In this document: positions 1 through 64,000 of the stretch, in pieces | Layout of the letters: every line of letters begins with the position of its first letter | How positions within the stretch are numbered: the first letter of the stretch is position 1 | Source: an uncultured Candidatus Saccharibacteria bacterium | GTDB taxonomy: Bacteria; Patescibacteriota; Minisyncoccia; UBA6257; GWB1-50-10 | Reading direction: 5' to 3' | Length of the DNA: 64,000 bases | Assembly (NCBI GenBank): GCA_964466475.1 | Contig: CAYXNB010000001.1 | Coordinates: 44,635 to 108,634 of the forward strand | Translations under genes and position numbers: made by a program | The notes under the pieces: generated by a model | What the model was told of the DNA's origin: nothing | Database searches by the model: none | Seen by the model: only the letters and a program-made list of their open reading frames with translations

Positions 1-516
1 AAAAGCGGGTTGGTTTCTTCACTCATAATCTGCGGAGATACCCCCATCTACGCAGACTCATCCTGCGTGTACCGAGGAGGAAGTGCCTGGAGAGAAGAAC
101 TTCTTCAGGAAGGCGTTCCTGAAAGCCGCATCCTCGTGCTTCCCCATATCGCGGGGAACACACGCACGGAAGCCTGCGGCATTGTCCAGTGGGCGCATGA
201 AAGCGGCTACTTGACGTTTTCCGTTGCCGCCCACTACGTCCATATCAGGCGCGCGTACCTCACAGTCATAGAGGCCGCGCTCCAGGCGCATTCTCGCAGT
301 GGCATATTCACGCGGGTACACCCCGCATGTCCGCCAACCACCCCATGGAAAGGAGTGAAGATCTGGTCACAATCCCCAATCCCTGTTTCCTGGGAAACCG
401 CCCTTCGAATAGAGGACGAGGAGAAGATTCCCGAATACAGAGAGCGAGGACATGTCGCAACCGAGGATCGGGCTCGGTTGTATCTGAGGGCGTTTTTCGC
501 CAAAACTCCGGCTTGA
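1..516 (+). CDS. DUF218 (YdcF/SanA-like) domain protein, 5'-partial (frame open to window edge)
   Basis: Track ORF 10..516 starts on TTG but the frame is open from base 1, so the gene continues upstream; internal motifs LIICGDTPIY and FSVAAHYVHIRRAY resemble the DUF218 core; no other domain recognised. Confidence 0.4.
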   Translation, partial: KSGLVSSLIICGDTPIYADSSCVYRGGSAWREELLQEGVPESRILVLPHIAGNTRTEACGIVQWAHESGYLTFSVAAHYVHIRRAYLTVIEAALQAHSRSGIFTRVHPACPPTTPWKGVKIWSQSPIPVSWETALRIEDEEKIPEYRERGHVATEDRARLYLRAFFAKTPA

Positions 517-560
517 TACCCCGAAGTCCCTGTGCAAAAACATCTGGCACGGGGACTTTT

Positions 561-1277
561 TTAAAATTCTATTTCGGTACGAGAATTAAACATCATGTGC
601 GCTTGGACTTCTTTCGCGCAGTATTTTTTCAACAATTTTGCGAGTTCGTCTGTCGCCTCCTGTAATTCCGCATCGCTTGTCGGGGGCAGGACGTCTATTG
701 CCATAATGGCGCTTTCTGTGTCTTTAGTGATTTTCGTCCTCTCCCCTTCCCTCCAGTTCCAGCGGCGGCAGACAACTCCCCGATCATCGCGGTAGATTAT
801 TTCCCCGGGTTCGGGCGGGTCGTTTTCCTCCCCGCCAAGTTTTATGAATTCCTCGTCGCCTTCGGCAAAATCAAGCATAAGCCCACCTTCCAAGGTATCC
901 ATGTCTTCCCCGCCCACGGGAATCATATATTTTATGGAAACATAGTTATAGATATCCACGAGCGGATGAATGCCCCAAAAGTCCCTGCCTTTTAATACTT
1001 GCCGCGCGAGCGCCTCATTTGAGGGGTTGTACCGCCCGGGGTCCGCGCCGAACGCCTTGTAGGCCTCGCGCCACGATTTGATGTTCGGATGCTCCGTTGG
1101 CGCTCCAAACTCTGCGAATTCTTTTTTTAAATTTTTTTCCGCTTCCCGAAATTTTGTTTTTAATTCTTCAGGCAGAGGTTCGCTTGAAATGCCTTTCGCA
1201 ACAACCACTCCGGCCCGAAATTCGGGAAATTTTTCGAATATTTCCTTGTTAATAATGAATTTCATGGTTTTATGCAC
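561..1277 (-). CDS. B3/4 (tRNA-binding, PheT-like) domain protein
   Basis: 238-aa ORF; segment VDIYNYVSIKYMIPVGGEDMDTLEGGL matches the B3_4 domain signature (N-x-v...G-x-P-x-h-x-fD) found in PheT and stand-alone paralogs. Confidence 0.45.
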   Translation of the reverse strand: MHKTMKFIINKEIFEKFPEFRAGVVVAKGISSEPLPEELKTKFREAEKNLKKEFAEFGAPTEHPNIKSWREAYKAFGADPGRYNPSNEALARQVLKGRDFWGIHPLVDIYNYVSIKYMIPVGGEDMDTLEGGLMLDFAEGDEEFIKLGGEENDPPEPGEIIYRDDRGVVCRRWNWREGERTKITKDTESAIMAIDVLPPTSDAELQEATDELAKLLKKYCAKEVQAHMMFNSRTEIEF

Positions 1278-2154
1278 TCTTTGTAATCAATTTTTGTATA
1301 TGTTTTGCAATCTTTTGTGGATCGTACACGTCAAGAGCAATTTTGCATGGCGGGTTATTTTTCGAAAACAACGTTCTTCCCCTCTGCTCTCCCCTCTTTA
1401 CCACTCGAATTCCTGATCTTTTCCATTTTACGCTTTCGGGAAAAAATTCTATATATACCGCAAGCGGATCGTGGAGTGCAAAATTTTTTTCATGGTGAGA
1501 ATTATTCCTTTGAAACCACGTTAGAAGTATTTTTTTTAGCCATCGCGTTGATGGGTCACGTGCTGACATTTTTTTAATGTCTCCCTCGTTCCAATATACC
1601 TTACGTGTTACGTCCAAAGGCACTACTTTTACTTTTTTGTTTGCAGTATGTTTCTGAAAAAATTCTGCGCCTGCGTCAGGGTCAAATCGAATATTCGTTT
1701 CAGAATACGGGGTTTCATTTCCTGGCACCTCAAATGCTCCACCCATTATCACTATCTCTTCGGGAGGCGTCGTATATCGCATTATGTCTATTATGTTTGT
1801 CATGGGCCCCAAAGAAATTATTTTTTTATTTTCCGGAATTCTTTTTAAGGGGCGCGCTTTCCCTGAAACCTTGGGATGCACCCCCCAAAGCCCATCCGGT
1901 CCGTGAAAGTAATCTGGCCATGGACATTCCAGCGGCCTTTGCGGACTTTGCGCCCCTCGGACATATTTCCAATGCCTTGCCTTTTGATATATAAACTCCC
2001 GCGCATTTTTTCCTGTATAGCGCTCCGGAGCGTTTCCAAACGTGGAAACCAGCGTATGCGTCCCCCGGGGGGCCAATGCGCACAATAAAAAAAGCGCGAC
2101 TATATCATCGATTCCCGGATCGCTCACTATTGTGTATGTGTTTTGCATATTCAT
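1270..2154 (-). CDS. Inosine-uridine preferring nucleoside hydrolase family protein
   Basis: N-terminal DPGIDD aspartate cluster (IVSDPGIDDIVALF) diagnostic of IU-nucleoside hydrolases; length 294 aa typical. Confidence 0.85.
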   Translation of the reverse strand: MNMQNTYTIVSDPGIDDIVALFLLCALAPRGTHTLVSTFGNAPERYTGKNAREFIYQKARHWKYVRGAQSPQRPLECPWPDYFHGPDGLWGVHPKVSGKARPLKRIPENKKIISLGPMTNIIDIMRYTTPPEEIVIMGGAFEVPGNETPYSETNIRFDPDAGAEFFQKHTANKKVKVVPLDVTRKVYWNEGDIKKMSARDPSTRWLKKILLTWFQRNNSHHEKNFALHDPLAVYIEFFPESVKWKRSGIRVVKRGEQRGRTLFSKNNPPCKIALDVYDPQKIAKHIQKLITKSA

Positions 2155-2205
2155 AGTATATGTTGCGAGGCTCTTCCGAGGAAGAGCCTCGCCCGTTTTT
2201 ACACT

Positions 2206-3855
2206 TCAAGAGAGTTGGTCGAGCGTCTCGATCACCCCCTTTGTGTATGACGCTTTCGTCACATGATCGGCTGCTTGCCGATCTTTTTCGGATGCGTTCT
2301 GCACCTGTACGGAGAGGCACAGCGCGGAAGCGTGGACCAGATCGGATGCGGAATTTCCGATCATCACGCACTCTTTTTCTTCGAGATACGCCATCCACGC
2401 AATCTTCCGCAGCGCTTTTCCTTTCTGTTTGCGGAAATCTGGTTCGGCGTGAATCGCCACGAATCCATGTTCCGGAGCGATATCAACCGCCTCCCCAAAT
2501 CTTTCACGCAGTTTTGTGCCAAGGGCGCGCGCGATGACTGGATTCGGGTTTCCCTCGTCATCCAGAGTGAACACCGAGCAGCTGCGGATTCGCCCCACTC
2601 CGAAGGCGATGCCGGGTCCTTTTAAGCCGGTTTCTCCTCCGAATTCTTTCGAGACGATTTCCGTTTTCAAAACCGGCGTTCCGGTTTTTTCAGCCCACTC
2701 TTCGATTTCCCTCCGCGCCTCTTCTGGTTTCCAGTCGACGATTGCCCTTCCGTTTATCACGGCTCCGTTTTCGGAGATGGTGGGCCCCTGCAGACCGTGC
2801 CCCCTTCCCCACTCTTCGAGCATTCGGTGAGGAGAATCGGAACAAAGACCAACGCTCCACCCCCCTTTTTCCGCTTTCTCGACACTTTCTCGCAAGTGCC
2901 GTTTGTGTGCGGTGAGAACGTTTTCCTTCAGAAGGGTTTCGTTGAGGTCGATGAACACGACCCCTTTTTGGCCCTCGATCGTCACCTCAGGACCTTCGGA
3001 GCAGTCGTCGAGCACGTTATTCATGTCGGCGCACACGGCGACGAGGGGTTCCGTTCCCACATATCCCTGCCTTTGCATGTGTTTGCAAAAGAATGGGTCC
3101 GCGTCCTGAAGCGTGATGTGGGGAAACTTCTCCCAAAACACCTTGTTCAGACCCCAGACTTCCTTTGCGAACCACAGGACCTTTTCTCGAGGAATGCTCG
3201 AGCGCTTGTGTGTGTCCACAAATGGAAGAATGTAAGGAGCCCTTGAGAGAGTTCCGTCGTGGTGTCGTATGACCAACCCTCCCCCATGAGATCCCACAAG
3301 GAAGTCCCGAGGGTCGTTTAGGTCAACCACCTCTTCCTTTGTTCGCGTTTCCGTTGCCCACACCTTCGTTGCCACCTCGGGAACGCCCACCTGTATTCCG
3401 CATACGATTTCTCGTATGCGGACCTCGTATTCCCTGAGCAGATTTATTATCCGCTGGATTGTTCCTCCGGAGAAGATGTCGTCCTCCAGAAGCACGTATT
3501 CCCCCTTGGGAATACTTTCTGCCTGTTCACGGAGCGTCTTAAAGCCCGGTCGTCCTCCTATTCCGGTATCCTCTCTTCCTCCCGGAAGGAAGATCCTTGA
3601 GACCCCAAGGTTTATGTCCCCTTCGACACACGGATCCGCAGAGATTGTCGGTCCGTTTGCTCTTTTGAACATTTTCTCCCTTATGTCATGGAGATGGTGT
3701 TCTACCATTTCCACCTCTCCGCCGAACGCCTCTCTGAAAACATCGAGAAGTCCGCGCGTGAATTTTTCCCACGCTCCCATTCCCTCTCCAGCATCGAGAG
3801 GAATTCCTTCAAGAGCCCAGTCGCCTTCGTTACGGAAGATGTAGACCTTGCGCAT
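2206..3855 (-). CDS. Phosphoribosyltransferase - HAD hydrolase fusion protein
   Basis: N-terminal half has type I PRTase PRPP-binding motif (YVLLEDDIFSGGTIQRI); C-terminal half has HAD motif I (VVFIDLNETLL) and motif IV (MIGNSASD). Confidence 0.6.
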   Translation of the reverse strand: MRKVYIFRNEGDWALEGIPLDAGEGMGAWEKFTRGLLDVFREAFGGEVEMVEHHLHDIREKMFKRANGPTISADPCVEGDINLGVSRIFLPGGREDTGIGGRPGFKTLREQAESIPKGEYVLLEDDIFSGGTIQRIINLLREYEVRIREIVCGIQVGVPEVATKVWATETRTKEEVVDLNDPRDFLVGSHGGGLVIRHHDGTLSRAPYILPFVDTHKRSSIPREKVLWFAKEVWGLNKVFWEKFPHITLQDADPFFCKHMQRQGYVGTEPLVAVCADMNNVLDDCSEGPEVTIEGQKGVVFIDLNETLLKENVLTAHKRHLRESVEKAEKGGWSVGLCSDSPHRMLEEWGRGHGLQGPTISENGAVINGRAIVDWKPEEARREIEEWAEKTGTPVLKTEIVSKEFGGETGLKGPGIAFGVGRIRSCSVFTLDDEGNPNPVIARALGTKLRERFGEAVDIAPEHGFVAIHAEPDFRKQKGKALRKIAWMAYLEEKECVMIGNSASDLVHASALCLSVQVQNASEKDRQAADHVTKASYTKGVIETLDQLS

Positions 3856-4153
3856 CTACCTCTCCTATTCCACAGATTAGTTGTGAACGAACAGCGGCCC
3901 CGATTGAGGCCGCTTTAGGAAGTTTGATTCAGATTATAAATGTGTGTTCAAACGCCATAAACCGCCCTCAATTTAGAGGCGTGGGCACGACGCACTGCAG
4001 TTGTTAATGTATATTTATAATTCATTATATTTTTATCATACTCCTCTTTTGCTTCTTGTCAAGATTTCGGTTTACCGCTTCCCTTGATTATTTCCCTGGT
4101 TTTGTATAATAAGAGGCAGTTTTCGCGCTTGTTGTGTTAGAAAGGAGGGTCTC

Positions 4154-4246
4154 ATGAAGCGACATAAAATGTTCCGTCTCGAGCGTTTTGTAAGACGCAT
4201 CCGAACTTTCCTCTTCATACACGTGTCCTGGTATAAGCATGTGTAA
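4154..4246 (+). CDS. Small ORF (30 aa, MKRHKMFRLERFVRRIRTFLFIHVSWYKHV) with near-perfect Shine-Dalgarno
   Basis: AAAGGAGGG 5 nt upstream of ATG in a divergent intergenic region; too short for domain assignment; could be a leader peptide or a chance ORF. Confidence 0.2.
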   Translation: MKRHKMFRLERFVRRIRTFLFIHVSWYKHV

Positions 4247-4314
4247 CGAATAGGCGCGCGGCTTTTTCTTTTCGGAGAGCCGCGCTTCTATTTTTTTATT
4301 CTTTTTGGTCAACC

Positions 4315-4344
4315 TTGTGCTTCTGGGCATGCTATGGGTATAAT
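4315..4344 (+). promoter_or_regulatory. Putative sigma70-like promoter (TTGTGC -35, 18-nt spacer, TATAAT -10) for the downstream oxidoreductase gene
   Basis: Consensus-like TATAAT at about 4339-4344 and TTGTGC at about 4315-4320; implies the real start of the next gene is ATG 4371 rather than the track TTG 4347. Confidence 0.3.
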
Positions 4345-4370
4345 TTTTGTGTTTCTATCATACTAAAAAA

Positions 4371-5984
4371 ATGAGAATACTTACAGGCAAAAAGTGGCGG
4401 GAAGGATATCTGGACTACCACAAAACCAAGGGAGAGCAGAGGATCCAGGTGCTTGCCTTTAAAAATCTGGAAAAGCTGGAGGGTGTGTACCACACGCGGA
4501 CAAAGAGCTTGCGCCTCTTGTGGAACTACTTCCCTGTTGTCGGGCTTGAAGGACTTATTACCAAAACATGGTCCCGTTTGCGGGAAGAGCGAAGAAATGA
4601 AAAATATGTTTCCTGCGGCATCGGAAAAGTTATTGAGACCGGAGAAGTTGTCGGCTTTGTCGCCCCGTGGCACCCGGCCTTGCCGGAACGTATTGTGTTG
4701 CCGGAGGAATTGATTTTCAAACTTGATGTTTTGCCCGAATTACCGGGGGACGTGATCCTGTATGTTTCTTTGATGAAAAACGCGGATTCCTGCTTTCGCC
4801 GGAATGACAAAGGCAAATGGTGGAGTGCTGCGCGGGCGTGGAGCATCCAGTCCGGTATTACTATTACCGATGCAATGCGGGCGAAGCTTGCGGAAGGCGC
4901 GAAAAAAGAAATCGCCGAAACAAACTGGCAATCCGGTCGGCGCGTTGAATCCGCTAATCCGAGTCCGGTTTCCGAGACGAGGGGTTCCTCAACGGATTCG
5001 GGGCAAAACACCAAAAGCGGCGCACTTTTCGGGTACGGCAATTACGCGAAAATAAACATTATTCCCTACTCAAAACCTTTTGTGAATATCCGGGCAGTAC
5101 ATGAAATTGACCCGACCCAGATATTTTTGGAGCAGGGCATCAATCGGTGGGACACATCTCCCCTGCCAAGACAGGATGAAAAACACGACGTGTATTTTGT
5201 CGCGACCTACAACCATACCCATGTTCCGATCACGCTCCACGCCTTGCGGCAAGGCGCGTATGTGGTGGTGGAAAAGCCGGTTGCCATGGATTATGAGGAA
5301 TTGAACGAGTTGGAAAATGCCTTGCGCGCGGCGGGAAGAAAACTTTTTATCGGCTTCCATAAGCGGTACGGACTTTTCAACAAACTCGCGCTTCAGGATC
5401 TGGGCGTTCAATATGGCGAACCGATCTCCTACCACTCAATCGTGTACGAACTTATCCAGCCGGAACTTTTTTGGTACAACTGGCCTGTTTCGCGCAGCAC
5501 CTTTTTCGCGAACGGATGCCATCAGATCGATCACTTTCTTCATCTCAACAACTTTTCCAAGCCAAAGGATTTTGATATCAAACTTTTGGCCGACGGCGCG
5601 GTTGAGGTCTGGATTGAACTGGAAAATGGCGCGGTCTTCACCACGACGTTTAGCGAAAAGGGGGTGTTTCGCGTGGGGCCGCGGGATCATGTGGAATTAA
5701 AAGTACACAATCGGAACGTGCGGATTACGGATGCCATCAAATACCAATCCGAAGACAATTCCCGCATTATCCGCAAAAAACGGATTTTTAAGACCAACAG
5801 TTATAAAGACATGTATCAGACGATCTGCCGGAAGATCGCGGAGAAAAAAGACGGGGACACCATAGAGTCCGTCGTCATCTCAACAAAACTCATGCTGGAT
5901 TTGGAGGAAAAGCTGCAGGCGCAAAAAGGATGGGGCGACAGATATGCCCGCGCCAAAGATGAATTCTGGCGTTATTTCAGGTGA
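4371..5984 (+). CDS. Gfo/Idh/MocA-family NAD(P)-dependent oxidoreductase with about 220-aa uncharacterised N-terminal extension
   Basis: C-terminal half: Rossmann GYGNYAKINIIPY and the EKP motif (VVVEKPVAMDYEEL) typical of Gfo/Idh/MocA sugar oxidoreductases; N-terminal 220 aa has no recognisable domain. Confidence 0.6.
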   Translation: MRILTGKKWREGYLDYHKTKGEQRIQVLAFKNLEKLEGVYHTRTKSLRLLWNYFPVVGLEGLITKTWSRLREERRNEKYVSCGIGKVIETGEVVGFVAPWHPALPERIVLPEELIFKLDVLPELPGDVILYVSLMKNADSCFRRNDKGKWWSAARAWSIQSGITITDAMRAKLAEGAKKEIAETNWQSGRRVESANPSPVSETRGSSTDSGQNTKSGALFGYGNYAKINIIPYSKPFVNIRAVHEIDPTQIFLEQGINRWDTSPLPRQDEKHDVYFVATYNHTHVPITLHALRQGAYVVVEKPVAMDYEELNELENALRAAGRKLFIGFHKRYGLFNKLALQDLGVQYGEPISYHSIVYELIQPELFWYNWPVSRSTFFANGCHQIDHFLHLNNFSKPKDFDIKLLADGAVEVWIELENGAVFTTTFSEKGVFRVGPRDHVELKVHNRNVRITDAIKYQSEDNSRIIRKKRIFKTNSYKDMYQTICRKIAEKKDGDTIESVVISTKLMLDLEEKLQAQKGWGDRYARAKDEFWRYFR

Positions 5985-7129
5985 GCGGCAATCCGTTCCC
6001 CTGCTTTGCCGTCGCCGTAGGGGTTCCCTGCGCGGGACATACGCTCATATATTTCCTTGTTTTCTAAAAGTTCGCGGACGCCTGAGACAACGCTTTCTTT
6101 TTTCACTCCGACGAGCTTGCTTACCCCGGCGTCAATTCCTTCCTGCCGTTCCGTTTTTTCACGCATGACGAGTACGGGCTTCCCAAGCGATGGCGCCTCT
6201 TCCTGAATACCGCCGGAGTCGGTCAAAATGATATGGGCGTTTTTCATTGTTTCCACCATCTTGCCGTACAGCAGGGGCTCGCAGAGTTCTATATTTTTAA
6301 TGTCTTTTAATTCAGCCTTTACAACTTCGCGCACATTCGGGTTCGGGTGTACCGGAAAGATAATTTTTATTTCGGGATAGGTTTTTGCGATTTCTTTTAA
6401 CGCTTCGCAGATTTCTTTCAGCCCCTCGCCGAAACTTTCGCGGCGGTGGGCGGTTACGAGGATGGTTTTCGTAGAAGTGGATATTTTCTCCCGAGGTTCA
6501 ACCTCATTGTTTAGAGGTTGAACCTCTAAACGCGCAACGGAAAGAAGAGCGTCTATGGCCGTGTTCCCCACCACGTGGATATCCTTTTCATCAATGCCTT
6601 CGCGGAGCAGGTTTTGCTTCGCGGATTCCGTAGGCGCGAAATGAATGTCCGCGAGGCGTGCGATTAACTGCCTGTTTATTTCTTCGGGAAATGGAGCCCA
6701 CTTGTCATGAGTGCGGAGGCCTGCTTCCACGTGTGCCACCTTTATCTTGTTCAAAAATGCGAGAAAGGCCGCAAGGAAGGCGGTTAAAGTGTCGCCTTGA
6801 ACAATGACCATATCCGGCTTTTGTTTTTTCAAAAACCTCATATACCGGAGAATTCCCAAGCCGCTTTGGATTCCGGCTATTCCTTTTTGAAAAATTCCGG
6901 CCCCCCGCCCGAACATTCTGTCGCTTATGGAAATCGGAAATACGACATCAGGCTTGATGCCGAAAACCTTGAGCGTTTCCCCCAGCATCGCTCCGTGCTG
7001 GCGAAATACGCACACGCTTGTTTTCATGCCTTCCTTCCGAAGCGCGGATATGACCGGGGCGAGTTTTATGGCTTCAGGGCGAGTACCGATGACTATGCAA
7101 ATATGTTTCATAGTATTATTTTTTCCCAC
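5972..7129 (-). CDS. wecB: UDP-N-acetylglucosamine 2-epimerase (non-hydrolysing)
   Basis: Full-length match to WecB/MnaA pattern: ICIVIGTRPEAIKLAPV N-terminus, HVEAGLRT, DSGGIQEEAPSLGKPVLVMRE C-terminal motif. Confidence 0.9.
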   Translation of the reverse strand: MGKNNTMKHICIVIGTRPEAIKLAPVISALRKEGMKTSVCVFRQHGAMLGETLKVFGIKPDVVFPISISDRMFGRGAGIFQKGIAGIQSGLGILRYMRFLKKQKPDMVIVQGDTLTAFLAAFLAFLNKIKVAHVEAGLRTHDKWAPFPEEINRQLIARLADIHFAPTESAKQNLLREGIDEKDIHVVGNTAIDALLSVARLEVQPLNNEVEPREKISTSTKTILVTAHRRESFGEGLKEICEALKEIAKTYPEIKIIFPVHPNPNVREVVKAELKDIKNIELCEPLLYGKMVETMKNAHIILTDSGGIQEEAPSLGKPVLVMREKTERQEGIDAGVSKLVGVKKESVVSGVRELLENKEIYERMSRAGNPYGDGKAGERIAAHLK

Positions 7130-8286
7130 TTTTCCGTGGACGACTCTATGGAGAAATGTTCTTTTGCGTATTTGAGACCATTTTTTCCGAGCTCTTTCAA
7201 ATGCGCCTTATTATCATACATAAAAAACAGGGCTTGCAAACAAGCATATTCGTTTTCGTATGACGCTGATTCGCCGCATCCCGCGTTTTTAATAATCTCA
7301 TGCGCCTCGCTTTTTTCATGCAGAAAGCCGAGTGCCGGAAGCCCTGCCGCCATATAGCCCATGAGTTTTGCCGGAACCGCGGGAGTCGTGTTTTTCGCGG
7401 TAAGCGTGATGAGTCCCACATCCATTTCTTTCAGCAGATCTCCGTATTCCTCTTTTGGAACCCAGTTTTCGAAATGTACGTTTTCGACACTCTCTTTTTC
7501 TTTTGCCTCCACAAGCCGTTTTTTTTCCGATCCGTCTCCGCATACCAAAAATACAATGTCCGGATGCGTTTTTTCAATCTTTTTTCCGAGGCGGAGCAAA
7601 ATATCAAGCGCTTGCGAAGGACCCACGACCCCGCCGAAAAATATAATGAACTTTCCCTCCAGCCCGAACTTTTTACGAAACCCCCCTGTGTTTTTCGCCT
7701 CCGCAAACTGCCCTGCATCCACCCAGTGCGGAATGACCTCTATTTTTTCCCCCGGTACGCCCCTTTGTTCCACCAGATAATTTTTGTGCTCATGCGAGGG
7801 AGTCGCTATCACGTCGCACGCCTTGTACGCGCGGTACTCCATGCGCTCGAAATACTTAAGAGCCATCTTGTTCCGGAGCACTCCCAGATCAACCGCGTTT
7901 TGCGGAAAGATGTCCTGAACGTTTAAAACATACTTCGCTCCGTATTTCTTTTTCGCCTGTTCCGCTACCCATGCCAGGGGGAGCGGCGGGCTGTGCACGA
8001 TCGCGGCATCAATCTTCGCGCAATTTTTCTTTACCGCGCGCCAGAATATCCGCGGCATGGTAAGCCATGAAATGCCTTTTACGATAAACGACACATCGTG
8101 ATGCGGCAGGGTTTTTACGCGGATAATTTTTATTCCGTCCTCTTCCGCGACTCCGCTTTTTTCCGCCGAGGTAACGACAGCCACCTCGTGCCCCCTTTTT
8201 TGGAGCGCGGCCGCGAGCCCGCGCATGAGCTCCGCCGCGGACCGAAGATTGGGAGGATACGAATCGGTTACGATAAGTACTCGCAT
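7108..8286 (-). CDS. GT4 glycosyltransferase (WbuB/WcaI-like)
   Basis: MRVLIVTDSYPPN N-terminus and the E-x7-E region typical of GT-B group 1 transferases; gene order after wecB resembles wecB-wbuB arrangements. Confidence 0.75.
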   Translation of the reverse strand: MRVLIVTDSYPPNLRSAAELMRGLAAALQKRGHEVAVVTSAEKSGVAEEDGIKIIRVKTLPHHDVSFIVKGISWLTMPRIFWRAVKKNCAKIDAAIVHSPPLPLAWVAEQAKKKYGAKYVLNVQDIFPQNAVDLGVLRNKMALKYFERMEYRAYKACDVIATPSHEHKNYLVEQRGVPGEKIEVIPHWVDAGQFAEAKNTGGFRKKFGLEGKFIIFFGGVVGPSQALDILLRLGKKIEKTHPDIVFLVCGDGSEKKRLVEAKEKESVENVHFENWVPKEEYGDLLKEMDVGLITLTAKNTTPAVPAKLMGYMAAGLPALGFLHEKSEAHEIIKNAGCGESASYENEYACLQALFFMYDNKAHLKELGKNGLKYAKEHFSIESSTEKWEKIIL

Positions 8287-8993
8287 TAATATTCTTTATT
8301 CCTGTTTTTTAGCGTATTTGTCAGCCAATCATCGAGGAGTTCGGTGTTGGGGATGATGCAGTGCCCGCCGATCTTCCCCGGGACAGGGTTCAAAACCGGA
8401 CGCACCACGTTTTCCCTGCCCAATTTTTTGTATCCTTCGTTATAATCCCTGTTCGGGATTGTATATACTTCTTCAAAATCAAGCTCCATGGCTTCGCAGA
8501 CGCGCTTTACCTCTTTCGCGAAGAGAATGTTCCAGCCATAGTACGAAGTATCGAGAATTTTCGCGAGCTCCGTGGTTTCGCTTTTTGCGAATGTTTTTAC
8601 GGGAATTCCGATGTTTTTGAAATACGCGGCCGCCTCTTCCGCTTTTGGGCCGCCAAAATACTTTACGAAAGTTTTCATACCTTCCGCAAGATGAGGATGC
8701 GTGCCGCGCACCGGGCTATGGACCGCGTCCTTCCCTATCGCGGCCGTTGTTCCCACGGCAACGGTTCCGTGGATGATAACGAGCTCCGAATCATACTCCT
8801 TCGCGTATTCCCGGGTAACCTCGACAAAATTTTTGATCGGAGGGTAACATACGTGAAGTACGCTAAAACTTCCCTTCAGATCGCTTTTTGAATCGCGGGT
8901 TTGCACCGGATACCGGAGCGAGAGCACCTCTTTCAACGCGCTTCCGATTTCACCCTCGCCGACTATGAGATGTGTTTTTCCCCTTTCTTTCAT
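8286..8993 (-). CDS. Short nucleotide-sugar dehydrogenase-like protein (UDP-Glc/GDP-Man dehydrogenase family, lacks C-terminal UDP-binding domain)
   Basis: Rossmann LIVGEGEIGSAL, KSTVPVGTT-like LVIIHGTVAVGTT, and catalytic-Cys region KIGGHCIIPN aligned to GGSCFPKD; only 235 aa. Confidence 0.5.
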   Translation of the reverse strand: MKERGKTHLIVGEGEIGSALKEVLSLRYPVQTRDSKSDLKGSFSVLHVCYPPIKNFVEVTREYAKEYDSELVIIHGTVAVGTTAAIGKDAVHSPVRGTHPHLAEGMKTFVKYFGGPKAEEAAAYFKNIGIPVKTFAKSETTELAKILDTSYYGWNILFAKEVKRVCEAMELDFEEVYTIPNRDYNEGYKKLGRENVVRPVLNPVPGKIGGHCIIPNTELLDDWLTNTLKNRNKEY

Positions 8994-11007
8994 GTTTTTT
9001 CAGTTCGTGTATTTTAGCATCTATCATAAGCTGATACCACCAGCCCTGAAGCACATGAAACAAAAAACCCTCCTTTCCGTCAAGAATTCCCAGACGCACC
9101 ACATACCGATAGAAAAAATAGAGGCCGGGACGGATAAAGAGCGGCAGGTTTCCGTATATCCGCTCTTTTACCCACCTTCTTTTTTCTATGCGCTCCCCCC
9201 CGAGCCGCGCCTCCACCCGACCTGTTTTTTTCTCCCGCAACCGTTCGCGCGCCTCTCTTGACGAATATGAGTTATGCTTCGCGATCCAGGCCTCAAGGCC
9301 GTTTTTATTTTCATCCACAAAATCATGCTTCAGTCGTCCGGCCCGGCCACCCTGAAGCACCACGTGTTCATCCACCTCGCGCTCCTCGTACCAGGCCTTC
9401 CCCTTTCGAAACAGGCGGAGTATCCAGGTTGGATAGTACCCGCCGTGCCGGATCCAGCGGCCCAAAAAATATCCCCGCCGCTTCATGTAGTATCCCACGA
9501 TATCTTCCGGCGTTTTCGGGAGCGTTTCCCGTATCTCCCTCGCTATCTCGGGGGTCAGATATTCGTCCGCGTCAAGGCGCAATATCCAGTCGCCCCGCAT
9601 TTCTATATTTCCCAGCGCCCAGTTAAACTGGTCTGCCTGATTCTCAAACTCGTGTTCATAGAAGCGCACGCCGTACATTTTCGCGATTTCGCGAGTCGTG
9701 TCCGTGGAGAACGAGTCCACCACGATAATTTCGTCCGCGACGTCCTTTATGCTTTTCAGGCACGCCCCCAGGTTTTTTTCCTCGTTTTTCGTCAGAATGA
9801 CGGCGGTTACGGATACCTTCTTTTTTTCTTCCATACAATCTTGATAGAGCCGTATAAATTCTTCGGCGATTTTTTCTCCCGTAAATTTTTCCCTGACCAA
9901 CTCCCTTCCCCGAACTCCCATTTCCTCCGCCTCTTTTTTCAACGCTTCGCGAATCCCCCGCGCGAGCGCGTCTTCATTTTTTTCCACCACAATCCCCGCG
10001 TTCGCCTTTTTTACTTCGGGAGCGATGCCTACTCCGCTCGTAAGGACTACCGGAATTTTCAGATACATCGCCTCCACCGCGGACATTCCGAAACTTTCCA
10101 TGTATGAGGGCAGCACAAGCGTCTTCGCGGCACGAAGAAGGCCTATTTTATTCTTGCCCGTTACCAGGCCCGCGAATACCACGCTCCCTCCAAGTCCGTT
10201 CTCGGCAATCATTTTCCGAATTTCCGTTCCGTATCCGTCTTCGTCACTCCCCGCAAGGACCAGCACCACGTTTTTGTTTTCTTCCCGCACTTTTTTGAAT
10301 GCCGGAATGAGCGTGTCTATGCCTTTTATCCAGTTCAGCCGCCCCAGGAATAAAACAATGTCCTTTTCCCCCTTGCCGGCTATCCCCAAATTTTTCCGGA
10401 CGATCTCTTCCTCCTCCCCTTCTTCTTTCTCGATCTCTTCGTTTATGCCGTTCGGGATTACGCGCACCTGCCGCGGGTTCGGAAAGCCCTGCTCCTTGTA
10501 TTCCTCATATTCGCGCTCTATGGTTGTGTGCAGCGCCTCAGCGCGCGCAATATTTCTACCCTCCACAAGCGCGATGTAGAGATTTTTCAGAAGCGTCCTC
10601 CTCCCGCCCATGGCTTGCTTCATCAGGCTTCCGCGAGGCGATATGATATACGGAATTCCGTATTTTCTCGCATAGTATCCGGCGAGGGTCGAGGTTGCCC
10701 GAAAGACAGAGTCGGTGTGAATCACGTCAAACTGGCCCGCGGTTTCGCGGAGCTTTTGATGCATGGCGCGCGAATATTCCCATGCCCGAGGAAATGAGGT
10801 CGGGAAATACCACACACGCACCCCGTCCACAACCACCTCCTCGTTTTTCGGCACGTCCAGCGTGTTTTTCCCGTCCATGTCCGTGGTATAGACCGTTACG
10901 TCCACTCCTTTTTTTACCAGCCATTTGTTCAGGTTGTGCACCGAGGCAATGGGGCCCCCGTACCGGTGTGCGGGCACGTACACAGACGCGAGATGAAGTA
11001 TTTTCAT
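8950..11007 (-). CDS. Bifunctional glycosyltransferase: N-terminal GT4 domain fused to C-terminal GT2 domain
   Basis: N-terminus MKILHLASVYVPAHRYGGP plus the E-x7-E region (GT4); C-terminus VSVTAVILTKNEEKNL, VVDSFSTDTT, LDADEY (GT2 DxD); 685 aa. Confidence 0.75.
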   Translation of the reverse strand: MKILHLASVYVPAHRYGGPIASVHNLNKWLVKKGVDVTVYTTDMDGKNTLDVPKNEEVVVDGVRVWYFPTSFPRAWEYSRAMHQKLRETAGQFDVIHTDSVFRATSTLAGYYARKYGIPYIISPRGSLMKQAMGGRRTLLKNLYIALVEGRNIARAEALHTTIEREYEEYKEQGFPNPRQVRVIPNGINEEIEKEEGEEEEIVRKNLGIAGKGEKDIVLFLGRLNWIKGIDTLIPAFKKVREENKNVVLVLAGSDEDGYGTEIRKMIAENGLGGSVVFAGLVTGKNKIGLLRAAKTLVLPSYMESFGMSAVEAMYLKIPVVLTSGVGIAPEVKKANAGIVVEKNEDALARGIREALKKEAEEMGVRGRELVREKFTGEKIAEEFIRLYQDCMEEKKKVSVTAVILTKNEEKNLGACLKSIKDVADEIIVVDSFSTDTTREIAKMYGVRFYEHEFENQADQFNWALGNIEMRGDWILRLDADEYLTPEIAREIRETLPKTPEDIVGYYMKRRGYFLGRWIRHGGYYPTWILRLFRKGKAWYEEREVDEHVVLQGGRAGRLKHDFVDENKNGLEAWIAKHNSYSSREARERLREKKTGRVEARLGGERIEKRRWVKERIYGNLPLFIRPGLYFFYRYVVRLGILDGKEGFLFHVLQGWWYQLMIDAKIHELKKHERKGKNTSHSRRG

Positions 11008-12473
11008 GCTTTTTTGCGGATCATTCCCATAATTTCCCTAAATGCTTTTTCCCGCATTGTATATAACATACCCGCGTATACCGCCCCTGACAATACCACG
11101 TTCCCCAACACGTGCAGTCCGCTCATTTTTATAATCGCACTTCCCCCCGCCATGATCGCGGAGGCGGCGAGTATTTTTCCTAACTGCGGACGCACCCGCA
11201 CTCCTGAAATTTTTTCCGCAAAACCCCAGACAAGCGTCATGTAGAGAAAAGCCGTTGTCGTAGTCGCCACGGCGGCGCCGAGCGCTCCATAGGCCGGAAT
11301 GAGAAGCGCGTTTAGGGCCACATTGGTTCCTGACGCCACTATCGTCATCCAGATCGCGTTTGCCTGTTTATCGTACGCGAACAGAAGGTTGAAAAATATA
11401 GCGAATGGACTGCTTGCGATCGTCATTAAAAGCAGTATCCATAATACGCCCCCCGCTCCAATATATTCCCCACCGAATAAGAACCCCAAAAGATCGTTCC
11501 CCACCACAAATCCGCCCGCGATAAACGGAAGGGTTACGAGATACGTTGCCTGGAGCGCCCCGCGCGCGGTTTCCTCCATCCTTTTTACGTCCTTTTGATG
11601 CACGAATCTCGAGACCGCGGGAAAGATTGCGGTCGCGATGATTCCGGGCAGAATGCTTAGTATCCCCACAATCCTCTGGGATGCCGCGTATTTTCCTATT
11701 TCTTCCGCGGTTCTCCACCATCCGAGCATTACAATGTCCACGTTGAACAGAAATAGGCTCGCGAATCCGGAGATGGCAAGCGGCCAGGCGGATTTCAATA
11801 TCGGCAAAATCAGCGCCTTTTTTGCGTTTTTTATCAATCCCCTTAGGAACGGGCGCGCCATGCCCGCGGCAACGCATGCGCCGAGGATGGCTGCAAAGGC
11901 ATATCCCATGGCGAATGCCAGAGGCGTTTTTGAAATAAGGAGCGCGACTATGCCGCAAAGAGCGACCAGCGCATTTGACGCAACCGTAACCGCGGCCTCA
12001 AGCTCCATTTTTTCCTTGCCCCGAAAAAGCGCGATCAAAAAGTCCCGCATATCATCCGCCACCAAAATCAGCATGACAAGCGGCAGAATCGGCAGCGCTT
12101 CCTCCACGGAACTCAGGAACGGCGCGACTCCGACCATGAGCGCGGCCGTTACAAGAAGAAGCCCCACCTCAATCCAGAGCGCGGTTGCTATATAAAACGG
12201 CTCCTCCTCCGTTTTTTTCGCTATTTCGCGCGTAAGGATGGAGTCAACTCCTATATTTTTTATAAATATAAAAAAGCCCATGAGGCCCATGGCGTATGAG
12301 AAAACTCCATATCCTGAAGCGCCCAGAACCCGTGCCGCGTATATCACGACCAATCCCTTTAAAAGCCTGCTCCCCGCGCTTCCCGCAAAGAGCCACGCCG
12401 CGTTTTTTACTATTGTTTCCTTTGTGCCGGCCATACGCGAAACACTATGCATTTTTTCTCTCCTCCCGTCCAT
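11004..12473 (-). CDS. Wzx-like polysaccharide flippase (MOP/oligosaccharidyl-lipid flippase family)
   Basis: 489 aa, about 12-14 predicted TM helices, N-terminal IVKNAAWLFAGSAGSRLLKGLVVIYAARVLG typical of polysaccharide biosynthesis protein family. Confidence 0.65.
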   Translation of the reverse strand: MDGRREKMHSVSRMAGTKETIVKNAAWLFAGSAGSRLLKGLVVIYAARVLGASGYGVFSYAMGLMGFFIFIKNIGVDSILTREIAKKTEEEPFYIATALWIEVGLLLVTAALMVGVAPFLSSVEEALPILPLVMLILVADDMRDFLIALFRGKEKMELEAAVTVASNALVALCGIVALLISKTPLAFAMGYAFAAILGACVAAGMARPFLRGLIKNAKKALILPILKSAWPLAISGFASLFLFNVDIVMLGWWRTAEEIGKYAASQRIVGILSILPGIIATAIFPAVSRFVHQKDVKRMEETARGALQATYLVTLPFIAGGFVVGNDLLGFLFGGEYIGAGGVLWILLLMTIASSPFAIFFNLLFAYDKQANAIWMTIVASGTNVALNALLIPAYGALGAAVATTTTAFLYMTLVWGFAEKISGVRVRPQLGKILAASAIMAGGSAIIKMSGLHVLGNVVLSGAVYAGMLYTMREKAFREIMGMIRKKA

Positions 12474-13716
12474 ACGTTAGCGCCACATGAAGAACTCCTA
12501 AAATTACGAGCGATTTTATGAGTCCGGCGTAGACGGGCGAAACCCAGTCCTCCGTCCCCTTCACTACCTGGAACCAGACGACCGCGTATATCATGATGCC
12601 GGAAAGGGCTTTGCCGGACTGCTTTATCAAACATTCATATAAAAACCTCCAGACGGCTCCGAGGGCCATCATGCCCCAGATAACGCCCGCAAGTCCGAAG
12701 TTCATATACCAGTCGCCCATGTTCGTCGGTCCTATTGTCGAGGTTACGGTCGGATGAAGGATCCCCAGCCGATGACCCAGGCCGCTCCCCCCGCTTATTA
12801 CCGGCTTTGTTTTCCAAAGTATTCTCGGAGGACCCAAACTTATGAAAAATTTTTTCAGGGATTTTTCTTCGAGAAGCGGGTCTATGTTTTCCACGATTTT
12901 TGAAAACACCACAAACTGGTTCAGGCGACTTAATGAACTTTCCGCGGCAAATCGCGCGGCTCCGCCTATTGCTCCCGCCCCACCGGATGCCTCCCCAAGA
13001 TACGGGGCGAGTATCTCCGGACTTCTGCACGCGCTCCCCAGAGGGAGGGCCGTGAAAACAGCTACCGCGCATATTCCGACCAGTTTTTTCCAGCGTATCG
13101 CCCCCCCGTACCACAGGACCATACACCAAGCAATGACGGGTACGATAAACGAAGTTCTGTTGCAGGAAGGAATCGCGTAGATCATCTCGCCCGCAAACGT
13201 TCCCCACGCCGCGTACTTCCATATCCGCGATCCCGCGCCTCCCCGTGCCCGCGCGCGAAGATGCATTCCCCACGCGATTACGAGCGCGGCGTATCCAAAA
13301 ATTGAGAGCATCCCCATCGCGCTAAACCACGGGCTTTTTTCAAGCGGTGTCGGGATCACGTGAAACCGATAGGCGCCCCCCGCGATCTGGATAATCTTCC
13401 CGGCTGTCGCAAAAAACCACAGCACGAACCAAACTATACGCGCCCTTTCTTCCTTCCAATCTTTTCGCAGTCCGGCGCCTATCCTTTTTTCCGCTCCGTT
13501 CAATATTCGCATTCTGTATCCGATAAAAAAACTTGAGCATCCAAGGATCGCGTATATAAGCGCTATCGCGTTTATGTTTTTCGGAACCCCCACGCTTTCG
13601 CTAAACCAGTCCCCAACCCCCAGAATGGCGAGGAGCGGAGCCGAAAAAAATATGACCCCGTAATAGAGGGTTGCGGAAAATCCGAGAGAGAAAGGATCAA
13701 TGCCCTTCTTATCCAT
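12445..13716 (-). CDS. Polytopic membrane protein, candidate O-unit polymerase (Wzy-like)
   Basis: 423 aa, about 10+ hydrophobic segments with a large loop; sits between flippase and glycosyltransferases; no strong motif, assignment by context. Confidence 0.35.
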   Translation of the reverse strand: MDKKGIDPFSLGFSATLYYGVIFFSAPLLAILGVGDWFSESVGVPKNINAIALIYAILGCSSFFIGYRMRILNGAEKRIGAGLRKDWKEERARIVWFVLWFFATAGKIIQIAGGAYRFHVIPTPLEKSPWFSAMGMLSIFGYAALVIAWGMHLRARARGGAGSRIWKYAAWGTFAGEMIYAIPSCNRTSFIVPVIAWCMVLWYGGAIRWKKLVGICAVAVFTALPLGSACRSPEILAPYLGEASGGAGAIGGAARFAAESSLSRLNQFVVFSKIVENIDPLLEEKSLKKFFISLGPPRILWKTKPVISGGSGLGHRLGILHPTVTSTIGPTNMGDWYMNFGLAGVIWGMMALGAVWRFLYECLIKQSGKALSGIMIYAVVWFQVVKGTEDWVSPVYAGLIKSLVILGVLHVALTYGREERKNA

Positions 13717-15442
13717 GTTTTTGCTTTGTAAAATCCCTTCTCTGAATCTCTATATCGTCCACCCGTTCTTCCGTGGATTTTTCCGCAGTTATCATCACTC
13801 CATATCCCCATAAAAACGGAATCTTGAACCTGCAGATGCTGTTCAGGCGTCTCGCGCGGCGAAGCGCACGGTGCGCCCCGTACAACCATTCGTTCGTCTT
13901 TCGCAACGCCTGTTTTCCGTAGGCGGGGTAGAGGGCGAGAGCGAGGAGCGCCACCAGATGATTTGGTATCGCTACGATAATCCCGCGATAATCGGAGAAG
14001 AGGACGGAAAATCCGCTGTGCCGAAGAAGGATGTGAAGCGTTTTCGGAGAATAGACGTGGTAGTGATGATCCGGAAAATCCTGGTACAAGGGTACGCTTA
14101 AAAGCAGCTTCCCGTCCGGAGCAAGCGTCCTTCGTATTTCTTCAAGAGTTTTTTTATCTTCCCACACATGCTCCAACACCTCGGTCATCACCGCGTATTT
14201 GAAGTAATTATCGGGAAACGGAAGGGGCTCCGTAACGGACTGCCTGCGAAACCATTCCGGTTCCGCGATTCCGTTATCCACCACGTCCACCAGGTAAGTT
14301 TCTTCGCACTTTTTTTTGATGTCCGGATAGTCCCTGCCCTCATAGTCCCCTATGACGAGCACCGGTCCCCGGTCAATCGTATCCAGAATATACCTGTTTT
14401 GGGTGTATCCGCCCGGGAAGTCTGACATGGTTTTCTCCGGAAACGCCTTTCTAAAAAGTCGACGCGGAAATGTCCGCGCGCCCTTGTGGGCGCGATAGCC
14501 CAACCTCACCACCCGCCTCGGAAGAAGCAGAAACGGCAGGGCTATCCAGAATTCTAGGAAATTCCAATAAAGCCGAAATGCTTTGTTTATTTTCGGCGAC
14601 TTCGACGCGAACCCTGTTTCATGTCCCAGCGCCCGCTCCACCACAACCGCTTTCCACGCTTTTCGAAATTGCGCCCGCATTGCCCCACGCAACACTCGTT
14701 TTTTTAAAAATTTTTTAAACCGGAGTGCGACCTTAGAATAGTTTATCCCGTGCACCTCAAAGGAATCGTACCAGCGCGCTTCTCCGGACGGCTTTGGATT
14801 ACTCCACACGCACGGCTCCTGAAGAAAGCGTAATCTCCCCCCTCCTTTTGTTATCACGTGAAGCACGAGGTACAACCCTGATAGCGTTGTCCCTATGCAT
14901 TCTTCCGCGCCCCCCATCCCGCTTTCCGCCACCTCTTTTTTAATAATTGTCATCGAAGGGAACCCCAAAAGCCCTATATTGATCGCGACAATCTCGTTCG
15001 AATCCCGAAATACCCGGTCGCCACCCAAATCCAAAGCAACATCCCGTTTGTCATATACGCTTCTCGAATTTACCCAGACGAAAGACGTTTCCGGATCTTC
15101 CGTAACGCATCGGAGAACTCTTTTTACCGCGTCCGGCGCCATGACGTCGTCTCCGAACCACCAGACATATTTTCCCCCGGCTTCTTTTGTCAAAAATAAG
15201 AGCGCCATGTCGTATCCTCCTTGTTTCGCTTTCTCTCCCTTATAATACCGGAGCGTTCCCGGGAACCGCGAAATTTCTTTTTCCACTATTTGTTTTGTTT
15301 CATTGCCGGGGCTATCGTCGCGTATCACGATTTCAACCTCCGGCCTCATCTGCTTTCCCACGCATTCCAGGAATGCCCGTACCCGTTCCGGCTGATTTAT
15401 GGTCGGCAGGCAGATGCTTAAAATAATGGTTTTCTGACTCAT
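13709..15442 (-). CDS. GT2 glycosyltransferase fused to C-terminal class I SAM-dependent methyltransferase
   Basis: N-terminus IILSICLPTINQPERV, IRDDSPGNET, WWFGDDV (GT2; paralog of 21837..22862); C-terminus VLVIGDYEGRDYP and VMTEVLEHVWEDKKTLEEIRRTLAPDGKLLLSVPL (MTase motifs I and post-II); start at internal Met giving 4-nt ATGA overlap with upstream gene. Confidence 0.65.
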   Translation of the reverse strand: MSQKTIILSICLPTINQPERVRAFLECVGKQMRPEVEIVIRDDSPGNETKQIVEKEISRFPGTLRYYKGEKAKQGGYDMALLFLTKEAGGKYVWWFGDDVMAPDAVKRVLRCVTEDPETSFVWVNSRSVYDKRDVALDLGGDRVFRDSNEIVAINIGLLGFPSMTIIKKEVAESGMGGAEECIGTTLSGLYLVLHVITKGGGRLRFLQEPCVWSNPKPSGEARWYDSFEVHGINYSKVALRFKKFLKKRVLRGAMRAQFRKAWKAVVVERALGHETGFASKSPKINKAFRLYWNFLEFWIALPFLLLPRRVVRLGYRAHKGARTFPRRLFRKAFPEKTMSDFPGGYTQNRYILDTIDRGPVLVIGDYEGRDYPDIKKKCEETYLVDVVDNGIAEPEWFRRQSVTEPLPFPDNYFKYAVMTEVLEHVWEDKKTLEEIRRTLAPDGKLLLSVPLYQDFPDHHYHVYSPKTLHILLRHSGFSVLFSDYRGIIVAIPNHLVALLALALYPAYGKQALRKTNEWLYGAHRALRRARRLNSICRFKIPFLWGYGVMITAEKSTEERVDDIEIQRRDFTKQKHG

Positions 15443-16662
15443 GTTTTTTTTGCGAAGAATTTTTTTATTGTTTCCGCAATATACTCCACTTCCGCCTGCT
15501 TCAGGTACGGGTGGCATCCCACGTAAAACCCGCTCTCATTGATCCATGCTGCCACCGGATAGTCCTTTTCGATTTCTCCAAAATATTTTTTATATACCGG
15601 CTGATTTATGAGCGGCACCATCTCTCTGGTCTCTATTTTTCGTTCCTCTAGGAAATTCACCAGGTCGTGTTTCTTGCCGTTTCTCAGTACGATGGGATAC
15701 ATCATAAAATTATGATCCCTGTCCTTGGGCGCACGGGGAAGCTGAATTTCATTCTCAAGACAGGAGAGGCGTTCGGTATACACCTTTGCTATCTTCCTTC
15801 TTTTTCTGATGTTTTCCGCCCGTGTTTCGAACTGCGCCACTCCAATCGCCGCCTCAAGCTCCGTCGCCCGCATGCTGTGCCCGAACCGCACGAATGAAAA
15901 GCGCTTTTCCACGATAAGGGAAAGTTTCTTTTTGGACACATTGTCGTCCGCGTCTATATTAAGGTAGATTGAATCCCGCCCGTGGTTCATAAAACTTCTC
16001 ATGATAATTGCGAGTTCTGGATCGCTTGTAATCGCGAGTCCCCCGACTCCGGTTACCAGAAAATGCGCCACGTATGTTGAAAAACATCCCACATCTCCGA
16101 AAGACCCCACTTTCCTTCCCTTGTGCCTTGCAAACATGCATTCACAAGAATCCTCAAGCACCCGGAGGCCGCGCTTTTTCGCCACCGCCATCACGCCGTC
16201 CATGTCGCACGGGAGCCCGAACAGGTGCACGGGGAGTATCGCTTTTGTCCGCGGAGTTATTGCCGCCTCTATCTTCTCCGGATCTATGTTGTAAGTATCT
16301 CTTTCCACGTCCACAAACACCGGACGCATATTGTTGTATATGACAATATTGGAGGTAGCGATAAACGTTACCGCAGGCACGATCACTTCGTCTCCGTCCT
16401 TCCATTGGTACTTTTCTTTCATTGCCGCAAGCGCCATATGGAGCGCGCTTGTGCCGCTATTTGAAAATACGGCGAATTTCGCCCCATGCTCTTTCGCAAA
16501 TATATCCTCAAATTTTTTACTCCATGGTCCGTAAGAAAGACGCCCGCTTTTTATCACGTCTGCGAGATATTTTTTTTCCTTTGCACCGAATTTAAATCCG
16601 GCGGATCCAATGGGGTGCTTTGGTTTATATTCCATGTTTTTTTGATACAATCTCCGCTTCAT
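15439..16662 (-). CDS. PMP-dependent sugar 3-dehydratase of DegT/AHBA-synthase fold (E1/ColD-like; Schiff-base Lys replaced by His)
   Basis: DegT-family fold; active-site segment FSTYVAHFLVTGVGG aligns to FSFYANKIMTTGEGG of the bona fide aminotransferase at 23524..24627, with His at the Lys position as in ColD/E1 dehydratases; adjacent to gmd and fcl-like genes. Confidence 0.6.
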   Translation of the reverse strand: MKRRLYQKNMEYKPKHPIGSAGFKFGAKEKKYLADVIKSGRLSYGPWSKKFEDIFAKEHGAKFAVFSNSGTSALHMALAAMKEKYQWKDGDEVIVPAVTFIATSNIVIYNNMRPVFVDVERDTYNIDPEKIEAAITPRTKAILPVHLFGLPCDMDGVMAVAKKRGLRVLEDSCECMFARHKGRKVGSFGDVGCFSTYVAHFLVTGVGGLAITSDPELAIIMRSFMNHGRDSIYLNIDADDNVSKKKLSLIVEKRFSFVRFGHSMRATELEAAIGVAQFETRAENIRKRRKIAKVYTERLSCLENEIQLPRAPKDRDHNFMMYPIVLRNGKKHDLVNFLEERKIETREMVPLINQPVYKKYFGEIEKDYPVAAWINESGFYVGCHPYLKQAEVEYIAETIKKFFAKKT

Positions 16663-17578
16663 ACCATTCTATTGTTTTTCGGAGACCCTCTTCAAATCCT
16701 GTCCGCGCCCGAAAGCCGAATTCCCGTTCCGCCTTTGCTACATCCAGCATTCTTTTTGGCTGACCATCCGGCCTTGTCGGATTCCACCGTATTTTTCCCC
16801 GGAAGTTCATGTGTGCTGCTATGTTTTCCGCAAGATCTTTTATGGAGATTTCCATGCCGGACCCAAGGTTTACGGGATCGGGTTTTTCATACTTTTCCGT
16901 CGCGAGAACTATTCCTTCCGCCGCGTCTTCAACATACAAAAATTCACGCGTCGCCGTGCCGCTCCCCCACACCTCCACCTCCGCCTTTCCAGCTTCTCTT
17001 GCTTCGCGGATTTTGCGAATAAGCGCGGGAATCACGTGCGAGGAATCGAGGTCGAAATTGTCTCCGGGTCCATAGAGGTTGATCATAAGAAGATGGATAC
17101 CTGAAAACCCGTACTCCGCGTAATACGACCGCGTTTGTTCAAGCATCATTTTTTTCGCGATACCGTAAGGCGCATTTAATTCCTCCGGATATCCGTCCCA
17201 TAGAGATCCTTCGCGAAACGGAGTCGGACAATATTTCGGATAGGAGCAGACCGTCCCTATGCCCACGAATTTTTTTATTCCCGCCCTGTAGGATGCCTCC
17301 ACCATATTCAGCGCCATTGCCGCATTATCATAAAAAAGCACTGCCGGATGCTCTTTGTTGAAGCCTATGCCCCCGACCACTCCCGCGAGATGGATGACAA
17401 CATCCGCCCCGCCAACCGCGCGATCACAGGACTCTCTTTGTCGCAGATCGAATCCGGGGCGCCGGGGAACTCGAATATTTTCTTCTGCAACCCCCCGTTC
17501 GACGAGTTTTTTTCGCACATACGCGCCCAGAAATCCGGCTCCTCCTGTTACCACCACTTTTTTATCGTGCAGTATCAT
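16625..17578 (-). CDS. fcl: GDP-L-fucose synthase family epimerase/reductase (Fcl/ColC-like)
   Basis: VVVTGGAGFLGAY Rossmann, catalytic Y-x3-K (PYGIAKK), 317 aa; immediately downstream of gmd with ATGA overlap. Confidence 0.7.
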   Translation of the reverse strand: MILHDKKVVVTGGAGFLGAYVRKKLVERGVAEENIRVPRRPGFDLRQRESCDRAVGGADVVIHLAGVVGGIGFNKEHPAVLFYDNAAMALNMVEASYRAGIKKFVGIGTVCSYPKYCPTPFREGSLWDGYPEELNAPYGIAKKMMLEQTRSYYAEYGFSGIHLLMINLYGPGDNFDLDSSHVIPALIRKIREAREAGKAEVEVWGSGTATREFLYVEDAAEGIVLATEKYEKPDPVNLGSGMEISIKDLAENIAAHMNFRGKIRWNPTRPDGQPKRMLDVAKAEREFGFRARTGFEEGLRKTIEWYEAEIVSKKHGI

Positions 17579-18552
17579 CGTGTTTTCTCCTCTCTTACCC
17601 GCCGCACGTCCTCTTCGACCATCATGCGGACAAGATCTTCAAAGGAAGTTTTGGGCTTCCAGCGGAGATGCTTTTTCGCTTTTTCGATATCTGCAACGAG
17701 GTTCTCCGGCTCGTTTCTCCGCTTTTCTGTCATATTTTCCGAAACATACTTTTTCCAATCAAGCCCGAGCATTCCGAATGCCCGTTCCGTGAATTCTTTT
17801 ACCGTGTGAGTCCTGCCGGTCCCTATAACATAATCGTCCGGTTCTTTTTCCTGGAGCATAAGCCACATGGCCTCCACATAGTCGCCCGCGAATCCCCAGT
17901 CGCGCCTGGCGTTTAGATTACCCAGATTCAGCCCGCATTCCTTGCCGTACCTGATCCCTGCCGCGGCATGCGTAATTTTCCTTGTTACGTACATTTCATT
18001 CCTTCTCGGCGATTCGTGGTTAAACAAAATTCCGGTGCAAGCAAAAACTCCGTATGCTTCCCGATATATTCTTGTGAGCTGCAGCGACGCGGCTTTTGCG
18101 ACTCCGTAGACCGAAATCGGGGCATAGGGCGTTTTTTCGTTCTGAGGGAAAATTTTTGTCTTGCCGAATATCTCGCTTGATCCCGCTCCGAAAAATCTGC
18201 ACCCGCTTCCCTTTCGCTTCAGGGCGGCGAGGAATATCTGGGTTGCCATTGCGTTTATGGCGATTGTTTCCGTTTCTTCCTCCGGGCGCTGGGACTGCTT
18301 TTGGCCGGCCAGATGATAAATTTCATCCGGACGCACGGCGACCAGATTCTTCACGAAGTTTTCATCCCCCACGGATCCGCGACGCATCTTCACGCGACCC
18401 TCAAGGTGGCGTATCCTCCAAAATTCCGGACTTTTCCAAGAAATTTTTTGGCGCGTCACTCCTACTATGTCATATCCCTTTTTCAAAAGAAACTCTGCCA
18501 GATATGATCCGTCCTGTCCGGTCATTCCTGTTATTACCGCCTTTTTCTTCAT
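17575..18552 (-). CDS. gmd: GDP-mannose 4,6-dehydratase (copy 1)
   Basis: [55 protein letters not shown] hallmark Gmd motifs; start set at internal MKKKAVITG giving ATGA overlap with upstream gene. Confidence 0.85.
   Translation of the reverse strand: MKKKAVITGMTGQDGSYLAEFLLKKGYDIVGVTRQKISWKSPEFWRIRHLEGRVKMRRGSVGDENFVKNLVAVRPDEIYHLAGQKQSQRPEEETETIAINAMATQIFLAALKRKGSGCRFFGAGSSEIFGKTKIFPQNEKTPYAPISVYGVAKAASLQLTRIYREAYGVFACTGILFNHESPRRNEMYVTRKITHAAAGIRYGKECGLNLGNLNARRDWGFAGDYVEAMWLMLQEKEPDDYVIGTGRTHTVKEFTERAFGMLGLDWKKYVSENMTEKRRNEPENLVADIEKAKKHLRWKPKTSFEDLVRMMVEEDVRRVREEKTR
17831..17916. repeat. 86-bp tract 100% identical to 19782..19867 (gene-conversion tract between gmd paralogs)
   Basis: taatcgtccggttctttttcctggagcataagccacatggcctccacatagtcgcccgcgaatccccagtcgcgcctggcgtttag present in both gmd copies while flanking coding sequence is diverged. 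Confidence 0.8.
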
Positions 18553-19466
18553 GTGTTTTTTTCCCACCACCGGCACTCCGGAGCCCACTCCTTCATGCGG
18601 TTGTAGGTCAGACGAAGTCCTTCCTCTAAGGTGTGTCGCGGCTCCCAGCCGGTCAATTTTTTTACCAACGAAATGTCACATCGAAAATTCATCGGGCCGG
18701 ATACCTGCTTCCGAAGATCGCGTATTTTTTTTCCGGAAATTTCTCCCAATATATCCGCTATGCGCTTTACGCTGACCGATGTGCCAGTGCCCAGATTCAC
18801 AATTCCGGTGTATTCCGTATCCGTCAATTTTACGATTGCCTCCGCCGCATCGTCCAGATACAAAAAGTCCCGCACCGGATCCCCGTTCCAAATAGTCACC
18901 TCTTCCGGCCCTAGTATATTTTGCACTAAGGTCGGCACAAGGTCAGGACGTACAAGTTTTGTCGGTCCGTAAATGTTTGAGAATCGGATGACGATGGAGG
19001 GGACTCTGTCCTTATAAAAACACACAACCTCTTCCGACAGGTGCTTGCTAAATATATATTCGTTTACATATGGATTCGTCTCCTGACTTTCATCCACTGG
19101 CAATTTCATTTTCCTTTCATCATAGAGCAGTATGGTTGTGAAGCAGACAAATTTTTTTATGTTCCTTTTTTGAAAATAAAAGAGCGCCTTTTTTATAGGC
19201 AGAACGTTTTTTTCAATGCCGATAATCGGATCTCTGTTTATGACGTGGTGATCGGAACTTCCGATAAGAAATATCACCTTTTCTACCTCCACGCTGTCTA
19301 GCGCGCGGAGATCGTCCATGCTCTCCAGATGGATGTGCTCGTTTTTTACATAGTCCGGCGGCTTTGTTCTGCCCACCGATATAATATCGGGGTATTTTTC
19401 CAATATAATCGGCCCCAAAAATCCACTCCCTCCGAACAACAATGTTTTTCCCCCGTATTTTTTCAT
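18549..19466 (-). CDS. NAD-dependent epimerase/dehydratase (extended SDR), candidate GDP-4-keto-6-deoxymannose reductase (Rmd-like)
   Basis: LLFGGSGFLG Rossmann, Y-x3-K (YIFSK), 305 aa; sandwiched between two gmd genes. Confidence 0.55.
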   Translation of the reverse strand: MKKYGGKTLLFGGSGFLGPIILEKYPDIISVGRTKPPDYVKNEHIHLESMDDLRALDSVEVEKVIFLIGSSDHHVINRDPIIGIEKNVLPIKKALFYFQKRNIKKFVCFTTILLYDERKMKLPVDESQETNPYVNEYIFSKHLSEEVVCFYKDRVPSIVIRFSNIYGPTKLVRPDLVPTLVQNILGPEEVTIWNGDPVRDFLYLDDAAEAIVKLTDTEYTGIVNLGTGTSVSVKRIADILGEISGKKIRDLRKQVSGPMNFRCDISLVKKLTGWEPRHTLEEGLRLTYNRMKEWAPECRWWEKNT

Positions 19467-19470
19467 GTGG

Positions 19471-20505
19471 TTATAGCGTAATTCCGCTCTTTTTCAGGTC
19501 GTGCTCAAGCATCATTTTTACGAGTTCGCGGAAGGTCGTTTTCGGCTTCCACCCAAGATTCTCCCGCGCCTTTTTCGCGTCTCCCTGGAGCGCGTCTACC
19601 TCGGCCGGACGAAAGTACCGAGGGTCGATTTTGACGATAATCTTTCCGGTCCTTCTGTCCTTGCCAACCTCTTCCGTTCCCCGTCCTTCCCAGATTATTT
19701 CAAATCCCGCGAGACGGCAGGCCTCTTCCGCAAATTCCCGAACCGAGTGCGTTTCTCCGGTCGCGATGACGTAATCGTCCGGTTCTTTTTCCTGGAGCAT
19801 AAGCCACATGGCCTCCACATAGTCGCCCGCGAATCCCCAGTCGCGCCTGGCGTTTAGGTTTCCCAGATAGATGGCGTCCAGCTCGCCCTTTAATATTTTT
19901 GCCAGCGAAAGCGTGATTTTTCTCGTTACGAAATTCTCCCCCCTTCGCGGAGATTCGTGATTGAAAAGAATCCCATTGCACGCGAACAGCCCGTAACTTT
20001 CCCGATAATTCCTTGTGGCCCAGTATGCGTACACCTTTGAGACGCCATAGGGGCTGCGCGGATGAAAGGGAGTTTCTTCATTTTGAGGCGGGGGCGATGC
20101 GCCGAACATTTCGGAACTCGAGGCCTGATAGAATTTCGCCTTCGGATGATCGTGCCGCACCGCCTCCAGGATTCTCGTGGTCGCGAGCGCGGTCGCATTT
20201 CCGGTAAATTCCGGAACCTCAAAACTGACTCCCACGTGGCTTTGGGCCGCGAGGTGGTAGATCTCGTCCGGCCCCAGAGACTGAATGATACGATGCAAAG
20301 AGCTTGAATCGGTCAGGTCCCCATAGTGGAGTTCGATTCTATTCTCCCTATCATGTATGTCGGGGAAGAGGTGCTGAATCCGTTCGCGATTAAACGTGCT
20401 TACCCTCCGCACGATGCCGTGGACCTCGTACCCCTTTTCCAAGAGGAGTTCGGCAAGATACGATCCGTCTTGTCCGGTAATTCCGGTTATGAGCGCTTTT
20501 TTCAT
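19471..20505 (-). CDS. gmd: GDP-mannose 4,6-dehydratase (copy 2)
   Basis: [64 protein letters not shown]; 344 aa full-length Gmd. Confidence 0.88.
19782..19867. repeat. Partner of the 86-bp identical tract at 17831..17916
   Basis: See 17831..17916. Confidence 0.8.
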
Positions 20506-20522
20506 GTTGTTTTCTTTATTAC

Positions 20523-21800
20523 TTATTTTTCTATGACTTGAAACTCCGGCATGGGCACGATGAATTTACCTCCTCTGCCCAAAAATTCGCTCTCGCGCTC
20601 CCGAAATTCTTTCAAAAAATGCCAGGGCAGTATAAAAAAATAGTCCGGCATCGCCCTTCGCGCCTCTTCTTCGGAAATAATGGGTATCCAGGTTCCCACG
20701 GTCATTTTACCCCACTTCATGGGGTTGCGCTCCACCGCGCTTTTCACGCACGCGTTGTCCAGGCCGTAATACTGCAGAAGCGTGTTTCCCTTGGTCGAGG
20801 CGCCGTAGGCATATATCGTCTTTCCGCTTTCCGCCTCTTTTCGTATGAACGCGGATGTTGCTTCTTTTAGTTCGTCCACCCGCTCCGCAAATTCCCGGTA
20901 AATCGTTTTTTCGTCAAGACCGAGGTCTTTTTCCTTTTTTCGCATGGAGAGGACTCTGTCTTCCGCTCCCTCGCGCCTTCGGATCGACTTTCCTTCTCCC
21001 CGGACACGAATATACACCCGGAAGCTCCCTCCGTTTATATCGTTCGTTTCCACGTCAAACACCTCAAGACCGTGCCTTTCCAAAAGCCGCTCCAGGGACC
21101 TTAACGAATAATACTCCAGGTGTTCGTGGCAGATATTCCCCACTTCGTTCGTTTCCAACATGAGCGGCAAATAACTCATCTGGATAATAAACACTCCTTC
21201 AGGGTCCAGGCATTCCCGCGCTCCGCTTACAAAGGCGTTCGGATCATCCAGATCGTAAAACATAGCGATCGCGGTTATGATTTTCGCTTTTTTGTCGCCG
21301 AATTCCTTTTTCCACGCCGCAGCGGAAAAAAAATCGTTTATGATCCTGTCCGTTCCTTTTTCGTAATGCTTTTCCAGGTTTTTCGCAGGTTCGAATCCGG
21401 TTTTTACGATCCCTCCCCCCGCGTATCCCCGAAGGAGGGTTCCGTCATTTACCCCTATGTCCATCACAATATCCCCCGGTTTCAACGGGGCCATTTCTTC
21501 GGCGCGCCTTGCGATGCCGTGAAGTTCGTTCGTCATGGTTCTGTTCGTTCCGGAAAGATACCAGTACGTCCTGTAGAGCGCTTCGTTCGAGACCGTGTGC
21601 TTTAACTGAAGCAGTCCGCAACCGCCTCTTTTCTCTTCACACAGCACGAGCTCCAGAGGAGCCCGCACCCCCTCGTTTTTTTCCTCCTCCGACAAAAAAT
21701 CCGAAACATACAGATCTCCGAGAGAAAGGACGGGCAGGAGATCCGCGTTTCCGCACACCCTGCATTCCCGTATTTCCCGATATGGAGGGTTTTTGCTCAT
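20523..21800 (-). CDS. SAM-dependent sugar C-methyltransferase family protein (TylCIII/NovU-like; N-terminal Zn-ribbon + MTase + C-methyltransferase C-domain)
   Basis: N-terminal CRVCGNADL...C Zn-binding (Methyltransf_13-like), central [16 protein letters not shown] motif, 425 aa length typical of NDP-hexose 3-C-methyltransferases. Confidence 0.6.
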
Positions 21801-21836
21801 GATTGCCTTACAATATCAAAGACCTTGCTCTTTTGT

Positions 21837-22862
21837 CTATCTTTTTCTTTTCTTTAATCCTTTCCATTTCCGCTCCTCAAAAAATATTTTGTACATCCGG
21901 TAGAGCAGAATGATAACCGGGCGCGGAAGCAAAAAAAGAGGCAGAGCGACCCAGCATTCGGGGTAACTCCAGTAGAGGCGGAGCATTGTAAGTCGCTTCC
22001 CTTTCGGGGTGTCCCATCCTCCGGCCCATCCGACCACCATTCCCCGCCATACCTGGCCAAAATTTTTGGCAAGCATGGTACGAACTGCGCGCCTGGAAAA
22101 GTTCTTTTCAAACGATTTTATCACGTCGTGGAAAACAACTCCGAACACGCGGAATCCGTTATTTTCTATCTTCCCCCCCTTCGTGGTCTCGGCGACTATT
22201 TCTTCTCTCGGGGTCGGATGGCATATCACGTACGGCCCTTTCAGAAAATAATTCTTTCCCCCGCTTACGATCGCGGTCAAAACCGGCATAAGCGAGGCGA
22301 ATCCGAATCCGATTGAAACTTTTCTTCCTTTTTCCACGCCGGGCAGCGCCGCTTCCCGTTTCGCACAAAAAGTGGAGAGGAGGCCCAGATTCGCCCCCAA
22401 AAGTTCCAAAACTTCGTTGTGATCTCGAAAAAAGCCCTCTTCCCTGTCCGGGATTGCGATAAGCCCGGAGTCCGCAATCATAAAATTCGCCCAAATGAAT
22501 GAGATTTCCGGGTGTGCGCGGATGATACGGAGTACGTGGGCTATCGCGCCCTCCTTCATCTCGTCGTCGTCGCTAAACCACCAGATATATCGTCCGGAGG
22601 CGTTTTCTATCAAGAAAAGATTCGCGGCGTCAAGGCCTATTTTTTCTCCATGTACATACCGGTACCTAATCCCGCTCCCCTCGAGGAGACTTCGGGTTAT
22701 TTTTTCCGTCTCGTCGTCCGGGCTGTCGTCACGGATTACTACCTCCACCTCGTCTGTTATCTGCGGAATAATGTTTTTCAGGCACTTCTCAAAATCCTTC
22801 GGACGATTGTAGGTTGGGATGCAGACGCTCAGGATCGGTTCGTTTTTCATGTTTTTCATCAT
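21837..22862 (-). CDS. GT2 glycosyltransferase
   Basis: ILSVCIPTYNRPKDFEKCL, VVIRDDSPDDET, WWFSDDDE; paralogous to N-domain of 13709..15442. Confidence 0.7.
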   Translation of the reverse strand: MMKNMKNEPILSVCIPTYNRPKDFEKCLKNIIPQITDEVEVVIRDDSPDDETEKITRSLLEGSGIRYRYVHGEKIGLDAANLFLIENASGRYIWWFSDDDEMKEGAIAHVLRIIRAHPEISFIWANFMIADSGLIAIPDREEGFFRDHNEVLELLGANLGLLSTFCAKREAALPGVEKGRKVSIGFGFASLMPVLTAIVSGGKNYFLKGPYVICHPTPREEIVAETTKGGKIENNGFRVFGVVFHDVIKSFEKNFSRRAVRTMLAKNFGQVWRGMVVGWAGGWDTPKGKRLTMLRLYWSYPECWVALPLFLLPRPVIILLYRMYKIFFEERKWKGLKKRKR

Positions 22863-22901
22863 ACCTTGTCCTACCCTCTTTTTTCAATTACGCTTTTATA
22901 T

Positions 22902-23498
22902 ATGAAGCGCGTATATATTGCCTCATCCATGCCCATCGGGGAACGATGCCTCGGATTCGCGCGGGAACATCTGCCTGAGGGGACCCTTCTTGCCGACGAC
23001 ATGAATTCATGCGAAGTGTTTATCTCCGTATTCTATAACCAACTTATTACAAAAGAATTTATCAATTCTCGGGAGCAATGCTTAAACTTCCACGCTGGCA
23101 TTCTCCCCCAATATCGCGGTTCCGGCACCATCAACTGGGCCATTATAAACGGAGAAAAAGAAACCGGAGTAACACTCCATGAAATTGACGAAAAAATCGA
23201 CCACGGGGATGTGATTGAGGTTCGCTCCTTCCCGCTTGGGGATATGGACACGTGTGAGAGTGTGTTTAAAAAAACAGAAAAACTGGTGTTTCAAATGTTC
23301 TGTGATTGGTTTCAAAAACTCGCCCTTGGAAAATATACTGCTATCCCCCAGGACCATTCAAAAGCGCGCCTGTATTCCCGCGCGGATCTCCAAAAAGCGA
23401 AGGATCTGACCCCATATGTCCGCGCCTACCATCTGCCGGGCAAGGAGGCGGCCTATTATTACAACAGAAAGGGAGAAAAGGTCTATCTTGAATGGTAA
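22902..23498 (+). CDS. Sugar N-formyltransferase (formyl_trans_N family)
   Basis: Catalytic N-x-H...D signature NFHAGILPQYRGSGTINWAIINGEKETGVTLHEIDEKIDHGDVI; track ORF 22512..23498 trimmed to internal ATG because upstream part is antisense to the GT2 gene. Confidence 0.7.
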   Translation: MKRVYIASSMPIGERCLGFAREHLPEGTLLADDMNSCEVFISVFYNQLITKEFINSREQCLNFHAGILPQYRGSGTINWAIINGEKETGVTLHEIDEKIDHGDVIEVRSFPLGDMDTCESVFKKTEKLVFQMFCDWFQKLALGKYTAIPQDHSKARLYSRADLQKAKDLTPYVRAYHLPGKEAAYYYNRKGEKVYLEW

Positions 23499-23523
23499 TG
23501 GGTTATTCTGTATCATTCCATCC

Positions 23524-24627
23524 ATGAAAACTTCCACCCCCATCCGCATTCGGGTTTGCGAACCGGACATCGGCGAACTTGAGGTGCGCGCCGTTACGGA
23601 CGCGATCAAAAACACCTATATTTCCTCGGTTGCCCCTCCGGTCAAGGATTTTGAGGAGGCGTTTGCAAAATATTTCGGAGCGAAATACGCGGTAGCGGTC
23701 AATTCCGGGGGCTCGGCCCTTTTCCTCGCCCTGAAGGCGATTGGAGTCGGACCGGGAGACGAGGTGATCGTCCCCACCTTCACCATGATAGCAACCGCGG
23801 CCGCGGTGACCCACTGCGGCGCCCGGCCGGTATTCATTGATTCTTCCGCGGAGAGTTTCAACATGGACCCCGGGGCGATCGAGACGCTTATTACCCCCCG
23901 CACCAAGGCAATCATTCCCGTCCATCTTTATGGGGAGTCCTGCGACATGGATTCCATTATGGAAATAGCGGAAAGATACGGGCTAAAGGTGATCGAAGAC
24001 GCGGCCGAATCCCATGGCGCGAAATACAAAGGCAAGCTGACGGGCACGTTCGGCGTCGCCGGATGCTTTTCTTTTTACGCCAACAAGATCATGACCACCG
24101 GAGAGGGCGGCATGATCATTACCGATGACGACCACCTCGCGCATCGTCTGCGCCATATGCGCGGATATGATTTTGACGACTTGAAACATTTCTGGCACCG
24201 GACTATCGCGTGGAATCTTCGCATGTCCGCGCTCGGGGCCGCGCTTGGCGGAGCGCAACTCGCTCGCCTACCCGAACTTATCGCAAAGCGGCGCGCGAAC
24301 GCCGAGTATTACACGGAACGACTGAAAAGTGTTAAAGATCTCTCGTTTTTTCTGGAAAAACCTGACACGTTTTCCGTATTCTGGATGTACTCGCTTCTTG
24401 CGGAACGCAGGGATGAGCTTATGAATTTTCTCTCGAAAAACGGGGTGGAAACCCGGACGTTCTTTATCCCCATGCACCAGCAGCCGGTATATAAACAAAA
24501 GGGCAGTTTTCCCCACGCGGACCGGTACGCCGAACTCGGACTTTACCTGCCCTCTTCTTCCCATCTTTCGAACGAACAAAAAGACGAGGTAATTGCCCTT
24601 GTACGCGCGTTTTACGGCGCCTCCTAA
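23524..24627 (+). CDS. DegT/DnrJ/EryC1/StrS-family PLP-dependent sugar aminotransferase (perosamine-synthetase-like)
   Basis: FSFYANKIMTTGEGG with conserved Schiff-base Lys, VIVPTFTMIATAAAV, IPVHLYGESCDM; start at internal MKTSTPIRIRV. Confidence 0.8.
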   Translation: MKTSTPIRIRVCEPDIGELEVRAVTDAIKNTYISSVAPPVKDFEEAFAKYFGAKYAVAVNSGGSALFLALKAIGVGPGDEVIVPTFTMIATAAAVTHCGARPVFIDSSAESFNMDPGAIETLITPRTKAIIPVHLYGESCDMDSIMEIAERYGLKVIEDAAESHGAKYKGKLTGTFGVAGCFSFYANKIMTTGEGGMIITDDDHLAHRLRHMRGYDFDDLKHFWHRTIAWNLRMSALGAALGGAQLARLPELIAKRRANAEYYTERLKSVKDLSFFLEKPDTFSVFWMYSLLAERRDELMNFLSKNGVETRTFFIPMHQQPVYKQKGSFPHADRYAELGLYLPSSSHLSNEQKDEVIALVRAFYGAS

Positions 24628-24638
24628 ATATCTTCTTT

Positions 24639-25670
24639 TCAAAGCGCTCCCAATAGGCGCTCCAACTCCGTCCTCATTCCATATCCGTTCTCCACGCACC
24701 GCAGGCGGCCCGCCCGCCCCACGGCCTTTCTCGCGGCTTCGTCCGCGAGATATGTCCGTATTTTTTGGATCAACTCTTCCCGCGAACCGAAAAATTCCGC
24801 CTCTTTGCCTTCCCGGAAAAACTCCAGGTGCCTCCTGGTTCGTTCCCCCAGCATAAACCCGCCGCAGGCGGGAATTTCCACGCTTCTTGATGTTATTTCG
24901 TCCCTGTTTATCTTCCGTAAAAAACAAAGATTAATTTTTGTTCCGTTTATCGCTTTTACGTAATCCTCTCCCAGCACGGCTTCGTTTTTTACCTCCAGAT
25001 TTTTATGTCTCGCCCCGAAGCGCGCCCATCCGTTTCCCCAAACCACGATCCGGATTCCCTGCTCCGCGAGAGCGAGCATGGCGTCTGCCCGCTCCTTTTC
25101 CCATGTGCCGATAAAAGAAACCTCCGCGGAAAATTTTTTTATGTCCTCCTCCCGCATTTCCATCGGACGATGCAGCGTCTCGTCGTAGGTTTCGAGTGTG
25201 AGAAATGTTTTTTTCGCTCCCATGGCGAGGAGTTCCTTCAGGTTGTATTCTTTGGTGGTAAAGAGCATATCGTAGAGCGGCAGACATTCTTCGTAATACT
25301 TCGATTTGTTGTGAGGAGCGGCCATGTCGTCTTCGGAAAACGAAACAAATTTCGCCTTTGGCAGGAGCTCCCGCGCCCGCCGCAGGGCGCTTTTCCGTAT
25401 CATGACCCCTTTTTCTATCCATACGACTTCATACCCTCCCCTCTGCGCCTCTTCTTCCAATATCCTGTTTGCCCCGGCTCCGTCTTTCGGGAGACCAAGC
25501 TTCCACAATATCCTTTCCCCCACTCCCCCCTTCTCGCCCCTGCCCGCGCGGTCGGATATTTTGGTATGCGAATATGCCCGGACCTCGCAGCCGATATCCC
25601 GAAAGGCGCGCGAGCGCATAAAACTTCTTCCGTATTCGTTCAGGTCGCCGATGAAAAGTATGCGTTTCAT
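24639..25670 (-). CDS. CgeB-like / DUF3880 glycosyltransferase (Glyco_trans_1_2 C-domain)
   Basis: C-terminal IPACGGFMLGERTRRHLEFF...REELIQKIRTYLADEAARKAVGRAG pattern of PF13524; track ORF N-terminal 92 aa (Arg/Gly-rich) discarded, start at MKRILFIGD with ATGA overlap. Confidence 0.55.
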   Translation of the reverse strand: MKRILFIGDLNEYGRSFMRSRAFRDIGCEVRAYSHTKISDRAGRGEKGGVGERILWKLGLPKDGAGANRILEEEAQRGGYEVVWIEKGVMIRKSALRRARELLPKAKFVSFSEDDMAAPHNKSKYYEECLPLYDMLFTTKEYNLKELLAMGAKKTFLTLETYDETLHRPMEMREEDIKKFSAEVSFIGTWEKERADAMLALAEQGIRIVVWGNGWARFGARHKNLEVKNEAVLGEDYVKAINGTKINLCFLRKINRDEITSRSVEIPACGGFMLGERTRRHLEFFREGKEAEFFGSREELIQKIRTYLADEAARKAVGRAGRLRCVENGYGMRTELERLLGAL

Positions 25671-26821
25671 TTTTTTCCTGAAAGCCCGAGGGCTTTTCTT
25701 ATTCCCTCCACGTCTTTTTCGTGGCTGTATTCCCGTATGATCTTTTTTGACTCCTCGCCGAACGCCCTCCTTTCCTCCTCGTTTTCCGCGAGACGGCGCA
25801 CGTATTCCGCCAGACGCTCCGCGTTGCCGCACGGGAATACAAACCCGTTTTTCCCGTGACGCACCAGATCCGCCGCGCATCCCGCCATGTCCGAAACCAC
25901 GACAGGCAGGCCGGCGCACATGGCTTCGTTCACAACCAGGCCCCATGTTTCGCCCGCGCCCGAAGGAAGGATGAATATGTCAGATTCCGCGTACCAGTTG
26001 GGCAGCTCTTTTTGATTTTGGAAACCAGCGAAACGCACATGCTCCAATGAATTCCGCCGCACGTACTCTTCCATCTCTTTTCGCAGCGCGCCCTCCCCTA
26101 CCAGAGAAAGCGCGGGCAAAAGTTCGCGGGACATATCCCCCTTTTTTAATATGCGAAGCGCTTCCAAAATATCAAAAACCCGTTTTTTCGGTATCAACTT
26201 TCCCACAAAAAGTGCGGCGGGCCTGCCTTTATGTTTCCTCCTTTGCACCATAAAATTGGCGTTATCCACTGCATACGGGACAAAATGCATCTTTTCTTCC
26301 GGAACGCCGTAGGAGGCATAGAATTTTTTATTTTCCAGCCCGATACAGAGAACTCCCCTGCTTTTTTCAAACACCCGCCTCAAAACAATCTTTTTCATCG
26401 TCTGCTTCCAACCCGTTTTCAGGAGCTCCTGATTCAGAGGGCTTTCTCCGTGCCAGTACACCGGCGTTTTCCGCAAAAGCGCCGTAAGAAAAGCCAGCCA
26501 GTTGGTAAACGAATTCCATCCTGAAATAATGATCGCGCCGTACGCCCCCTTCCATATTTCCCGCGCAACACCCGGATTTATCTGCCCCCAGAAATTGCTC
26601 GACGGCCTTGGGGAAATATTTTTTAAAAATACGTGCCGGTATCCTCCGAGAAGCGGGGTGTCCCACTTCACTTTTTTTCCGAATTCCGGATCATAGGTTT
26701 CCTTTGCCCCGAAATCCCACGAGAAATAAACCGTGAGATCAATATCGTTTTCCGCTTCTAATCTGCGAAAGAGAGGGACTTCGTATTGTATGGCGTGCGA
26801 TTTCAGTATTGCTATTTTCAT
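25667..26821 (-). CDS. GT4 glycosyltransferase
   Basis: MKIAILKSHAIQYEVPLF N-terminus; E-x7-E (ETWGLVVNEAMCAGLPVV). Confidence 0.8.
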   Translation of the reverse strand: MKIAILKSHAIQYEVPLFRRLEAENDIDLTVYFSWDFGAKETYDPEFGKKVKWDTPLLGGYRHVFLKNISPRPSSNFWGQINPGVAREIWKGAYGAIIISGWNSFTNWLAFLTALLRKTPVYWHGESPLNQELLKTGWKQTMKKIVLRRVFEKSRGVLCIGLENKKFYASYGVPEEKMHFVPYAVDNANFMVQRRKHKGRPAALFVGKLIPKKRVFDILEALRILKKGDMSRELLPALSLVGEGALRKEMEEYVRRNSLEHVRFAGFQNQKELPNWYAESDIFILPSGAGETWGLVVNEAMCAGLPVVVSDMAGCAADLVRHGKNGFVFPCGNAERLAEYVRRLAENEEERRAFGEESKKIIREYSHEKDVEGIRKALGLSGKK

Positions 26822-26931
26822 CCCTCACATACCATGCGCAAATACCGCGTTAGTCGCACAGGTATTGCGCATACGTTTTGCACTTGTTCGACCATTTGCG
26901 CCATTGCCCAAGCGCATGTTATGTGAGGGAT

Positions 26932-27987
26932 TCATGCGTTTGCGAATTTTTCCACAAGGATTTGTACCCGTCCCTGAAAATGTTTTATGCTGTATATTGT
27001 GAGGCATTGTTCCCGTATTTTTTTTCTTTTTTCCGTGTCTCCTTTTTCGTTTTTGCGGACTACCTCCACGATGCCCCGCGCGATATCCGCCGGATCATCC
27101 GGATCCACAAGCGTGCCGAGTGCTCCGCCCAAAAGCGCCTCCCTGCATCCGTATCCGTCACTTGCCACAACCGGCACGCCGCAGGCGAGCGCTTCGATAA
27201 ACACAATCCCGAATCCTTCTTTTTTTGAGGGGAGCACGAATACGTCCGCGAGATTATAGAACGCCCTTCTGTCCTCGTTTTTTACATCCTCTACGCGCAC
27301 CACGCGCTTTTTCAGGTCCCTGTCTTTCAGTAAATCCTCCACCCGTTCATCCCTACCCCTACCTGCCAGACAATAAACGGCTTCCGGCACCTCCCGTATC
27401 ACGAGCGGCATGGCCCGGAGCACGCGGTCCTGCCCTTTTTCTTCTTCGGAGTTCAGGCGGGAAAGGGTGAGAATTACCTTTTTCCCCCGGAGGCCGAGCG
27501 CGGACACCAGATCTTCCCGCGGGGATTCTATAAAAAACAGGTCTTCGTCCACCGCGCTTGGGAGCATGAATATTTTATCCCGCGCTTCAGGCACCTGCGA
27601 AAGCGCGTGATTTTTCGTGTATTCGGAAATTACGATTATCTGTTCCGCCTCCCGCACGGCCCGGAGTTTCAATTTACTCTTGATTGCCATGGCTTCTATT
27701 CCATAGAGCGCGAGTGTGTACGGGATGCGAAGCGCGTTTCGCAGAAACAGCGCGATCGGAGAAAAATTAATATGCGCGGAGTGCAGCAGGTCCGGCCGCC
27801 GAAAAATCGCCTCGAAAAGAACGCGGAGCACGAAGAATCCCTTTGCCGTAATCCCCCTGCCGCGGAGTTCAATAAGGCGCACTTCGCAGCCGGAGGCACG
27901 GAGCGCCTTTAAAAAGTCTCTGTTATACTTTTCAATTCCTCCGACCGCGTTTACGTCGGCCGCGATAAAACATATTTTCATTGCCAT
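26932..27987 (-). CDS. GT4 glycosyltransferase
   Basis: MAMKICFIAADVNAVGGIEKY N-terminus, EGFGIVFIEALACGVPVV E-x7-E; track N-terminal extension discarded. Confidence 0.75.
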   Translation of the reverse strand: MAMKICFIAADVNAVGGIEKYNRDFLKALRASGCEVRLIELRGRGITAKGFFVLRVLFEAIFRRPDLLHSAHINFSPIALFLRNALRIPYTLALYGIEAMAIKSKLKLRAVREAEQIIVISEYTKNHALSQVPEARDKIFMLPSAVDEDLFFIESPREDLVSALGLRGKKVILTLSRLNSEEEKGQDRVLRAMPLVIREVPEAVYCLAGRGRDERVEDLLKDRDLKKRVVRVEDVKNEDRRAFYNLADVFVLPSKKEGFGIVFIEALACGVPVVASDGYGCREALLGGALGTLVDPDDPADIARGIVEVVRKNEKGDTEKRKKIREQCLTIYSIKHFQGRVQILVEKFANA

Positions 27988-28697
27988 GACATTCTGCCTT
28001 TTTTCACTTTCCTCTTCAAGCGAACGCTGAAGGCGAGCGTTCTTTTGATAAATTTCCATTGCGCTCCAAACCCGGTGTTCCAGCTCGATACTCCGTGGAC
28101 CCGCTTTCTGAAGTCCACCCGAAATCTTTTTACCCGATATCCTCTTTTTTTCGCGAGGAGGAGCGCGTAGAGATCGAGGGCAAAATCCTCGGGGGGATCT
28201 TCCCACGATTCAAAAAAACTTTTATGAAAGCAGTTCGGCTGGGCGTTTATGTCCCACAAAATTTTTCCGAAGAGCGCGCTCTCAAACACGCCCATTCCCG
28301 CGGTAAAAAACTTGTCCGTAAGCGGCCGGCCCCTTCTTTTCCCTTTTACGTAGGCGTTTTTCGGGTCTTCTTCCTGCTCCATGATGCGCATGGCGCGGAC
28401 CAGATCTTCGGGGTCGCACTGCAAATCCGCGTGCGTCCATATATACCACTCTCCTTTCGCGGCGCGGAGACCGGAGGCCACCGCCCTGCCGTATCCGGGA
28501 TGTTTTTCTTCAATACTCCGCGCGAAGGGAAATTTTTCCAGGATATTTTTCAGCACTTCGGCCGTTTCGTCTTTTGAATTATTGTCCACTAGGATCACCT
28601 CCGCGTCTTCCCTTCCCACGCTTTTTTCCAGACGCCCCAGGAGCGCGGGGATGTTTCCCGCCTCGTTGTAGCAGGGTATGACGATTGAATATTTCAT
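27978..28697 (-). CDS. GT2 polyprenyl-phosphate sugar synthase-like glycosyltransferase (DPM1/ArnC-like)
   Basis: MKYSIVIPCYNEAGNI, VILVDNNSKDET, short about 240 aa soluble GT2 typical of Dpm1/GtrB/ArnC; ATGA overlap with the GT-C gene upstream. Confidence 0.7.
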   Translation of the reverse strand: MKYSIVIPCYNEAGNIPALLGRLEKSVGREDAEVILVDNNSKDETAEVLKNILEKFPFARSIEEKHPGYGRAVASGLRAAKGEWYIWTHADLQCDPEDLVRAMRIMEQEEDPKNAYVKGKRRGRPLTDKFFTAGMGVFESALFGKILWDINAQPNCFHKSFFESWEDPPEDFALDLYALLLAKKRGYRVKRFRVDFRKRVHGVSSWNTGFGAQWKFIKRTLAFSVRLKRKVKKGRMSWQ

Positions 28698-30601
28698 ATG
28701 TCCTTGTTTCGGACAAGCATTTCTATCTTCGACCCGTATTCCCGGTCTTCTGTTATTTTCCATACTTTCCATCCCAGCCCTTCCAGCTCCCTCCGCAAAG
28801 CGTCGCCTTCCGCGAGATCGGAAATCATGACGAGGCGGATTCTTTTGTCTTTGTCTATCCCCCGCGCCCTGTTTCCCCCCTTTTCCACGAAATCATAAAT
28901 CGCCTTCTCCTTTTCGGTTTCTTCTATGCTCCAGCGGTATTGTATCTGGGGAAAGACACCGTAGGTTACTCCCGCGACATACACGCTTCCGGCATATCCT
29001 CCTTTTTTTGCCTCTTTCATCGCATCACGATACGGATGGGGAATCTCCGAGAGAACGTGGTATTCCCCCCTCTTTTTTATAATTTCCGAAAATGATACTT
29101 TCAGATCTTCTGCCGGAATATTCAGCCGCGGCAGATCGCGAAACGTCCGTATGTTAAAGATAATAAGGAGCGCCGCAAGCGACGCGAAGCAGCCCCTTCC
29201 CCACCTTCCTCTTCGCGCGCACTCCCGGCCGATCAGCGCGAGACCGAGTACCGCAAGAGGAGCCACGTATTCCGCCTGATATCTGCCGATCCCCCAGAGG
29301 CCCGGGTGTATGGAATAAAACATGTATGCTGAAACGGCCATAAGCGACACGATGCCTGCTCCCCGCCTCAGGTCCCTTGAAAAGAGAATCGCCCCTGCCG
29401 CCGCCGCCACAACCCACGGCAGGAAAACAGAGTTTTCTATCGCGTTCCATACGATTCCCGTGCGGATTGCGTACCAGACCCGCATGATTCCAATATCCGC
29501 GTGCGGGATGTCCAGCCCTCCCGCTTCCGGCACATACGATGCCGTTGTGCCGTAAAGCAAACTTTTTGCCGCAAATGGCACCATAAGGAGGATCGGCGCA
29601 AGGGTCATCATAATCCTCTTTATGTCCCGTTCTTTCGTCTTCCAGCAGTGCGCCGCGTACCATATACCGAGAGGGACTATTGCGCCCATTGCCGACTGCC
29701 GCATAAGCGAGGTAATCGAAAGAAGCGCGAACCACCAGAAAAATGCATTTTCTTTTTTATCTTCGTCTTTTTCCGAAAACGAAAGGAGGAGGGCGGCCCA
29801 AAAAAGGGCTGCCCAGACGGACTGCTCCACAATAACGCCCGCGTGCCAGAGTACCGGAATGGTGCCTACCGCAAACGCGGCAAGGCGCGCGCCCGTTTTT
29901 CCGGCGTACGCGCGCGCGTAGCGATACACAACGAACATGATCCCCAGAAGCGCCGCGAATGCGGCCAGCCGAAAACCGAGACTCGTCATGCCAAAGATCG
30001 TCCCTCCCAGCCAAAGCGGGACGAAACGAAGAGGCGGGTGGGTTCCTTCGCTTCCCCCGAGGAGTATGACCGCACTTCTCGCCGCAAGAAAGACGCTGCC
30101 CCACGCGACAACTCGCGTCCACGCGCTTCCTTTTTTCCCCAATTTCCAAAACATATACGCTCCGGCGGCTATCGCGATATTTACGAAAACAATCGCGTCC
30201 GCATAAGCCGCGTTTCCGAACCATGCCGGCATATATCCGGCGAGTGTCTGCACTATTTTTATACCGGGCAATTCGGATCCCCCCGCGTGCGAAAACGCGT
30301 CTCCGACCATGGGGCGAAGGAGCGCGTTCCACGAAAGCAAAACCATGCCTGCGACAAACAAGACCGCGCTCCACGCGTCCTCTTTTCGGAATATAAACGT
30401 TTTCACATATGTTCCCTTTTCCGCGTGAAACGTAAAAAAGACAAATATGCCGAGAAGAAGCACGGCAAGGAGCGCGTTCCAAACCGCACCGAGCCCTCCG
30501 GTCAGCGCGCCAAAAAGCCCGTAATTCCAAAAAAAGGCGAAGGCGAGTATTCCGAAAATATTTACGCGAACCGCGTATTCTTTTTGTCGCTCTATATTCA
30601 T
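28694..30601 (-). CDS. GT-C superfamily polytopic membrane glycosyltransferase (ArnT/PMT-like) with C-terminal soluble domain
   Basis: More than 12 hydrophobic helices over 470 aa followed by about 170-aa soluble domain; paired with DPM1-like GT2 as in ArnC/ArnT, GtrB/GtrC and Dpm1/PMT systems; start at MNIERQKEY. Confidence 0.5.
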   Translation of the reverse strand: MNIERQKEYAVRVNIFGILAFAFFWNYGLFGALTGGLGAVWNALLAVLLLGIFVFFTFHAEKGTYVKTFIFRKEDAWSAVLFVAGMVLLSWNALLRPMVGDAFSHAGGSELPGIKIVQTLAGYMPAWFGNAAYADAIVFVNIAIAAGAYMFWKLGKKGSAWTRVVAWGSVFLAARSAVILLGGSEGTHPPLRFVPLWLGGTIFGMTSLGFRLAAFAALLGIMFVVYRYARAYAGKTGARLAAFAVGTIPVLWHAGVIVEQSVWAALFWAALLLSFSEKDEDKKENAFFWWFALLSITSLMRQSAMGAIVPLGIWYAAHCWKTKERDIKRIMMTLAPILLMVPFAAKSLLYGTTASYVPEAGGLDIPHADIGIMRVWYAIRTGIVWNAIENSVFLPWVVAAAAGAILFSRDLRRGAGIVSLMAVSAYMFYSIHPGLWGIGRYQAEYVAPLAVLGLALIGRECARRGRWGRGCFASLAALLIIFNIRTFRDLPRLNIPAEDLKVSFSEIIKKRGEYHVLSEIPHPYRDAMKEAKKGGYAGSVYVAGVTYGVFPQIQYRWSIEETEKEKAIYDFVEKGGNRARGIDKDKRIRLVMISDLAEGDALRRELEGLGWKVWKITEDREYGSKIEMLVRNKDI

Positions 30602-31779
30602 GTATTGCGTTTTCGTAAAATCACGCGTCTCTGAAGCGCCAATACGTTTGGAGCCGCGCGCGTCAGGATCCCGTCTATTGCCCGCACTACCCGCAAAAGC
30701 GCGCGGGGCAGCGGAAGAGAAATCGTGTTCGCGATTACTCCTCCGGAGTTGAGGAAGAGGAGGCATTCCGCCCATTCCTGTTTTTCCATATCGAAATACG
30801 GAACGCCCTTCCTGAACTTTTCCGCGTCGTCAAACAGCAGATTCGGGATCGCGCAGTTTGCGGACCAGGGATCTTCAGGGTCGTTGCACACGGATTTCCG
30901 GTCAAATACGTCCACCTCAAACGAATACCCTTCGTGGCGCATAAGGCGGAGAATAAAGCGCATCAAAAGCGACGCGTTTATTTCCTGAACATAGAGCCGT
31001 CCTCCGGGTTTTAAAATCCTGGCCATTTCCTGAAAAAATTCAAGCGGGCGCGCAAGGTGGTGGATCATGTTGTTTGAAACCACGAAATCGAATTCCGCGT
31101 CCCGGAAGGGTGTGCGGAGCGCGTCCACGTTTTTCGCGTCGAGCCAGGGGTGGTCCGCGCAGTCGGTCAGAAGAAATGATTTCGCCCGTATGAATTCTTT
31201 TGCCACGCCCGAACCGCATCCCACCTCGATCCCGCGTTCATGTTCCCCGATCTGCGCGCCCATCCATCCATACCGCTCGGCGAGCAGGAACTTCAGGTTC
31301 GGAGACCCCGGTCCGTAAAAACGCTTTCGCGCGGCTTCCACGTCCCCTTCGTGCCGCATCCGGTTTTCCTCATGACGCGCCCGATACGGGGCTCGGAGAA
31401 CTCTCCCCATAAACGGCAAGTCGTGGAATACGATGTATTTTAAGACGATAAAATTTATCGTTGCCGCAAAGCCGGTTGCCGCGGCATAGGCGAAAAGAGG
31501 AGACCCCAATACGCGAAGAAGGACGGCGTTTACCGCCACGTTGCCTCCCAGGGTTATCGCGTAGAGCGCGATGAATTTGATTATTTCACGCCTTGTGATC
31601 TTTTTTCTGCCAAATGTCCAAAACGCGTTTAGCGCGTATGATGCCGCGATGCCGCACAGAAACGCGATTGCCTTTGCCGCCGAAGGGTCGAGTCGGGAAA
31701 AAAGAAAGGCATAGACCCCGGCGTCAATAGCGAGAACCGCGAATCCGGAAATAATGAATTTTCCCGCTTGATTTCTCAT
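30598..31779 (-). CDS. GtrA-like 4-TM domain fused to class I SAM methyltransferase
   Basis: N-terminal 120 aa four-helix GtrA-family topology (FIISGFAVLAIDAGVYAFLF...FIVLKYIVF); C-terminal IEVGCGSGVAKEF (motif I) and ILKPGGRLYVQE. Confidence 0.6.
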   Translation of the reverse strand: MRNQAGKFIISGFAVLAIDAGVYAFLFSRLDPSAAKAIAFLCGIAASYALNAFWTFGRKKITRREIIKFIALYAITLGGNVAVNAVLLRVLGSPLFAYAAATGFAATINFIVLKYIVFHDLPFMGRVLRAPYRARHEENRMRHEGDVEAARKRFYGPGSPNLKFLLAERYGWMGAQIGEHERGIEVGCGSGVAKEFIRAKSFLLTDCADHPWLDAKNVDALRTPFRDAEFDFVVSNNMIHHLARPLEFFQEMARILKPGGRLYVQEINASLLMRFILRLMRHEGYSFEVDVFDRKSVCNDPEDPWSANCAIPNLLFDDAEKFRKGVPYFDMEKQEWAECLLFLNSGGVIANTISLPLPRALLRVVRAIDGILTRAAPNVLALQRRVILRKRNT

Positions 31780-31785
31780 GAGATG

Positions 31786-32601
31786 CTACGCCATTGTATC
31801 GAAAAATTTTTTCCATGCCGCATCCGCTCCCGTTTTCACCTCCGCTTCGCCAAAAACGCGGTACCGATATTCCCGCTCTTCGTATGCGTAGAGGTCCTCG
31901 GGCTTTCCCCACCCTACATAAAGATCTACGTCAAATATCACACTCTTTTTCCCCATCGCCCTGTAGAAGGCGGGCATGGAGTCCACGTAGAATTCGTTAT
32001 TTACCCTCGCCTCCGCCCGCACCATGGCGTCATAGCCCGCCAAAAAATTTTTGGCGCTTTTGAAATAAAAAGAAGCCACAATGGCGTGATCGTTATACGG
32101 ATTATCCGACACCGGAATTTTTACCGATACGTCTTCAATTGTTTTTTCATCTTTTTCCAGGCGCAGCCAACCCCACGCTTCCGGCTTTTCCCTCAAAAGT
32201 TCGTTTTTGGTAAAGGTCCAGATTACGGCATCCGCTTCGCTTTTTAGGGCGACGAACCTGTCTTCGTCGTACAAAAAACTATTGTCGCACGCGGCGATAA
32301 ATACTTCTTCTTCCGGAGGGAGGGTGCGGACCGCGCACGCGGAGGTTCCGGCCTGACCAACCGGATTTTCTTCCACCATCACTTCGGCATTCGGGACCTC
32401 GCGCCTTAAAAACTCGCCCAGCCGGAATTCCTCCTCGTGTTCCTTCCGTACCACGAATATGATTTTTTCGCTTTTCGGCAGACGCTCAACTGCCCGCAGA
32501 ATCATGGGCTTGCCCGAAACCGGAATAAGAGGCTTCGGCAAAAGATAGCCGCGGTCGGCAAACCTTTTGCCCTTCCCCGCCATGGGTACGATAGTTATCA
32601 T
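31786..32601 (-). CDS. Sugar/polyol-phosphate nucleotidyltransferase (NTP_transferase fold), paralog A
   Basis: IVPMAGKGKRF...YLLPKPLIPVSGKPMI N-terminal nucleotide-binding signature; substrate not assignable. Confidence 0.55.
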   Translation of the reverse strand: MITIVPMAGKGKRFADRGYLLPKPLIPVSGKPMILRAVERLPKSEKIIFVVRKEHEEEFRLGEFLRREVPNAEVMVEENPVGQAGTSACAVRTLPPEEEVFIAACDNSFLYDEDRFVALKSEADAVIWTFTKNELLREKPEAWGWLRLEKDEKTIEDVSVKIPVSDNPYNDHAIVASFYFKSAKNFLAGYDAMVRAEARVNNEFYVDSMPAFYRAMGKKSVIFDVDLYVGWGKPEDLYAYEEREYRYRVFGEAEVKTGADAAWKKFFDTMA

Positions 32602-32661
32602 TTTTTCATACTATGCTTTTGCATCCATACTCACAAGATGTTTCTCTCTCATTCCGTGAAA

Positions 32662-33471
32662 CTACCCCCGAATCCAGGCGGGGATTGCTACCACGTTTTC
32701 CCCTCGCGCTTTTTGGAAAACCTCGAGAGTCTCCTCTTTTACCACATAAAGCTCGTATCCCAATCGCGTCAATAAGCCAATCGCTTCCTTTATTTTATGC
32801 TCAAACTCCTCCACCGAATTCGTATATTCAAATAAAATGATCGGCTTGTGTTTTTCTATTATTTCTTTTCCGCTCAGTATCACTCTTGCGTCCGATCCGT
32901 CCGTGTCTATTTTTATAAAATCTAATTTTTTGAACGTTTTGCAAAATCTGTCGAGGGTAACGGTTTGCACACTTATTTTTTCCGTAAGTTCATAATTTTC
33001 CGGATATAAACTCGCGCTTTTGTTATGCATATTTTCCCCGGGGGAGTACAGGGTCATTGTTTTTTCTTCATTGTATATAGCAATTTCGTAGCAAGTAACA
33101 TTTTTTAGTTTGTTTAACAGCAAATTTTTTTTCAATCGCTTCATGAACTCTGGATGTGGTTCTATCGCGTGTACACACTCGGAATATTTTGCCATGGGCA
33201 AAGTATATATCCCCATATTCGCTCCGATATCCAAGCATACCGAACTTTTTGTGAGGAAATACTCAAGTATCCATATAACATCGTTTTCGTACCCTCTATC
33301 CCAGTATAATCTCCAATCCATTAAACGGCTCGTATCGCAGTGGATGAGCATTTTTTTGTAGGGGATGATGCCGACAAATTGGTTTTTCCCTCCCGGCCGG
33401 TCAAATAGCCGTATTATCCTGTGTCTTCCTTTGAATTTGACGTTCCGTAAAAAATCGCGTAGTCGGTTCAT
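32662..33471 (-). CDS. FkbM-family methyltransferase
   Basis: CLDIGANMGIYTLPMAKYSECVHAIEPHPEF matches Methyltransf_21/FkbM motif; gene is markedly AT-richer than neighbours. Confidence 0.65.
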   Translation of the reverse strand: MNRLRDFLRNVKFKGRHRIIRLFDRPGGKNQFVGIIPYKKMLIHCDTSRLMDWRLYWDRGYENDVIWILEYFLTKSSVCLDIGANMGIYTLPMAKYSECVHAIEPHPEFMKRLKKNLLLNKLKNVTCYEIAIYNEEKTMTLYSPGENMHNKSASLYPENYELTEKISVQTVTLDRFCKTFKKLDFIKIDTDGSDARVILSGKEIIEKHKPIILFEYTNSVEEFEHKIKEAIGLLTRLGYELYVVKEETLEVFQKARGENVVAIPAWIRG

Positions 33472-34376
33472 GTTTTATGTTTTGCCATTTTAAGATAATT
33501 TTCCCAATAGCAAAATATTTGGTCCATCTCGCTCTTCGAAAGAGGCGAGGGTCTGTCTTTTATGTCCGCGGGGCAGTTCTCCGGAACTTCTCTCTTTTTT
33601 TTGTTTTGTTCCAAAAAATTACACACTATACGCGTCCAAAACTCGTACTCCCGCAGGTCTTCGGGCGTGCCCCACTGGAGAAAATGGGATATCTTGTCGT
33701 ACACGCCGACACGGAGTCCGTCCTCGACGAGCAGGTTGTATACCAAACTGACGTAATATTCCCCTCCGAAACCCCTGTCTTGCCTTACGCATTCTTCAAA
33801 ATATTTTTTTACGTACGCCCCCTTCCTGAAATAATACGTGCCCGGAGAATGCATGGACTTCATTTTATCCTCTTCAAACGAATGTTTTTCCCTGATTTCC
33901 CTCAAAAGGCCTTGCGCGCCAACGCGCACGCTCGCGTACAGATTTTTTTCGCGGAGGAGGTGAGGATGGAATCCGGTATAGACCGGAACGCAGCCGTCAA
34001 AACCTTCCTCTGTCATTTTGTGGCAAAAGTCTCCATAATCCCATTTCATAAAAAAATCGCAATAGTTCACGATCACCGGCTCCTCGTCTTCGATGTACCT
34101 GCTTGCCGCGAGTGCCGCGGGGACCGGTCCGGGCACGATCGTTTCCACGACCGCGATCTTCGCTTTCGGTTTCTTCTTCATAATTACTTCTTCCATATTC
34201 GTTTTCTCCAGATGCTCTTTTCTGCATACGCAGACCACGTCTTCTTCTCCCGGAAACAGATCAAACACCCATTCGATCATGGGTTTCCCGTCCACGGGGA
34301 TAAGGGGCTTGGGGAGGAGGTATCCGGCATTTTTGAACCGCGCCCCCTCTCCCGCCATTGGTATAACTATTTTCAT
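33468..34376 (-). CDS. Sugar/polyol-phosphate nucleotidyltransferase (NTP_transferase fold), paralog B
   Basis: IVIPMAGEGARF...YLLPKPLIPVDGKPMI; 302 aa with C-terminal extension. Confidence 0.55.
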   Translation of the reverse strand: MKIVIPMAGEGARFKNAGYLLPKPLIPVDGKPMIEWVFDLFPGEEDVVCVCRKEHLEKTNMEEVIMKKKPKAKIAVVETIVPGPVPAALAASRYIEDEEPVIVNYCDFFMKWDYGDFCHKMTEEGFDGCVPVYTGFHPHLLREKNLYASVRVGAQGLLREIREKHSFEEDKMKSMHSPGTYYFRKGAYVKKYFEECVRQDRGFGGEYYVSLVYNLLVEDGLRVGVYDKISHFLQWGTPEDLREYEFWTRIVCNFLEQNKKKREVPENCPADIKDRPSPLSKSEMDQIFCYWENYLKMAKHKT

Positions 34377-35371
34377 ACTCCTTTCATAAGGCGGACCCTC
34401 GCCTTTTCGCTTTCCATTTCACGGAGCCGGCGCCGCTCTTCCTCGGGAAGCCCCTGCCATGACCACCCCCTCCGCGCGATCTCTTCCATAATGTAGAGCC
34501 AGGCAACCAAAGTTTCTTCTTTTGCGAGAGATTCCGCCTCCCCCCCACGGTAATATATCTCCCCGTTTTCTTCCACCGCCATATCGCCGCAAAACACTTC
34601 CTGATCCGGAAAAAGGACCGCTTTTTGAAATTTCTTCATGTATTCCGGATTTTTTCGTGCCATCTCCCGAATATATTCCGTGCCGCTTTTCCACCCGCCT
34701 TCCGGCGCCTCTGCCATCCGGCGGACCACCCTCACCTCCGGATACCCGATCTCTCCGCCCTCGCGGAGCGCCTCATGCAGAGCGTCATGAAGACCCAGGG
34801 CGCGAGATGCGCTTTCTGCCGTTGTAATTACTCCGTGATTTTCCAGTATCCATACGCCGATATTTTCTCTTTGCCTTTTCTTTTTCTCTTCCCGTATCGC
34901 TTCCGCGAGCGGAATTCCTGGCGTACAGTACGGAATCCATGCCCAGGGCGCGCCGATCTTTTTTCCCGCGTGTTTTATCGCATCCCTTCCCTCTTTCGCG
35001 CAGGCAAAGACGTTTCCATAGACAGAATGTGTGTGGATCACGAAATTATCGAGAAGGGCATGAAACCCGGTTTCTATGGAGGGCCGAAGCGACTTTCCTC
35101 CGGAGTCCACGATCAGTTTTCCGAACGCCTCCTCTTCTCTCATTTCCTGCCACAGAGTTCCCTCGTAATAGGCGCGCGACTCTTTTTCCCGAAGCATCAC
35201 GATACCGACATTTTCTTGCACGTCTTCCAAACGATATCCCGATGCCTTGATCGCCATTTTTCCCTCTCCCTTTACGGAAATGTTCCCTCCCCCGCCCTGC
35301 ACAAAATCGGGACGCCCCCCCAGGACGCGCGCGATCCGCTCGATCTCTTTTGTGCCTTCCTTTATATCCAT
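34373..35371 (-). CDS. Class II aldolase/adducin-domain protein (fuculose-phosphate aldolase / ribulose-5-P 4-epimerase fold) with C-terminal extension
   Basis: GGGGNISVK N-terminal motif and RPSIETGFHALLDNFVIHTHSVYGNVFAC (metal-binding His cluster); start at MDIKEGTKEI. Confidence 0.6.
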   Translation of the reverse strand: MDIKEGTKEIERIARVLGGRPDFVQGGGGNISVKGEGKMAIKASGYRLEDVQENVGIVMLREKESRAYYEGTLWQEMREEEAFGKLIVDSGGKSLRPSIETGFHALLDNFVIHTHSVYGNVFACAKEGRDAIKHAGKKIGAPWAWIPYCTPGIPLAEAIREEKKKRQRENIGVWILENHGVITTAESASRALGLHDALHEALREGGEIGYPEVRVVRRMAEAPEGGWKSGTEYIREMARKNPEYMKKFQKAVLFPDQEVFCGDMAVEENGEIYYRGGEAESLAKEETLVAWLYIMEEIARRGWSWQGLPEEERRRLREMESEKARVRLMKGV

Positions 35372-37482
35372 GATTCTTGCGATTTCATCCGCCCAAATAT
35401 GACATAGACGAGAAGAATCTGAATCACGCCTTCGTGCCCATTTTTCCATTCCGGGTCTTCCCGCGCTGCGTCCCAAAGCTCCGGAAGGATCCGGTAGGCG
35501 ATTTTTTCTATCGCTTCTTTCGATATATCTCCCCGAATCTCCCCCCGCTGCCTTTCCTCAAAGAGTTCGTGCTCCACGCCCATTCCCTCTTCCGCAAGCG
35601 CGACAAGGAGCGGGTCCATACCCACGCTGTTCGCGCATTCCCAGCCGATGATTACGGAACGTTCTCCATCCCCGCTTTTGGGCGCGATTATCAGGTCCGC
35701 GTATTTTTTCTGCGCCTGTATGAATATCCGATCCTTTTCCCGTTTTTTTATCTGCTCAAGCACGCCCTCCTTCGCCTTGCCGCGCTCCCGCATGTCCCGC
35801 TCCATTTTCCAGCGCAAACGCAGGTCTTCGTCCGTATCCATAAACACCCTCATGTCGAGACGCCTTCTCATGCTTTCCAAAAACAAAGAATGCAGGCCTT
35901 CAAAAACAACAATCCGCTTGGACTCCAGTTTTTCCGGCAGAGTAAATCTGCCCGAGGAGTGGTCGTACCTTCTTCGTTCTACCGGACGCCCCTCCTTTAA
36001 CTTCGCCACGGATTCCACTTCTCCGTGAAGGTTGTTCGCGCGGGGATCGAGGTGCGTGAAGGCTTTCCACGCCTCGTGCCCCCGCTCCCATTTGTGCGCG
36101 TCATCCCCTTCTATGATCGCGGTGTTTTTTTCGCCGAACACGGCGCGCAAAAAACGCGCGACCGTGCTTTTACCGGAACCGGAATCACCCGAAATTCCCA
36201 CGAGATAGGGCTCGTAGTATATTTTGTATTTTGTATTGCTCTCCACCCCTTTTTTATAAATCCATATCACATTTACGAGAAGCGCGGTCTGCAGGAGAGT
36301 AAAGATGATCCGGAGAATTTTTTCCGCACTCCATCCGGCTCGCGCAAGAACCGCGTACGCGCGGGGAATGACTCCCGCGGACTCCGGCGACAGGGGGAAG
36401 AACGCTCCGGGAATATCCGAGTTCGGTACAAGGAGGAAGAAGAGGATGTAGAGTGCTTGCAGAGCCGCGAAAGCGTATCGGGGCGCGTTTTCTTGCTTTA
36501 TGTAAAAATACAGAAGGAATGGCAGTACCCAGTAGTACCAGCCGGGCATGGGCGCGATGAGCGCGGTCAGTATCCCGAAACTAAATCCGAGAAACATAAG
36601 GAATATGTCGCGATTATACCGCCGAAACGCCAAACTTCTCACGAAGAGCGCGACATAGACCGCGGGCACGATGTAGATCACCGCCCCCGCTCCAAGGACT
36701 ATTTTCAGGTCAAAAATCTTCTCTCCCTCTTCTCCTCCCGTTATCACGCGGCGAAATTCCGCCGAAGAAAGGAAGGGCGCGTTTGCCAGAATCCATGTTC
36801 CGAATGTCAGGCAAAAAAACGCTCCCGCCCTCCGGAGCCCGCCCGCGCCGATCCGAAATACGTACACAAGAGTAAAAGGGACGAGCGCCAAAATATGAAT
36901 TTTCGCGGCAATGGCGATACCAAGGAACACTCCCGCCTCTTTCCATTTTTCCTTGCAGAGGAAGTACAGAGCGACGAAGAGGAACATGATGGGAACGGAA
37001 TCCAGCTGTCCGTGCACGTAGTTGATATAAAAAAGGACCGGAGAGCACCAATAATAGATGAGAACTTTTTTCTCCTTTCCCTTCAGCCATCGCGCGAGAA
37101 TAAGCAAAATAACAATATCCGCGAAAAGGATCGGCAAGCGGTAGAGAAAAAGATCGAGATGAGAGATTCCTTCCGCCGCCCGCATGATCGGAGCAAGCAA
37201 TATGCCCGGAAGCCCGACAAACCAGAGCATGATCGCGCCATACGGAAAGTGGGCCGCTCCGCCCGCGCTCGCGAAATACTCATAAGGATTCTGGAACCCG
37301 CTTTGCCCGTAGTAGTTCAGAAAGGGAATAAAAAGCCGCGTTAAAAATTCCGACCCGAAGAGCGCGGCCGCAGCGAGTTTTATTCCGAGCGCCGCCAAAA
37401 AAACAGGCGATTTCAAAATACCCACCTTTGATCTGCCGTCTTTTTCTCTTAATGCGCCGCCTGCTTTTCGTATCCAGTTCAT
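35362..37482 (-). CDS. Fusion protein: N-terminal polytopic membrane domain (GT-C/DUF2029-like, about 420 aa) + C-terminal uridine-kinase/phosphoribulokinase-family P-loop domain
   Basis: C-terminus YLVGISGDSGSGKSTVARFL (Walker A), YDHSSGRF, IVVFEGLH, DMRVFMDTDEDLRLRWKMERDMRERGK match Udk/PRK family point by point; N-terminus more than 10 TM helices. Confidence 0.6.
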   Translation of the reverse strand: MNWIRKAGGALREKDGRSKVGILKSPVFLAALGIKLAAAALFGSEFLTRLFIPFLNYYGQSGFQNPYEYFASAGGAAHFPYGAIMLWFVGLPGILLAPIMRAAEGISHLDLFLYRLPILFADIVILLILARWLKGKEKKVLIYYWCSPVLFYINYVHGQLDSVPIMFLFVALYFLCKEKWKEAGVFLGIAIAAKIHILALVPFTLVYVFRIGAGGLRRAGAFFCLTFGTWILANAPFLSSAEFRRVITGGEEGEKIFDLKIVLGAGAVIYIVPAVYVALFVRSLAFRRYNRDIFLMFLGFSFGILTALIAPMPGWYYWVLPFLLYFYIKQENAPRYAFAALQALYILFFLLVPNSDIPGAFFPLSPESAGVIPRAYAVLARAGWSAEKILRIIFTLLQTALLVNVIWIYKKGVESNTKYKIYYEPYLVGISGDSGSGKSTVARFLRAVFGEKNTAIIEGDDAHKWERGHEAWKAFTHLDPRANNLHGEVESVAKLKEGRPVERRRYDHSSGRFTLPEKLESKRIVVFEGLHSLFLESMRRRLDMRVFMDTDEDLRLRWKMERDMRERGKAKEGVLEQIKKREKDRIFIQAQKKYADLIIAPKSGDGERSVIIGWECANSVGMDPLLVALAEEGMGVEHELFEERQRGEIRGDISKEAIEKIAYRILPELWDAAREDPEWKNGHEGVIQILLVYVIFGRMKSQESWI

Positions 37483-38162
37483 TGCGTTTCTTCCATTACC
37501 ACGGAGGGGATTCCGGCTAGTTCCGCGCCTTTCGCGTCCTTTGTTTCCGCGTCTCCTATCATGATCACGTCTTCGGCGCGCATGCCCAACTTGCGAAGCG
37601 CGAGGGCGAATATCGGCCTGTCCGGCTTTTCCGCTCCCGCCTCTTCGGAAGACGCCATCGCGCGCAGAAGTCCGTCCAGGCCCAGGCGCTGTATTTTTTT
37701 CATCTGAATACGCGCGGTCATGTCCGTTACGATAACTACGGGCTTTCCGGCTTTTTTACACCACAAAAGAAATTCTTGCGCGCCCTTTCTTGCCCGCATG
37801 GCGCTCAAAAAATTCTTCCAATACGCTTCTTCCATTGCGAGAACTCTCCCCGTCCGGAGCGCGCCTTCTTCCTTTTCCACGTACCGCTGAAAGTATAATA
37901 CCCTTGAGTGGCACGCGGCCTGCGCCGGAATATGTTTTTTCACCTCGGCCCGCGCCTCCCGGTACGCCTCTTCAAATTTTTGGAAGGATATGTTTTTTCC
38001 TTTTCGCGCCTCTTTCCATGCCGCGCGGAGTGCTTTTTTGTGGCACCTCTCGTAGGAGTAGAGCGTGCCGTCCAGATCAAGGAGCACCCCCTTCGCCCCT
38101 TCCACGAGGCGCCTTACCTCCCTGAACGACGAGGCGCGGGTCTGCCGCATATTATGTTTCAT
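37479..38162 (-). CDS. HAD-superfamily hydrolase
   Basis: Motif I VLLDLDGTL, motif IV IMIGDAETKD; start at MKHNMRQ with ATGA overlap; track N-terminal extension discarded. Confidence 0.65.
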   Translation of the reverse strand: MKHNMRQTRASSFREVRRLVEGAKGVLLDLDGTLYSYERCHKKALRAAWKEARKGKNISFQKFEEAYREARAEVKKHIPAQAACHSRVLYFQRYVEKEEGALRTGRVLAMEEAYWKNFLSAMRARKGAQEFLLWCKKAGKPVVIVTDMTARIQMKKIQRLGLDGLLRAMASSEEAGAEKPDRPIFALALRKLGMRAEDVIMIGDAETKDAKGAELAGIPSVVMEETQ

Positions 38163-38758
38163 ATTTCTTTTTCCCATTCGGCAACCCACTCCTTTCCCGC
38201 CATGACCGCGTCCAATTCCACGCCCAGGTCCCGAAGGGCTTTTCTGTACGGAACAATGTCTTTCCCCCGTCCCCATCGGTCCGGGGACACAAGACAGATT
38301 TTCCATTCCGGCAATATACCTACCACTTCTTCATTCAACGGCAGAGACGAGATGGTGTCAATCCAGAGCCAGTCCGCCCTTCCCTTGTATCGCTCCGCGA
38401 GATGGTAACACTCTTCTTCGCTCAGCCGCACCGCGATCTCGCGCGCACCCTCGCGAGTCGCGCGATACAAGTACGGAAACTCCACGTCAAGCAAAAAATA
38501 ATTATTTGGCGGAATGCCATACTTCTCGGCGAGATTCCTGCACCCCTCTTCGATTCCTGCTTCTTTTATATTGAATATGATGAAGGCGTGTTTATATTCG
38601 CGAAGATAATCATCAAGGTACTCTCCGCGCCCGGGATCGTGGTTTAGATAGAGGCGATCGCTCCCCGGATCGTGACGCACGTCAACCTCTACCCCGTATC
38701 GCGCGGGGATTCTTTGCAGTTCATTCCTGGTATTTACCCGATGGATGATAATAATCAT
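38159..38758 (-). CDS. Small glycerophosphodiester-phosphodiesterase-like (GP-PDE/PLC-like TIM barrel) protein
   Basis: IIIIHRVNTRNELQ...VEVDVRHDPGSDRLYLNHD follows the GP-PDE H-R...E...E-x-D-x-R...HD catalytic pattern; only 199 aa. Confidence 0.4.
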   Translation of the reverse strand: MIIIIHRVNTRNELQRIPARYGVEVDVRHDPGSDRLYLNHDPGRGEYLDDYLREYKHAFIIFNIKEAGIEEGCRNLAEKYGIPPNNYFLLDVEFPYLYRATREGAREIAVRLSEEECYHLAERYKGRADWLWIDTISSLPLNEEVVGILPEWKICLVSPDRWGRGKDIVPYRKALRDLGVELDAVMAGKEWVAEWEKEI

Positions 38759-38763
38759 TTCTC

Positions 38764-39549
38764 CTACTCCTCAATTCTTTCACGGAACGATTCTTTTAGC
38801 ATTCGCACGAGCGACCCCTCCTCGATTCCCAGAAGTTCCTCAAATTCTTTTTGTTCCATTTCCGTTGCCTTAAGCTGCACCTCGTCCAAGGGCTTCCCCT
38901 CGAATTTTTCTCTAAACAAATCCATAAACTCCCTGTTGTACCCGCGCTTCCCGGCCTCCAGAATTCTTGCCCGAAAGTCGCTTATTTCCGACCCTCCGAC
39001 CACGTGGTCAGCAAGATGAATTATTTTTTCCCCGATCGGGCGATTTTTCAAGTACTCCTCGCTCGCCTCTTCCGGCGTATTCGCGGAGGTAAGGCGTACC
39101 ACGTCTTCGGGCACCCCGAGCCGGCGCAGTGCCTCCTCGTCTTTTTCTCCGGACTCCTTATATCCGCGCCGCACTCCCCATCCGCGCATCAGAAGCACCT
39201 CCCATTTCTTCATCCAGTCGTGCAATATCGCGGCGCTCGTTATTTTTTGTCTTTCTTCTTCCGGTAACGCAAGGCGTTCTCCCAAAATATCCGCCACGAC
39301 TCCCACCATAAGCGTGTGCTCTCCGGCCACTTTCCAGTCGTCATCCGTTATCATCCAGGGCACCGCGTCCTCTTTGCTTTTCTTTACCCTTCTTCCCCCG
39401 CGAACTATCGTGCGCTCTCCCCATATTCCGCCTTTTTCCAGAATATTTTTTTCCCGCGGATGACTCTCCGCGAAACGTTCCAAATACGCCCTTCTTTTTT
39501 CCGGGTCTATATGTATCTCTTCGGGTTGTGTTTGTTTTTCAAAATTCAT
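38764..39549 (-). CDS. HD-domain phosphohydrolase-like protein
   Basis: AAILHDWMK and IHLADHVVG consistent with H...HD...H...D metal-dependent phosphohydrolase. Confidence 0.4.
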   Translation of the reverse strand: MNFEKQTQPEEIHIDPEKRRAYLERFAESHPREKNILEKGGIWGERTIVRGGRRVKKSKEDAVPWMITDDDWKVAGEHTLMVGVVADILGERLALPEEERQKITSAAILHDWMKKWEVLLMRGWGVRRGYKESGEKDEEALRRLGVPEDVVRLTSANTPEEASEEYLKNRPIGEKIIHLADHVVGGSEISDFRARILEAGKRGYNREFMDLFREKFEGKPLDEVQLKATEMEQKEFEELLGIEEGSLVRMLKESFRERIEE

Positions 39550-40349
39550 TGTTTTTTCTTTTTATCTTCCCCGCGAAGACGGCTGTTTACCTCATGCGCA
39601 ACCTCGATGAGGCGCAGCCGCATGTTTAATTCTTTTGCCCTTTGCGCGATTGCCTGCGTGTCTTTTGGAAAACAAAATCCGCCATAACCGCGATAACCAT
39701 CATCGTGCACGTCCCAGTGGCTGCTCCCTATTCTCGGGTCATGCACCAGACATTTTTTTACTGCGTCATAATTCGCATCGCCCAGCGCTTCGCAAAGATC
39801 ATATATTTCGTTCGCGAAAACGACTCGCGTCGCGAGATACGAATTTATCCAATATTTCAAAACCTCGGCTTCGGTTGAGGTTGTGATTTCCGAAAAATCC
39901 GCTTTTGGCAAAAGTTCCAAAATTTTCGGCGCGACTTTTTTTCCTTTTTCGCTTGCGTATCCGACCACCTGAATACTGGGATGTAAAAAATCCTCTTTCG
40001 CGGTTTTCGCGCGGAGAAATTCCGGATTGAAGAGAATGACCTTTTTCGGGCACATCTCCTGGAATTTTTTGGTGGAACCCGGGACGATGGTGGATTTTAT
40101 AACCGCGATTTTTCCGTCCTCGATGTTTGCCAAGGACTCCCTGACCGCGGAGTCGTCATACCCCCTGCCGTCCTCGTGGAACGGAGTGGGGACCGCGATA
40201 AAAATTATGTCCGCCCTGTTTACCTCCTCTACAGAGCCGATTTTTTTGAATTTGTCGTAGGCGAAGACATCCGCCCCATGCGATTCGAACCATTCTTTTA
40301 TAGGAGTGCCCACATATCCCAGGCCGATTATTCCGATTTTTTCTTTCAT
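39546..40349 (-). CDS. Truncated (mini) UDP-glucose/GDP-mannose dehydrogenase family protein lacking the C-terminal UDP-binding domain
   Basis: MKEKIGIIGLGYVG, KSTIVPGST, catalytic GGFCFPKD; ends about 30 aa after the catalytic Cys (267 aa vs about 390-450 normal); ATGA-coupled to UXS gene. Confidence 0.65.
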   Translation of the reverse strand: MKEKIGIIGLGYVGTPIKEWFESHGADVFAYDKFKKIGSVEEVNRADIIFIAVPTPFHEDGRGYDDSAVRESLANIEDGKIAVIKSTIVPGSTKKFQEMCPKKVILFNPEFLRAKTAKEDFLHPSIQVVGYASEKGKKVAPKILELLPKADFSEITTSTEAEVLKYWINSYLATRVVFANEIYDLCEALGDANYDAVKKCLVHDPRIGSSHWDVHDDGYRGYGGFCFPKDTQAIAQRAKELNMRLRLIEVAHEVNSRLRGEDKKKKQ

Positions 40350-41293
40350 GGTACTGCTTTGAAATATTGTATGGTGCGCATAAGACCCTCCTCAAGCAGA
40401 ACTTTCGGTTCCCACTTCAAATGTTTTTTTGCCTCGGTTATGTCCGGACGGCGGCGGCTCGGATCGTTTTCCGGCAGTTTTGTGTGTATGATTTTGCTTT
40501 TACTCCCGGTGAGCTGAATAATAATCTCCGCGAGCCGTTGGATCGTATGCTCTTCGCCCGGATTCCCCAAGTTTATGGGGCCTGTCCCCCCATGCCGCAT
40601 CATGCGGCACATGCCCTCCACCAGATCGTCCACATATTGAAAACTTCTGGTATGCGATCCATTCCCATAGATCGTGATGTTTTCTCCCCGGAGCGCCTGG
40701 TTGACGAAATTTGAGATCACCCTGCCGTCGTCCGGGCACATGCGCGGCCCGTATGTATTAAAAATGCGGATTACTTTTACATCCACGTTCCGCTCGCGGA
40801 AATAGTCAAAGCACAAAGTTTCGGCCGCGCGTTTGCCTTCGTCGTAGCACGCGCGGGGGCCTGTGGGATTCACATTCCCCCAGTAGGTTTCTTTTTGCGG
40901 ATGCTCTTCGGGGTCGCCGTACACCTCGGAAGTCGAGGCCTGGAGAAGTTTTGCCTTCTTTTTTTGCGCGAGGTCAAGAAGATTTTTCGTGCCCAGTACA
41001 TTGGTACACAATGTGAAAACAGGATTTTTTTGATATTGCGGTGGCGAGGCGGGCGAGGCGAGGTTGTAAATCTCGTCTATATTTCCCGTAATCGCGAGGG
41101 GACGAATAATATCATGTTTCAGAAAGCGAAATCGCGGCTCCTTTTTCAGGTGTGCCATATTCTCCTTTCTGCCGGTTACAAAATTGTCCACGCAAAACAC
41201 TTCGTATCCGTCCCGTAGCAGGCGATCGGCGAGGTGCGAACCGATGAATCCCGCTCCGCCCGCTACCAGCGCTTTTTTATACCCCCTTTTCAT
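40346..41293 (-). CDS. UDP-glucuronate decarboxylase (UDP-xylose synthase, UXS/ArnA-decarboxylase family)
   Basis: ALVAGGAGFIGSHL, diagnostic VDNFVTGRKENM, Y-x3-K (YDEGKRAAE), 315 aa. Confidence 0.85.
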   Translation of the reverse strand: MKRGYKKALVAGGAGFIGSHLADRLLRDGYEVFCVDNFVTGRKENMAHLKKEPRFRFLKHDIIRPLAITGNIDEIYNLASPASPPQYQKNPVFTLCTNVLGTKNLLDLAQKKKAKLLQASTSEVYGDPEEHPQKETYWGNVNPTGPRACYDEGKRAAETLCFDYFRERNVDVKVIRIFNTYGPRMCPDDGRVISNFVNQALRGENITIYGNGSHTRSFQYVDDLVEGMCRMMRHGGTGPINLGNPGEEHTIQRLAEIIIQLTGSKSKIIHTKLPENDPSRRRPDITEAKKHLKWEPKVLLEEGLMRTIQYFKAVP

Positions 41294-41897
41294 CGTCGTA
41301 TATTTTCTTTAATTCGATGACCCGCACATCATTCGGCCAATAACGGAGCGTCTTGTCCGAGAATTCCAAAATTTTTTTCCCGTCCTCTTTTACCCTGTAG
41401 AGGTCAAGCATTCCGTAGAGCGCGGGCGGAAGTTTCGGGGCGATATCCAAGACTTTTTTGTAGTACGCTTCCGATTTTTCAAAGTATCCATCTTTTCGGA
41501 ATTGCAGCCACAGGAAATGGTGCAGACGCGCGAGGTTGACTAGGTGCAGAACGTCTTCCTGGTCGGAATACCCTTCGATAAAAGTCACGAGATCCATAGA
41601 TACCTCTTCCGGCTGGATACCTTTCGATACCAGCGTGATAATGTCTCCCTGAATGAACTTTACTATCTCGTCATCGGATATCGGGGCGTTAAAATCCAAG
41701 ACGCGCCTGAAATTCTCTTTAAAGGCGGGTGCGCTCTGCACGCTTCGCGCCCCTTGGAGCGCCTCGATGTATCGCCTCGCCTTTTGGAGCGGCAGGTACG
41801 CCCCGAAGTAGAGTGAGAGGACGCAGAGAATGATCCCGCATGCACCTGCCGTGTATTTAAACGCGTTTTTCATGATGTTCCTTTCCATACGCAACAT
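41277..41897 (-). CDS. Hypothetical membrane-anchored protein
   Basis: Single N-terminal TM (GACGIILCVLSLYFGAY) then soluble domain; no motif. Confidence 0.35.
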   Translation of the reverse strand: MLRMERNIMKNAFKYTAGACGIILCVLSLYFGAYLPLQKARRYIEALQGARSVQSAPAFKENFRRVLDFNAPISDDEIVKFIQGDIITLVSKGIQPEEVSMDLVTFIEGYSDQEDVLHLVNLARLHHFLWLQFRKDGYFEKSEAYYKKVLDIAPKLPPALYGMLDLYRVKEDGKKILEFSDKTLRYWPNDVRVIELKKIYDDEKGV

Positions 41898-43191
41898 ACC
41901 AGCCGAAGGCGAGCATAATGAATATATTGATATAGATCACGAGCACGTCGAAAAGCACCAGCCCCTGAACCAGGTACGCCGCGGGCAGGGCAAAAATCGC
42001 CCCCATAACCCCGGAAGGCAGGTTTAGAAATTTTCGTTTTTTCCACAATCCCCAGTAGAATGCCGCAAACATGGAAACATAACTTACAAGACCGATCACG
42101 CCTCCGGCAACCAGATAATCAAAAAACACGTTGTGCGCCCTGTCAAACCACGCTCCGAATCCTTCTTCCGGTTTAAAATACGCGGGATTGAAGTTCTTTT
42201 GAAACAGGTATCCGAAATTTTCAGGCCCCCAACCCAGTACGGGCCGCTCCTTGAAACTTTCCCATGCAATACCCCACATGATGGTCCGGTGTTCAAAGGT
42301 CTCTGCCGTGAACGAAATGTCAAATATCCTCGATCCCGGTATCCGCCGCACGAACTCGTTTTCCCGAAAAGTCACCAAAAGGACTCCCGTGATCGCAAGT
42401 GCCGCTCCCACACCTATCGCCCACTTTCTCCATGACCTGTTCGATAGCGCCACGTAGGCGAGCATTATAAACGCTCCGGCCCCGAGCCCCAAAAACGCCC
42501 CACGGGTCGCGGCAAGCAAAAATGCTGCTCCAAAGACCGCGAGCATGCACCAGATAACGAGCGCTCCCGGAGATCTCCAAAGATGCCGCCGATACAGGGT
42601 AAAGAGAAGGTAGAATCCGTAAAACGCCGAAAAAATGAGGTACGCTGCCACATAGGCCGGATTCCCAATGGAGCCCTGGAATCGGAAGGCGGGGTCTTCG
42701 AACGTAGGCCCTATGAATCCGTTGTACCCCGCGCCCGCGCCCAGACCATAGAGCAGCATCAGGATCGCGCTCCAAAGCCCCACCCAAAAAAATTTTCTCC
42801 AGTGCTCTTCTTTGGTAAAAAGCGCTATGAGCAGAAAAAAGAAAATCCCCAGATGGATTATCTGGAGCGCCCCTTCGCCCCGCTCGAAATTTGACCAAAA
42901 CGCGACGACGCGGTTTCTCGCGAATGCGGCGGAGAGGGTGAAAAAAAATACGAACGAAGCAACCGCAAGGGTGAGCGGCTTTTTCCATGCTTCCGCGATT
43001 CTTTTTTTATCCTCTTCTTTGTTTTTTTCAAACAGAAGCCCGAGGATGAAAAAAATCAGGGAAATATCCATAATGCCCCTGAACCAAACGTATTTCCCCA
43101 CTATAAAGGGAAAGAGCGTGCTCTTGGTTACGATCGCTATCGTTACCGGCGCAAGGTAAAGAAAGAGGCGGGATATGGAGAAATACGGCAT
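41857..43191 (-). CDS. Wzy_C-family membrane protein (O-antigen ligase / O-oligosaccharyltransferase-like)
   Basis: 12 TM; ATRGAFLGLGAG and periplasmic loop with RAHNVFFDYLVAGGVIG typical of Wzy_C (WaaL/PglL/PilO family). Confidence 0.75.
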   Translation of the reverse strand: MPYFSISRLFLYLAPVTIAIVTKSTLFPFIVGKYVWFRGIMDISLIFFILGLLFEKNKEEDKKRIAEAWKKPLTLAVASFVFFFTLSAAFARNRVVAFWSNFERGEGALQIIHLGIFFFLLIALFTKEEHWRKFFWVGLWSAILMLLYGLGAGAGYNGFIGPTFEDPAFRFQGSIGNPAYVAAYLIFSAFYGFYLLFTLYRRHLWRSPGALVIWCMLAVFGAAFLLAATRGAFLGLGAGAFIMLAYVALSNRSWRKWAIGVGAALAITGVLLVTFRENEFVRRIPGSRIFDISFTAETFEHRTIMWGIAWESFKERPVLGWGPENFGYLFQKNFNPAYFKPEEGFGAWFDRAHNVFFDYLVAGGVIGLVSYVSMFAAFYWGLWKKRKFLNLPSGVMGAIFALPAAYLVQGLVLFDVLVIYINIFIMLAFGWYVAYGKEHHEKRV

Positions 43192-43223
43192 AGCGCCATC
43201 ATATCACAGGTTGCTACGACCTG

Positions 43224-45479
43224 CTACCGCGCGCCCTTTTGGGCCGTCCTGATTTTTTCAATAATTTCCCATTCCCCTTTTTCTGCAAGATCGGCCAGAA
43301 CCTTCATGTCTTCTTCCAGTCCCTCCACCCGCGCCCCCAGGTCGTTCGCTATCAAAACCGCATTTTTTGAATCCCTGGTTTTCAAGGCGTGGCGAAGCGC
43401 CCGCTCCAGATATTCTATTCGCGTAAAAGCGATCCTCCGGTTGATGCCCCGAACAACCAGATCAGTAACCTTGTCGTCCATGCCCCAGGCCGCGTACAAG
43501 AGGGCTATGTTGTGAAAATCCGATCCCAGAAACGTCTTCCATTCCGGATCGAGTTCTTCGGCGCGAGCAAGCTCTTTTTTCGCGTCTTTTTCCTGTTCTT
43601 CGTTCCCTATGGAGAGCATGAGCGCAAGATGATAGTGGGCGCGCGCGACCTCCGGGGAGAGGGCTACGGCTTCCCGCGCTACCCGGACGGATTCCTCCAC
43701 CCTTCCCTGCCCTCCCAGGGCAAAGGCGAGCTGGTAGAGAAGCTCCTGGCGTCTGGGCGCGAGTTCGAGCGCCTGGCGCGAGAGCGCTTCGGTGATCTTG
43801 TAAATTTCCTCGTGCTCGCGCGCCTGGATATGCGCGGCCTCGATGAAGCGTATAAAATTTCGTACGTCCCCCGGCTCCCGTTTTATCACCTCGTCAAGTC
43901 CCTGCACCAAGAAATTCGCCAAAGGCTTGTATGCAGGAGCCTCGAAAATTTCCGGCTGGGCCTTTTGATATATTTCTATCGTATGCGCCCGCAGGGATTT
44001 TTGTATAAAGTTATACGGTTGGTACGCTTTTTCGAGGCGACCCATAACTTCGTCCAGATTCCCCTCATTCCTTGCTCCCTCAAAGTTTCTTGCCTGGACG
44101 TAGGGCACGGCGTTATATATTACGAAAAGATACGCCGCCACTCCCGCCCCGAGAAGCGCCCCCGACCCCTTTGCCGCCGATATCTTTTTTTCCTCCTTCC
44201 CTTTCTCGGCCCGCGTGATGAAAACCAGATACCCCAGGAGCGCGAAAAGGGTGAGATAGGACAAAAACTGGTCAAACAGCACCAGGTTTTGCGTTATGTA
44301 TCCCGCGAGAAAAATCGAGAATACCTTCTTTTCATAGGTGCGTTTCCGCAAGCACCAGAGCGCCGATCCGAGAAGAAGAACGTAGGCAATAAGCCCCGCG
44401 ACACCCTGCTGAACAAGAAGGTCAAATATTTTATTGTGCGCCCGATCCAGCCACGTTTCGCCGTAGAGCGCCATGTCCGGATCATAGTGCCGAAGATAGG
44501 CGATCATGTAGTTTTCAATCCCCCAACCGAATACCGGCCGCTCCAAAAACGCCTTCCAGGAAAGTTTCCATGTCATAAGACGCATCTCTGTCGAGGAGTC
44601 CGCCCTGTCCTGAAGCGCGGTTTTCGCGAGTCGATCAAGTCCCGGCACTTTTTGCCACATTTCGTTTTCTTTTGTGTTCCAAAAAACAGCCGCAAAAACT
44701 ACGGACGCACCGAGAAGCATTAGGGATATTTTTTTCGACAGGCCCCGCCCCCGAACCGCGTTCCATATAAGAAAGACGGCTAGCGCCGCTCCCATGCCCA
44801 GAATCGCTCCGCGCGTACCCGAAAGAAATATCCCGACGGCTCCCAAAGGAAACGCTGCGAGAGACGCCCACCACCAGAATGTCTTTTGTTTCACCTCTTT
44901 CAAAAGTATGCCTGCGAACGCCATCAAAAACATAAGATGTGCGGCGAAAAACGCCGCGTTTCCTATAAAAGAATCTATTCGCTGTTTTGGTCCGAGGGCG
45001 AACGGAAAACGCTCCACTCCGGCGAATTGTAAAAATCCGTACAGCATAAGGACCAACCCTCCTCCGATCCATATTTTCAGATATGTTATCCAGTCCTCTT
45101 TTTTAAAGACCAGGGCAGTAAGCGCGAAAAGGGCCCCGTAGTGCAGCATGCCGACCAGCCCTTCGGCGCGCTCAATATTCCCCCACAGAGCGCGATAGGT
45201 GTCCACAGCAAACACCGCACTTATGGCAAGCGTTAAAAAAAATATCCCCGCGGATATTACGATCGGATGAAAGAAAAATTCCTTTTTGCCCTCTTCCTCC
45301 GTCTTTTCCCCGCGCGCCCACTTCCAAAAAATCTCCGCGGCATAGGCCACGACCGCGAGTTCCACCAATGCCCGAAAAAATACCATCTTGCCAAAAAGCG
45401 CGGGGGCTATCGCTTCTTTAGTAATCACAAGCGGGGTGAGCGCTGTGGCAAGGAGGAGGTATTTCGTTATCCGCATCAT
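43224..45479 (-). CDS. Wzy_C-family membrane domain fused to C-terminal TPR repeats
   Basis: GTRGAILGMGAA Wzy_C motif; C-terminal about 300 aa TPR-like (ALELAPRRQELLYQLAFALGG...); start moved to MMRITKYLL because a terminator hairpin overlaps the track start. Confidence 0.7.
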   Translation of the reverse strand: MMRITKYLLLATALTPLVITKEAIAPALFGKMVFFRALVELAVVAYAAEIFWKWARGEKTEEEGKKEFFFHPIVISAGIFFLTLAISAVFAVDTYRALWGNIERAEGLVGMLHYGALFALTALVFKKEDWITYLKIWIGGGLVLMLYGFLQFAGVERFPFALGPKQRIDSFIGNAAFFAAHLMFLMAFAGILLKEVKQKTFWWWASLAAFPLGAVGIFLSGTRGAILGMGAALAVFLIWNAVRGRGLSKKISLMLLGASVVFAAVFWNTKENEMWQKVPGLDRLAKTALQDRADSSTEMRLMTWKLSWKAFLERPVFGWGIENYMIAYLRHYDPDMALYGETWLDRAHNKIFDLLVQQGVAGLIAYVLLLGSALWCLRKRTYEKKVFSIFLAGYITQNLVLFDQFLSYLTLFALLGYLVFITRAEKGKEEKKISAAKGSGALLGAGVAAYLFVIYNAVPYVQARNFEGARNEGNLDEVMGRLEKAYQPYNFIQKSLRAHTIEIYQKAQPEIFEAPAYKPLANFLVQGLDEVIKREPGDVRNFIRFIEAAHIQAREHEEIYKITEALSRQALELAPRRQELLYQLAFALGGQGRVEESVRVAREAVALSPEVARAHYHLALMLSIGNEEQEKDAKKELARAEELDPEWKTFLGSDFHNIALLYAAWGMDDKVTDLVVRGINRRIAFTRIEYLERALRHALKTRDSKNAVLIANDLGARVEGLEEDMKVLADLAEKGEWEIIEKIRTAQKGAR

Positions 45480-45520
45480 ATGCCCTATTCTGCCAGGTTT
45501 TTTGTTTATCCTCAAGAAAT

Positions 45521-45548
45521 CCAAAAACCGCCCGAAGGCGGTTTTTGG
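45521..45548. terminator. Bidirectional rho-independent terminator hairpin (CCAAAAACCGCC-CGAA-GGCGGTTTTTGG)
   Basis: Perfect 12-bp stem with A/T-run flanks immediately downstream of the surface-protein gene stop (45588). Confidence 0.6.
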
Positions 45549-45587
45549 TTACGTTCGAGAACGCTTGTCGTTCTACGCCACCATTCC

Positions 45588-48500
45588 TTACTTGGAAACG
45601 GTCTTGTAGGCCGACGGCAGATCCTTCACGTAGTATCCGTTGAACCAGTCCGCGGTCGTTTCCGAATGCGCTGTATCGGTAACCGAATGATCGGACCAGA
45701 TGAATGACGGCTGTCCGTCGTGTGTCGAGGTTTCCGCCCCGTTCACTGTGGTTGCCGTTATTACTGCGGATTCCGTCAGGAAGAGACGGACTGAAGCGTT
45801 CGGGCTCGCACCCGCCGCGGTTGAAAGATCCGCGAACGGCAGCGCGACTTCATACGTCTTCGAAGATCCCGCCGCGATTTCTTCCGCGGTCGTAAGAATG
45901 ATCGTTACGTATCCGGAGTTTCCTCCAGTGATGGTCGCGTTTTGCGCCGTTGTGGACGCTACCGCGTTGCCGCTGATCGCCGAAGCGATATCCAGGTTCG
46001 AGCTTACGGACGGAGCGATTCTCTTGATCGTAATCGTTCCGGTCGTGCCCGGTACCGAGCTCAATGACGACATTGTGGCGTCTGTCATTGCCACGTTCAA
46101 CTGGATCTTCTTCCAGGAAATCTGCTCTGCCGAATCCGCGTCGATCTTGAAGGCGAATACCGGTTGAGCGTTTCCTGACCGGAGATTGTACGACTGAGTC
46201 GGCAAGCTGATTGTCGGCTTGGTCTTGTACACAACCTTCCGGTTGCCGGTCGCGGCCGTGATGGACGTATCCTTCGCGGTCGCGCCCTGCGAATCGAATC
46301 CTGCGGCCATGACGCTTACGAACACGGTTTCTCCGGAGTCAGCCCCTCCCGAATTGGTGTTCAAGGCACCTTTTACGGTCAAGGTCTTTGATCCGTTCTT
46401 CGGAACCTTCCAGCCGAGGTCGTCAACGAAGACCACGCCGGAATTGTCTCCGGAACCGGTTACCGGATATCCGTCCGCGGTGCCGATCTGCGTCGCCCCG
46501 TCATAGAGCTTCACTCTCGGCACTTCGTCCGCCGCGCCGGTTGATGTCGCTGTCGCGGAAGAGGACGTTACGACAAGAAGCTGCATGTCGTTTACCGTCA
46601 TTTCTTCGTTGGTCGCGCTAAACCGGAATTTGGCGAGCGTCTGTTCGCGTCCCGCGATCACGATGCCGGCTTCCGAGTCCTCGTCATCCGGAGCTTTCGC
46701 CACGGTGATGCTGCCCACGTCGGCAACCGTTACCACTACGCTTGCCGTGGTGGTGTTGATGCCGGAGGGGCCGCTGATCGTGGCGGAGTTTCCGTCAACG
46801 TCGGTCGCGGTAATGTAGGTTGAGTTGGAGTTTACCAATCCGAACCTCCATGTGTCGCCGTTTGTCGCGTTCGCGTCAATGTTACCCTTCAGGGTCAGCA
46901 CCTTGGTTTCACCCTTTTTCAAGGTGATGTTCAGGTTGCTGAAGGTTGTCGAAAGATCCGTGTCAAGCGACTTGGTGTCGGAAACACGGGTTTCTCCGTC
47001 ATAGAGGGCCAGGGACTGCACCTCTCCCGTTCCCAGAGTTCCGCTGCCCGCGGTCGAAGTCGTCTTGATGGACGTAATCTTCACGTCTCCGCCGGTTGCC
47101 CGGAAGGAGAAGCCCACGAGCGGAACTTTCTGAGTTCCCCGAACGTATGTCTGCGATGTCGGAGTCGAGGCAAGCTGCACGGTTACGGTCGGTACCCGCG
47201 TGTCCTGCACGTTTCCGGCGATCGTCGAGTTCGGGACGATGTCCGAGGTCGCGACGTTGGTGTTGTTGTCCAGGTTCTTAATATCTCCCGACACAAAGGC
47301 AAGGAGAGAAACCAGGATGTCGTCACCATCGTCGTTGTCCGCGTCCACGTCAACCGTTACCTTGAACCGGCGCGACTCTCCGGCAGCCATGTTGATGACG
47401 TCGGTGAATGTCACGTCAGTCGAGATTGTTACGTCCGTTGCGGAGGTTACAACCGCGTTCTTTTCCACATCCCAGACCTTCATATCCATAAACCCTTCTC
47501 CGGATTCAAGTCCGGTTGTGGTCGCGTGGAAGCGAAGGTTCTTGATCTCGACTTCGTTCTGGGACGCGAGTGTGAAGTCAAACACGGTCTGATCCTGTCC
47601 GCGGAGCGAGACGTCTCCCGCGATCGGGCCGTTGAAGGTGATGGTCACCTGTCCGCCCGAGATCGTAAGAGTGTCCGCATCCCCGTCGGCATCCAATCCG
47701 CCAATGGTCGGCAACACGGGATACCCGTACTGCTTTCCGATCGCGCGGATGTCGGACGAGGTGTCGAAGCGAATGATGATAGTATCGTTCGCCCGCGCCT
47801 TTCCGCTGATATCACCGTAGATCTTAAAGGTCCTTTGCTGACCCTTTTCGATCGTGTACGGCTTTGAAAGGACAAAAGTGATAAGATCTTTTGTTCCGAT
47901 CGAATCCGCGGTTCCGATGGTTTCGTCGTTTACCTTCAGTTTGAAGTTCGAAAGATGTTCATTCTGAATGGTTCCGGTTTCAACCACCGCGATTTTTTCA
48001 ATGATTACGTCTTCCGTTGAGGAGGCCGTAAAAATGATTTCCTGCAACAGGGCTTCTTTTTGCCCGATACGGGGGTTTGCCGGAGCAGCTCCCGAGGTCG
48101 GATCAAGTCCTCCCACGGTCTGTCCCGCTATTTCCATGAGGTTCCCCGTAACGCCGGTTATGGTCGGCGCCGCCGGTGTTCCTTCCCCGGAAACCAACTT
48201 CATGTAATTCCTGTTTCCGGTCGTTGATCCTGCCGCGATATCCGCGATCAGGGTCAAGGTCTTCACCTCGTTGTTCAAGGTGAGTTTCAAACCGGGGAAG
48301 CTTACCTCGTGCGTGGTGGAGTTCAGCGTCTTACCGCTGGTAAGCCGCGTGTCTCCCTGCATCAGGTTAAAGCTTCCGGAAACAAAGTCGGTTGTCGCAC
48401 CGATACCTTCTCTCTTGAAGACAAGGGAGTCCAAGGTTCCGGTGCCTGCGACGTTAAACTTCAAGAATTTAACGCCGCTCGCGCCTTTCGGCACCGCTCC

Positions 48501-49082
48501 CGCGCCCGCGTTATCCGCGGCGAGGGTGACCGCGATTCCCGATGAAGGAATCACGACGTTTGCCGGAGGCGGAGTTGTGGTTCCGGGAGTTGTCGTCCCC
48601 GGGGTCGTCGGCACTACCACCGCGCTCGCGATGGCATTGCGCGTCAAAGGACCGAAGTAACCGACGGAAGGAGTTACCCCCTTTGCCGCCTGCCACTTGG
48701 CCAAGGCCGCGCGAGTTGCCGGACCGAAGTAGGACGATTCGTTGCCCGGAGATCCCGCACCCGAGGCGGAAACCTGATACCCGTTCGCGTTTAAGGTCTG
48801 CTGAAGGCACTTTACGTCATCTCCTGTTGAACCCAAGGTGAGGTCTCGGGTGAACGAGCAAGAAACAGCGACAGCGCCGCCAGTGGTCCCTCCGGTCTGG
48901 GCCGCAAGTTGTCCCTGGAGCTGCGAAATCAATGCTAATAGTTGGTTGATCTGTGCCTGGAGTTGCTCGACCGTAAGGGTCTGGGCTCCTGCCACAGGCA
49001 CGATTGCAGCCGCGCCCGAGAGCCAGATGGCGGTAGATACCGCAACGCCCACAGACGCAGCCTTTTTCATGAATGTACTCAT
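45588..49082 (-). CDS. Giant repetitive cell-surface protein: signal/TM anchor, coiled-coil, peptidoglycan-binding domain, then about 950 aa of Thr/Ser/Gly-rich beta-repeat modules
   Basis: N-terminus MKKAASVGVAVSTAIWLSGAAAIVPVAGA; PG_binding_1-like GSTGDDVKCLQQTLNANGYQVSASGAGSPGNESSYFGPATRAALAKWQ; repeated modules of pattern K-T-L-T-[LV]-KG-x-[IL]-[DN]; 1164 aa. Confidence 0.7.
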   Translation of the reverse strand: MSTFMKKAASVGVAVSTAIWLSGAAAIVPVAGAQTLTVEQLQAQINQLLALISQLQGQLAAQTGGTTGGAVAVSCSFTRDLTLGSTGDDVKCLQQTLNANGYQVSASGAGSPGNESSYFGPATRAALAKWQAAKGVTPSVGYFGPLTRNAIASAVVVPTTPGTTTPGTTTPPPANVVIPSSGIAVTLAADNAGAGAVPKGASGVKFLKFNVAGTGTLDSLVFKREGIGATTDFVSGSFNLMQGDTRLTSGKTLNSTTHEVSFPGLKLTLNNEVKTLTLIADIAAGSTTGNRNYMKLVSGEGTPAAPTITGVTGNLMEIAGQTVGGLDPTSGAAPANPRIGQKEALLQEIIFTASSTEDVIIEKIAVVETGTIQNEHLSNFKLKVNDETIGTADSIGTKDLITFVLSKPYTIEKGQQRTFKIYGDISGKARANDTIIIRFDTSSDIRAIGKQYGYPVLPTIGGLDADGDADTLTISGGQVTITFNGPIAGDVSLRGQDQTVFDFTLASQNEVEIKNLRFHATTTGLESGEGFMDMKVWDVEKNAVVTSATDVTISTDVTFTDVINMAAGESRRFKVTVDVDADNDDGDDILVSLLAFVSGDIKNLDNNTNVATSDIVPNSTIAGNVQDTRVPTVTVQLASTPTSQTYVRGTQKVPLVGFSFRATGGDVKITSIKTTSTAGSGTLGTGEVQSLALYDGETRVSDTKSLDTDLSTTFSNLNITLKKGETKVLTLKGNIDANATNGDTWRFGLVNSNSTYITATDVDGNSATISGPSGINTTTASVVVTVADVGSITVAKAPDDEDSEAGIVIAGREQTLAKFRFSATNEEMTVNDMQLLVVTSSSATATSTGAADEVPRVKLYDGATQIGTADGYPVTGSGDNSGVVFVDDLGWKVPKNGSKTLTVKGALNTNSGGADSGETVFVSVMAAGFDSQGATAKDTSITAATGNRKVVYKTKPTISLPTQSYNLRSGNAQPVFAFKIDADSAEQISWKKIQLNVAMTDATMSSLSSVPGTTGTITIKRIAPSVSSNLDIASAISGNAVASTTAQNATITGGNSGYVTIILTTAEEIAAGSSKTYEVALPFADLSTAAGASPNASVRLFLTESAVITATTVNGAETSTHDGQPSFIWSDHSVTDTAHSETTADWFNGYYVKDLPSAYKTVSK

Positions 49083-49449
49083 TTTGCTGTAATTTCTGTA
49101 ATTATCGACTTAATGTTTGTTTTTGCTCGACCTTTATGTTTTTCTGCTCCCCTTTTGCCCGCCTTCGACAAGGCGAGAAAAGGGGGGTTGGTAATAAAGT
49201 AATCCTTCGATTTCTCTCAGGATGTTTTAGCCCTTTGTTTTGTAAGGTATGTAGAGCTAAAACAAAAAACTCGCTTTGGAGCGAGGTTTGCACAAATACC
49301 ACGAGTCCCCCGGACTGGTGTTATTTGTGCTTGGACAAGGCCTCACTCCTGTCTTTTGCACAATTTTGCTATTATATCCTACTTTTCAAGTATTTTCAAC
49401 CCTTTTCACTAATTATAACGATGTAACGCGGAGGGGCGTTACAGGATGT

Positions 49450-50028
49450 TTACAGCCCCCAGGAGGTTGTTCCAAGCACGAAAAGGAGAATTACGCTAAA
49501 TACTAGGCACTCTTTGAGGATGCCCTCTCGGCCCAAAGCCCCGCTTCTCGCCTTTTCCATAACCCTCCGTAAAACCAGATAAATGAGAGCCAGGATTGCC
49601 GAGAAACTCACCGGATGCAGGGGGAGAAAGTTCAAAATCCAGGCGATTTGTGCACTCAAAAATGCGGCGCCTCCGGCCAGGCACATATTCCGCTTTTTTC
49701 CGGTTTCCGCGATTTCCGCCTCTTTATAGAGCAGGGTGAAGACGATACCGACCAGAAGCAGGGTGAAGAGCCAGAAATTTTGCGGAGCGCGGAGCGAGGT
49801 GCCGAAAAACGCGGCGAGAAAGACCAGTCCCGTCATTGCCGGTTCCCACTTTTTTCCCTTTTTTATGGTCCAGAACGCGGCGACGCCCGACGCCGCCATA
49901 CCCAAAACACCTCCTTGTACAAGGCAAAATATGCCGGCTCCGGCAAGGAGCGCGTACTTAGACGCCGATCTCCACCCGATTTGCCTTAGCGTCGAACGCG
50001 ATAGTAATTTTTTGGCCTTCTGTAACAT
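49450..50028 (-). CDS. Hypothetical small membrane protein (start uncertain; overlaps clpB 3' end)
   Basis: 4-5 hydrophobic segments; no motif. Confidence 0.3.
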   Translation of the reverse strand: MLQKAKKLLSRSTLRQIGWRSASKYALLAGAGIFCLVQGGVLGMAASGVAAFWTIKKGKKWEPAMTGLVFLAAFFGTSLRAPQNFWLFTLLLVGIVFTLLYKEAEIAETGKKRNMCLAGGAAFLSAQIAWILNFLPLHPVSFSAILALIYLVLRRVMEKARSGALGREGILKECLVFSVILLFVLGTTSWGL

Positions 50029-52597
50029 CTCCTCGTATCAGCTTATCCGCGAGCGCATCCACGATGATTTTTTGGATAAGCCGCTTTATGGGTCTCGCGC
50101 CATATTCGGAGTCAAACCCTTTTTTTGCAAGGTGTGCCTCCACTTCTTTTTGAATATCCAGATCTATTCCCTTTTCTTTCAGCCGCTCCTTTACCTCGTC
50201 AAGCTCCGCGCGGACGATCTTCCGTATGTGCACTGGAGAAAGAGGGTGGAAAATGATGATCTCATCCAATCGGTTCAAAAATTCTGGCTTAAAGGTTTCC
50301 TTGAGGTCTTCTTCCACCTTTGTCCGAAACTCTTCTTCTTTGCGCCTTGCCTCTTTTATTTCTTCCGCGTCACCCCGAAATCCCAGGGACGAAAATTCCT
50401 GAAAATATTCGCTTCCCACGTTCGAGGTTAAGATAATTACGGTGTTTTTGAAGTTTACCAGCTTTCCCTTGGAATCCGTAAGCCGTCCGTTGTCCAGAAT
50501 CTGGAGCAGGATGTTGAATACTTCGGGATGGGCCTTTTCTATCTCGTCAAATAAAATGAGCGAATAGGGCCTGTGTCGCACCACTTCGGTCAACTGCCCG
50601 CCCTCTTCGTGGCCCACATATCCGGGCGGCGACCCCACAAGCCGCGCGACCGCGTGCCGCTCCATGTATTCGGACATATCGATCCGCACCAGCGCTTTTT
50701 CGTCGTTAAACATAAACTCCGCGAGAGTACGGGCAAGATGTGTCTTTCCCACGCCCGTGGGGCCGAGAAACATAAAGGAGGCGAGGGGCTTGCCCGCGTC
50801 CGCGAGTCCTGCGCGGGACCGCTTTAAGGCGCGGGAGACAGCCTCGATCGCTTCTTTCTGCCCAACCACGCTTTTTTCCAGTTCTTTTTCTATTCGCGAG
50901 AGTTTCTGCATCTCGGATTCAAGCATCTTTACCATAGGGATGCCCGTCCAGCGCGCCACAACCGAGGCAATATCTTCCTCATCCACGAATTCTTTGATGA
51001 ATTTATCGCCCCTGGTTTCGCCGATGTATTTTTTCTCGAACGCTTTTACTTCTTTTTCCGCGCGCGGCAATTCGCCGTAGAGAATCTGCGCCACTCGCTC
51101 CAGATTTCCTTCGCGCTCCGCTATTTCGGATTCACGCTTCAGATCTTCCACTTTTTTACGCAAATTATGCAGATTTTCCACGGATATTTTTTCCGCGTGC
51201 CACTTGGCCGAGAGTTCGTCGTTTTCTTTTTTGAAACGGACGAGTTCGCGCTCGACCTCCTCCAGCCGTTCTTTCGCTTTTTTTGACTCGTCGCTCGTGA
51301 GCGCGGATTTTTCTATTTCCAGTTTCGTCATCTGCCTTCTTGTCTTGTCAATCTGGGCGGGCATGCTGTCAGACTCAAGCGAGCGCGCGGCAGCGGCCTC
51401 GTCAATCAAATCCACAGCCTTGTCGGGCAGAAAGCGGTCGCTGATGTACTTTGCCGAAAGGTTTACCGCGGCCAAAATCGCGTTGTCTGAAATCTTCAGG
51501 CCATGGTGCATCTCGTATTTTTCTTTCAGTCCGCGCAAAATGGCAATGGAGTCCTCGATGGTCGGCTCCTCAACGTAAACAGGTTGGAATCTGCGCTCAA
51601 GCGCGGCGTCTTTTTCTATATATTTCTGATATTCTTTAAGCGTTGTTGCTCCTATTGCCCGGAGTTCTCCGCGGGCAAGCGCCGGTTTTAACATATTCGA
51701 GGCGTCTACCGCGCCCTCCGCCGCTCCCGCGCCGACGATCATGTGGATTTCGTCAATGAATAGAATGATCTTGCCCGCGGAATTCTGCACTTCTTTCATG
51801 AATGCCTTGAAGCGGTCTTCAAATTCCCCCCGAAACTTGGTGCCCGCAATAAGCGATCCGATGTCGAGCATCACCACCTCCCTGCCCTTCAGGGATTCGG
51901 GAACTTCTTCCGCGATGATCCTCTGGGCAAGCCCCTCCACGATCGCGGTCTTCCCTACGCCGGGCTCGCCTATCAGGACCGGATTGTTTTTGGTGCGGCG
52001 GGACAATATCTGCATGAGGCGGCGGAGCTCTTCTTCGCGGCCTATTACCGGATCCAGTTTGCCCTCGCGCGCGCGGTTTGTAAGGTTCACCGCGTATTTT
52101 TCAATCGCCTGAAATTTGGACTCCGGCATTTCGTCCGTTACTCTGTTGGCGCCCCGCAGACCTGCCAGCGTGCGCACAAGCACGTCTTTTCTCGCTCCGG
52201 CGCGCATCAAGATTTCGCCCGCGCGCGAGGGTACTTCAACAAGAGAGAGCAGCAGGTGTTCGCAGGAGATGTATTCATCGCGCCCCCGCATGGCTATTTC
52301 CGCGGCCTTATCCAAAATCCGCATAAGTTCGTGGGAAAGATAGAGCTGGCCCACAGATCCGGAGCCGGTGAATATCTTGGGGAGTTTATCAAGTTCCGTT
52401 GCCAAGTCGCCCTCCACCGCCTCGATCGCCACGTTCGAGCGCACGAGCATGGGACGGACCAGGGTGTCGGCCTCATCCAAAAGAGCCCTCAAAAGATGGA
52501 GGGCGCCGAGCTCCCCGTGATTCATGCGGGCAACCATTTCCTGCCCGTTCTGGAGTGCTTCCTGCGCTTTGATTGTAAAGCGGTGAAAATTAGGCAT
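49958..52597 (-). CDS. clpB: ATP-dependent chaperone ClpB
   Basis: 879 aa; N-domain, two AAA+ modules with Walker A (GEPGVGKTA and GPTGVGKTH), long coiled-coil M-domain. Confidence 0.95.
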
Positions 52598-52602
52598 GAC
52601 GA

Positions 52603-52839
52603 TTACGCGATTGCGAGCATTTTTGACTTTCTCGTGAATTCTCTTATATTTTTTTCTTCTTTTTTGAAGTCGTCAAAACTAAATTCGTAAAAACTTACGC
52701 GCACCATTTCTCCTTTTTTGTCATAGTCAATCACCGCGTTTCCCTGAATGTCCGAATCCGCGCTTTTTTCGTTTTTCACAATTATCGAAAGGACTTTATT
52801 TTTTTTGTCATATTCAATTTTTGGTTTTTTTTGCTTCAT
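52603..52839 (-). CDS. DUF2283-family small protein (putative antitoxin of DUF4258/DUF2283 pair)
   Basis: 78 aa; IEYDKKNKVLSIIV...NAVIDYDKKGEMVRV follows DUF2283 Y-D...D-x-L-x-I...iDyDe-x-G pattern; ATGA-coupled to upstream DUF4258 gene. Confidence 0.5.
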   Translation of the reverse strand: MKQKKPKIEYDKKNKVLSIIVKNEKSADSDIQGNAVIDYDKKGEMVRVSFYEFSFDDFKKEEKNIREFTRKSKMLAIA

Positions 52840-53147
52840 ATATATTTTTTTATTTTTGATGTTTCGATCACCGTAATGATTCTACATGTTTTCCCGCGCC
52901 ATTCTCCGGCTACCAGCAATAATCTTTCTTTCCCGTTCCTCCTGTACAATCTTTTGAATAAGAACCTTTTATTTTCGTCATAAAGTGTTTCTGTCGGAAA
53001 TTCAATGGTCTTTTTTACGTTCTCTTCCATGATTCCGCGCTCTTTCATTCGCGCTTTCGCGTGTGAAGTAATGATATATTTCACTACCCTAGTATACCTT
53101 ATTTTCCTAGAAATTGGAACCCCCCTACAAATCCGCGGGGCGCTCAC
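52836..53147 (-). CDS. DUF4258-family protein (putative toxin component)
   Basis: IITSHAKARMKERGIMEENV matches DUF4258 N-terminal i-x-t-x-HA...R-x-x-eRgI signature; start codon uncertain (GTG alternatives). Confidence 0.5.
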   Translation of the reverse strand: MSAPRICRGVPISRKIRYTRVVKYIITSHAKARMKERGIMEENVKKTIEFPTETLYDENKRFLFKRLYRRNGKERLLLVAGEWRGKTCRIITVIETSKIKKYI

Positions 53148-54429
53148 CGAGACGAATTTTTATTTCTAACACCTGATTTCCCCTCCGTACCTTCAGCGCA
53201 ATTGTTTCCCCCACGTCGTATTTTTGAATTATGGTCGCGAATGATTTTTTCTCTACTTTTTCTCCGTTTACCTCCAAAATAATGTCCTCGGCCCGCAGGC
53301 CCGCACGCGAGGCCGGAGTGTCAGGATAGACCGCGGGTCCCTCTTCGGATCCGCGAAGCACGATGCCGTATTCCACGGGCATACTTTGCTTTTTCGCGAG
53401 TTCGGGCGTGATCGGAACATACCGGATTCCCACATACGGAGTTTTGATGGTTCCTGTTGTTTTTACGGACTGGATGTCGCGCTTTGCCTGATTTATGGGA
53501 ATCGCAAAACCTATGTTTTGCGCGCCGGAGACCATGGCGGTATTTACGCCTATCACCTCTCCCTTCAGGTTCAAAAGCGGGCCGCCCGAGTTTCCGGAAT
53601 TTATCGCCGCGTCCGTCTGGATCAGCCCCTCAATGCGCTCGCTAAATCCCCCGCCGGAGGCGGTAATGTCGCGCGCGAGGCCGGAGACAACGCCGAGCGA
53701 TACGGTGTTTCTGAACTCTCCAAGCGCGTTTCCTATGGCTATGGCGGTCTGGCCGAGCTTTACCGCGTCCGAATCCCCAAGGCGGGCGGGCACGAGCCCC
53801 CGCGTTTCTATTTTTATAACCGCGAGGTCGAGGATCGGGTCGCGGGCAAGGACTTTCGCTTCATGCTTTTTTCCGTCGTTGGTAAAGACCGTGTATTCCG
53901 CGCTCTCGTCCAAGACCACGTGCTTGTTCGTTACGATAAGCCCGTCTTCTGAAATAATAAATCCCGATCCGCCCCCGACTTCCCGTTTTTCCGTTCCTCT
54001 CTGGCAGTTTGTTTCATATTGGAATCCTCCGCCGAAAAAATCCTGAAACTCCGGCGGCAGATCGCCCCAGGGGTTGTACCGGCACCGCTCGATTACGGGC
54101 ACGTCTTTTGATACGGCAATAGAAACAACCGAAGGCGAGGCCTTTTCAACCGCGCTCGTTACGGCCTCTTCATAATCAATCGCGGGTTTGTAGAGAGTTA
54201 CGGGTTTTTGTTCTTCCTTTTGTTCTTTATCCTTAATCCTTGATCCCTGATCCTCCGTGCTTGTCGCCGCGGGCGCGGATATTCCCTTAAAGAAGTTTTT
54301 AATGTCGTCCAGAATTCCGGCTTCCGCCCTATGCGGGAAGAAGCCGTTTATGGCGGCTCCTCCCAGAATTACACTCGCTATAGTTAGAACAAAAAATTTT
54401 CTCAACATGTCGAAAATCTCTAATCTCAA
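53125..54429 (-). CDS. htrA: HtrA/DegP-family periplasmic serine endoprotease with PDZ domain
   Basis: Catalytic triad context VTNKHVV (His), D (LAVIKIE), GNSGGPLLNLKGEVIGVNTA (Ser); C-terminal PDZ; N-terminal signal anchor. Confidence 0.9.
   Translation of the reverse strand: MRLEIFDMLRKFFVLTIASVILGGAAINGFFPHRAEAGILDDIKNFFKGISAPAATSTEDQGSRIKDKEQKEEQKPVTLYKPAIDYEEAVTSAVEKASPSVVSIAVSKDVPVIERCRYNPWGDLPPEFQDFFGGGFQYETNCQRGTEKREVGGGSGFIISEDGLIVTNKHVVLDESAEYTVFTNDGKKHEAKVLARDPILDLAVIKIETRGLVPARLGDSDAVKLGQTAIAIGNALGEFRNTVSLGVVSGLARDITASGGGFSERIEGLIQTDAAINSGNSGGPLLNLKGEVIGVNTAMVSGAQNIGFAIPINQAKRDIQSVKTTGTIKTPYVGIRYVPITPELAKKQSMPVEYGIVLRGSEEGPAVYPDTPASRAGLRAEDIILEVNGEKVEKKSFATIIQKYDVGETIALKVRRGNQVLEIKIRLGERPADL
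54226..54253. repeat. Heptamer tandem repeat (CTTRATC x4) inside htrA coding region
   Basis: ctttatc cttaatc cttgatc cctgatc; encodes DQGSRIKDKE on coding strand; same repeat family as 57168..57200. Confidence 0.7.
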
Positions 54430-54533
54430 AACCCTAATCTCTAAACAATCTCAAATATCAAAACTCAAAAACGTTTTTGACATTTGGGTTTTGAATTTGT
54501 TTAGAGATTAGAAATTAGGATTTAGAGATTATC
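54413..54533. repeat. About 120-bp imperfect palindrome centred on perfect CAAAAACGTTTTTG core, between SIMPL gene stop and htrA start
   Basis: Arms rich in TAATCTC/GAGATTA units: left aaaatctctaatctcaaaaccctaatctctaaacaatctcaaatatcaaaactcaaaaacg, right mirror cgtttttgacatttgggttttgaatttgtttagagattagaaattaggatttagagatta. Confidence 0.7.
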
Positions 54534-55332
54534 GTATCTCGTACGTCAACGTAACGCTCACTTGCACATCCTCGCTTCCGGGCTCGATCGAGGGCGATGG
54601 CGCACTCTCTGCCATGTCCCCTCCCATGCCAAGCGCCTCTCCCTTTGCATAATAGATTGGCGGGTATCCTCCTGCTGATTCATAAATCGAGATTAGTTTG
54701 CCGACGCGAAATCCTCCGGCTTTGGCGATCTTCTCCGCCTTTTTCTGCGCTTTTTCTATGGCCTCGGCGCGAGCGTCGTCCTGCACGCTTGTCGGGTCAT
54801 CAATGGTAAAGTTCAAACTCGAGGCCTGGTTTGCTCCGCTTTTCACCACGCCGGAGACGATGTCTCCTGCTTTCGCGAAATCGCGGATTTTCACGCTCGC
54901 GGACTGGGTGATGGTATATCCCACGATCTTTGGCGGCGGGCAGGGCTCGGCTTTTCGCGAGTCAGCGCCATATATCACCGGGCCGCATGAATAATATTCA
55001 TATCTCGGGTTTACGCTGTACTGGCTTGTTTTTATGTCTTCCTTTTTTACGCCCTGTTCCTTCAAAAAGGCGATCGCCTTATTCATTTTTTCCGTATTCT
55101 CGGTCTGAAGTTCGGCGAGTTTTTCTCCGCCCTCGGTAATGACGCTAAAGGTAAACTCCGCCACGTCCGGCACGCCGGTCGCTTTTCCTTCCGCGCTTAC
55201 GGAAAAACTGCGAAGCGATCCGGGATTAATGGATTTCCCGACCGACCCGGCAATACTCATAATGCCGTACCCGAATGCCAACACTCCCACGATGAGCGAT
55301 ATTCCCAAATAGTTTTTTATTTTTTCATTCAT
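54529..55332 (-). CDS. SIMPL-domain (DUF541) periplasmic protein
   Basis: N-terminal TM anchor; VSAEGKATGVPDVAEFTFSVI...SQYSVNPRYEY pattern of SIMPL/26-kDa periplasmic immunogenic protein family. Confidence 0.7.
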   Translation of the reverse strand: MNEKIKNYLGISLIVGVLAFGYGIMSIAGSVGKSINPGSLRSFSVSAEGKATGVPDVAEFTFSVITEGGEKLAELQTENTEKMNKAIAFLKEQGVKKEDIKTSQYSVNPRYEYYSCGPVIYGADSRKAEPCPPPKIVGYTITQSASVKIRDFAKAGDIVSGVVKSGANQASSLNFTIDDPTSVQDDARAEAIEKAQKKAEKIAKAGGFRVGKLISIYESAGGYPPIYYAKGEALGMGGDMAESAPSPSIEPGSEDVQVSVTLTYEIR

Positions 55333-55445
55333 AGTATTTATGTGATTAAAGTGGCCACTTTGTTCCTCACATATCTATCATACGATAGATTTTTTATTTT
55401 GTAACGCCTTTGAATTTCAAAGGGGGAGACAATGCTCCCCCAAGA

Positions 55446-55658
55446 TTACAACCGAATCGTCCACCCCCGCACAGAGAAGGTTCGCGCCGATGGGCTCCGC
55501 CGCCATCGGCGAATCCGCCACCGCCACGAGGGCGGCTCGACCCACCGCCCGGAATCTTCGTTCCAGATTCCCTCGACGCCAAGCAGGCGTTCCACGAGGG
55601 AAAACGGGAGTTTTGTGAGTTCTCTAATTTCATCGAGAGAGAATTCTTTGTTATTCAT
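55446..55658 (-). CDS. Small hypothetical protein (70 aa), possible HTH N-terminus, Arg/Trp-rich tail
   Basis: Good SD (GAAAGGAG 8 nt upstream); N-terminus FSLDEIRELTKLPFSLVERLLGV resembles short HTH/excisionase-like segment; sits in an atypically GC-rich 200-bp patch. Confidence 0.3.
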   Translation of the reverse strand: MNNKEFSLDEIRELTKLPFSLVERLLGVEGIWNEDSGRWVEPPSWRWRIRRWRRSPSARTFSVRGWTIRL

Positions 55659-55721
55659 AAGAATTCTCCTTTCTTCCTTTGTTAGTTTAACACAACGCTT
55701 TTTGTTTTAGAGAGGTACGGA

Positions 55722-56231
55722 TTATTGCGTAATTTCCGGGTGTTCCGCCAAATACCGGTCTCGTACGAATATTCCGAGAGTCGGCGCGGTATTTTCCATG
55801 CTTCTGTCGCGATTGTTGTACAAAAAAATTTTCAAAAACTGCATGTACGATTTATCATAAAGCGCGTGTATGGATTTAATGGCTGCTGCCTCCACATCAT
55901 ATTTAACTTGTGGATTTTCTCTATCTATGAATTCAAAAAACTCCTTCTTATTCTTTTCGAAGACATTTTCAAAACCGATATTTTTTATGAATTCCCTTCC
56001 TTTTTCCGTTAAATTGAGTGGGCTTAATGTTTGTAGTTCGTTTGGGTCAAATTTTTCGTGATATCGAGTAAGATAATTTGCCACGATTTGAACATTGTGT
56101 TTTATTTTTGTTGTTGTTTTCTCCAATTCGGATAAAATTTGAAGTTTTTTTCCAATATAAATAAGGGCCGTGACTATAGACGGAATTCCGATTGTGATTA
56201 TGATAGTGATTACAATATCCAACCATTTCAT
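55722..56231 (-). CDS. Hypothetical membrane-anchored protein, AT-rich gene
   Basis: 169 aa, N-terminal TM (IVITIIITIGIPSIVTALIYIG); about 38-40% GC vs about 55% in flanks. Confidence 0.45.
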   Translation of the reverse strand: MKWLDIVITIIITIGIPSIVTALIYIGKKLQILSELEKTTTKIKHNVQIVANYLTRYHEKFDPNELQTLSPLNLTEKGREFIKNIGFENVFEKNKKEFFEFIDRENPQVKYDVEAAAIKSIHALYDKSYMQFLKIFLYNNRDRSMENTAPTLGIFVRDRYLAEHPEITQ

Positions 56232-56250
56232 ATATTTATATTATAGCACG

Positions 56251-57459
56251 TTATGACACCAGAGCATTTTTGATTATTTTCCCTATTTTATGAGCATCTT
56301 TCTTCGTTGTTTCCCGCCCCAAACTGAAGCGGATACTCCTTCGGGCAATATCTTCCGGAATACCCATAGCAAGGAGCGCGTACGAGGCCTCTTGCGAGCG
56401 CGTGGAGCAGGCCGCGCCGGAGGAGACGGCAACTCCAAGGGCATCAAGGCGGGCGACCAGGTTTTTTGAGGCGTTTGGAAATGCGGCGTTTAGGATATGC
56501 GGGAGCGTATTTTTATTTGGCGTATTTCTTACGGCCCCTGGCACTGCTTTTTTAATTTTTTTCCACAGGCATTCTCTTAATTTTCCCAAGCGCTTTGCTT
56601 CTTTTGCCTGGATTTTTATTGCCTCTTCCGCCGCCCTTACAAACCCCACGATCGCCGGAATGTTTTCCGTGCCGGAACGAAAGCCGAATTCCTGACCGCC
56701 TCCGGTTACGATAGGATTTAGGGGATAGCCACTAGCCACTAGCGCGCCTACTCCTTTTGGTCCGTAGATTTTGTGCGAAGAAATGGTCATCATGTCCACA
56801 CCAAGTGTTTTTATGTCGCAGTCCAGATACTGGAAGGCCTGGACAGCGTCGGTGTGTACGAGCGGGTAATTGGTAATTGGTAATTGGTAATTGTTTGTTT
56901 CTTGCTTCTTCTTTCTTGTTTCTTCGCGAAACTCGCGAACCGTCTTCGCGATTTCACGTATCGGCTGAATCGTCCCCGCCACATTATTTCCATACATCAC
57001 GGACACAAAAATGGTGTTTTCATCGAGTGCGGCTTCCAGTTTTTTCAAATCCACCACTCCATTTTTGTCCACCGGAATTTCAACTATTTCCACACCTTCC
57101 CGCGCTAAATCCCGCGCGGTTTCCAAAACGGACTCGTGCTCAACCGCGGAAACAATAATTTTCGGTTCCTTAATCCTTAATCCTTGATCCTTGATCCTTG
57201 CTATCGTGCCGCGAAGCGCGAGATTGTTCGCCTCTGTCGCGGATCCGGCAAAAATCACCTGTCGAAACTCCGCTCCTACGAGACGCGCCATTTTTTCGCG
57301 CGCCATATCAAGCGCGGCCGAGGCCTCCTGCCCGAATGAGTGGAGCGAACTCGGATTCCCGAACCGCGCCGCAAAATACGGCTCCATTTCTTTTCTTGCC
57401 GCCTTTGAAACAGGAGTGGTTGCCGCGTGGTCGAGGTAGATTCTTTCTTGCCTTTTCAT
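56251..57459 (-). CDS. iscS: Cysteine desulfurase (class V aminotransferase, IscS/NifS-like) with internal low-complexity insertion
   Basis: LDHAATTP, PLP-Lys context TISSHKIYGPKGVGAL, catalytic Cys loop SSGAACSTRS; insertion EETRKKKQETNNYQLPITNYPL encoded by GGTAATT x4 tandem repeat. Confidence 0.88.
   Translation of the reverse strand: MKRQERIYLDHAATTPVSKAARKEMEPYFAARFGNPSSLHSFGQEASAALDMAREKMARLVGAEFRQVIFAGSATEANNLALRGTIARIKDQGLRIKEPKIIVSAVEHESVLETARDLAREGVEIVEIPVDKNGVVDLKKLEAALDENTIFVSVMYGNNVAGTIQPIREIAKTVREFREETRKKKQETNNYQLPITNYPLVHTDAVQAFQYLDCDIKTLGVDMMTISSHKIYGPKGVGALVASGYPLNPIVTGGGQEFGFRSGTENIPAIVGFVRAAEEAIKIQAKEAKRLGKLRECLWKKIKKAVPGAVRNTPNKNTLPHILNAAFPNASKNLVARLDALGVAVSSGAACSTRSQEASYALLAMGIPEDIARRSIRFSLGRETTKKDAHKIGKIIKNALVS
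56865..56892. repeat. Perfect heptamer tandem repeat GGTAATT x4 inside cysteine desulfurase gene
   Basis: ggtaattggtaattggtaattggtaatt; unit not a multiple of 3. Confidence 0.85.
57168..57200. repeat. Heptamer tandem repeat (CCTTRAT x4.7) inside cysteine desulfurase gene
   Basis: ccttaat ccttaat ccttgat ccttgat ccttg; encodes KDQGLRIKEPK; same family as repeat in htrA. Confidence 0.8.
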
Positions 57460-57497
57460 GAGCCCACATTAAATCATGGCAAGAGAAAAATCTATAT

Positions 57498-57995
57498 CTA
57501 CTTACGTTTTGCGTTCTGAACTTTTTCCTTCTTGGTTTCTTCCACGATTTTATAGAGATCCATCTTTCGCAAAATAACGAGGAGGAGCGTCATGCCGATC
57601 GCGCTTATCGCGGCAAAAGCCGTGAGCCCGATACCTGCCAGCATTCCGATCGCGGCAACGAACCAGATGGATGCCGCGGTAGTTAGCCCGTGCACGCGCG
57701 GCCCCTGGTGGATGATGATGCCCGCGCCCAAAAATCCGATACCGACCACTATGTTCGAGATGATGCGGAGAGCCGAACTGTTTTGCACAATTGCCTGCAT
57801 AGCAACCCCTTCGTTCGGAGTAATAAGGTAGGGCAGCGCGATACTCCCGATGGTAAAAAGCGCGGCGCCCGCGGAAACCACGATGTCCGTGCGGATGCCG
57901 GCTTCTTTGCCGACCACCTCCCGCTCCCATCCCACGATCGCGCCCAAGGCTATCGCGACTCCCAGGCGTATTATCATTTCTTCAAGCGTAAGCAT
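57498..57995 (-). CDS. mgtC: MgtC/SapB-family membrane protein
   Basis: LGVAIALGAIVGWEREVVGKEAGIRTDIVVSAGAALFT matches MgtC N-terminal signature; 165 aa, 4-5 TM. Confidence 0.75.
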   Translation of the reverse strand: MLTLEEMIIRLGVAIALGAIVGWEREVVGKEAGIRTDIVVSAGAALFTIGSIALPYLITPNEGVAMQAIVQNSSALRIISNIVVGIGFLGAGIIIHQGPRVHGLTTAASIWFVAAIGMLAGIGLTAFAAISAIGMTLLLVILRKMDLYKIVEETKKEKVQNAKRK

Positions 57996-58045
57996 GATTC
58001 TATTATACCATTTACTATTTTCTATTGTTTTGTATGATACATGTC

Positions 58046-58702
58046 ATGTTTAAATTACCCATTCCCCCCCGCGACATCCTCGTCTCCCTGAGGCGCGGCT
58101 TTCGTTTTAAGAGCCCGCTTTTCTATACCTTTGTCGCGATTCTTTTTACCGCGGCCATTATTCTCGCTTCCCATCTTTTTTCCCGCGCGGAGTTTGCGGC
58201 GGAGATTCCTCCGGAGTTTCTTGAAGCGCGGCGCGACGCCTCCCTGACCAGCAAGGAGATCGTCGTCCTTACCGAATCCGTAAACAAAGCGGTGCGCGAG
58301 ATAAATCTGTTAGATGTCGCGGAACAGCGGCCAAGGGCGATGGAGGTCGTGGAACTGGCAAAGACGGACATCGCGAGCGCGAGTTCGCGCGCCTTTGATC
58401 TTTCACGCCACCTTGAACGCATGACCCAGTCGCTTTCTTCCCTTTCCTCCGGCTCTGCCCAGCGGCTCGCGTATGCCGCGATCGCGACCGAACTTTCGCT
58501 GGTCAGCGAATTTCTTACCTATACCGAAAACTTAAACGACTTTCTCGCGAGCATCGAGCGGTCGTTTACCCGCGGCTCCACGCGCGAGGAGCAAGAGGCG
58601 ATCTCAAAAGCGTTGCATGAAGTAAACGAAAGCGCGAAAACCATCAACCGCTTAAACGACGAGTTTCTCGCCAAAATGAAACTCTTTGATACTTCGCTCT
58701 AG
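58046..58702 (+). CDS. Hypothetical membrane-anchored protein (possibly coiled-coil)
   Basis: One N-terminal TM (LFYTFVAILFTAAIILASHLF) then Ala/Glu/Leu-rich soluble region; start chosen at MFKLPIPP. Confidence 0.4.
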   Translation: MFKLPIPPRDILVSLRRGFRFKSPLFYTFVAILFTAAIILASHLFSRAEFAAEIPPEFLEARRDASLTSKEIVVLTESVNKAVREINLLDVAEQRPRAMEVVELAKTDIASASSRAFDLSRHLERMTQSLSSLSSGSAQRLAYAAIATELSLVSEFLTYTENLNDFLASIERSFTRGSTREEQEAISKALHEVNESAKTINRLNDEFLAKMKLFDTSL

Positions 58703-58723
58703 TTTTGATAAGTTTAGGATATT

Positions 58724-58795
58724 GCCCCCGTAGCACAATGGATAGTGCAGCGGCCTTCTAAGCCGCGTATGTAGGTTCGATTCCTGCCGGGGGTG
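58724..58795 (+). tRNA. tRNA-Arg (anticodon TCT)
   Basis: Cloverleaf: acceptor GCCCCCG/CGGGGGT, D-arm GCAC-AATGGATA-GTGC, anticodon stem GCGGC/GCCGC with loop CTTCTAA, T-arm GTAGG-TTCGATT-CCTGC; CCA not encoded. Confidence 0.85.
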
Positions 58796-58928
58796 CGTTT
58801 TAAATTGTTTCTCTTTTCTTTTCGTGATACCTTTTTATTGGTCTTCTATATTCGTTTTCCCTCCCTCCTGCTCTGACTCCGACACACGCGATGGCGGGAG
58901 GGAATCTGCGGGCCATGCCCGCCCGAGA

Positions 58929-58963
58929 GGCGTTTCGCGCTAGCGAACGCCTCTTTGTTTTTA
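58929..58963 (+). terminator. Hairpin (GGCGTTTCGCG-CTA-GCGAACGCC) followed by T-rich run
   Basis: Interrupted 10-bp stem then tctttgtttttatt; about 130 nt downstream of tRNA-Arg. Confidence 0.4.
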
Positions 58964-58983
58964 TTGTGCCGCGGGAGGGAATT
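58964..58983. repeat. 20-bp perfect direct copy of the tRNA-Phe 3' end region (ttgtgccgcgggagggaatt = 59131..59150)
   Basis: Exact 20/20 identity 167 bp from the genuine tRNA 3' end; additional degenerate copies of GGGAGGGAAT at about 58893 (direct) and about 59076 (inverted). Confidence 0.75.
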
Positions 58984-59097
58984 CTTCTCCCCTGTCGCGA
59001 ACTAAAGTTCGCTCCTCCTCCAAAGCCGGGCGCACTCGCTCCATCGTGCCCCGCATGCGCGAGTGTCGCCTTCAATTCCCTCCCGCATGGATACACA

Positions 59098-59126
59098 AAA
59101 AGAACTCGCGGGCGAGTTCTTTTTGT
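59098..59126. terminator. Bidirectional rho-independent terminator (AGAACTCG-CCCG-CGAGTTCT flanked by A5 and T5)
   Basis: 8-bp GC-containing stem, 4-nt loop, A-run upstream and T-run downstream on both strands; lies just 3' of the minus-strand tRNA-Phe gene. Confidence 0.65.
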
Positions 59127-59133
59127 GCACTTG

Positions 59134-59459
59134 TGCCGCGGGAGGGAATTGAACCCCCGACGCCAGCCTCTTCCAAGGCGATGTTTCCCGAATTACTCCG
59201 GGGTTCGGACTATATCATCCCCGCCTTCCGTATTCATGTTTCTCATCGAAGGCGGGGTCGGGCGCTATTTGCGAGTTTATTGTTGGGACTCACTCGCTAG
59301 TCTCTACACCTTCCCCGCAACCTTTGCCCTGCGGGGCTTGGCTCGGGATTGTCCCGCCTTGGCGGGATTTCCCCGAATTCACCCGATTTTTCTCATTCCG
59401 CATTTCTGCGAAGGGCCCCAAAGATTTAGGGCTGCGCTCTACCACTGAGCTACCGCGGC
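59134..59459 (-). tRNA. Intron-containing tRNA gene; exons assemble a canonical tRNA whose anticodon loop reads CUGAAGA, tentatively tRNA-Phe (GAA)
   Basis: 5' exon about 59427..59459: GCCGCGG-TA-GCTC-AGTGGTA-GAGC-G-CAGCC-CT; 3' exon 59134..59173: GAAGA-GGCTG-GCGTC-GGGGG-TTCAATT-CCCTC-CCGCGGC-A; all four stems base-pair; A73 discriminator; interrupted after U33 by 253 nt. Confidence 0.7.
59174..59426 (-). ncRNA. Group I self-splicing intron (253 nt) in tRNA anticodon loop
   Basis: Intron begins AAAUCUUUGGGGCC: IGS GGGGC pairs with exon-end GCCCU giving the U-G wobble at the 5' splice site (P1); R-like GGUGUAGAGACUAGC and S-like GAUGAUAUAGUCCGAAC elements form P7; P/Q-like GAAUUCGGGGAAAUCCCGCC and CAAUCCCGAG; terminal G before exon 2. 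Confidence 0.7.
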
Positions 59460-59765
59460 ATATTTAGTTTTTCTTCTGCGCTTCGCTTATTCCCTACTCC
59501 ACGATGCCTTCGGCTGCGCTCTTCCCGGGCGCGCCTTCCTTTATTATAGTATTACAAAAAATTTTTTTTGTACATTGTGCGGCTTTTGTACGTTGCGCGG
59601 CGCGGCCTCGCTTCTCTTCTTGTCTTACTTATGACGTCCTCAAACTGTCCACATATGCAGAAATTTTGAGGACGGCGCAAATTCAGCGTCGCTCTTTTTG
59701 CAACTTCTCCCCTCTTCTTGTATTCTTTTTCTGTACTCTTTTTCACTCCTTTTCACTCCATTTTT

Positions 59766-60494
59766 ATGCCATCGGTTATTGAGGTAAAAAACTTGCGAAA
59801 GGAATTCGGGAAGGCCTTGGCCGTGGACGGGGTTTCTTTTTCGGTTGAAGAAGGGACGATTACCGGACTTTTGGGGCCGAACGGCGCCGGCAAGACCACG
59901 ACCATTCAGATGATGCTCGACATCATTACCCCGACCTCGGGCGAGATTAATGTTTTTGGCCTGCCCCTTGCGAAGCATCGCGAGGAAATACTGGGGCAGA
60001 TTAATTTTTCCTCCCCCTACGTTGCCCTGCCCCTGAATCTGAAGGTTATTGAAAACCTGCTTACCTTCGCGCGACTTTACGGAGTGAAAAATCCGCGCAA
60101 AAAGATTTTGGAACTCGCGGAATTTTTTGAAATTACCGATCTTTTGCCGAAACTCACGGTAACACTCTCCACCGGCCAGATGACGCGGGTGAATCTTACA
60201 AAGGCCCTGCTAAACAACCCGAAAATTTTGCTGCTTGACGAGCCAACCGCCTCGCTCGATCCGGACATCGCGGACAAAACCAGAAAACTTTTGAAGCAGA
60301 TTCAAAAAGAGCGCGGTATCACTATCCTTTACACTTCGCACAACATGGCGGAGATCGAGGAACTTTGCGAACGCATCATCTTTTTGCAAAAAGGGCGGAT
60401 CGTGGACGACGGAACGCCTCAGGAACTTGTGAAGAAATACGGGAGAAAAGATTTGAATGAGGTGTTTTTGCATATCGCGCGCGAACAAATATGA
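59766..60494 (+). CDS. ABC transporter ATP-binding protein (ABC-2 exporter type)
   Basis: Walker A GPNGAGKTT, signature LSTGQMTRV, Walker B ILLLDEPTASLD, H-loop YTSHNM; start at ATG 59766 inside track ORF. Confidence 0.9.
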   Translation: MPSVIEVKNLRKEFGKALAVDGVSFSVEEGTITGLLGPNGAGKTTTIQMMLDIITPTSGEINVFGLPLAKHREEILGQINFSSPYVALPLNLKVIENLLTFARLYGVKNPRKKILELAEFFEITDLLPKLTVTLSTGQMTRVNLTKALLNNPKILLLDEPTASLDPDIADKTRKLLKQIQKERGITILYTSHNMAEIEELCERIIFLQKGRIVDDGTPQELVKKYGRKDLNEVFLHIAREQI

Positions 60495-61279
60495 AGTGGC
60501 ATAGAATCCAGGCATTACTCATCCGCCACCTCTACCTTTACCGGCGTTCCCTGCCCCGCATCATGGATGTTTTTTACTGGCCGGTCATGGATATTTTGGT
60601 TTGGGGATTTTTCAGCACGTATCTTGAGAAAACCAGCATGGCGGGCTTTAACGCGGTTTCCGTACTCCTTGGCGCCATGATCTTTTGGGATCTGCTCAAT
60701 CAATCTCAAAAAGCCGTGTCTGTGGCGTTTCTTGAAGACATCTGGGAGAAAAACCTCATCAATATTTTTGTCGCGCCTGTCCGGATCAGCGAATTTTTGG
60801 GAGCAACGGTTTTAATAGGGCTCGTTCGTATCGGACTTGTTTCCGTTGTGCTTGGGGGACTTGCCTTTCTTTTCTACAAATTCAATATCTTCGTGCTCGG
60901 GCTTTACCTTATTCCTTTTGTGGCAAACCTGCTTTTATTCGGCTGGATACTGGGGATTTTTACCACGGGCATTATTTTGCGCTACGGCACCCAGGCGCAG
61001 ATCCTTGCCTTTGGTTTTATCTTCATCATTCAGCCGTTTTCCGCGGTGTTTTATCCTGTTTCCGCCCTGCCTCAAGCCCTGCAAATAGTTTCTCTTGCCC
61101 TGCCCTCGGCTCATGTGTTTGAGGGGTTGCGGGCAGTGCTTTTGGGACACGCCTTTCCGGCCGGGCCACTCATCCTCGCCACCTTTATCAACGCCTTGTA
61201 TCTCGCGCTCGCGCTTCTCTTTTTTACCGCGATGTTCCGGCGCGCGAAAATAAAAGGGCTTTTGCAGAAATTGGATTAG
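60491..61279 (+). CDS. ABC-2 family transporter permease
   Basis: 262 aa, 6 TM; ATGA overlap with the ATPase gene. Confidence 0.8.
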   Translation: MKWHRIQALLIRHLYLYRRSLPRIMDVFYWPVMDILVWGFFSTYLEKTSMAGFNAVSVLLGAMIFWDLLNQSQKAVSVAFLEDIWEKNLINIFVAPVRISEFLGATVLIGLVRIGLVSVVLGGLAFLFYKFNIFVLGLYLIPFVANLLLFGWILGIFTTGIILRYGTQAQILAFGFIFIIQPFSAVFYPVSALPQALQIVSLALPSAHVFEGLRAVLLGHAFPAGPLILATFINALYLALALLFFTAMFRRAKIKGLLQKLD

Positions 61280-61893
61280 TATTTCTTCGCGCGTCGTTTT
61301 CTTGGGGGACGCACTCCGATCCACTCCGCCACAACGTGACGCAGGCCGAAGAGGAAAATAAAGATAATGAGCGCGGCGGAAAATATTTCCCGCACCACCC
61401 ATGCCTCGCGCTCTATTCCCACGCGGTACGCGAGAAAGATAAAAAGCGGGGTTACCAGCCCGAGCCAGGTCAGGACTCCCAAAAACCGATAACGGATGAA
61501 GGTGTAATATCGCACTTTCATCCAGCCGCTTAAAAAGACTACGGCCAAACTAAGGTAAATGACGAGGCGCGAAAGCGCGATTGTTTTCGCCGGATTTTCG
61601 TTGAGTGCGGTTTCTATGCGTTCGTGCTGTTTTATTTTATTTTCAATAAAACTTCCCAAAGGAGTGTTGCGCAAGGCGCGGCCGATACAATATATGAGAG
61701 ATTCGTAGCCAAGAATAACGGCAACCACTACGGATATAAATTCCCACAAGCGTATTTCTCCTCTTTGAATGAGGAGCGTGCCGATTAAGACCCCGCTTTC
61801 TCCCTGGATCGCGGAGATGACGCCGATAGTGCCGAATTTTAATGCCGGATGGCTTGCAATCCACAGGAGCGCCTGCTCTATCAAATTGCCCAT
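61276..61893 (-). CDS. DedA/VTT-domain family membrane protein
   Basis: GESGVLIGTLL and RLVIYLSLAVVFLSGWMKVRYYTFIRYRFLG resemble DedA motifs; start moved to MGNLIEQ to avoid overlap with divergently oriented arfB. Confidence 0.45.
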   Translation of the reverse strand: MGNLIEQALLWIASHPALKFGTIGVISAIQGESGVLIGTLLIQRGEIRLWEFISVVVAVILGYESLIYCIGRALRNTPLGSFIENKIKQHERIETALNENPAKTIALSRLVIYLSLAVVFLSGWMKVRYYTFIRYRFLGVLTWLGLVTPLFIFLAYRVGIEREAWVVREIFSAALIIFIFLFGLRHVVAEWIGVRPPRKRRAKKY

Positions 61894-61920
61894 TGGGATA
61901 TTATACCTTACAATGTTTTT

Positions 61921-62334
61921 ATGACTATCAAAGATCTGGAACATATCGTTCATTTCAAGGCCTCCCTGTCCGGCAAGGCAGGCGGGCAAAACCGCGATCA
62001 TCGCTCAACCAAGGTCCATATGTGGGTTCCGATCGAAGACCTCCCCCTGGAGCCGCTCCAAAAACGGCGGCTTCGCGAACACCTCTCGCATCATGTGAAT
62101 CATGATGACGAACTCTGGGTGGAGGATCAGGAGACACGTTCGCAGGATCAAAATCGGGACAAGGCGCTGGAACGCTTGCTTCACATGATTGAGGAAGCAA
62201 TCAAAGAACCGACTCCCCGCATTCCCAATGAGCCCCCACGGAGCGCGGACGAGCGGCGTTTGCAGGAAAAACATCTTGTTTCGCGCAAAAAGCAGGCCCG
62301 TTTCGAGGGCAACTTGCCGCACGGGAATCCTTAG
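61921..62334 (+). CDS. arfB: Alternative ribosome-rescue factor ArfB-like peptidyl-tRNA hydrolase (GGQ domain protein)
   Basis: FKASLSGKAGGQNRDHRSTKVHMW contains the RF-1-domain GGQ motif; about 137 aa with basic C-terminal tail typical of ArfB/YaeJ. Confidence 0.75.
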   Translation: MTIKDLEHIVHFKASLSGKAGGQNRDHRSTKVHMWVPIEDLPLEPLQKRRLREHLSHHVNHDDELWVEDQETRSQDQNRDKALERLLHMIEEAIKEPTPRIPNEPPRSADERRLQEKHLVSRKKQARFEGNLPHGNP

Positions 62335-62350
62335 TTTATGCTTTTGGCAT

Positions 62351-62427
62351 GGTGACCGTAGCTCAACTGGCAGAGCTCTAGGTTGTGGTCCTAGCGGTTG
62401 CGGGTTCGAGCCCCGTCGGTCACCCCA
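62351..62427 (+). tRNA. tRNA-His (anticodon GTG) with encoded G-1 and CCA
   Basis: G-1 + GTGACCG acceptor pairing CGGTCAC, D-arm AGCT-CAACTGGCA-GAGC, anticodon stem CTAGG/CCTAG loop TTGTGGT, discriminator C73, CCA present; A of CCA is the A of the downstream ATG. Confidence 0.85.
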
Positions 62428-63062
62428 TGAATTCATTCCGGCTTCAGATACTATTTGCCATATTCATAGCCCTGCTTATCGGCATGAATCTTTTGGGCGC
62501 GAAGATTATCCCGCTCTGGAGCGTGTTTTCCGCCTCAGTCGGAATTTTTATGGTCCCCCTAAGTTTTCTTGCCACGGATATTGTGGAGGAGGTATATGGC
62601 AAAAAAATCGCAAGGCAGTTCGTGCTTGCCGGCATGATCGCGATTTTGGTCATCATGCTTTTTGTGGCACTTTTTGTGGCGCTCCCTCCGCACGCGCGGT
62701 TTACGAACAACGAAGCGTATGTGGCGGTATTCAAAAGCTCGCTCCGCATTATGGCGGCAAGCATTATCGCCTTTCTCCTCTCCCAGTTTCACGACGTGTG
62801 GTCGTTCGGACTTTGGAAGGAGAAGACGCACGGAAAATTCCTTTGGCTTCGCACCAATGCCTCTACCGTCGTTTCCCAGGCAATAGATACGTTTCTCTTT
62901 ATGATGATCGCGTTTTATCAGATGACGCCCAAATTCACCTTTGCGTTTGTCATGGGCATCGCGATTCCCTATTATATCTTCAAGGTTGTTTTTGGAGCCG
63001 TTAGTTCCCCCCTGGTATATCTCGGGGCGTGGTGGCTCAAGGGAGAGAAAAAGCGGGATTAG
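62427..63062 (+). CDS. yhhQ: Queuosine-precursor transporter (YhhQ/Vut family, DUF165)
   Basis: SFLATDIVEEVYG, FHDVWSFGLWKEK, AIDTFLFMMIAFY match YhhQ family conserved blocks; 6 TM. Confidence 0.7.
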   Translation: MNSFRLQILFAIFIALLIGMNLLGAKIIPLWSVFSASVGIFMVPLSFLATDIVEEVYGKKIARQFVLAGMIAILVIMLFVALFVALPPHARFTNNEAYVAVFKSSLRIMAASIIAFLLSQFHDVWSFGLWKEKTHGKFLWLRTNASTVVSQAIDTFLFMMIAFYQMTPKFTFAFVMGIAIPYYIFKVVFGAVSSPLVYLGAWWLKGEKKRD

Positions 63063-63123
63063 TTTAGTGGCAAAATGGGAGTTTTCCAAACTCTAGTCGC
63101 GAGTTCGATTCTCGCATCCCGCA
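63053..63123 (+). tRNA. tRNA-Gly (anticodon TCC)
   Basis: Acceptor GCGGGAT/ATCCCGC, D-arm GTTT-AGTGGCA-AAAT, anticodon stem GGAGT/ACTCT loop TTTCCAA, T-arm GCGAG-TTCGATT-CTCGC; first 10 nt overlap the yhhQ stop; CCA not encoded. Confidence 0.8.
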
Positions 63124-63176
63124 CAATTGACTTATCTTTGTTTTTGTTTTTTAATATTTATTGAAGGGAGTTTGTC

Positions 63177-63440
63177 ATGAAAAAGATCCGCGGCCGATGG
63201 TACCTCACCGCCGGCGAGATGGTCTTGTTCGTGCTCATAGTTTCGCTTCTTCTCGGGATGGTGATTACCGCGATTCTGCGGGATCGCTATCCCGAATTTT
63301 TTGAGCCGCCCCGTCGGCCGCCCGTTTCGGCGCCGGCTCGCACGCTTAGCGCGAAGGCCCCAGGCCTTCGCGCGTTTCGTTATGAAAATTCAAAAAAATC
63401 TGATATTGTCATACATATCCCGCTTGTAACGTTACATTAA
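63177..63440 (+). CDS. Small membrane protein (87 aa), hypothetical
   Basis: SD GAAGGGAG upstream; one TM (MVLFVLIVSLLLGMVITAIL) then Pro/Arg-rich tail. Confidence 0.4.
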   Translation: MKKIRGRWYLTAGEMVLFVLIVSLLLGMVITAILRDRYPEFFEPPRRPPVSAPARTLSAKAPGLRAFRYENSKKSDIVIHIPLVTLH

Positions 63441-63479
63441 TAGATGAAACAAATTCCTTATTTACTACGTTCTACTTTA

Positions 63480-64000
63480 TGAAAGAGTCCGAGCTCATTT
63501 TACAGGCCAAAAAGGGTGATTCCGAAGCATTCGGGACTCTTTACGACACATACGCCCCGGCCATTTACCGCTTTGCGCTTTTCAAGGTCGGTACGAAAAG
63601 CGATGCCGAAGACATTACCCACGGGGTGTTTCTGAAGGCCTGGAAGAGCGTCAGGAAGTACCGGGAAGAAGGACACCCGTTTTCGAGCTGGCTCTACCGC
63701 ATCGCGCAGAACACCATCATTGACCATTACCGCTCTTCCAAGAATCATCGGGATATTGATTCCCTGCCCGAGGATTCACTTTCCGAACATCCGGGATTTG
63801 AGGAAAACGTGGATCGGGGTCTGCGCGCGGAACTGGTGCACAAGGCCATACGGGAACTTGACGACACAAGCCAGAGCGTGCTTTTAATGAAGTTCGTCAA
63901 CGACCTTTCAAACAAAGAGATTTCGGCAACGCTTCAAAAGAGCGAGGGCGCGATACGTGTTATCCAGCACCGCGCGTTAAAGCAATTAAAGACGATCCTG
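63480..64000 (+). CDS. RNA polymerase sigma-70 factor, ECF subfamily (3'-partial, runs off window)
   Basis: Region 2 FLKAWKSVRKY...SWLYRIAQNTIIDHYR and region 4 SVLLMKFVNDLSNKEISATLQKSEGAIRVIQHRALKQLK; ATG 63480, no stop before window end. Confidence 0.85.

Follow-up and report, generated by a model that had tools for sequence, protein, structure and literature searches.

How can a UDP-sugar dehydrogenase do without the domain that holds its substrate? In the textbook and structural view of UDP-glucose dehydrogenases, the C-terminal Rossmann-like domain is the main sugar-nucleotide anchor, and we know of no enzyme of the superfamily that has been shown to work without it. The window analyzed here, a stretch of DNA of 64,000 nucleotides, carries two genes that raise this question: A (8286..8993, minus strand), an intact ORF of 235 aa from the UDP-glucose/GDP-mannose dehydrogenase superfamily, and B (39546..40349, minus strand), an intact ORF of 267 aa encoding a two-domain short dehydrogenase of the UDP-glucose dehydrogenase (UGDH) branch. 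The original prediction took both as superfamily members lacking the UDP-binding C-domain, and this holds, as both proteins end at the domain boundary after the NAD-binding and central domains and neither has a Pfam match to PF03720, the C-terminal UDP/GDP-sugar-binding domain. Three options had been offered: that the two work as minimal enzymes, that they use a partner, or that the UDP-xylose synthase (UXS) encoded beside B lacks a source of substrate. We found no published description of UGDH homologues without the C-domain, and no curated family for the short forms.

The domains that remain are readily recognized. In B, Pfam recovers part of PF03721 (1e-20, profile positions 72-183) and PF00984 (1.2e-22, positions 2-93 of 94). 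The NAD-binding signature G9xG11xxG14, with D32 as the acidic residue after β2, and the motifs KSTIVPGST and GGFCFPKD are in place, with Cys226 located 41 residues before the C-terminus. The sole Pfam match in A is PF00984, the central helical dimerization domain that bears the Cys loop (6.1e-7; profile positions 2-68 of 94; above gathering score 25.4). The N-terminal NAD-binding Rossmann domain of A has no Pfam match, with G12xG14xxG17 and D34 present, and the model superposes on UGDH N-domains (Foldseek). A also carries an HGTVAVGTT block and GGHCIIPN, and its Cys212 lies 23 residues before the C-terminus. The Rossmann domain, the KSTVPVGTT-like block and the catalytic Cys predicted for both proteins are therefore present, with one correction, in that the window A has Gly at position 76, where a near-invariant Ser is found in the family (73/77).

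Structural modeling, which had been proposed as a check, gave confident two-domain AF2 folds for A (pLDDT 94.0) and B (pLDDT 93.2). The closest PDB folds are 3phl for A (E 4e-11, TMq 0.76; Foldseek) and 3vtf for B (E 9e-20, TMq 0.83; Foldseek), and the PDB fold matches of both are to the N-terminal and central parts of full-length UGDH or UDP-ManNAc dehydrogenase structures. A also resembles the β-hydroxyacid dehydrogenases N-PAC (2uyy) and Psf3 (5u5g), which pair a Rossmann domain with an all-helical domain in ∼230 to 290 aa, and which are secondary fold matches with a TM of ∼0.5 to 0.6 normalized to either chain. These two-domain dehydrogenases, of the 6-phosphogluconate-dehydrogenase C-terminal-like superfamily, are much weaker matches than UGDHs and have no catalytic Cys loop. 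By sequence profile both A and B fall within the UGDH family, and no evidence was found that proteins of this length are another characterized enzyme class. Both score below the NCBIfam model for nucleotide sugar dehydrogenases (TIGR03026, cut-off 189.8), at 37 bits for A and 163 bits for B, and below the more specific models: A reaches 22.9 bits on the WecC model NF008286 (cut-off 459), and B 104 to 124 bits on the Ugd equivalogs NF011631 and NF041297 (cut-offs 670 to 757).

That a sequencing or assembly frameshift cut a full-length gene has a negligible probability. The flanking genes abut or overlap both ends of A and B, leaving no room for the missing domain. A C-domain HMM, built from six full-length CPR proteins and two further sequences, had no match in a six-frame translation of the whole window, and the independent Logan assembly SRR5011273 contains an identical A ORF. 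A frameshift, named with the original prediction as a possible refutation, was thus not found, and the same length recurs in all close and distant relatives. The relatives do share the truncation, with lengths of 220 to 298 aa among the best 120 homologues of A and of 197 to 300 aa among the best 120 of B, save for one SIS fusion, while the A ORF as called spans 214 to 272 aa in 74 of 76 loci. By the same HMM none of 390 homologues carries a C-domain, and a search for a separate C-domain ORF in 80 viral loci and in 88 CPR/DPANN loci, each taken with 10 kb on both sides, found none; the only matches were the six full-length CPR proteins used to build the model. A tblastn search of phage records with one C-domain missed the 383-aa enzyme of S-SSM7, and is too insensitive to establish absence, so it was left out as evidence. 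Equally short homologues number in the hundreds to thousands across Patescibacteria/CPR, DPANN archaea and phage contigs. Relatives of A are present in 196 GTDB species representatives, and the A profile gathers 644 clusters (50% identity) at E<=1e-30; a scan of metagenome contigs with the single B protein found only 3 distant loci. Over hundreds of species, A and B are conserved at 40 to 80% identity, with the Cys, Lys and NAD motif invariant. A and B are real members of two large, conserved, uncharacterized families, carried by ultra-small bacteria, by archaea and by phages, that do without the sugar-nucleotide-holding domain.

A and B are homologous to each other (hhalign, 97%), and sequence comparison places them in two separate short lineages, both widespread in Patescibacteria/CPR, DPANN archaea and phages. 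An NJ tree sets each short clade beside a different full-length group, and in the PDB the best sequence matches of A are the UDP-ManNAc dehydrogenases 4r16 and 3ojl (profile search), and those of B are UGDHs. B is like UDP-glucose 6-dehydrogenase (Ugd/HasB/TuaD/hUGDH; PF03721 + PF00984 + PF03720) in its Rossmann and complete central domains, its six active-site residues and its genomic pairing with UXS or a 4-epimerase, and full-length UGDHs are its best matches in sequence (27 to 35% identity) and fold. Unlike these, B lacks the C-terminal Rossmann-like UDP(UMP)-binding domain altogether, its N-domain is shorter between β2 and the VPTP strand, and the EG of the UGDH motif NPEFLREG is AK in the CPR B family. 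A shares the H-x-P-x-R and GGHC motifs with UDP-ManNAc dehydrogenase (WecC, Cap5O and the P. horikoshii protein PH 4r16), a group to which the other UDP-HexNAc 6-dehydrogenases TviB, WbpA and WbpO are related, but it has no C-terminal domain, and the Glu of PER is replaced by Val or Ile.

Genomes of cultured phages contain short genes annotated, by similarity only, as UDP-glucose dehydrogenases, with the same two-domain architecture as B and a place in the B clade of the NJ tree. Examples are found in Campylobacter phage vB_CcoM-IBB_35 (YP_009590789.1, 257 aa), phage C48C1 (WJE87914.1, 319 aa) and Microbacterium phage Fireman (262 aa), and B itself matches PHROG 9148 at 1.9e-50. Identity to B is 28 to 31%, and the settings differ, the phage genes being found with replication and nucleotide genes. 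In the paper on the IBB_35 genome the truncation goes unmentioned, and the role given for the gene is no more than speculative (PMC3322345).

The original prediction treated A and B as an equivalent pair, a view that their active sites contradict. Six active-site residues are conserved in hUGDH, namely T131, E161, K220, N224, C276 and D280 (PMC3129169), and B has the full canonical set as T87, E110, K165, N169, C226 and D230. Among 32 CPR sequences of the B family, K85-S86-T87, P109-E110-F111, K165, N169, C226, K229 and D230 vary little or not at all, and the viral relatives keep the conserved residues of the family in 60/60 sequences, save K85 (45/60). The Cys loop of B also contains Arg220, which is specific to the short forms (32/32 B sequences and 53/60 viral relatives); in the four full-length proteins compared, this position is Ile or Leu. 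A retains three of the six residues (T77, K145 and C212), as judged from alignments of 77 and 135 family members in a register set by hhalign and HMMER, and with six of six in B against three of six in A the two are not equivalent. Throughout the A family, the canonical Glu position is Val or Ile (Val95 in A), Thr149 stands at the canonical Asn and Asn216 at the canonical Asp, and the Lys-Asp that follows the Cys is Pro-Asn. These positions are strongly conserved among the 135 representatives (C212, K145 and H99 in 134 each, N216 in 132 and T149 in 127), none of which has Glu at position 95. The family also has extra invariant His residues (H75, H92, H99 and H211). In one member an intein is inserted exactly before Cys212, which marks the site as critical. 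Lys207, in the Cys loop of A, was considered as an analogue of Arg220 in B and set aside, as it is not conserved (Lys in 30/77, Pro in 21/77). The Glu is the assigned base for thioester hydrolysis (PMC3265891). As A lacks the Glu, Asn and Asp family-wide, its chemistry or its substrate may differ.

The gene context of B points to UDP-sugar metabolism. Its start is overlapped by the stop of a UDP-glucuronate decarboxylase, or UDP-xylose synthase (UXS; 40346..41293, minus strand), through a shared ATGA, and the translational coupling that had been predicted is borne out, with the neighbor a true UXS (human UXS1, 4gll/2b69; E 1.7e-118 over its full length, phmmer against the PDB). On the other side, the start of an HD-domain protein (38764..39549, minus strand; PF01966, 5.2e-6) overlaps the B stop by 4 nt, and no homologue of this protein was found in the other loci compared. 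Three genes upstream of UXS-B (41277..45524, minus strand) encode a 206-aa protein, a 444-aa Wzy_C-like protein and a 766-aa Wzy_C/TPR-like membrane protein, with Pfam labels taken from the L094 genes. They are syntenic with genes upstream of the B homologue in that locus, at 27% (1.4e-14), 42% (4.6e-97) and 27% identity (3.7e-56), respectively (blastp). In a second genome (L053), the B homologue again overlaps a UXS orthologue, and among viruses a GalE/WbpP/TviC/UDP-GlcA-4-epimerase-like SDR lies directly adjacent to the B-like gene in 58/75 loci. The same dehydrogenase-plus-epimerase module is found in Vibrio phage Kuja, where the dehydrogenase is a full-length UGDH, and in phage C48C1, where it is short. 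The pairing with a UDP-sugar SDR is not universal in CPR loci, since the B homologues of L092 and L093 have GH5-like and DUF2206 neighbors instead.

A lies in an array of glycan genes on the minus strand. Directly upstream is a GT4-GT2 fusion glycosyltransferase (8950..11007; Pfam), which overlaps the A start by 44 nt and is called as the same gene on the Logan contig, followed by a Wzx-type flippase (11004..12473) and an O-antigen-polymerase-like membrane protein (12445..13716), a pair called on the identical Logan contig with PF01943 and PF01901, whose order recurs in L006 to L008. Downstream, a GT4 glycosyltransferase (7108..8286; Pfam) shares one base of its start with the A stop (TAATG), and beyond it sits WecB, the non-hydrolyzing UDP-GlcNAc 2-epimerase (5972..7129; TIGR00236, 427.7 bits, cutoff 210). 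A had been described as following wecB, where WecC would be expected, but in transcription order it is upstream of wecB by two genes, with the GT4 gene between. Elsewhere, WecB occurs within 10 kb of A in 14/80 A loci (6/15 of the closest), and six A loci also hold a full-length UGDH- or WecC-like gene. This weak link to wecB and the presence of these full-length genes indicate that A is not simply WecC, nor redundant with them. The commonest neighbor of A is a UDP-sugar-type extended SDR (44/80 loci). Wzx, GT4, DegT and WecB also occur, and about a quarter of A loci have no glycan genes within 10 kb. Where WecB, GT4 and 4-epimerase-type SDR genes accompany A, the glycan loci resemble the Cap5P-Cap5L-Cap5O or TviB-TviC sets.

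Two further pathway assignments were considered for the window. A GFO_IDH_MocA gene (4347..5984), together with loci L005 and L179, prompted the idea that A is a WbpA-like first step of a WbpA/B/E/D/I-type pathway, which was rejected as a general reading, with GFO homologues in only 3/80 loci. SDR and DegT neighbors likewise suggested an Ara4N-like Ugd/ArnA/ArnB triad with A or B in the Ugd role. This was rejected for the window, where the SDR (16625..17578) is GDP-fucose-synthase-like and the DegT protein (15439..16662) is perosamine-synthase-like, which indicates a GDP-sugar branch.

What, then, do the two proteins do? A different substrate class or chemistry is unlikely, if the most probable of the alternatives; the substrates would then be ADP- or CDP-activated sugars or polyols, sugar phosphates, or lipid- or polymer-linked sugars, and in A the reaction could possibly halt at the aldehyde or have its thioester resolved by a nucleophile other than water. 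The missing UMP-anchoring domain is in line with this, as are the three invariant non-canonical catalytic positions and extra invariant His residues of A, and its occurrence in some loci that also carry a full-length UGDH or WecC-like gene. In 11 loci the gene directly upstream of A encodes an rfaE-domain-II-like adenylyl/cytidylyltransferase (TIGR02199, 9.7e-23), and a single B homologue, beside GmhB-like HAD genes (L001), has a SIS domain fused to it (SIS_2, GmhA-like), both of which hint at substrates other than UDP-sugars. However, the rfaE-like link extends to only ∼18/80 A loci, and the fusion is a single protein cluster. B, moreover, has the full canonical residues and adjoins enzymes of UDP-uronic acids and UDP-hexoses, and a UDP-sugar-type extended SDR is the commonest neighbor of A. 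It is also possible, if distinctly improbable, that nucleotide binding needs a partner, be it the neighboring SDR, a GT4 glycosyltransferase, or a C-domain whose gene lies elsewhere in the genome. A UDP-binding domain is part of both SDRs and GT-B glycosyltransferases, and the start/stop overlaps of the UXS-B-HD and GT4/GT2-A-GT4 genes and the tight SDR adjacency in phages would suit such an arrangement. Yet no supplier of a C-domain was found in the window, the 88 CPR/DPANN loci or the 80 viral loci, which speaks against the partner option of the original prediction. No neighbor family accompanies every A gene, or every B gene in CPR loci, and no dehydrogenase-SDR or dehydrogenase-GT fusion occurs among the 390 homologues. 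The GT4 gene was rejected as an obligate partner of A, as its orthologues in other genomes are found at distances of 1 to 8 kb; in L018, L023, L014, L013 and L019 they adjoin WecB. Since dehydrogenase-epimerase adjacency is also seen with the full-length UGDH of Kuja, it can be explained by a shared pathway.

Non-catalytic remnants or regulators, whether pseudogenes or NAD-binding proteins, are very improbable; UXS would then act on UDP-glucuronate that is imported or otherwise made. CPR organisms are host-dependent and have a reduced metabolism, which would fit such a loss, as would the scores of A and B below curated cut-offs and the Gly at the near-invariant Ser76 position of the window A. 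Conservation over hundreds of species with invariant Cys, Lys and NAD motif speaks against it, as do the retention of short forms in streamlined phage genomes, the intein at the catalytic Cys and the confident AF2 folds. For the same locus, the suggestion that UXS lacks its substrate source is unlikely, because UDP-sugar SDRs are repeatedly found beside the short dehydrogenase. Of the three options offered originally, the minimal enzyme is the best fit for B.

On balance, we lean towards A and B being genuine, selectively maintained stand-alone two-domain enzymes, with B a minimal UGDH and A a derivative of the WecC/Cap5O branch. From its residues and context, B most likely works as a UDP-glucose 6-dehydrogenase in minimal form. 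It would oxidize UDP-glucose to UDP-glucuronate with NAD+, a four-electron oxidation of the C6-OH, through the canonical Cys thiohemiacetal/thioester mechanism, and from this product the translationally coupled UXS would make UDP-xylose, for use by the adjacent surface-glycan machinery. The substrate may be held through contacts of the N-terminal and central domains with its glucose-1-phosphate portion, and we infer that Arg220 in the Cys loop could compensate for the lost UMP-anchoring domain. For A, which would act within its O-antigen-like glycan locus, the predicted substrate is of the UDP-N-acetylhexosamine type and would come from WecB or from 4-epimerase-type SDRs. Lacking the thioester-hydrolyzing Glu and the Asp/Asn pair, A probably departs from the textbook in the second half of the reaction.

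A bolder proposal, which we consider rather unlikely, joins two claims, that the UMP-anchoring domain is dispensable and was lost at least twice, and that the A family is a new enzyme class. Autonomous enzymes of ∼230 to 270 aa would then be the norm in CPR/DPANN and in many phages. A would form the thioester at Cys212 and, lacking the hydrolytic Glu/Asp apparatus, would transfer the uronyl moiety to a different nucleophile, such as an amine, with uronamides as the direct products; alternatively, it would release the aldehyde or act on sugars with a carrier other than UDP, for instance ADP, CDP or a lipid.

Two large, evolutionarily stable families dispense with the main sugar-nucleotide anchor domain, and they are carried where genomes are most streamlined, in organisms and viruses alike; there the short genes sit in surface-glycan sets that probably mediate host attachment. 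Current labels for these genes are inconsistent, ranging from “hypothetical” and “NAD(P)-binding” to “UDP-glucose dehydrogenase”, and many automatic annotations would have to be corrected if A and B were inactive or dependent on a partner. Should B prove active by itself, the smallest catalytic unit of this enzyme class would be defined, which would be useful for enzyme engineering, for annotating glycan pathways in CPR/DPANN genomes and for interpreting phage auxiliary genes. If the chemistry of A is altered, it would represent a new reaction in nucleotide-sugar metabolism.

The two genes in question lie on the minus strand exactly where the original prediction placed them: A, at 8286..8993, encodes a protein of 235 aa, and B, at 39546..40349, one of 267 aa, both being short homologues of UDP-sugar dehydrogenases. 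B matches the N-terminal (PF03721, 1e-20) and central (PF00984, 1.2e-22) Pfam domains, and the central UDPG_MGDP_dh domain (PF00984, 6.1e-7) is the sole Pfam match of A, which carries a GxGxxG Rossmann motif, "HGTVAVGTT" and "GGHCIIPN". As predicted, the UDP-sugar-binding C-terminal domain of full-length UGDH (PF03720; C-domain) is unmatched in either protein, and none of the curated NCBIfam models accepts A or B. In phmmer alignments to full-length UGDH structures, B spans their residues from about 79 to about 303 (4a7p, 6.7e-29). AlphaFold2 models built from family alignments are confident (pLDDT 93.2 for B and 94.0 for A), and in Foldseek searches the top PDB matches of both are the first two domains of UGDH or UDP-ManNAc dehydrogenase structures (B with 3vtf, 3pid and 3gg2, E about 1e-19, TMq 0.83; A with 3phl, 4e-11, 3plr, 1.6e-10, and 4r16, 6.5e-10, TMq 0.76 to 0.78).

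A sequencing frameshift that hides a C-domain was considered and excluded. One base is common to the stop of A and the start of the gene after it (TAATG), the start of B is overlapped by the stop of UXS (ATGA), and the stop end of B has a 4-nt overlap with the HD-domain ORF that comes next. An HMM of the C-domain, derived from six full-length enzymes of Patescibacteria (CPR), found no match in the six-frame translation of the 64-kb window, and an independent Logan assembly holds an identical A ORF with the same neighbours. The shortness of both genes is thus genuine.

A and B are each members of a large conserved family of short proteins. The best 120 relatives of B in the database, from Patescibacteria (Parcubacteria/Paceibacteria, Jorgensen-, Lipton- and Nealsonbacteria), are 197 to 300 aa long, save one 454-aa SIS-domain fusion. 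In that protein (P0044, Liptonbacteria, loci L001 to L003), a SIS_2 (GmhA-like) domain lies C-terminal to the B homologue, and the gene lies next to GmhB-like HAD phosphatases, a carbamoyltransferase, DegT, two SDRs and a CTP_transf_like gene, an arrangement that hints at a heptose-type pathway. At least 221 IMG/VR viral contigs also encode short proteins like B (244 to 327 aa, 32 to 54% identity), and 21 encode ones like A. Short forms in cultured phages are labelled plain "UDP-glucose dehydrogenase" (Campylobacter phage vB_CcoM-IBB_35, 257 aa; phage C48C1, 319 aa), and BFVD holds entries from Microbacterium phage Fireman (262 aa) and Campylobacter phage F379 (256 aa).

The best 120 relatives of A measure 220 to 298 aa, and 196 GTDB species representatives have a relative; almost all of these species are Patescibacteria, and some are DPANN archaea. 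With ORFs of the fetched loci called by a simple longest-ORF heuristic, A spans 214 to 272 aa in 74 of 76 GTDB loci. Among 1.84 billion representatives, the A-family profile matches 1713 clusters (50% identity) at E<=1e-3 and 644 at E<=1e-30. Sixteen of the best 150 matches exceed 310 aa; ten of these were scanned with Pfam, giving HNH/HTH homing-endonuclease-type domains in five, an intein in one and PF00984 at most in the other four. The C-domain HMM matched none of the 150, long or short. Five A-family proteins (P0274, P0286, P0328, P0374 and P0306; 420 to 475 aa) continue from the A domain, by fusion or read-through, into HNH/HTH or NUMOD3 homing-endonuclease-like modules, a sign that many genes of the family are carried by phages or mobile elements.

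A and B are homologous but distant (hhalign probability 97%, 20% identity). The nearest full-length relatives of B are UGDHs, with 30 to 35% identity to those of CPR, while profile searches place A nearest to solved UDP-ManNAc dehydrogenases (4r16, 2.5e-6; Cap5O, 7.5e-6), and its single blastp match to a full-length protein is WecC-like (locus L062, 29% identity). In a rough NJ tree of 229 shared columns, the CPR B family groups with all of the viral short forms in a clade next to full-length UGDHs, and the A family falls in a separate clade next to WecC-like proteins. This suggests that the C-domain was lost twice separately, an indication only, since the tree carries no support values.

Human UGDH has six conserved active-site residues, Thr131, Glu161, Lys220, Asn224, Cys276 and Asp280, and its C-terminal domain anchors UDP-glucose chiefly by the UMP moiety (PMC3129169); Glu161 serves as the base in thioester hydrolysis (PMC3265891). 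B has counterparts of all six (T87, E110, K165, N169, C226 and D230), which vary little or not at all across 32 CPR sequences and are kept in 60 of 60 viral relatives. Six residues N-terminal of the catalytic Cys, Arg220 of B is present in all 32 CPR and 53 of 60 viral short forms, whereas the four full-length proteins compared have Ile or Leu there; we infer that it may help bind the diphosphate, standing in for the lost C-domain. The A-family site, checked over 77 species and 135 cluster representatives, is remodelled. A retains Thr77, Lys145 and Cys212, but across its family the Glu161 position carries Val or Ile and never Glu, the Asn is replaced by Thr149, and the canonical Lys-Asp by Pro215-Asn216. 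Four extra His residues (His75, His92, His99 and His211) are near-invariant. The family's "HST" motif (Ser76) is the equivalent of "KST" in UGDH; residue 76 is Ser in 73 of 77 members, Gly in A of the window and Ala in its closest relative, and Ala also replaces the usual Pro three residues further on in the window's A. In P0339, an A-family protein of 657 aa from outside the window, a LAGLIDADG intein sits directly before Cys212 (GVGGH|CLDGEE...IVHN|CVTSN), so that the catalytic Cys would act as the +1 splice nucleophile. Intein insertion is typical of functionally critical sites.

The predicted translational coupling of B to UXS (40346..41293, minus strand) was borne out: the upstream gene encodes a true UDP-xylose synthase, matching human UXS1 over its full length (E 1.7e-118), and in a second genome (locus L053) a B homologue overlaps a UXS orthologue with 58% identity. 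Further upstream lie genes for a 766-aa Wzy_C/TPR-like, a 444-aa Wzy_C-like and a 206-aa protein, a block syntenic with that upstream of another B homologue (locus L094). Wzy_C/O-antigen-ligase-like membrane proteins with TPR tails (in the window at 41857..45524, minus strand, 766 and 444 aa) are found in 22 related loci, and large proteins of this type recur in Patescibacteria beside A-type and B-type genes alike; they may be the enzymes that take up the products and attach the glycan. The end of B is coupled in translation to the gene of an HD-domain protein (38764..39549, minus strand, 261 aa), of which no homologue was found in the other fetched loci; a different HD protein (181 aa) comes after A and a full-length UGDH in locus L044. 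A UDP-sugar SDR is absent from some CPR B loci. In viral loci (L095 to L174, IMG/VR), a same-strand extended SDR directly adjoins the B-like gene in 58 of 75 analysed, its best solved relatives being UDP-hexose, UDP-HexNAc or UDP-GlcA 4-epimerases (4zrm, WbpP, WbgU, 6zl6). This pairing of a GalE/WbpP/TviC-like SDR with a B-like short dehydrogenase is a widespread two-gene phage module, often with glycosyltransferases close by.

A of the window lies within a single-strand array of overlapping ORFs, in the order Fcl-like SDR, perosamine-synthase-like DegT, GT2-methyltransferase, polymerase, Wzx, GT4-GT2, A, GT4 and WecB; the stretch from SDR to A recurs in another genome (loci L006 to L008). The same locus holds a GDP-sugar gene set (15439..22862, minus strand) with a perosamine-synthase/ColD-like DegT (15439..16662), a GDP-fucose-synthase-like SDR (16625..17578), GDP-mannose 4,6-dehydratase (19471..20505; PF16363, 494 bits), a sugar C-methyltransferase (20523..21800) and two further SDRs. 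The link of A to wecB is a weak one: WecB follows A and GT4 in the window, and of the 15 loci most similar to that A, 6 have it within 10 kb, but of all 80 A loci only 14 do (SDR in 44, DegT in 18). Converging on wecB is a 545-aa ORF with a TTG start (4347..5984, plus strand), with a GFO_IDH_MocA NAD-binding domain only at residues 275 to 337, no Pfam match in the N-terminal 260 or so residues, and homologues in just 3 of 80 A loci. Across 76 GTDB loci, the commonest families no more than four genes away from A are UDP-sugar-type SDRs (29 loci), GT4 (19), Wzy_C/TPR proteins (19), Wzx (17) and an rfaE-domain-II-like adenylyl/cytidylyltransferase of about 150 aa (14, directly upstream in 11; TIGR02199, 9.7e-23). 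The last (about 146 aa) and the A homologue form a conserved operon head in 11 GTDB Patescibacteria loci (L027, L043, L044, L047, L051, L052, L063, L071, L074, L075 and L078), divergent from a Wzy_C/TPR membrane protein gene (about 770 aa) in eight and preceded by the gene of a protein of about 1100 to 1450 aa in seven.

Based on these comparisons, the best explanation of B is a minimal UDP-glucose 6-dehydrogenase that would act autonomously and feed UXS, and that of A an NAD-linked dehydrogenase in nucleotide-sugar metabolism that depends on its Cys and derives from the UDP-HexNAc dehydrogenase branch. The main rivals are that the short forms act on a different substrate class or by different chemistry, that a nucleotide-binding partner acts in trans, or that their role is non-catalytic. 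Vibrio phage Kuja carries the dehydrogenase-SDR module with a full-length UGDH (413 aa) and phage C48C1 with a short form, which speaks for the two forms having the same function. For A, the remodelled catalytic apparatus makes the exact reaction uncertain, as is the identity of its substrate: oxidation to the acid with a His as base is one option, and a different fate of the thioester or aldehyde another. In six of the A loci, a full-length UGDH- or WecC-like enzyme is encoded too (in L044 by the very next gene), so A is not a mere substitute for UGDH/WecC. As to a partner of A, no neighbour is universal in the 76 to 80 loci, and no fusion among 390 homologues indicates an obligate one.

PHROG 9148 ("UDP-glucose dehydrogenase") mixes short and long forms, one genome paper discusses a phage short form with its truncation unremarked, and a full-text literature search found no study of members that lack the C-domain. 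These short proteins, putative dehydrogenases, are visible in databases yet have gone unrecognised as a distinct architecture.

Follow-up and report, generated by a model that had tools for sequence, protein, structure and literature searches.

Organization of the locus

The window (the whole 64,000-nucleotide stretch of DNA analyzed here) carries on its minus strand a deoxysugar module whose five open reading frames, proposed in an earlier note, were confirmed at the same coordinates (15439-20505). The module contains a canonical GDP-mannose 4,6-dehydratase (Gmd; 19471-20505), a 305-aa extended SDR (18549-19466), a divergent short-form GMD paralog (17575-18588), a GDP-fucose-synthase-family (Fcl-like) epimerase/reductase that overlaps both of its neighbors (16625-17578), and a putative ColD-like PMP-dependent NDP-4-keto-6-deoxyhexose 3-dehydratase of the DegT fold (15439-16662). 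Neighboring module genes overlap by 4 to 11 nt, which suggests co-translation. The maximal reading frame of the DegT-fold gene encodes 407 aa, but the A-rich AAAAAAACATG context and the lengths of homologs favor a start at 16635 and a product of 398 aa. The same kind of evidence, again including an A-rich AAAAAAACATG context, places the likely start of the GMD paralog at 18552 (325 aa).

The module reaches past these limits to a C-methyltransferase gene (20523-21800, minus strand) and flanking glycosyltransferases. The co-directional block begins with a family-2 glycosyltransferase (21837-22862, minus strand; Pfam Glycos_transf_2), which has orthologs in loci L002 and L004 (416 to 433 bits). 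Directly downstream of the dehydratase gene lies a fusion of a GT2 domain and a methyltransferase (13709-15517, minus strand; Pfam Glycos_transf_2 and Methyltransf_11/23), the likely start of which, at 15442, gives a 4-nt overlap with the dehydratase gene. A GT2 gene also follows the ColD-like gene in L002, L004, L010, L063, and L076, and the fusion is a candidate transferase for the deoxysugar. The surrounding glycan locus of about 40 kb encodes a flippase, a polymerase-like protein, and many glycosyltransferases; no GDP-mannose pyrophosphorylase was recognized within the window.

A DegT-fold protein with histidine at the Schiff-base position

The product of 15439-16662 matches Pfam DegT_DnrJ_EryC1 with 338 bits and aligns over its full length with Escherichia coli ColD at 30% identity (E 2e-53), while its top NCBIfam model, RfbH/E1, reaches 257 bits, short of the cut-off of 423. 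Its active-site motif, FSTYVAHFLVTGVGG (residues 194-208; 16039-16083), has His200 (codon 16063-16065) in place of the Schiff-base lysine. The earlier note had deduced this replacement by hand from a comparison with a paralog about 7 kb away, a Lys-type, perosamine-synthase-like DegT aminotransferase on the plus strand (23416-24627; motif FSFYANKIMTTGEGG, Lys224 at 24085-24087). That hand alignment was right: in HMMER and MAFFT alignments, the residue opposite His200 is Lys186 in Caulobacter GDP-perosamine synthase, His188 in E. coli ColD, and His220 in Yersinia E1, which the H220K mutant (3bb8) changes to Lys. The histidine is kept in all 120 of the best database relatives (59 to 79% identity) and in 80/80 genome loci, and such invariance argues that it is no chance substitution. 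Across the roughly 200 ColD-like family members, lysine at the Schiff-base position is absent; K82 is the sole invariant lysine of the family, so that no other lysine near the active site is invariant, and the EDSCE motif retains the PLP/PMP-site aspartate.

A second feature of the dehydratases is an insertion of 22 to 23 residues that is common to the ColD-like family, ColD, and E1 but missing in all aminotransferases aligned. In the window protein it follows NHGRD (RDSIYLNIDADDNVSKKKLSLIVEKRF; 15898-15978) and contains no cysteines, whereas the cysteine cluster of E1 sits within it. The family as a whole has none there in 74 of 80 loci and one in the other 6. The four-cysteine Fe-S motif of E1 was not found in the window protein, and no E3-like reductase gene lies nearby in the window. 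Presence of the Fe-S cysteine motif is what separates E1 and SpnQ from ColD (PMC8987622); because these cysteines are missing, the window protein appears to be of the ColD type and not of the E1 type. Together, the histidine and the insertion bear out the earlier proposal of a PMP-dependent 3-dehydratase, an assignment that we regard as very probable from the sequence. A ColD-type enzyme would depend on PMP, probably recycle it with glutamate, and need no reductase.

Its grouping with dehydratases rather than transaminases was recovered in a neighbor-joining tree built after the diagnostic columns had been removed, in which the His-type enzymes form one clade (bootstrap 81% and 97%) and the window protein lies with ColD and E1, apart from the aminotransferases; the tree is small and rough, and E1 is represented in it by its C-terminal half. 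The two halves of the protein have different closest relatives, the N-terminal domain being nearest to GDP-perosamine synthase and the C-terminal half to E1 (87 bits versus 49 for ColD). The ColD-like proteins form their own clade, present in 282 species of Patescibacteria, Omnitrophota, Elusimicrobiota, Planctomycetota, and archaea, with Limnoglobus roseus PX52 as one cultured carrier, and no characterized enzyme within it was found in the sources searched. The key enzyme of the module is a member of a large uncharacterized family whose proteins are named aminotransferases in databases. It is not a ColD ortholog, given its 30% identity, since the characterized GDP-sugar 3-dehydratases share 62 to 67% identity among themselves (PMC10440746).

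ColD resembles the window protein in its fold, its histidine for the Schiff-base lysine, its lack of Fe-S cysteines, the additional loop that follows its HG(R/W) motif, and the linkage of its gene to gmd and a GDP-fucose-synthase-family epimerase/reductase. They differ in the residue preceding the histidine (Ser in ColD, Ala in the window protein and E1) and in clade and host range, the clade of the window protein occurring in CPR, Elusimicrobiota, Planctomycetota, and archaea. With E1 (RfbH/DdhC), the CDP-6-deoxy-L-threo-D-glycero-4-hexulose 3-dehydrase known from Yersinia and Salmonella, the window protein has the insertion and the Ala-His dyad in common. E1, however, carries [2Fe-2S] cysteines in that insertion and requires the E3 reductase; the window protein has no cysteine there, and no E3-like gene is close by. 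E1 also acts on a CDP-sugar, whereas the window gene is accompanied by GDP-mannose genes. Overall, the family profile scores highest against GDP-perosamine synthase (Per/RfbE; Caulobacter 3dr4/3bn1), with 253 bits compared with 243 for E1 and 208 for ColD, and the substrate of Per, GDP-4-keto-6-deoxymannose, is the one proposed for the window protein. Per differs in having Asn-Lys at the site of the Ala-His dyad, lacks the 22-residue insertion, and transaminates rather than deoxygenates. A GDP-linked substrate is likely for the window enzyme, with less confidence than its dehydratase identity. Some family members at about 57 to 62% identity have CDP-glucose genes as neighbors (L060 and L014-type loci), and in L007 the neighbor is an RmlD-like reductase, so nucleotide specificity may vary in the family.

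Partner enzymes and their recurrence

The canonical Gmd exceeds the TIGR01472 cut-off of 415 (552 bits) and carries the AQSHVGVSF and ASSSEMFG motifs. The second gmd of the earlier note is a true GMD-family protein, scoring 240 to 296 bits against true GMDs and 91 bits against RMD and retaining GSSE...YGVAK...NHESPRR, but it is oddly diverged: it falls under the same cut-off (312 bits), has GQKQSQRPE where AQSHVxVSF is expected, and finds its best database match at just 55% identity, and the proteins that the closest relatives encode at its position no longer have the catalytic glutamate. The 305-aa SDR (Pfam Epimerase, 73 bits) had been called Rmd-like, a description that did not hold. Its top PDB match is the UDP-glucose 4-epimerase of Thermotoga maritima (78 bits), and no RMD is among its PDB matches at E <= 1e-5. 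The family of this SDR has 969 members at E <= 1e-20, the named matches being CPR (Patescibacteria, Parcubacteria, and Microgenomates), and in every context examined it was paired with another SDR. We infer a 4-ketoreductase or an epimerase.

The Fcl-like protein falls below the NCBIfam GDPFucSynFcl cut-off of 500 (257 bits), and its top PDB matches are GDP-L-fucose synthases (GFS; 203 bits). Thr109, Cys111, Tyr138, Lys142, and His181 align with the catalytic residues of GFS, so that the Ser/Thr-Tyr-Lys triad and the Cys/His epimerization pair are retained. A ColC-like role, as proposed earlier, agrees with this catalytic set, but its identity to ColC (30%) does not exceed that to E. coli Fcl (34%), and the protein could instead simply make GDP-fucose.

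At least ten other genomes (L014, L015, L017, L035, L040, L045, L047, L070, L082, and L086) contain a contiguous trio in which the ColD-like gene sits directly between a canonical Gmd and an Fcl-like epimerase/reductase, and this recurrence supports a route from GDP-mannose to a 3,6-dideoxyhexose. Of 72 species loci, 34 have an Fcl-like gene and 24 a Gmd no more than 10 kb from the ColD-like gene, and 16 have both.

Proposed route and alternative products

We propose that the module removes two hydroxyls from GDP-mannose to give a rare, colitose-like 3,6-dideoxy sugar for a cell-surface glycan, with a probability of roughly two in three. The canonical Gmd would convert GDP-mannose to GDP-4-keto-6-deoxy-D-mannose. 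The dehydratase would then form a PMP-sugar Schiff base, from which His200 would take the C4' proton and the 3-hydroxyl would depart; hydrolysis would yield GDP-4-keto-3,6-dideoxy-D-mannose and ammonia, and PLP with glutamate would give PMP again, with no part for an Fe-S cluster or an E3-like reductase. The Fcl-like enzyme would epimerize C5 and reduce C4 to a colitose-type GDP-3,6-dideoxy-L-hexose, which the downstream GT2 fusion and the roughly 40-kb glycan locus would incorporate. GDP specificity, recycling by glutamate, the stereochemistry of the product, and the choice of finishing reductase are what we infer here; candidates for the end product are colitose itself, a branched variant, and one of the D series. 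Plain L-colitose is a tentative assignment. The GDP-colitose route of the earlier note gains from the recurring trio, but three tailoring enzymes of the operon (the C-methyltransferase, the 305-aa SDR, and the GMD paralog) are superfluous to it. The chemistry of such a module is already known; the ColD-like clade is separate and uncharacterized.

The C-methyltransferase, which the earlier note overlooked, belongs to the TylC3/MtmC/TcaB9 family of NDP-4-keto-sugar enzymes (Pfam Methyltransf_13, Methyltransf_23, and Methyltransf_14), with PDB matches to the D-mycarose 3-C-methyltransferase MtmC (219 bits) and TcaB9 (134 bits), and it could change the sugar product of the module. With the dehydratase acting as described, it might methylate GDP-4-keto-6-deoxymannose before 3-deoxygenation or the 4-keto-3,6-dideoxy product afterwards, and an extra SDR or the GMD paralog would serve as 4-ketoreductase, giving a branched 3-C-methyl (or 5-C-methyl) 3,6-dideoxyhexose. 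We consider this rather unlikely, although the methyltransferase gene shares the co-directional block with Gmd, lying 17 nt upstream of it, is conserved together with the module in its nearest relatives (L002/3, L004/9, and L010), and recurs at a distance of 1 to 3 kb from the ColD-like gene in lineages that are unrelated (L007/8, L063, and L076). The order in the Elusimicrobia locus L076 (ColD-like gene, GT2, C-methyltransferase, and a GMD paralog without the catalytic glutamate) mirrors that of the window's lineage, and all solved relatives of the methyltransferase methylate C3 beside the 4-keto group. However, just 5/72 species loci have it near the ColD-like gene, and we know of no natural 3-C-methyl-3,6-dideoxyhexose. 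In L002 it adjoins a Lys-type aminotransferase and not the dehydratase, and thus may belong to an amino-sugar branch. A set of Gmd, a TylCIII-like C-3 methyltransferase (CBU_0691), and an Fcl-like protein (CBU_0688) has been proposed for virenose in Coxiella burnetii, in a pathway that is an in silico model only (PMC3539893). The window polysaccharide locus has the same gene combination but adds a ColD-like gene, whereas the virenose pathway has no 3-dehydratase; a GDP-dependent member of the methyltransferase family with biochemical proof was not found in the literature consulted (PMC3539893).

It is less probable still that the Fcl-like protein acts with Gmd as a GDP-L-fucose synthase of the ordinary kind, and that either the 305-aa SDR or the paralog of GMD reduces the dehydratase product without epimerization to a D-series GDP-3,6-dideoxyhexose, so that the locus makes fucose as well as this D-sugar. 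The slightly greater identity to Fcl than to ColC fits this arrangement, as do an archaeal locus (L038) in which the ColD-like gene is accompanied by Gmd and a 305-aa SDR ortholog (406 bits) but by no Fcl-like gene, and L092, where two SDRs, the 305-aa SDR among them, come after the ColD-like gene. Against it, the Fcl-like and ColD-like genes overlap and always occur together in the window's lineage, and they are paired also in the ten simple trios, with no other reductase between them, while L091, L093, and L094 carry the 305-aa SDR without any ColD-like gene.

An aminotransferase, or an E1-like enzyme for a CDP- or dTDP-sugar, is highly improbable for the DegT-fold protein. In favor of such a reading, relatives carry the annotation perosamine synthetase or dTDP-4-amino-4,6-dideoxygalactose transaminase, GDP-perosamine synthase is the closest match of the N-terminal domain, and the neighbor of some relatives is a glucose-1-phosphate cytidylyltransferase scoring above its NCBIfam cut-off. 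The family-wide loss of the Schiff-base lysine, the two GMD-family genes in an operon with no CDP-glucose or dTDP-glucose genes, and the lack of both Fe-S motif and E3-like reductase all speak against it, and all characterized His-variants of the fold are 3-dehydratases, wild-type ColD and E1 having no transaminase activity (PMC8987622).

The Lys-type paralog at 23416-24627, whose top PDB match is GDP-perosamine synthase (305 bits, E 9e-90), and a divergently transcribed sugar N-formyltransferase-like protein (22899-23498, plus strand; Pfam Formyl_trans_N), with PDB matches of 55 to 66 bits to sugar N-formyltransferases including the GDP-perosamine formyltransferase WbkC, form a further branch.

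Histidine and insertion of the DegT-fold protein

The DegT-fold protein encoded at 15439-16662 on the minus strand (Pfam PF01041, 338 bits; aspartate-aminotransferase-type fold) contains the motif FSTYVAHFLVTGVGG at residues 194-208, with the codon for His200 at nt 16063-16065. In HMMER comparisons with solved structures and in a MAFFT alignment, His200 falls on Lys186 of the Caulobacter GDP-perosamine synthase (Per), on His220 of the Yersinia CDP-sugar 3-dehydrase E1, and on His188 of the E. coli colitose enzyme ColD, where BLASTP against ColD gave the same register. Position 220 of E1 is the residue that is lysine in the H220K mutant entry 3bb8. The ColD, ColC, and Fcl sequences used here were taken by coordinates from the E. 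coli O55:H7 CB9615 record; a nucleotide search of E. coli genomes, with gmd from the window as query, covered only ~23-38% of that query at 65-74% identity. The Schiff-base lysine of the (S/N)K motif is absent, and Ala199-His200 stands where sugar aminotransferases have Asn-Lys. In ColD, the double replacement S187N/H188K confers transaminase activity. The pattern FSTY[IVMT]AH is present in 120/120 of the best database relatives (59-79% identity) and in all 80 of the recovered genome loci, while the sole invariant lysine in the family alignment, K82, is far from this motif. A perosamine-synthase-like aminotransferase from the same window (23416-24627, plus strand) has Lys224 within FSFYANKIMTTGEGG, and among solved structures it scores highest, 305 bits, to GDP-perosamine synthase. 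The earlier note had read a histidine in place of the Schiff-base lysine and had proposed alignment with ColD and E1 as the check; both alignments bear it out. The observation is correct and, with the histidine invariant across relatives, non-random.

The lysine-to-histidine swap is the chief distinction of the 3-dehydratases E1, ColD, and SpnQ from aminotransferases; E1 and SpnQ have a four-cysteine [2Fe-2S] motif but ColD does not, and in the ColD reaction an enamine intermediate is hydrolyzed and PMP is regenerated with glutamate (PMC8987622). The window protein differs from Per not only in having Ala-His for Asn-Lys but also in a 22-23-residue insertion after the NHGRD motif, which in the MAFFT alignment is common to the ColD-like family, ColD, and E1 and is absent from Per, the lysine-type paralog, and six other Lys-type DegT proteins. 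Although the window protein shares the Ala-His and insertion region with E1, the cysteines that E1 holds in its insertion (rdCyCapgCdntCkk) have no counterpart in RDSIYLNIDADDNVSKKK, the insertion of the window protein, which contains 0 Cys. Across the 80 genome loci the insertion has no cysteine in 74 and a single one in 6. The four-cysteine motif was not found in the ColD-like protein, nor did the scanned ORFs, those of the operon and others in the window, include a gene for an E3-type (ferredoxin-reductase-type) partner.

Similarity over the whole sequence does not by itself settle the class: against the family profile, Per reaches 253 bits, E1 243, and ColD 208, and the fold comparison is flat. 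An AF2 model of the ColD-like protein (pLDDT 83) gave query-normalized Foldseek TM-scores of 0.78-0.82 to ColD, E1, and Per, and of 0.75-0.82 to every DegT-fold enzyme in the PDB, dehydratase or aminotransferase alike, so the fold is uninformative for class. A small neighbor-joining tree, a simple method with limited sampling, was built after removal of the catalytic column and the insertion. The ColD-like family forms its own clade with 99% support, sister to ColD/E1. The His-type clade had 81% bootstrap support when the C-terminal half was used and E1 included, and 97% when full-length sequences with ColD were used. A placement among transaminases, which the earlier note had held would count against its reading, was not recovered in this tree, where the His-type proteins group together.

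The best explanation of these sequence features is that the protein is a PMP-dependent, Fe-S-independent 3-dehydratase of the ColD type. Like ColD, it has the His-for-Lys replacement and the insertion and lacks the cysteine motif, but it is only 30% identical to E. coli ColD and belongs to a separate sister clade, and for these reasons we term it ColD-like and not ColD. Members of the characterized ColD clade are 62-67% identical to each other (PMC10440746). As judged by sequence, the ColD-like proteins are a large, unnamed sister clade outside that group.

Operon and predicted GDP-sugar route

The region from ~5.9 to 45.5 kb reads as a glycan-assembly island throughout in the ORF scan, and the ColD-like gene lies within a co-directional minus-strand block of that island. 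In the direction of transcription the block begins with a GT2 glycosyltransferase (21837-22862), a sugar C-methyltransferase (20523-21800), Gmd (19471-20505), a 305-aa SDR (18549-19466), a GMD-like protein encoded by a second gmd (17575-18588), and an Fcl-like protein (16625-17578). These are followed by the ColD-like gene (15439-16662), a GT2 plus methyltransferase fusion (13709-15517), a polymerase-like membrane protein (12445-13716), a flippase (11004-12473), and, beyond the flippase, additional glycosyltransferases. Intergenic gaps are 4-36 nt, and elsewhere the genes overlap. The starts that best fit homolog lengths are internal ATGs at 16635 (DegT-fold protein), 18552 (second gmd), and 15442 (GT2 fusion); the mechanically listed maximal ORFs at these three places are probably too long by 9-25 codons. 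All three starts follow the A-rich context AAAAAAACATG and share AAAAAAAC(A)CATG, an A-rich run and not a purine-rich Shine-Dalgarno-like sequence, and all three give overlaps of 4-11 nt with the preceding gene. This shared context and these overlaps suggest a single transcript with translational coupling.

Gmd at 19471-20505 scores 552 bits against a cut-off of 415 for the NCBIfam equivalog TIGR01472 and carries the ASSSEMFG and YGVSK motifs, [ST]SE...Yx3K being the GMD signature (PMC8987622). ORFs of 80 retained loci were searched with the window proteins, and the 72 loci with usable flanks were counted for linkage. Within 10 kb of the ColD-like gene, an Fcl-like gene was found in 34/72, Gmd in 24/72, and both in 16/72, and every Gmd adjoining a ColD-like gene has canonical AQSHVxVSF and ASSSE(M/L) motifs. 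In ten loci from other genomes (L014, L015, L017, L035, L040, L045, L047, L070, L082, and L086), Gmd, ColD-like, and Fcl-like genes form a contiguous trio on their own. The collinear gmd, Fcl/ColC-like, and DegT module of the earlier note holds here as one operon and recurs elsewhere, and the Gmd score together with the trio linkage supports GDP-4-keto-6-deoxymannose as the predicted substrate in the window.

The Fcl-like protein has GDP-L-fucose synthases (GFS) as its top solved relatives (203 bits). It is an extended SDR that keeps both the Ser/Thr-Tyr-Lys triad and the Cys/His epimerization pair, T109, Y138, K142, C111, and H181 aligning with S107, Y136, K140, C109, and H179 of GFS. The ColC-type reductase of the earlier note agrees with these residues at the level of the GFS/ColC family; identity is 30% to ColC and 34% to Fcl, with 257 bits against a cut-off of 500 for NCBIfam GDPFucSynFcl, so the sequence is silent on a ColC versus an Fcl role. 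Enzymes of this family epimerize C5 and reduce C4, and ColC does so on a 3-deoxy substrate to give GDP-L-colitose. By analogy, the Fcl-like enzyme acting on a 3-deoxy substrate would epimerize C5 and reduce C4 to yield GDP-L-colitose. That the ColD-type dehydratase feeds a GDP-3,6-dideoxyhexose pathway is the best explanation of the module, with colitose as the simplest product; a branched or D-series product is also conceivable given the additional tailoring genes.

The second gmd product is below the TIGR01472 cut-off (312 bits versus 415), its nearest database relatives are just 55% identical, and although it keeps the GSSE...YGVAK signature, the AQS(H/F/Y)V motif of its relatives is replaced. 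Its identification as an RMD was rejected, as it scores 240-296 bits to GMDs and 91 bits to RMD. By these scores it is a true, if unusual, GMD-family protein, so that the second gmd of the earlier note is upheld at the level of family but falls short of the NCBIfam cut-off and of the intact AQSHV motif. The window paralog retains the catalytic Glu, unlike its positional counterparts in L002/3, L004/9, L010, and L076 (other genomes with a ColD-like gene), where Asn, Arg, Lys, or His replaces it. These counterparts (L002:7325-8326, L004:7231-8184, L010:3110-4096, and L076:13430-14365) keep NHESPRR and Yx3K. Without the Glu they would be reductase- or epimerase-type enzymes and not dehydratases, which suggests repeated conversion of GMD into a non-dehydrating, possibly reductase-like, enzyme. 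The two window paralogs are 48% identical overall at the protein level but share a 148-nt stretch at 86% identity (17780-17927 and 19721-19868; 33 aa identical). Gene conversion was dropped as the cause, because almost the same motif is found in Arabidopsis GMD; constraint by purifying selection on a universally conserved motif explains the identity better.

The 305-aa SDR, which the earlier note had called Rmd-like, does not bear out that name, RMD (2pk3) being absent from its 48 PDB matches (E <= 1e-5), of which the highest-scoring is a UDP-glucose 4-epimerase at 78 bits. Its family includes 969 proteins at E <= 1e-20, with named matches from Patescibacteria, Parcubacteria, and Microgenomates. 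It is paired with another extended SDR in every context examined, but a ColD-like gene was adjacent in only 1/4 contexts looked up independently from its homologs. The idea that it always travels with the ColD-like gene was rejected on this count, which gives no firm functional coupling between the two.

Distribution, annotation, and possible tailoring partners of the ColD-like clade

With one genome scanned per species, ColD-like relatives turned up in 282 genomes, and there are many more in metagenomes. Among the carriers are uncultivated lineages such as Patescibacteria, Omnitrophota, many Elusimicrobiota, and DPANN archaea, together with other archaeal MAGs, Nitrospirales, Acidobacteriota, Zixibacteria, and Gemmataceae, the last with at least one cultured planctomycete, Limnoglobus roseus PX52 (NZ_CP042425.1, ~2.61 Mb). 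In a literature search for colitose in CPR, Elusimicrobia, or Omnitrophica, none of the papers listed contained the word colitose. The 3,6-dideoxyhexoses are rare, strongly antigenic sugars, known chiefly from enterobacterial, Vibrio, and Campylobacter surface polysaccharides. Public annotations name the ColD-like relatives aminotransferases or perosamine synthetases, which may be explained by the lack of any NCBIfam model over its cut-off for the window protein. Even E. coli ColD itself (L090:8701-9867, O55:H7 CB9615), which is biochemically and structurally characterized, has the RefSeq name "DegT/DnrJ/EryC1/StrS family aminotransferase," and ColC is named "GDP-L-fucose synthase family protein." Under such names dideoxy-sugar capacity is systematically missed. 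The window locus indicates a separate, uncharacterized, and widespread clade of ColD-type dehydratases. Characterization of one member would correct the annotations, would open a way into the surface glycans of ultra-small bacteria, and could reveal new tailoring such as C-methylation. For a specialist, the chemistry itself would hold no surprise.

Nucleotide specificity may not be uniform across the clade, as a few relatives (~57-62% identity) adjoin either a glucose-1-phosphate cytidylyltransferase that is over its cut-off (in L060, and in L014-type loci, where it lies downstream of the trio) or, in L007, an RmlD-like reductase. In a Micrarchaeota MAG (L060:8170-11164) and in L014:5279-11309, and similarly in L015, L017, and L040, the cytidylyltransferase (over the NCBIfam cut-off) occurs with 4,6-dehydratase-like SDRs, a hint that some clade members may catalyze the E1 reaction on CDP-sugars with neither an Fe-S cluster nor E3.

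The product of 20523-21800 matches PF08421 (Zn-binding N-domain), PF13489 (SAM domain), and PF08484 (C-domain), all over cut-offs, and is closest to MtmC (full-length alignment, 219 bits) and then TcaB9; these matches identify it as a three-domain NDP-sugar C-methyltransferase of the TylC3/MtmC/TcaB9 family, which the earlier note had left out. The loci closest to the window module (L002/3, L004/9, and L010) keep the gene, and it is again found close to ColD-like genes in L007/8, L063, and L076. Its position varies, however: in L002 its neighbor is the Lys-type aminotransferase, and just 5/72 species loci have it near the ColD-like gene. It may mark a distinct 3-C-methyl branch of the virenose type (compare PMC3539893), or it may act in the amino-sugar branch or transfer a methyl group to the dideoxy intermediate. 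A more far-reaching proposal, which we think improbable, is that the clade is a third, unrecognized, Fe-S-free 3-dehydratase lineage that in the window lineage, and independently in some Elusimicrobiota, is combined with a GDP-sugar C-methyltransferase and a GMD-derived reductase, the product being a branched 3-C-methyl-3,6-dideoxyhexose made from GDP-mannose on the surface of candidate-phyla-radiation bacteria; to our knowledge, no such sugar is known so far.

Possible amino-sugar branch and other features of the window

A sugar N-formyltransferase-like gene and the perosamine-synthase-like aminotransferase gene are transcribed divergently from the minus-strand block and suggest a branch of N-formyl-perosamine type fed by the same 4-keto intermediate. 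Only ~36 bp (22863-22898) separate the GT2 start at 22862 (minus strand) from the likely formyltransferase start at 22899 (plus strand), so both divergent promoters must lie within coding sequence unless transcription starts further away.

A minus-strand block at 31786-38306 encodes two MobA-like nucleotidyltransferases, an FkbM methyltransferase, a class II aldolase, a 706-aa protein with a PRK/uridine-kinase domain, and a HAD phosphatase, and looks like a distinct activation pathway for a phosphorylated sugar or alditol. At 41857-49082 (minus strand), two tandem Wzy_C/O-antigen-ligase-like membrane proteins (444 and 766 aa) precede a 1164-aa protein that carries a peptidoglycan-binding domain at its N terminus; these proteins may form glycan acceptor or attachment machinery. 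Finally, a group I intron (Rfam RF00028, 84 bits, full-length model) at 59186-59437 interrupts a tRNA gene at 59140-59470 on the minus strand. ARAGORN did not call the interrupted tRNA at this place. The intron flanks read as tRNA halves, GCCGCGGTAGCTCAGTGG... and ...GGGGGTTCAATTCCCTCCCGCGGCA, and when joined in silico they were called as tRNA-Pro(UGG) for most trial junctions.

Follow-up and report, generated by a model that had tools for sequence, protein, structure and literature searches.

The window analysed here, a stretch of 64,000 nucleotides, carries a glycan biosynthesis locus in which a formyltransferase gene (FT) sits beside a sugar aminotransferase gene (AT). The pair and the neighboring genes that bear on its function are as follows.

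19471-20505, minus strand: Gmd, GDP-mannose 4,6-dehydratase (TIGR01472, 552 bits against a cut-off of 415)
20523-21800, minus strand: C-MT, NDP-hexose C-methyltransferase (PF08421, PF13489 and PF08484; Zn-ribbon, SAM domain and C-methyltransferase C-terminal domain)
21837-22862, minus strand: GT2 glycosyltransferase, termed GT2_341 (341 aa; PF00535), divergent from FT at a distance of 39 bp
22902-23498, plus strand: FT, predicted compact sugar N-formyltransferase (198 aa; PF00551, N62/H64/D100 triad)
23524-24627, plus strand: AT, predicted PLP-dependent sugar 4-aminotransferase of the Per/LegC clade (367 aa; PF01041, Lys188)
24639-25670, minus strand: CgeB-like glycosyltransferase (PF13524, 97.5 bits; 343 aa from the internal start MKRILF, which was confirmed by translation), convergent with AT

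Organization of the FT-AT locus

Both ORFs of the pair are present on the plus strand as originally predicted, and AT starts 25 bp 3' of FT. The start of FT at 22902 was preferred over a 189-aa database call (P0001), since homologues align from the first methionine (MKRVYIASS versus MKIHIATS). The Formyl_trans_N domain of FT scores 80.7 bits with PF00551, above the gathering cut-off of 26.1, and covers only positions 78-172 of the profile. The N-x-H...D motif attributed to this small formyltransferase is intact: residues N62, H64 and D100 are invariant across 47 family members, with a spacing of 36 residues between the histidine and the aspartate. A second copy of FT is located on a 6.4-kb Logan contig.

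AT is a DegT protein of fold-type I (PF01041, 398 bits). Its Schiff-base residue K188 (FSFYANK) aligns with the catalytic lysine of the Caulobacter perosamine synthase (FSFFGNK), which agrees with the description of a lysine-containing DegT aminotransferase directly after the formyltransferase. Another DegT-family gene of the window (15439-16662) carries the motif STYVAHF, in which histidine replaces the lysine as in ColD/E1 dehydrases; we therefore assigned it as a ColD/E1-like dehydrase and rejected the idea that it might supply the amine in place of AT. As the only DegT protein that keeps the lysine, AT appears from its sequence to be the only true aminotransferase in the cluster.

Between positions 5972 and 57459 every ORF with a family match lies on the minus strand, save FT and AT, and the remaining plus-strand ORFs overlap minus-strand genes with strong Pfam matches. 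FT and AT are the sole plus-strand genes amid about 51 kb of minus-strand genes, which bears out their description as the only plus-strand island. A search around the island for inversion scars and mobile-element repeats returned only short, chance-level repeats; promoter-like matches were near the shuffle expectation, and terminator-like matches were moderately above it. Gmd had been placed upstream of the pair. A true Gmd does lie 2.4 kb away and is the nearest source of a keto-sugar, but it is on the opposite strand as the third gene of an operon (GT2, C-MT and Gmd) that diverges from FT, so it is not co-transcribed with FT and AT.

Family placement of the formyltransferase

FT was placed by score rankings, using the FT family profile against the PDB and Foldseek. 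Sugar N-formyltransferases head the profile ranking (QdtF, 109 bits; WlaRD, 104; HCAN_0200, 100; FdtF, 98), followed by ArnA (96-92), WbkC (91), Fmt (at most 79), PurN (at most 67) and PseJ (63). WbkC is thus not the closest characterized relative of FT. Of the first 23 Foldseek matches, 22 are sugar N-formyltransferases, the exception being ArnA at rank 21; the top fold matches are WbtJ, the Qui4N and Qui3N formyltransferases, FdtF, QdtF and WlaRD. The AF2 model of FT (pLDDT 97.3) has a shortened N-terminal subdomain and a C-terminal beta-hairpin formed by residues 160-198, which align with the Qui4N formyltransferases. The nearest full-length relative of FT, protein P0157, is 44% identical over FT residues 64-198 and matches only sugar formyltransferases in the PDB. 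These comparisons support the prediction that FT acts as a sugar N-formyltransferase, being closer in sequence and fold to these enzymes than to Fmt or PurN.

The opposite reading would make FT a housekeeping enzyme, either the Met-tRNA formyltransferase Fmt or the purine biosynthesis enzyme PurN, that sits in the cluster by chance. Its scores with the respective models are far under the equivalog cut-offs (TIGR00460 for Fmt, 86.5 bits against 201.5; TIGR00639 for PurN, 53.2 bits against 150.1). With only 198 aa, FT also lacks the C-terminal tRNA-binding domain of Fmt, since it ends at residue 198 and has no PF02911 match. Finally, the gene is embedded in glycan loci beside a sugar aminotransferase in both bacteria and phages. 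We give a housekeeping role almost no credence and regard it as effectively refuted. Clustering with Fmt or PurN, the outcome named beforehand as contradicting the original prediction, was not observed, sugar formyltransferases ranking first by both profile and fold.

Two further searches were less discriminating. Nearly all of the 94 nearest non-compact relatives of FT matched the NCBIfam models of ArnA, Fmt, Qui4N formyltransferase and PurN alike. In PHROGs, FT matched only a generic cyanophage PurN-like family, and nothing was retrieved for the glycosyltransferases or C-MT.

The compact clade and its conserved neighborhood

Judged by sequence, FT falls into a small and sharply delimited compact clade without about 42 N-terminal residues, which appears to be new. 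The catalytic histidine occupies position 64 in FT versus 106 in P0157, about 42 residues (one beta-alpha unit) being absent before it. At 50% identity the clade amounts to about 30 clusters among 1.84 billion representatives. Its members come from Patescibacteria-type MAGs and from about 25 contigs of uncultivated phages, in which the clade is unexpectedly common. The link of the cluster in the window to Patescibacteria, as computed here, is its synteny with two of the homologous loci, L005 and L008. Our search of the literature on sugar formyltransferases, perosamine and Patescibacteria found no description of the compact clade, which has no characterized member and in which FT represents a minimal enzyme.

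The pairing of FT with AT is conserved, with a strong AT match in 23 of the 31 FT loci. FT is 52-56% identical to its orthologues in bacterial loci, whereas AT is only 38-44% identical to the aminotransferases of the homologous loci; AT orthology across loci is therefore loose. Both flanking glycosyltransferases recur. Orthologues of GT2_341 (46-53% identity) are present in all five bacterial loci; in L003, L007, L008 and L050 they are located upstream on the opposite strand, while in L001 the best-matching orthologue is downstream and another GT2 occupies the divergent position. GT2_341, a conserved neighbor of FT, is a candidate for the enzyme that transfers the formamido sugar. A reading of this protein as ArnC-like was dropped, as it has no match to the ArnC model PRK10714. 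The CgeB-like glycosyltransferase is a conserved partner of the FT-AT pair: its orthologues (48-54% identity) are found downstream of AT in L001, L003, L006, L007, L008 and L050, and PF13524 proteins also occur in the phage cassettes.

Gmd orthologues (49-69% identity) were identified near FT and AT homologues in L003, L008, L050, L061, L065, L069 and L071-L074. In L008 Gmd is the immediate neighbor of FT, in L003 it is two genes from AT, and in the phage contigs (L061, L065, L069 and L071-L074) it adjoins or overlaps AT or FT. In L001, L007 and about 12 viral loci its place is taken by another SDR that is only 22-28% identical to Gmd. The compact clade is hence not tied to Gmd, an observation that speaks against a GDP-linked pathway, as does the position of Gmd in the window between C-MT and a ColD/Fcl-type set of dideoxy-sugar genes, which it could serve instead.

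Proposed pathway and alternative products

In comparisons with the PDB, AT scores highest with the perosamine synthase Per (305 bits), its closest characterized relative; every other structure scores at most 286 (QdtB, 220; ArnB, 172-175), and PseC-type structures are also well below Per. AT is 46% identical to the Caulobacter GDP-perosamine synthase (3bn1; E-value 8e-90, 349 aligned residues). Among NCBIfam models the best matches of AT are the LegC and PseC families, both below their cut-offs (343 bits against 420 for LegC); this shortfall with LegC, like the loose orthology of AT, is a point against the GDP-linked pathway. Per and the LegC of C. jejuni, both characterized relatives of AT, use GDP-sugars. 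The comparisons support AT as nearest to GDP-perosamine synthase, from which specificity for GDP-4-keto-6-deoxymannose and a manno product are predicted.

With enzyme families, catalytic residues, fold and a conserved gene neighborhood established, the most likely role of FT and AT, and one we hold with reasonable confidence, is to aminate and then formylate a GDP-linked 6-deoxy sugar in a Wzx/Wzy-type surface-glycan cluster. Gmd, from which the 4-keto-6-deoxy substrate is presumed to come, would convert GDP-mannose to GDP-4-keto-6-deoxy-D-mannose. AT, with PLP bound at Lys188 and an amino donor, would then form a GDP-4-amino-4,6-dideoxyhexose, the simplest product being GDP-perosamine. FT would transfer the formyl group of N10-formyl-tetrahydrofolate to the C-4 amine via Asn62, His64 and Asp100, giving a GDP-4-formamido-4,6-dideoxyhexose of the N-formylperosamine type. 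Either the GT2 encoded at 21837-22862 or the CgeB-like enzyme encoded at 24639-25670 could add this formamido sugar to the glycan. In this scheme we infer the GDP carrier, the C-4 position, the manno configuration, the acceptor, and C-methylation or its absence. A sugar formyltransferase, a Per-like aminotransferase and a true Gmd nearby support the gmd-per-wbkC type of logic that had been put forward for an N-formylperosamine-like sugar, and the WbkC-type context is present, one locus combining Gmd with a Per-type aminotransferase. The dTDP-Qui3NFo or Fuc3NFo product offered as the other option finds no such backing: neither RmlA/RmlB nor a 3,4-ketoisomerase turned up, and AT resembles Per, not QdtB (305 versus 220 bits).

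AT and FT might instead use a non-GDP 4-keto sugar made elsewhere, either a UDP-4-keto-pentose (Ara4FN-like product) or a dTDP- or UDP-4-keto-6-deoxyhexose (Qui4NFo-like product). The genes that an Ara4FN-like option would draw on are a UXS/ArnA-C-like SDR (40346-41293), a polyprenyl-phosphate GT2 and a GT-C protein (28694-30775). The nearest solved structures to FT are indeed the dTDP-Qui4N and dTDP-Qui3N formyltransferases and ArnA, and in L001, L007 and many viral contigs FT and AT are paired with a non-Gmd SDR. In addition, the SDR of the window is weakly UXS/ArnA-C-like (107 and 99 bits) and lies beside a UDP-glucose-dehydrogenase fragment, and the window carries a set of GT2, PMT_2 GT-C and GtrA. 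However, the scores of AT with ArnB and QdtB are far below that with Per, RmlA and RmlB were not found, the scanned ORFs contain no ArnD-type deformylase domain, GT2_341 does not match the ArnC model, and the distance to the UXS-like SDR is about 16 kb, compared with 2.4 kb to the true Gmd. We consider a non-GDP substrate improbable.

A PseJ-type role, in which FT would formylate UDP-4-amino-4,6-dideoxy-L-AltNAc toward Pse5Ac7Fo or a legionaminic analogue (a 7-formamido nonulosonic acid), gains some interest from the LegC and PseC families being the best NCBIfam matches of AT. Besides the scores of AT below both cut-offs, PseJ reaches only 63 bits in the profile ranking versus 109 for QdtF, and no NeuB/PseI synthase, CMP-transferase (CTP_transf_3), PseB or PseG was detected among window ORFs of at least 180 aa. 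This makes a nonulosonic acid product very unlikely.

A variant of the preferred GDP-linked pathway concerns C-MT, whose best PDB matches are the 3-C-methyltransferases MtmC (7e-64), TcaB9 and KijD1. C-MT may belong to the FT-AT branch, where it would 3-C-methylate the 4-keto intermediate, or to the neighboring dideoxy-sugar branch. In the former case it would act on GDP-4-keto-6-deoxymannose before transamination, and the otherwise unchanged pathway would yield a 4-formamido-4,6-dideoxyhexose with a C-methyl branch, which as an N-formyl sugar would be akin to kansosamine and sibirosamine. The homology of C-MT to the three enzymes, which act on NDP-4-keto-6-deoxy sugars, extends over the full length, and the C-MT gene lies directly between Gmd and the divergent point of GT2 and FT. 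The set seen in the window, Gmd, C-MT, AT and FT, is found again in L003, in L050 and in the viral contig L061. L050 and L061 have no other SDR or ketoreductase in the fetched flanks (10 kb; L050 is cut by the contig end), which would leave AT as the only enzyme there able to process the methylated 4-keto product. The missing reductase is weak evidence, since enzymes of the MtmC type are able to carry out the 4-keto reduction themselves. Against the variant, Gmd occurs with FT and/or AT but without C-MT in L008, L071-L074, L065 and L069, so the methyl branch is not obligatory for the FT clade; moreover, in the window and L003 the C-MT gene forms an unbroken series with those of an SDR, a Gmd paralogue, an Fcl-like enzyme and a ColD-like enzyme, and could serve those. 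We view the branched sugar as possible, with the balance of opinion against it. No such sugar was found described in the literature on formamido and 3-C-methyl sugars; should C-MT act in the FT-AT branch, a new branched amino sugar would result.

On a broader and slightly more doubtful reading, which we put forward as speculation, the compact clade marks a mobile glycan cassette common to Patescibacteria-type and phage loci, and the product in the window, L003, L050 and L061 is an undescribed GDP-linked 3-C-methyl-branched 4-formamido-4,6-dideoxyhexose. Such a cassette would consist of Gmd, a Per-like AT, the compact FT and a CgeB-like glycosyltransferase, with or without the 3-C-methyltransferase. 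As a marker, the compact clade is convenient for spotting phage-borne glycan cassettes, and it offers enzymology a compact scaffold.

Comparison with known N-formyl sugar systems

On the surface of Brucella, Francisella and other pathogens, N-formylated 4-amino-6-deoxy sugars act as immunodominant epitopes. The present locus points to the same chemistry in a glycan cluster that shares synteny with loci of Patescibacteria/Saccharibacteria MAGs. Nothing here overturns current understanding; the two new points are the compact FT clade and the four loci in which C-MT accompanies Gmd, AT and FT, such that the product could be C-methyl-branched.

Among formyltransferases of other systems, PseJ of Anoxybacillus kamchatkensis (6ci2, 6ci4) and the F domain of LgrA differ from FT by their low similarity (63 bits), and the scanned ORFs of the window include no pseudaminic-acid genes; PseJ reportedly acts on a UDP-sugar. 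The ArnA(N)/ArnB/ArnC system for UDP-Ara4FN differs in that AT is nearer to Per than to ArnB (305 versus 172 bits), in that neither a fused decarboxylase nor an ArnD deformylase was found in the window, and in its ArnC, which GT2_341 does not match.

The small dTDP-Qui4N formyltransferases, WbtJ (4nv1), VioF (4yfv), Rv3404c and the enzymes of P. congelans and Shewanella (6v33, 6v2t), are the top Foldseek matches of FT (TM 0.71-0.76). They are 4-N-formyltransferases of 4-amino-4,6-dideoxyhexoses and share their catalytic core with FT, residues 37-195 of which align with residues 80-246 of 6v33, hairpin included. They are, however, about 240-250 aa long with a full N-terminal subdomain, whereas FT lacks about 42 residues ahead of the catalytic histidine and is only 17-23% identical; and their substrates are dTDP-linked, while a GDP-sugar is predicted for FT.

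The closest parallel in pathway logic is the gmd-per-wbkC system of Brucella for GDP-N-formylperosamine (WbkC, 5vyr and 5vys), which likewise combines Gmd, a Per-type PLP aminotransferase and an Asn/His/Asp formyltransferase that uses N10-formyl-tetrahydrofolate. This logic is ordinary and of textbook kind; at the present locus it would be carried out by an unusually short branch of the formyltransferase family.

The formyltransferase-aminotransferase island and its glycan cluster

A formyltransferase (FT) and a DegT aminotransferase (AT), originally predicted to form a pair at 22902-24627, were found exactly there. All other ORFs with a family assignment between 5972 and 57459 lie on the minus strand; thus FT and AT are, as predicted, the sole plus-strand genes among the family-assigned ORFs of this region.

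Features of the island and the surrounding cluster
11004-12473, Wzx
12445-13716, Wzy
15439-16662, minus, second DegT protein
16625-17578, minus, Fcl-like enzyme
17575-18588, minus, paralogue of Gmd (312 bits, under the equivalog cut-off of 415)
18549-19466, minus, SDR beside Gmd
19471-20505, minus, GDP-mannose 4,6-dehydratase (Gmd)
20523-21800, minus, NDP-hexose C-methyltransferase (C-MT)
21837-22862, minus, 341-aa GT2 glycosyltransferase
22902-23498, plus, FT (198 aa; Formyl_trans_N is the sole Pfam match)
23524-24627, plus, AT (367-aa DegT/DnrJ/EryC1 enzyme, 398 bits)
24639-25670, minus, CgeB-like glycosyltransferase (PF13524), likely start at 25670 (MKRILF)
27978-31779, minus, 264-aa GT2 (weak ArnC/DPM-type matches), 693-aa PMT_2 GT-C and GtrA-methyltransferase fusion
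41857-45524, O-antigen-ligase-like proteins

The Formyl_trans_N match of FT (80.7 bits, cut-off 26.1) covers profile positions 78-172 only, corresponding to residues 35-128. Since 46 homologues align with FT from its first methionine, 22902 is the better start; by this alignment the public gene call of 189 aa begins nine codons too late (22902-22929). The anticipated N-x-H...D motif is represented by N62, H64 and D100, which are invariant across the FT family and show the canonical His-to-Asp spacing of 36 residues. The lysine expected in AT is K188 of the FSFYANK segment, aligned with the catalytic lysine of the Caulobacter GDP-perosamine synthase (Per). This enzyme is also the best solved relative of AT (305 bits, 46% identity over 349 residues), followed by an unnamed sugar aminotransferase (286 bits), QdtB (220), WbpE (213) and ArnB (172-175). 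Among curated models, AT scores highest with the LegC family (343 bits, under the cut-off of 420). The original prediction had also placed Gmd upstream of the pair: Gmd is indeed nearby (TIGR01472, 552 bits versus a cut-off of 415), yet within an operon diverging from FT and comprising GT2, C-MT and Gmd.

The genes around the pair constitute a Wzx/Wzy-type glycan cluster with many GT2 and GT4 enzymes. The mechanical ORF of the CgeB-like glycosyltransferase (24639-25946, 435 aa) has an Arg/Gly-rich N-terminal extension of 92 aa that overlaps the upstream GT4 gene. The 27978-31779 set resembles a three-component Gtr-like system that would glycosylate through a polyprenyl phosphate; L001, a Saccharibacteria MAG locus, conserves its GT2 (56% identity) and its GT-C (38%). 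The second DegT protein carries STYVAHF in place of the aminotransferase SFYANK, with His replacing the Schiff-base Lys, and its matches to the E1 and ColD dehydrases are nearly as good as that to Per. On these grounds it is a ColD/E1-like PMP-dependent 3-dehydrase, not an aminotransferase, and no cluster enzyme other than AT can supply FT with an amino sugar. The 15439-19466 set (ColD-like, Fcl-like, Gmd paralogue and SDR), kept as a whole in locus L003 with 48-74% identity, resembles a distinct GDP-3,6-dideoxyhexose branch whose product may be C-methylated.

Several other features were observed in the window. Two short minus-strand ORFs, 8286-8993 (235 aa) and 39546-40349 (267 aa), have only partial matches to the nucleotide-sugar dehydrogenase family; the former is conserved in L001 and L007 (63-64% identity) and is therefore more likely to be a genuine truncated paralogue than a pseudogene. 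An unusual minus-strand run at 31786-39549 encodes two MobA-like nucleotidyltransferases, an FkbM methyltransferase, a class II aldolase-like protein, a 706-aa protein with a C-terminal phosphoribulokinase/uridine-kinase domain, a HAD hydrolase and an HD protein; together these may form an as yet unrecognised route to a sugar nucleotide or phospho-sugar. A group I intron (RF00028, 84.4 bits, 59186-59437) lies inside an apparent tRNA gene (59148-59459, minus strand), at which ARAGORN called no tRNA; its flanks, GCCGCGGTAGCTCAGTGGTAGAGCGCAGCCCT ... GAAGAGGCTGGCGTCGGGGGTTCAATTCCCTCCCGCGGCA, when joined would give a CU-GAA-GA anticodon loop, possibly that of tRNA-Phe.

Identity and compact architecture of the formyltransferase

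FT was placed by score and fold rankings. It reaches no NCBIfam equivalog cut-off, scoring 92 and 89 bits with ArnA-type models, 86.5 with Met-tRNA formyltransferase (Fmt), 64 with Qui4N formyltransferase and 53 with purine GAR transformylase (PurN). PDB chains were ranked using a profile built from 47 FT family members.

PDB chains ranked by the FT family profile (bits)
QdtF, 109
WlaRD, 104
HCAN_0200, 100
FdtF, 98
ArnA chains, 96-92
WbkC, 91
Qui4N formyltransferase chains, 85-78
Fmt chains, at most 79
LgrA F domain, 70
PurN chains, at most 67
PseJ, 63

In a Foldseek search with the very confident AlphaFold2 model (pLDDT 97.3), the first 23 matches are sugar N-formyltransferases except for one ArnA chain, with WbtJ and the Qui4N enzymes of P. 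congelans and Shewanella at the head. The fold alone therefore excludes PurN, without separating Fmt from the sugar enzymes. Fmt is rejected by domain content and context: FT has no C-terminal tRNA-binding domain, its C-terminal region, a beta-hairpin in the model, aligns with Qui4N formyltransferases, and its genomic setting is that typical of a sugar enzyme. A housekeeping role as Fmt or PurN, the grouping that would have contradicted the original prediction, is thus scarcely credible. A PseJ-like nonulosonate route is very improbable; PseJ ranks last among these chains, and no nonulosonate synthase was found among the window ORFs scanned. The same ORFs yielded no RmlA, RmlB, 3,4-ketoisomerase or ArnD-type deformylase.

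The segment matching FT residue 37 begins at residues 74-89 in canonical relatives and at residue 38 in PseJ. P0157 (244 aa; PDB matches to sugar formyltransferases only), the closest relative of full length, shares 44% identity over FT residues 64-198 and has its catalytic His at position 106, versus 64 in FT; the FT model has four rather than five strands ahead of the catalytic strand. It thus appears that in the compact clade a beta-alpha unit of about 42 residues has disappeared from the N-terminal subdomain. A pattern-based scan of 1.84 billion representatives yielded only about 30 full-length clade members at 50% clustering, all scoring at least about 177 bits; ordinary formyltransferases follow after a sharp fall, at no more than 137 bits. 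Two MAG loci (L007 9986-11005; P0005, P0022) encode a compact FT with a C-terminal fusion of about 140 aa that has no precomputed Pfam match and is GNAT-like by eye (…VFVKRKGYATELV…).

Homologous bacterial and viral loci

Five bacterial loci with flanks of at most 10 kb were compared: L001 (on the same contig as L005), L003, L007, L008 (a Patescibacteria MAG) and L050. In all five, FT is the lone plus-strand gene, with a GT2 divergently upstream, a Per-like AT adjoining and convergent with FT, and a CgeB-like PF13524 glycosyltransferase downstream. The divergent GT2 is orthologous to the 341-aa window enzyme in four loci (46-53% identity); in L001 the ortholog lies downstream and a different GT2 is divergent. 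L003, L008 and L050 carry a true Gmd, which scores 538 bits and lies two genes away from AT in L003 and immediately adjoins FT in L008; a different SDR takes its place in L001 and L007.

Full- or near-full-length FT homologues (37-48% identity) are encoded by 24 IMG/VR contigs, and two further metagenomic contigs carry FT together with the phage hallmark genes rIIB, SU10 adaptor and Acb2. Among these viral or phage-like contigs (L051, L052, L054-L077; near-duplicates L054/L055, L064/L070, L071/L072 and L073/L074), FT usually belongs to cassettes with DegT, Gmd or another SDR, CgeB-like glycosyltransferase, GT1 enzymes and methyltransferases. The SDR is a Gmd ortholog (49-57% identity) adjoining or overlapping AT or FT in seven loci, and in L051 and L061 the cassette end, the DegT aminotransferase, lies beside an SU10-adaptor-like gene. 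These cassettes suggest that phages encode the synthesis of a glycan containing a formamido sugar.

Proposed pathway and known systems

Enzyme families, catalytic residues, fold and gene neighbourhood are established for the pair, and we consider a Gmd-AT-FT-glycosyltransferase pathway for a formamido sugar fairly probable. Gmd would form GDP-4-keto-6-deoxymannose, AT would aminate C-4 using PLP on K188, FT would formylate the amine from N10-formyl-THF via N62, H64 and D100, and a conserved neighbouring glycosyltransferase would install the sugar. We infer its nucleotide carrier, regiochemistry, stereochemistry and acceptor. A GDP carrier is indicated mainly by the recurrent adjacency of Gmd, AT and FT, and a non-GDP substrate for AT and FT is unlikely here; the loci with other SDRs show that the compact clade as a whole is not confined to GDP sugars.

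Within the favoured pathway, C-MT, whose closest structures are the 3-C-methyltransferases MtmC, TcaB9 and KijD1, might methylate the 4-keto intermediate before transamination. The Gmd, C-MT, AT and FT set is found again in L003, in L050 and in the viral contig L061, with no other reductase visible within the flanks of L050 and L061; however, several Gmd-bearing FT loci lack C-MT, which in the window and L003 is contiguous with the dideoxy-sugar genes, and we regard this branched variant, the leading alternative, as rather doubtful.

The proposed formamido-sugar pathway follows textbook logic; only two aspects are non-routine, namely the distribution across phages and Patescibacteria and the possibility of a branched sugar. 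The pair is a sugar N-formyltransferase and Per-type aminotransferase branch in which the compact FT architecture is uncharacterised. The suggested analogy with Brucella gmd-per-wbkC holds for how the pair works, whereas FT is not a WbkC ortholog. Structurally closest are the small dTDP-Qui4N formyltransferases, from which FT differs by the missing beta-alpha unit; only PseJ and the LgrA F domain share its short N-terminus.
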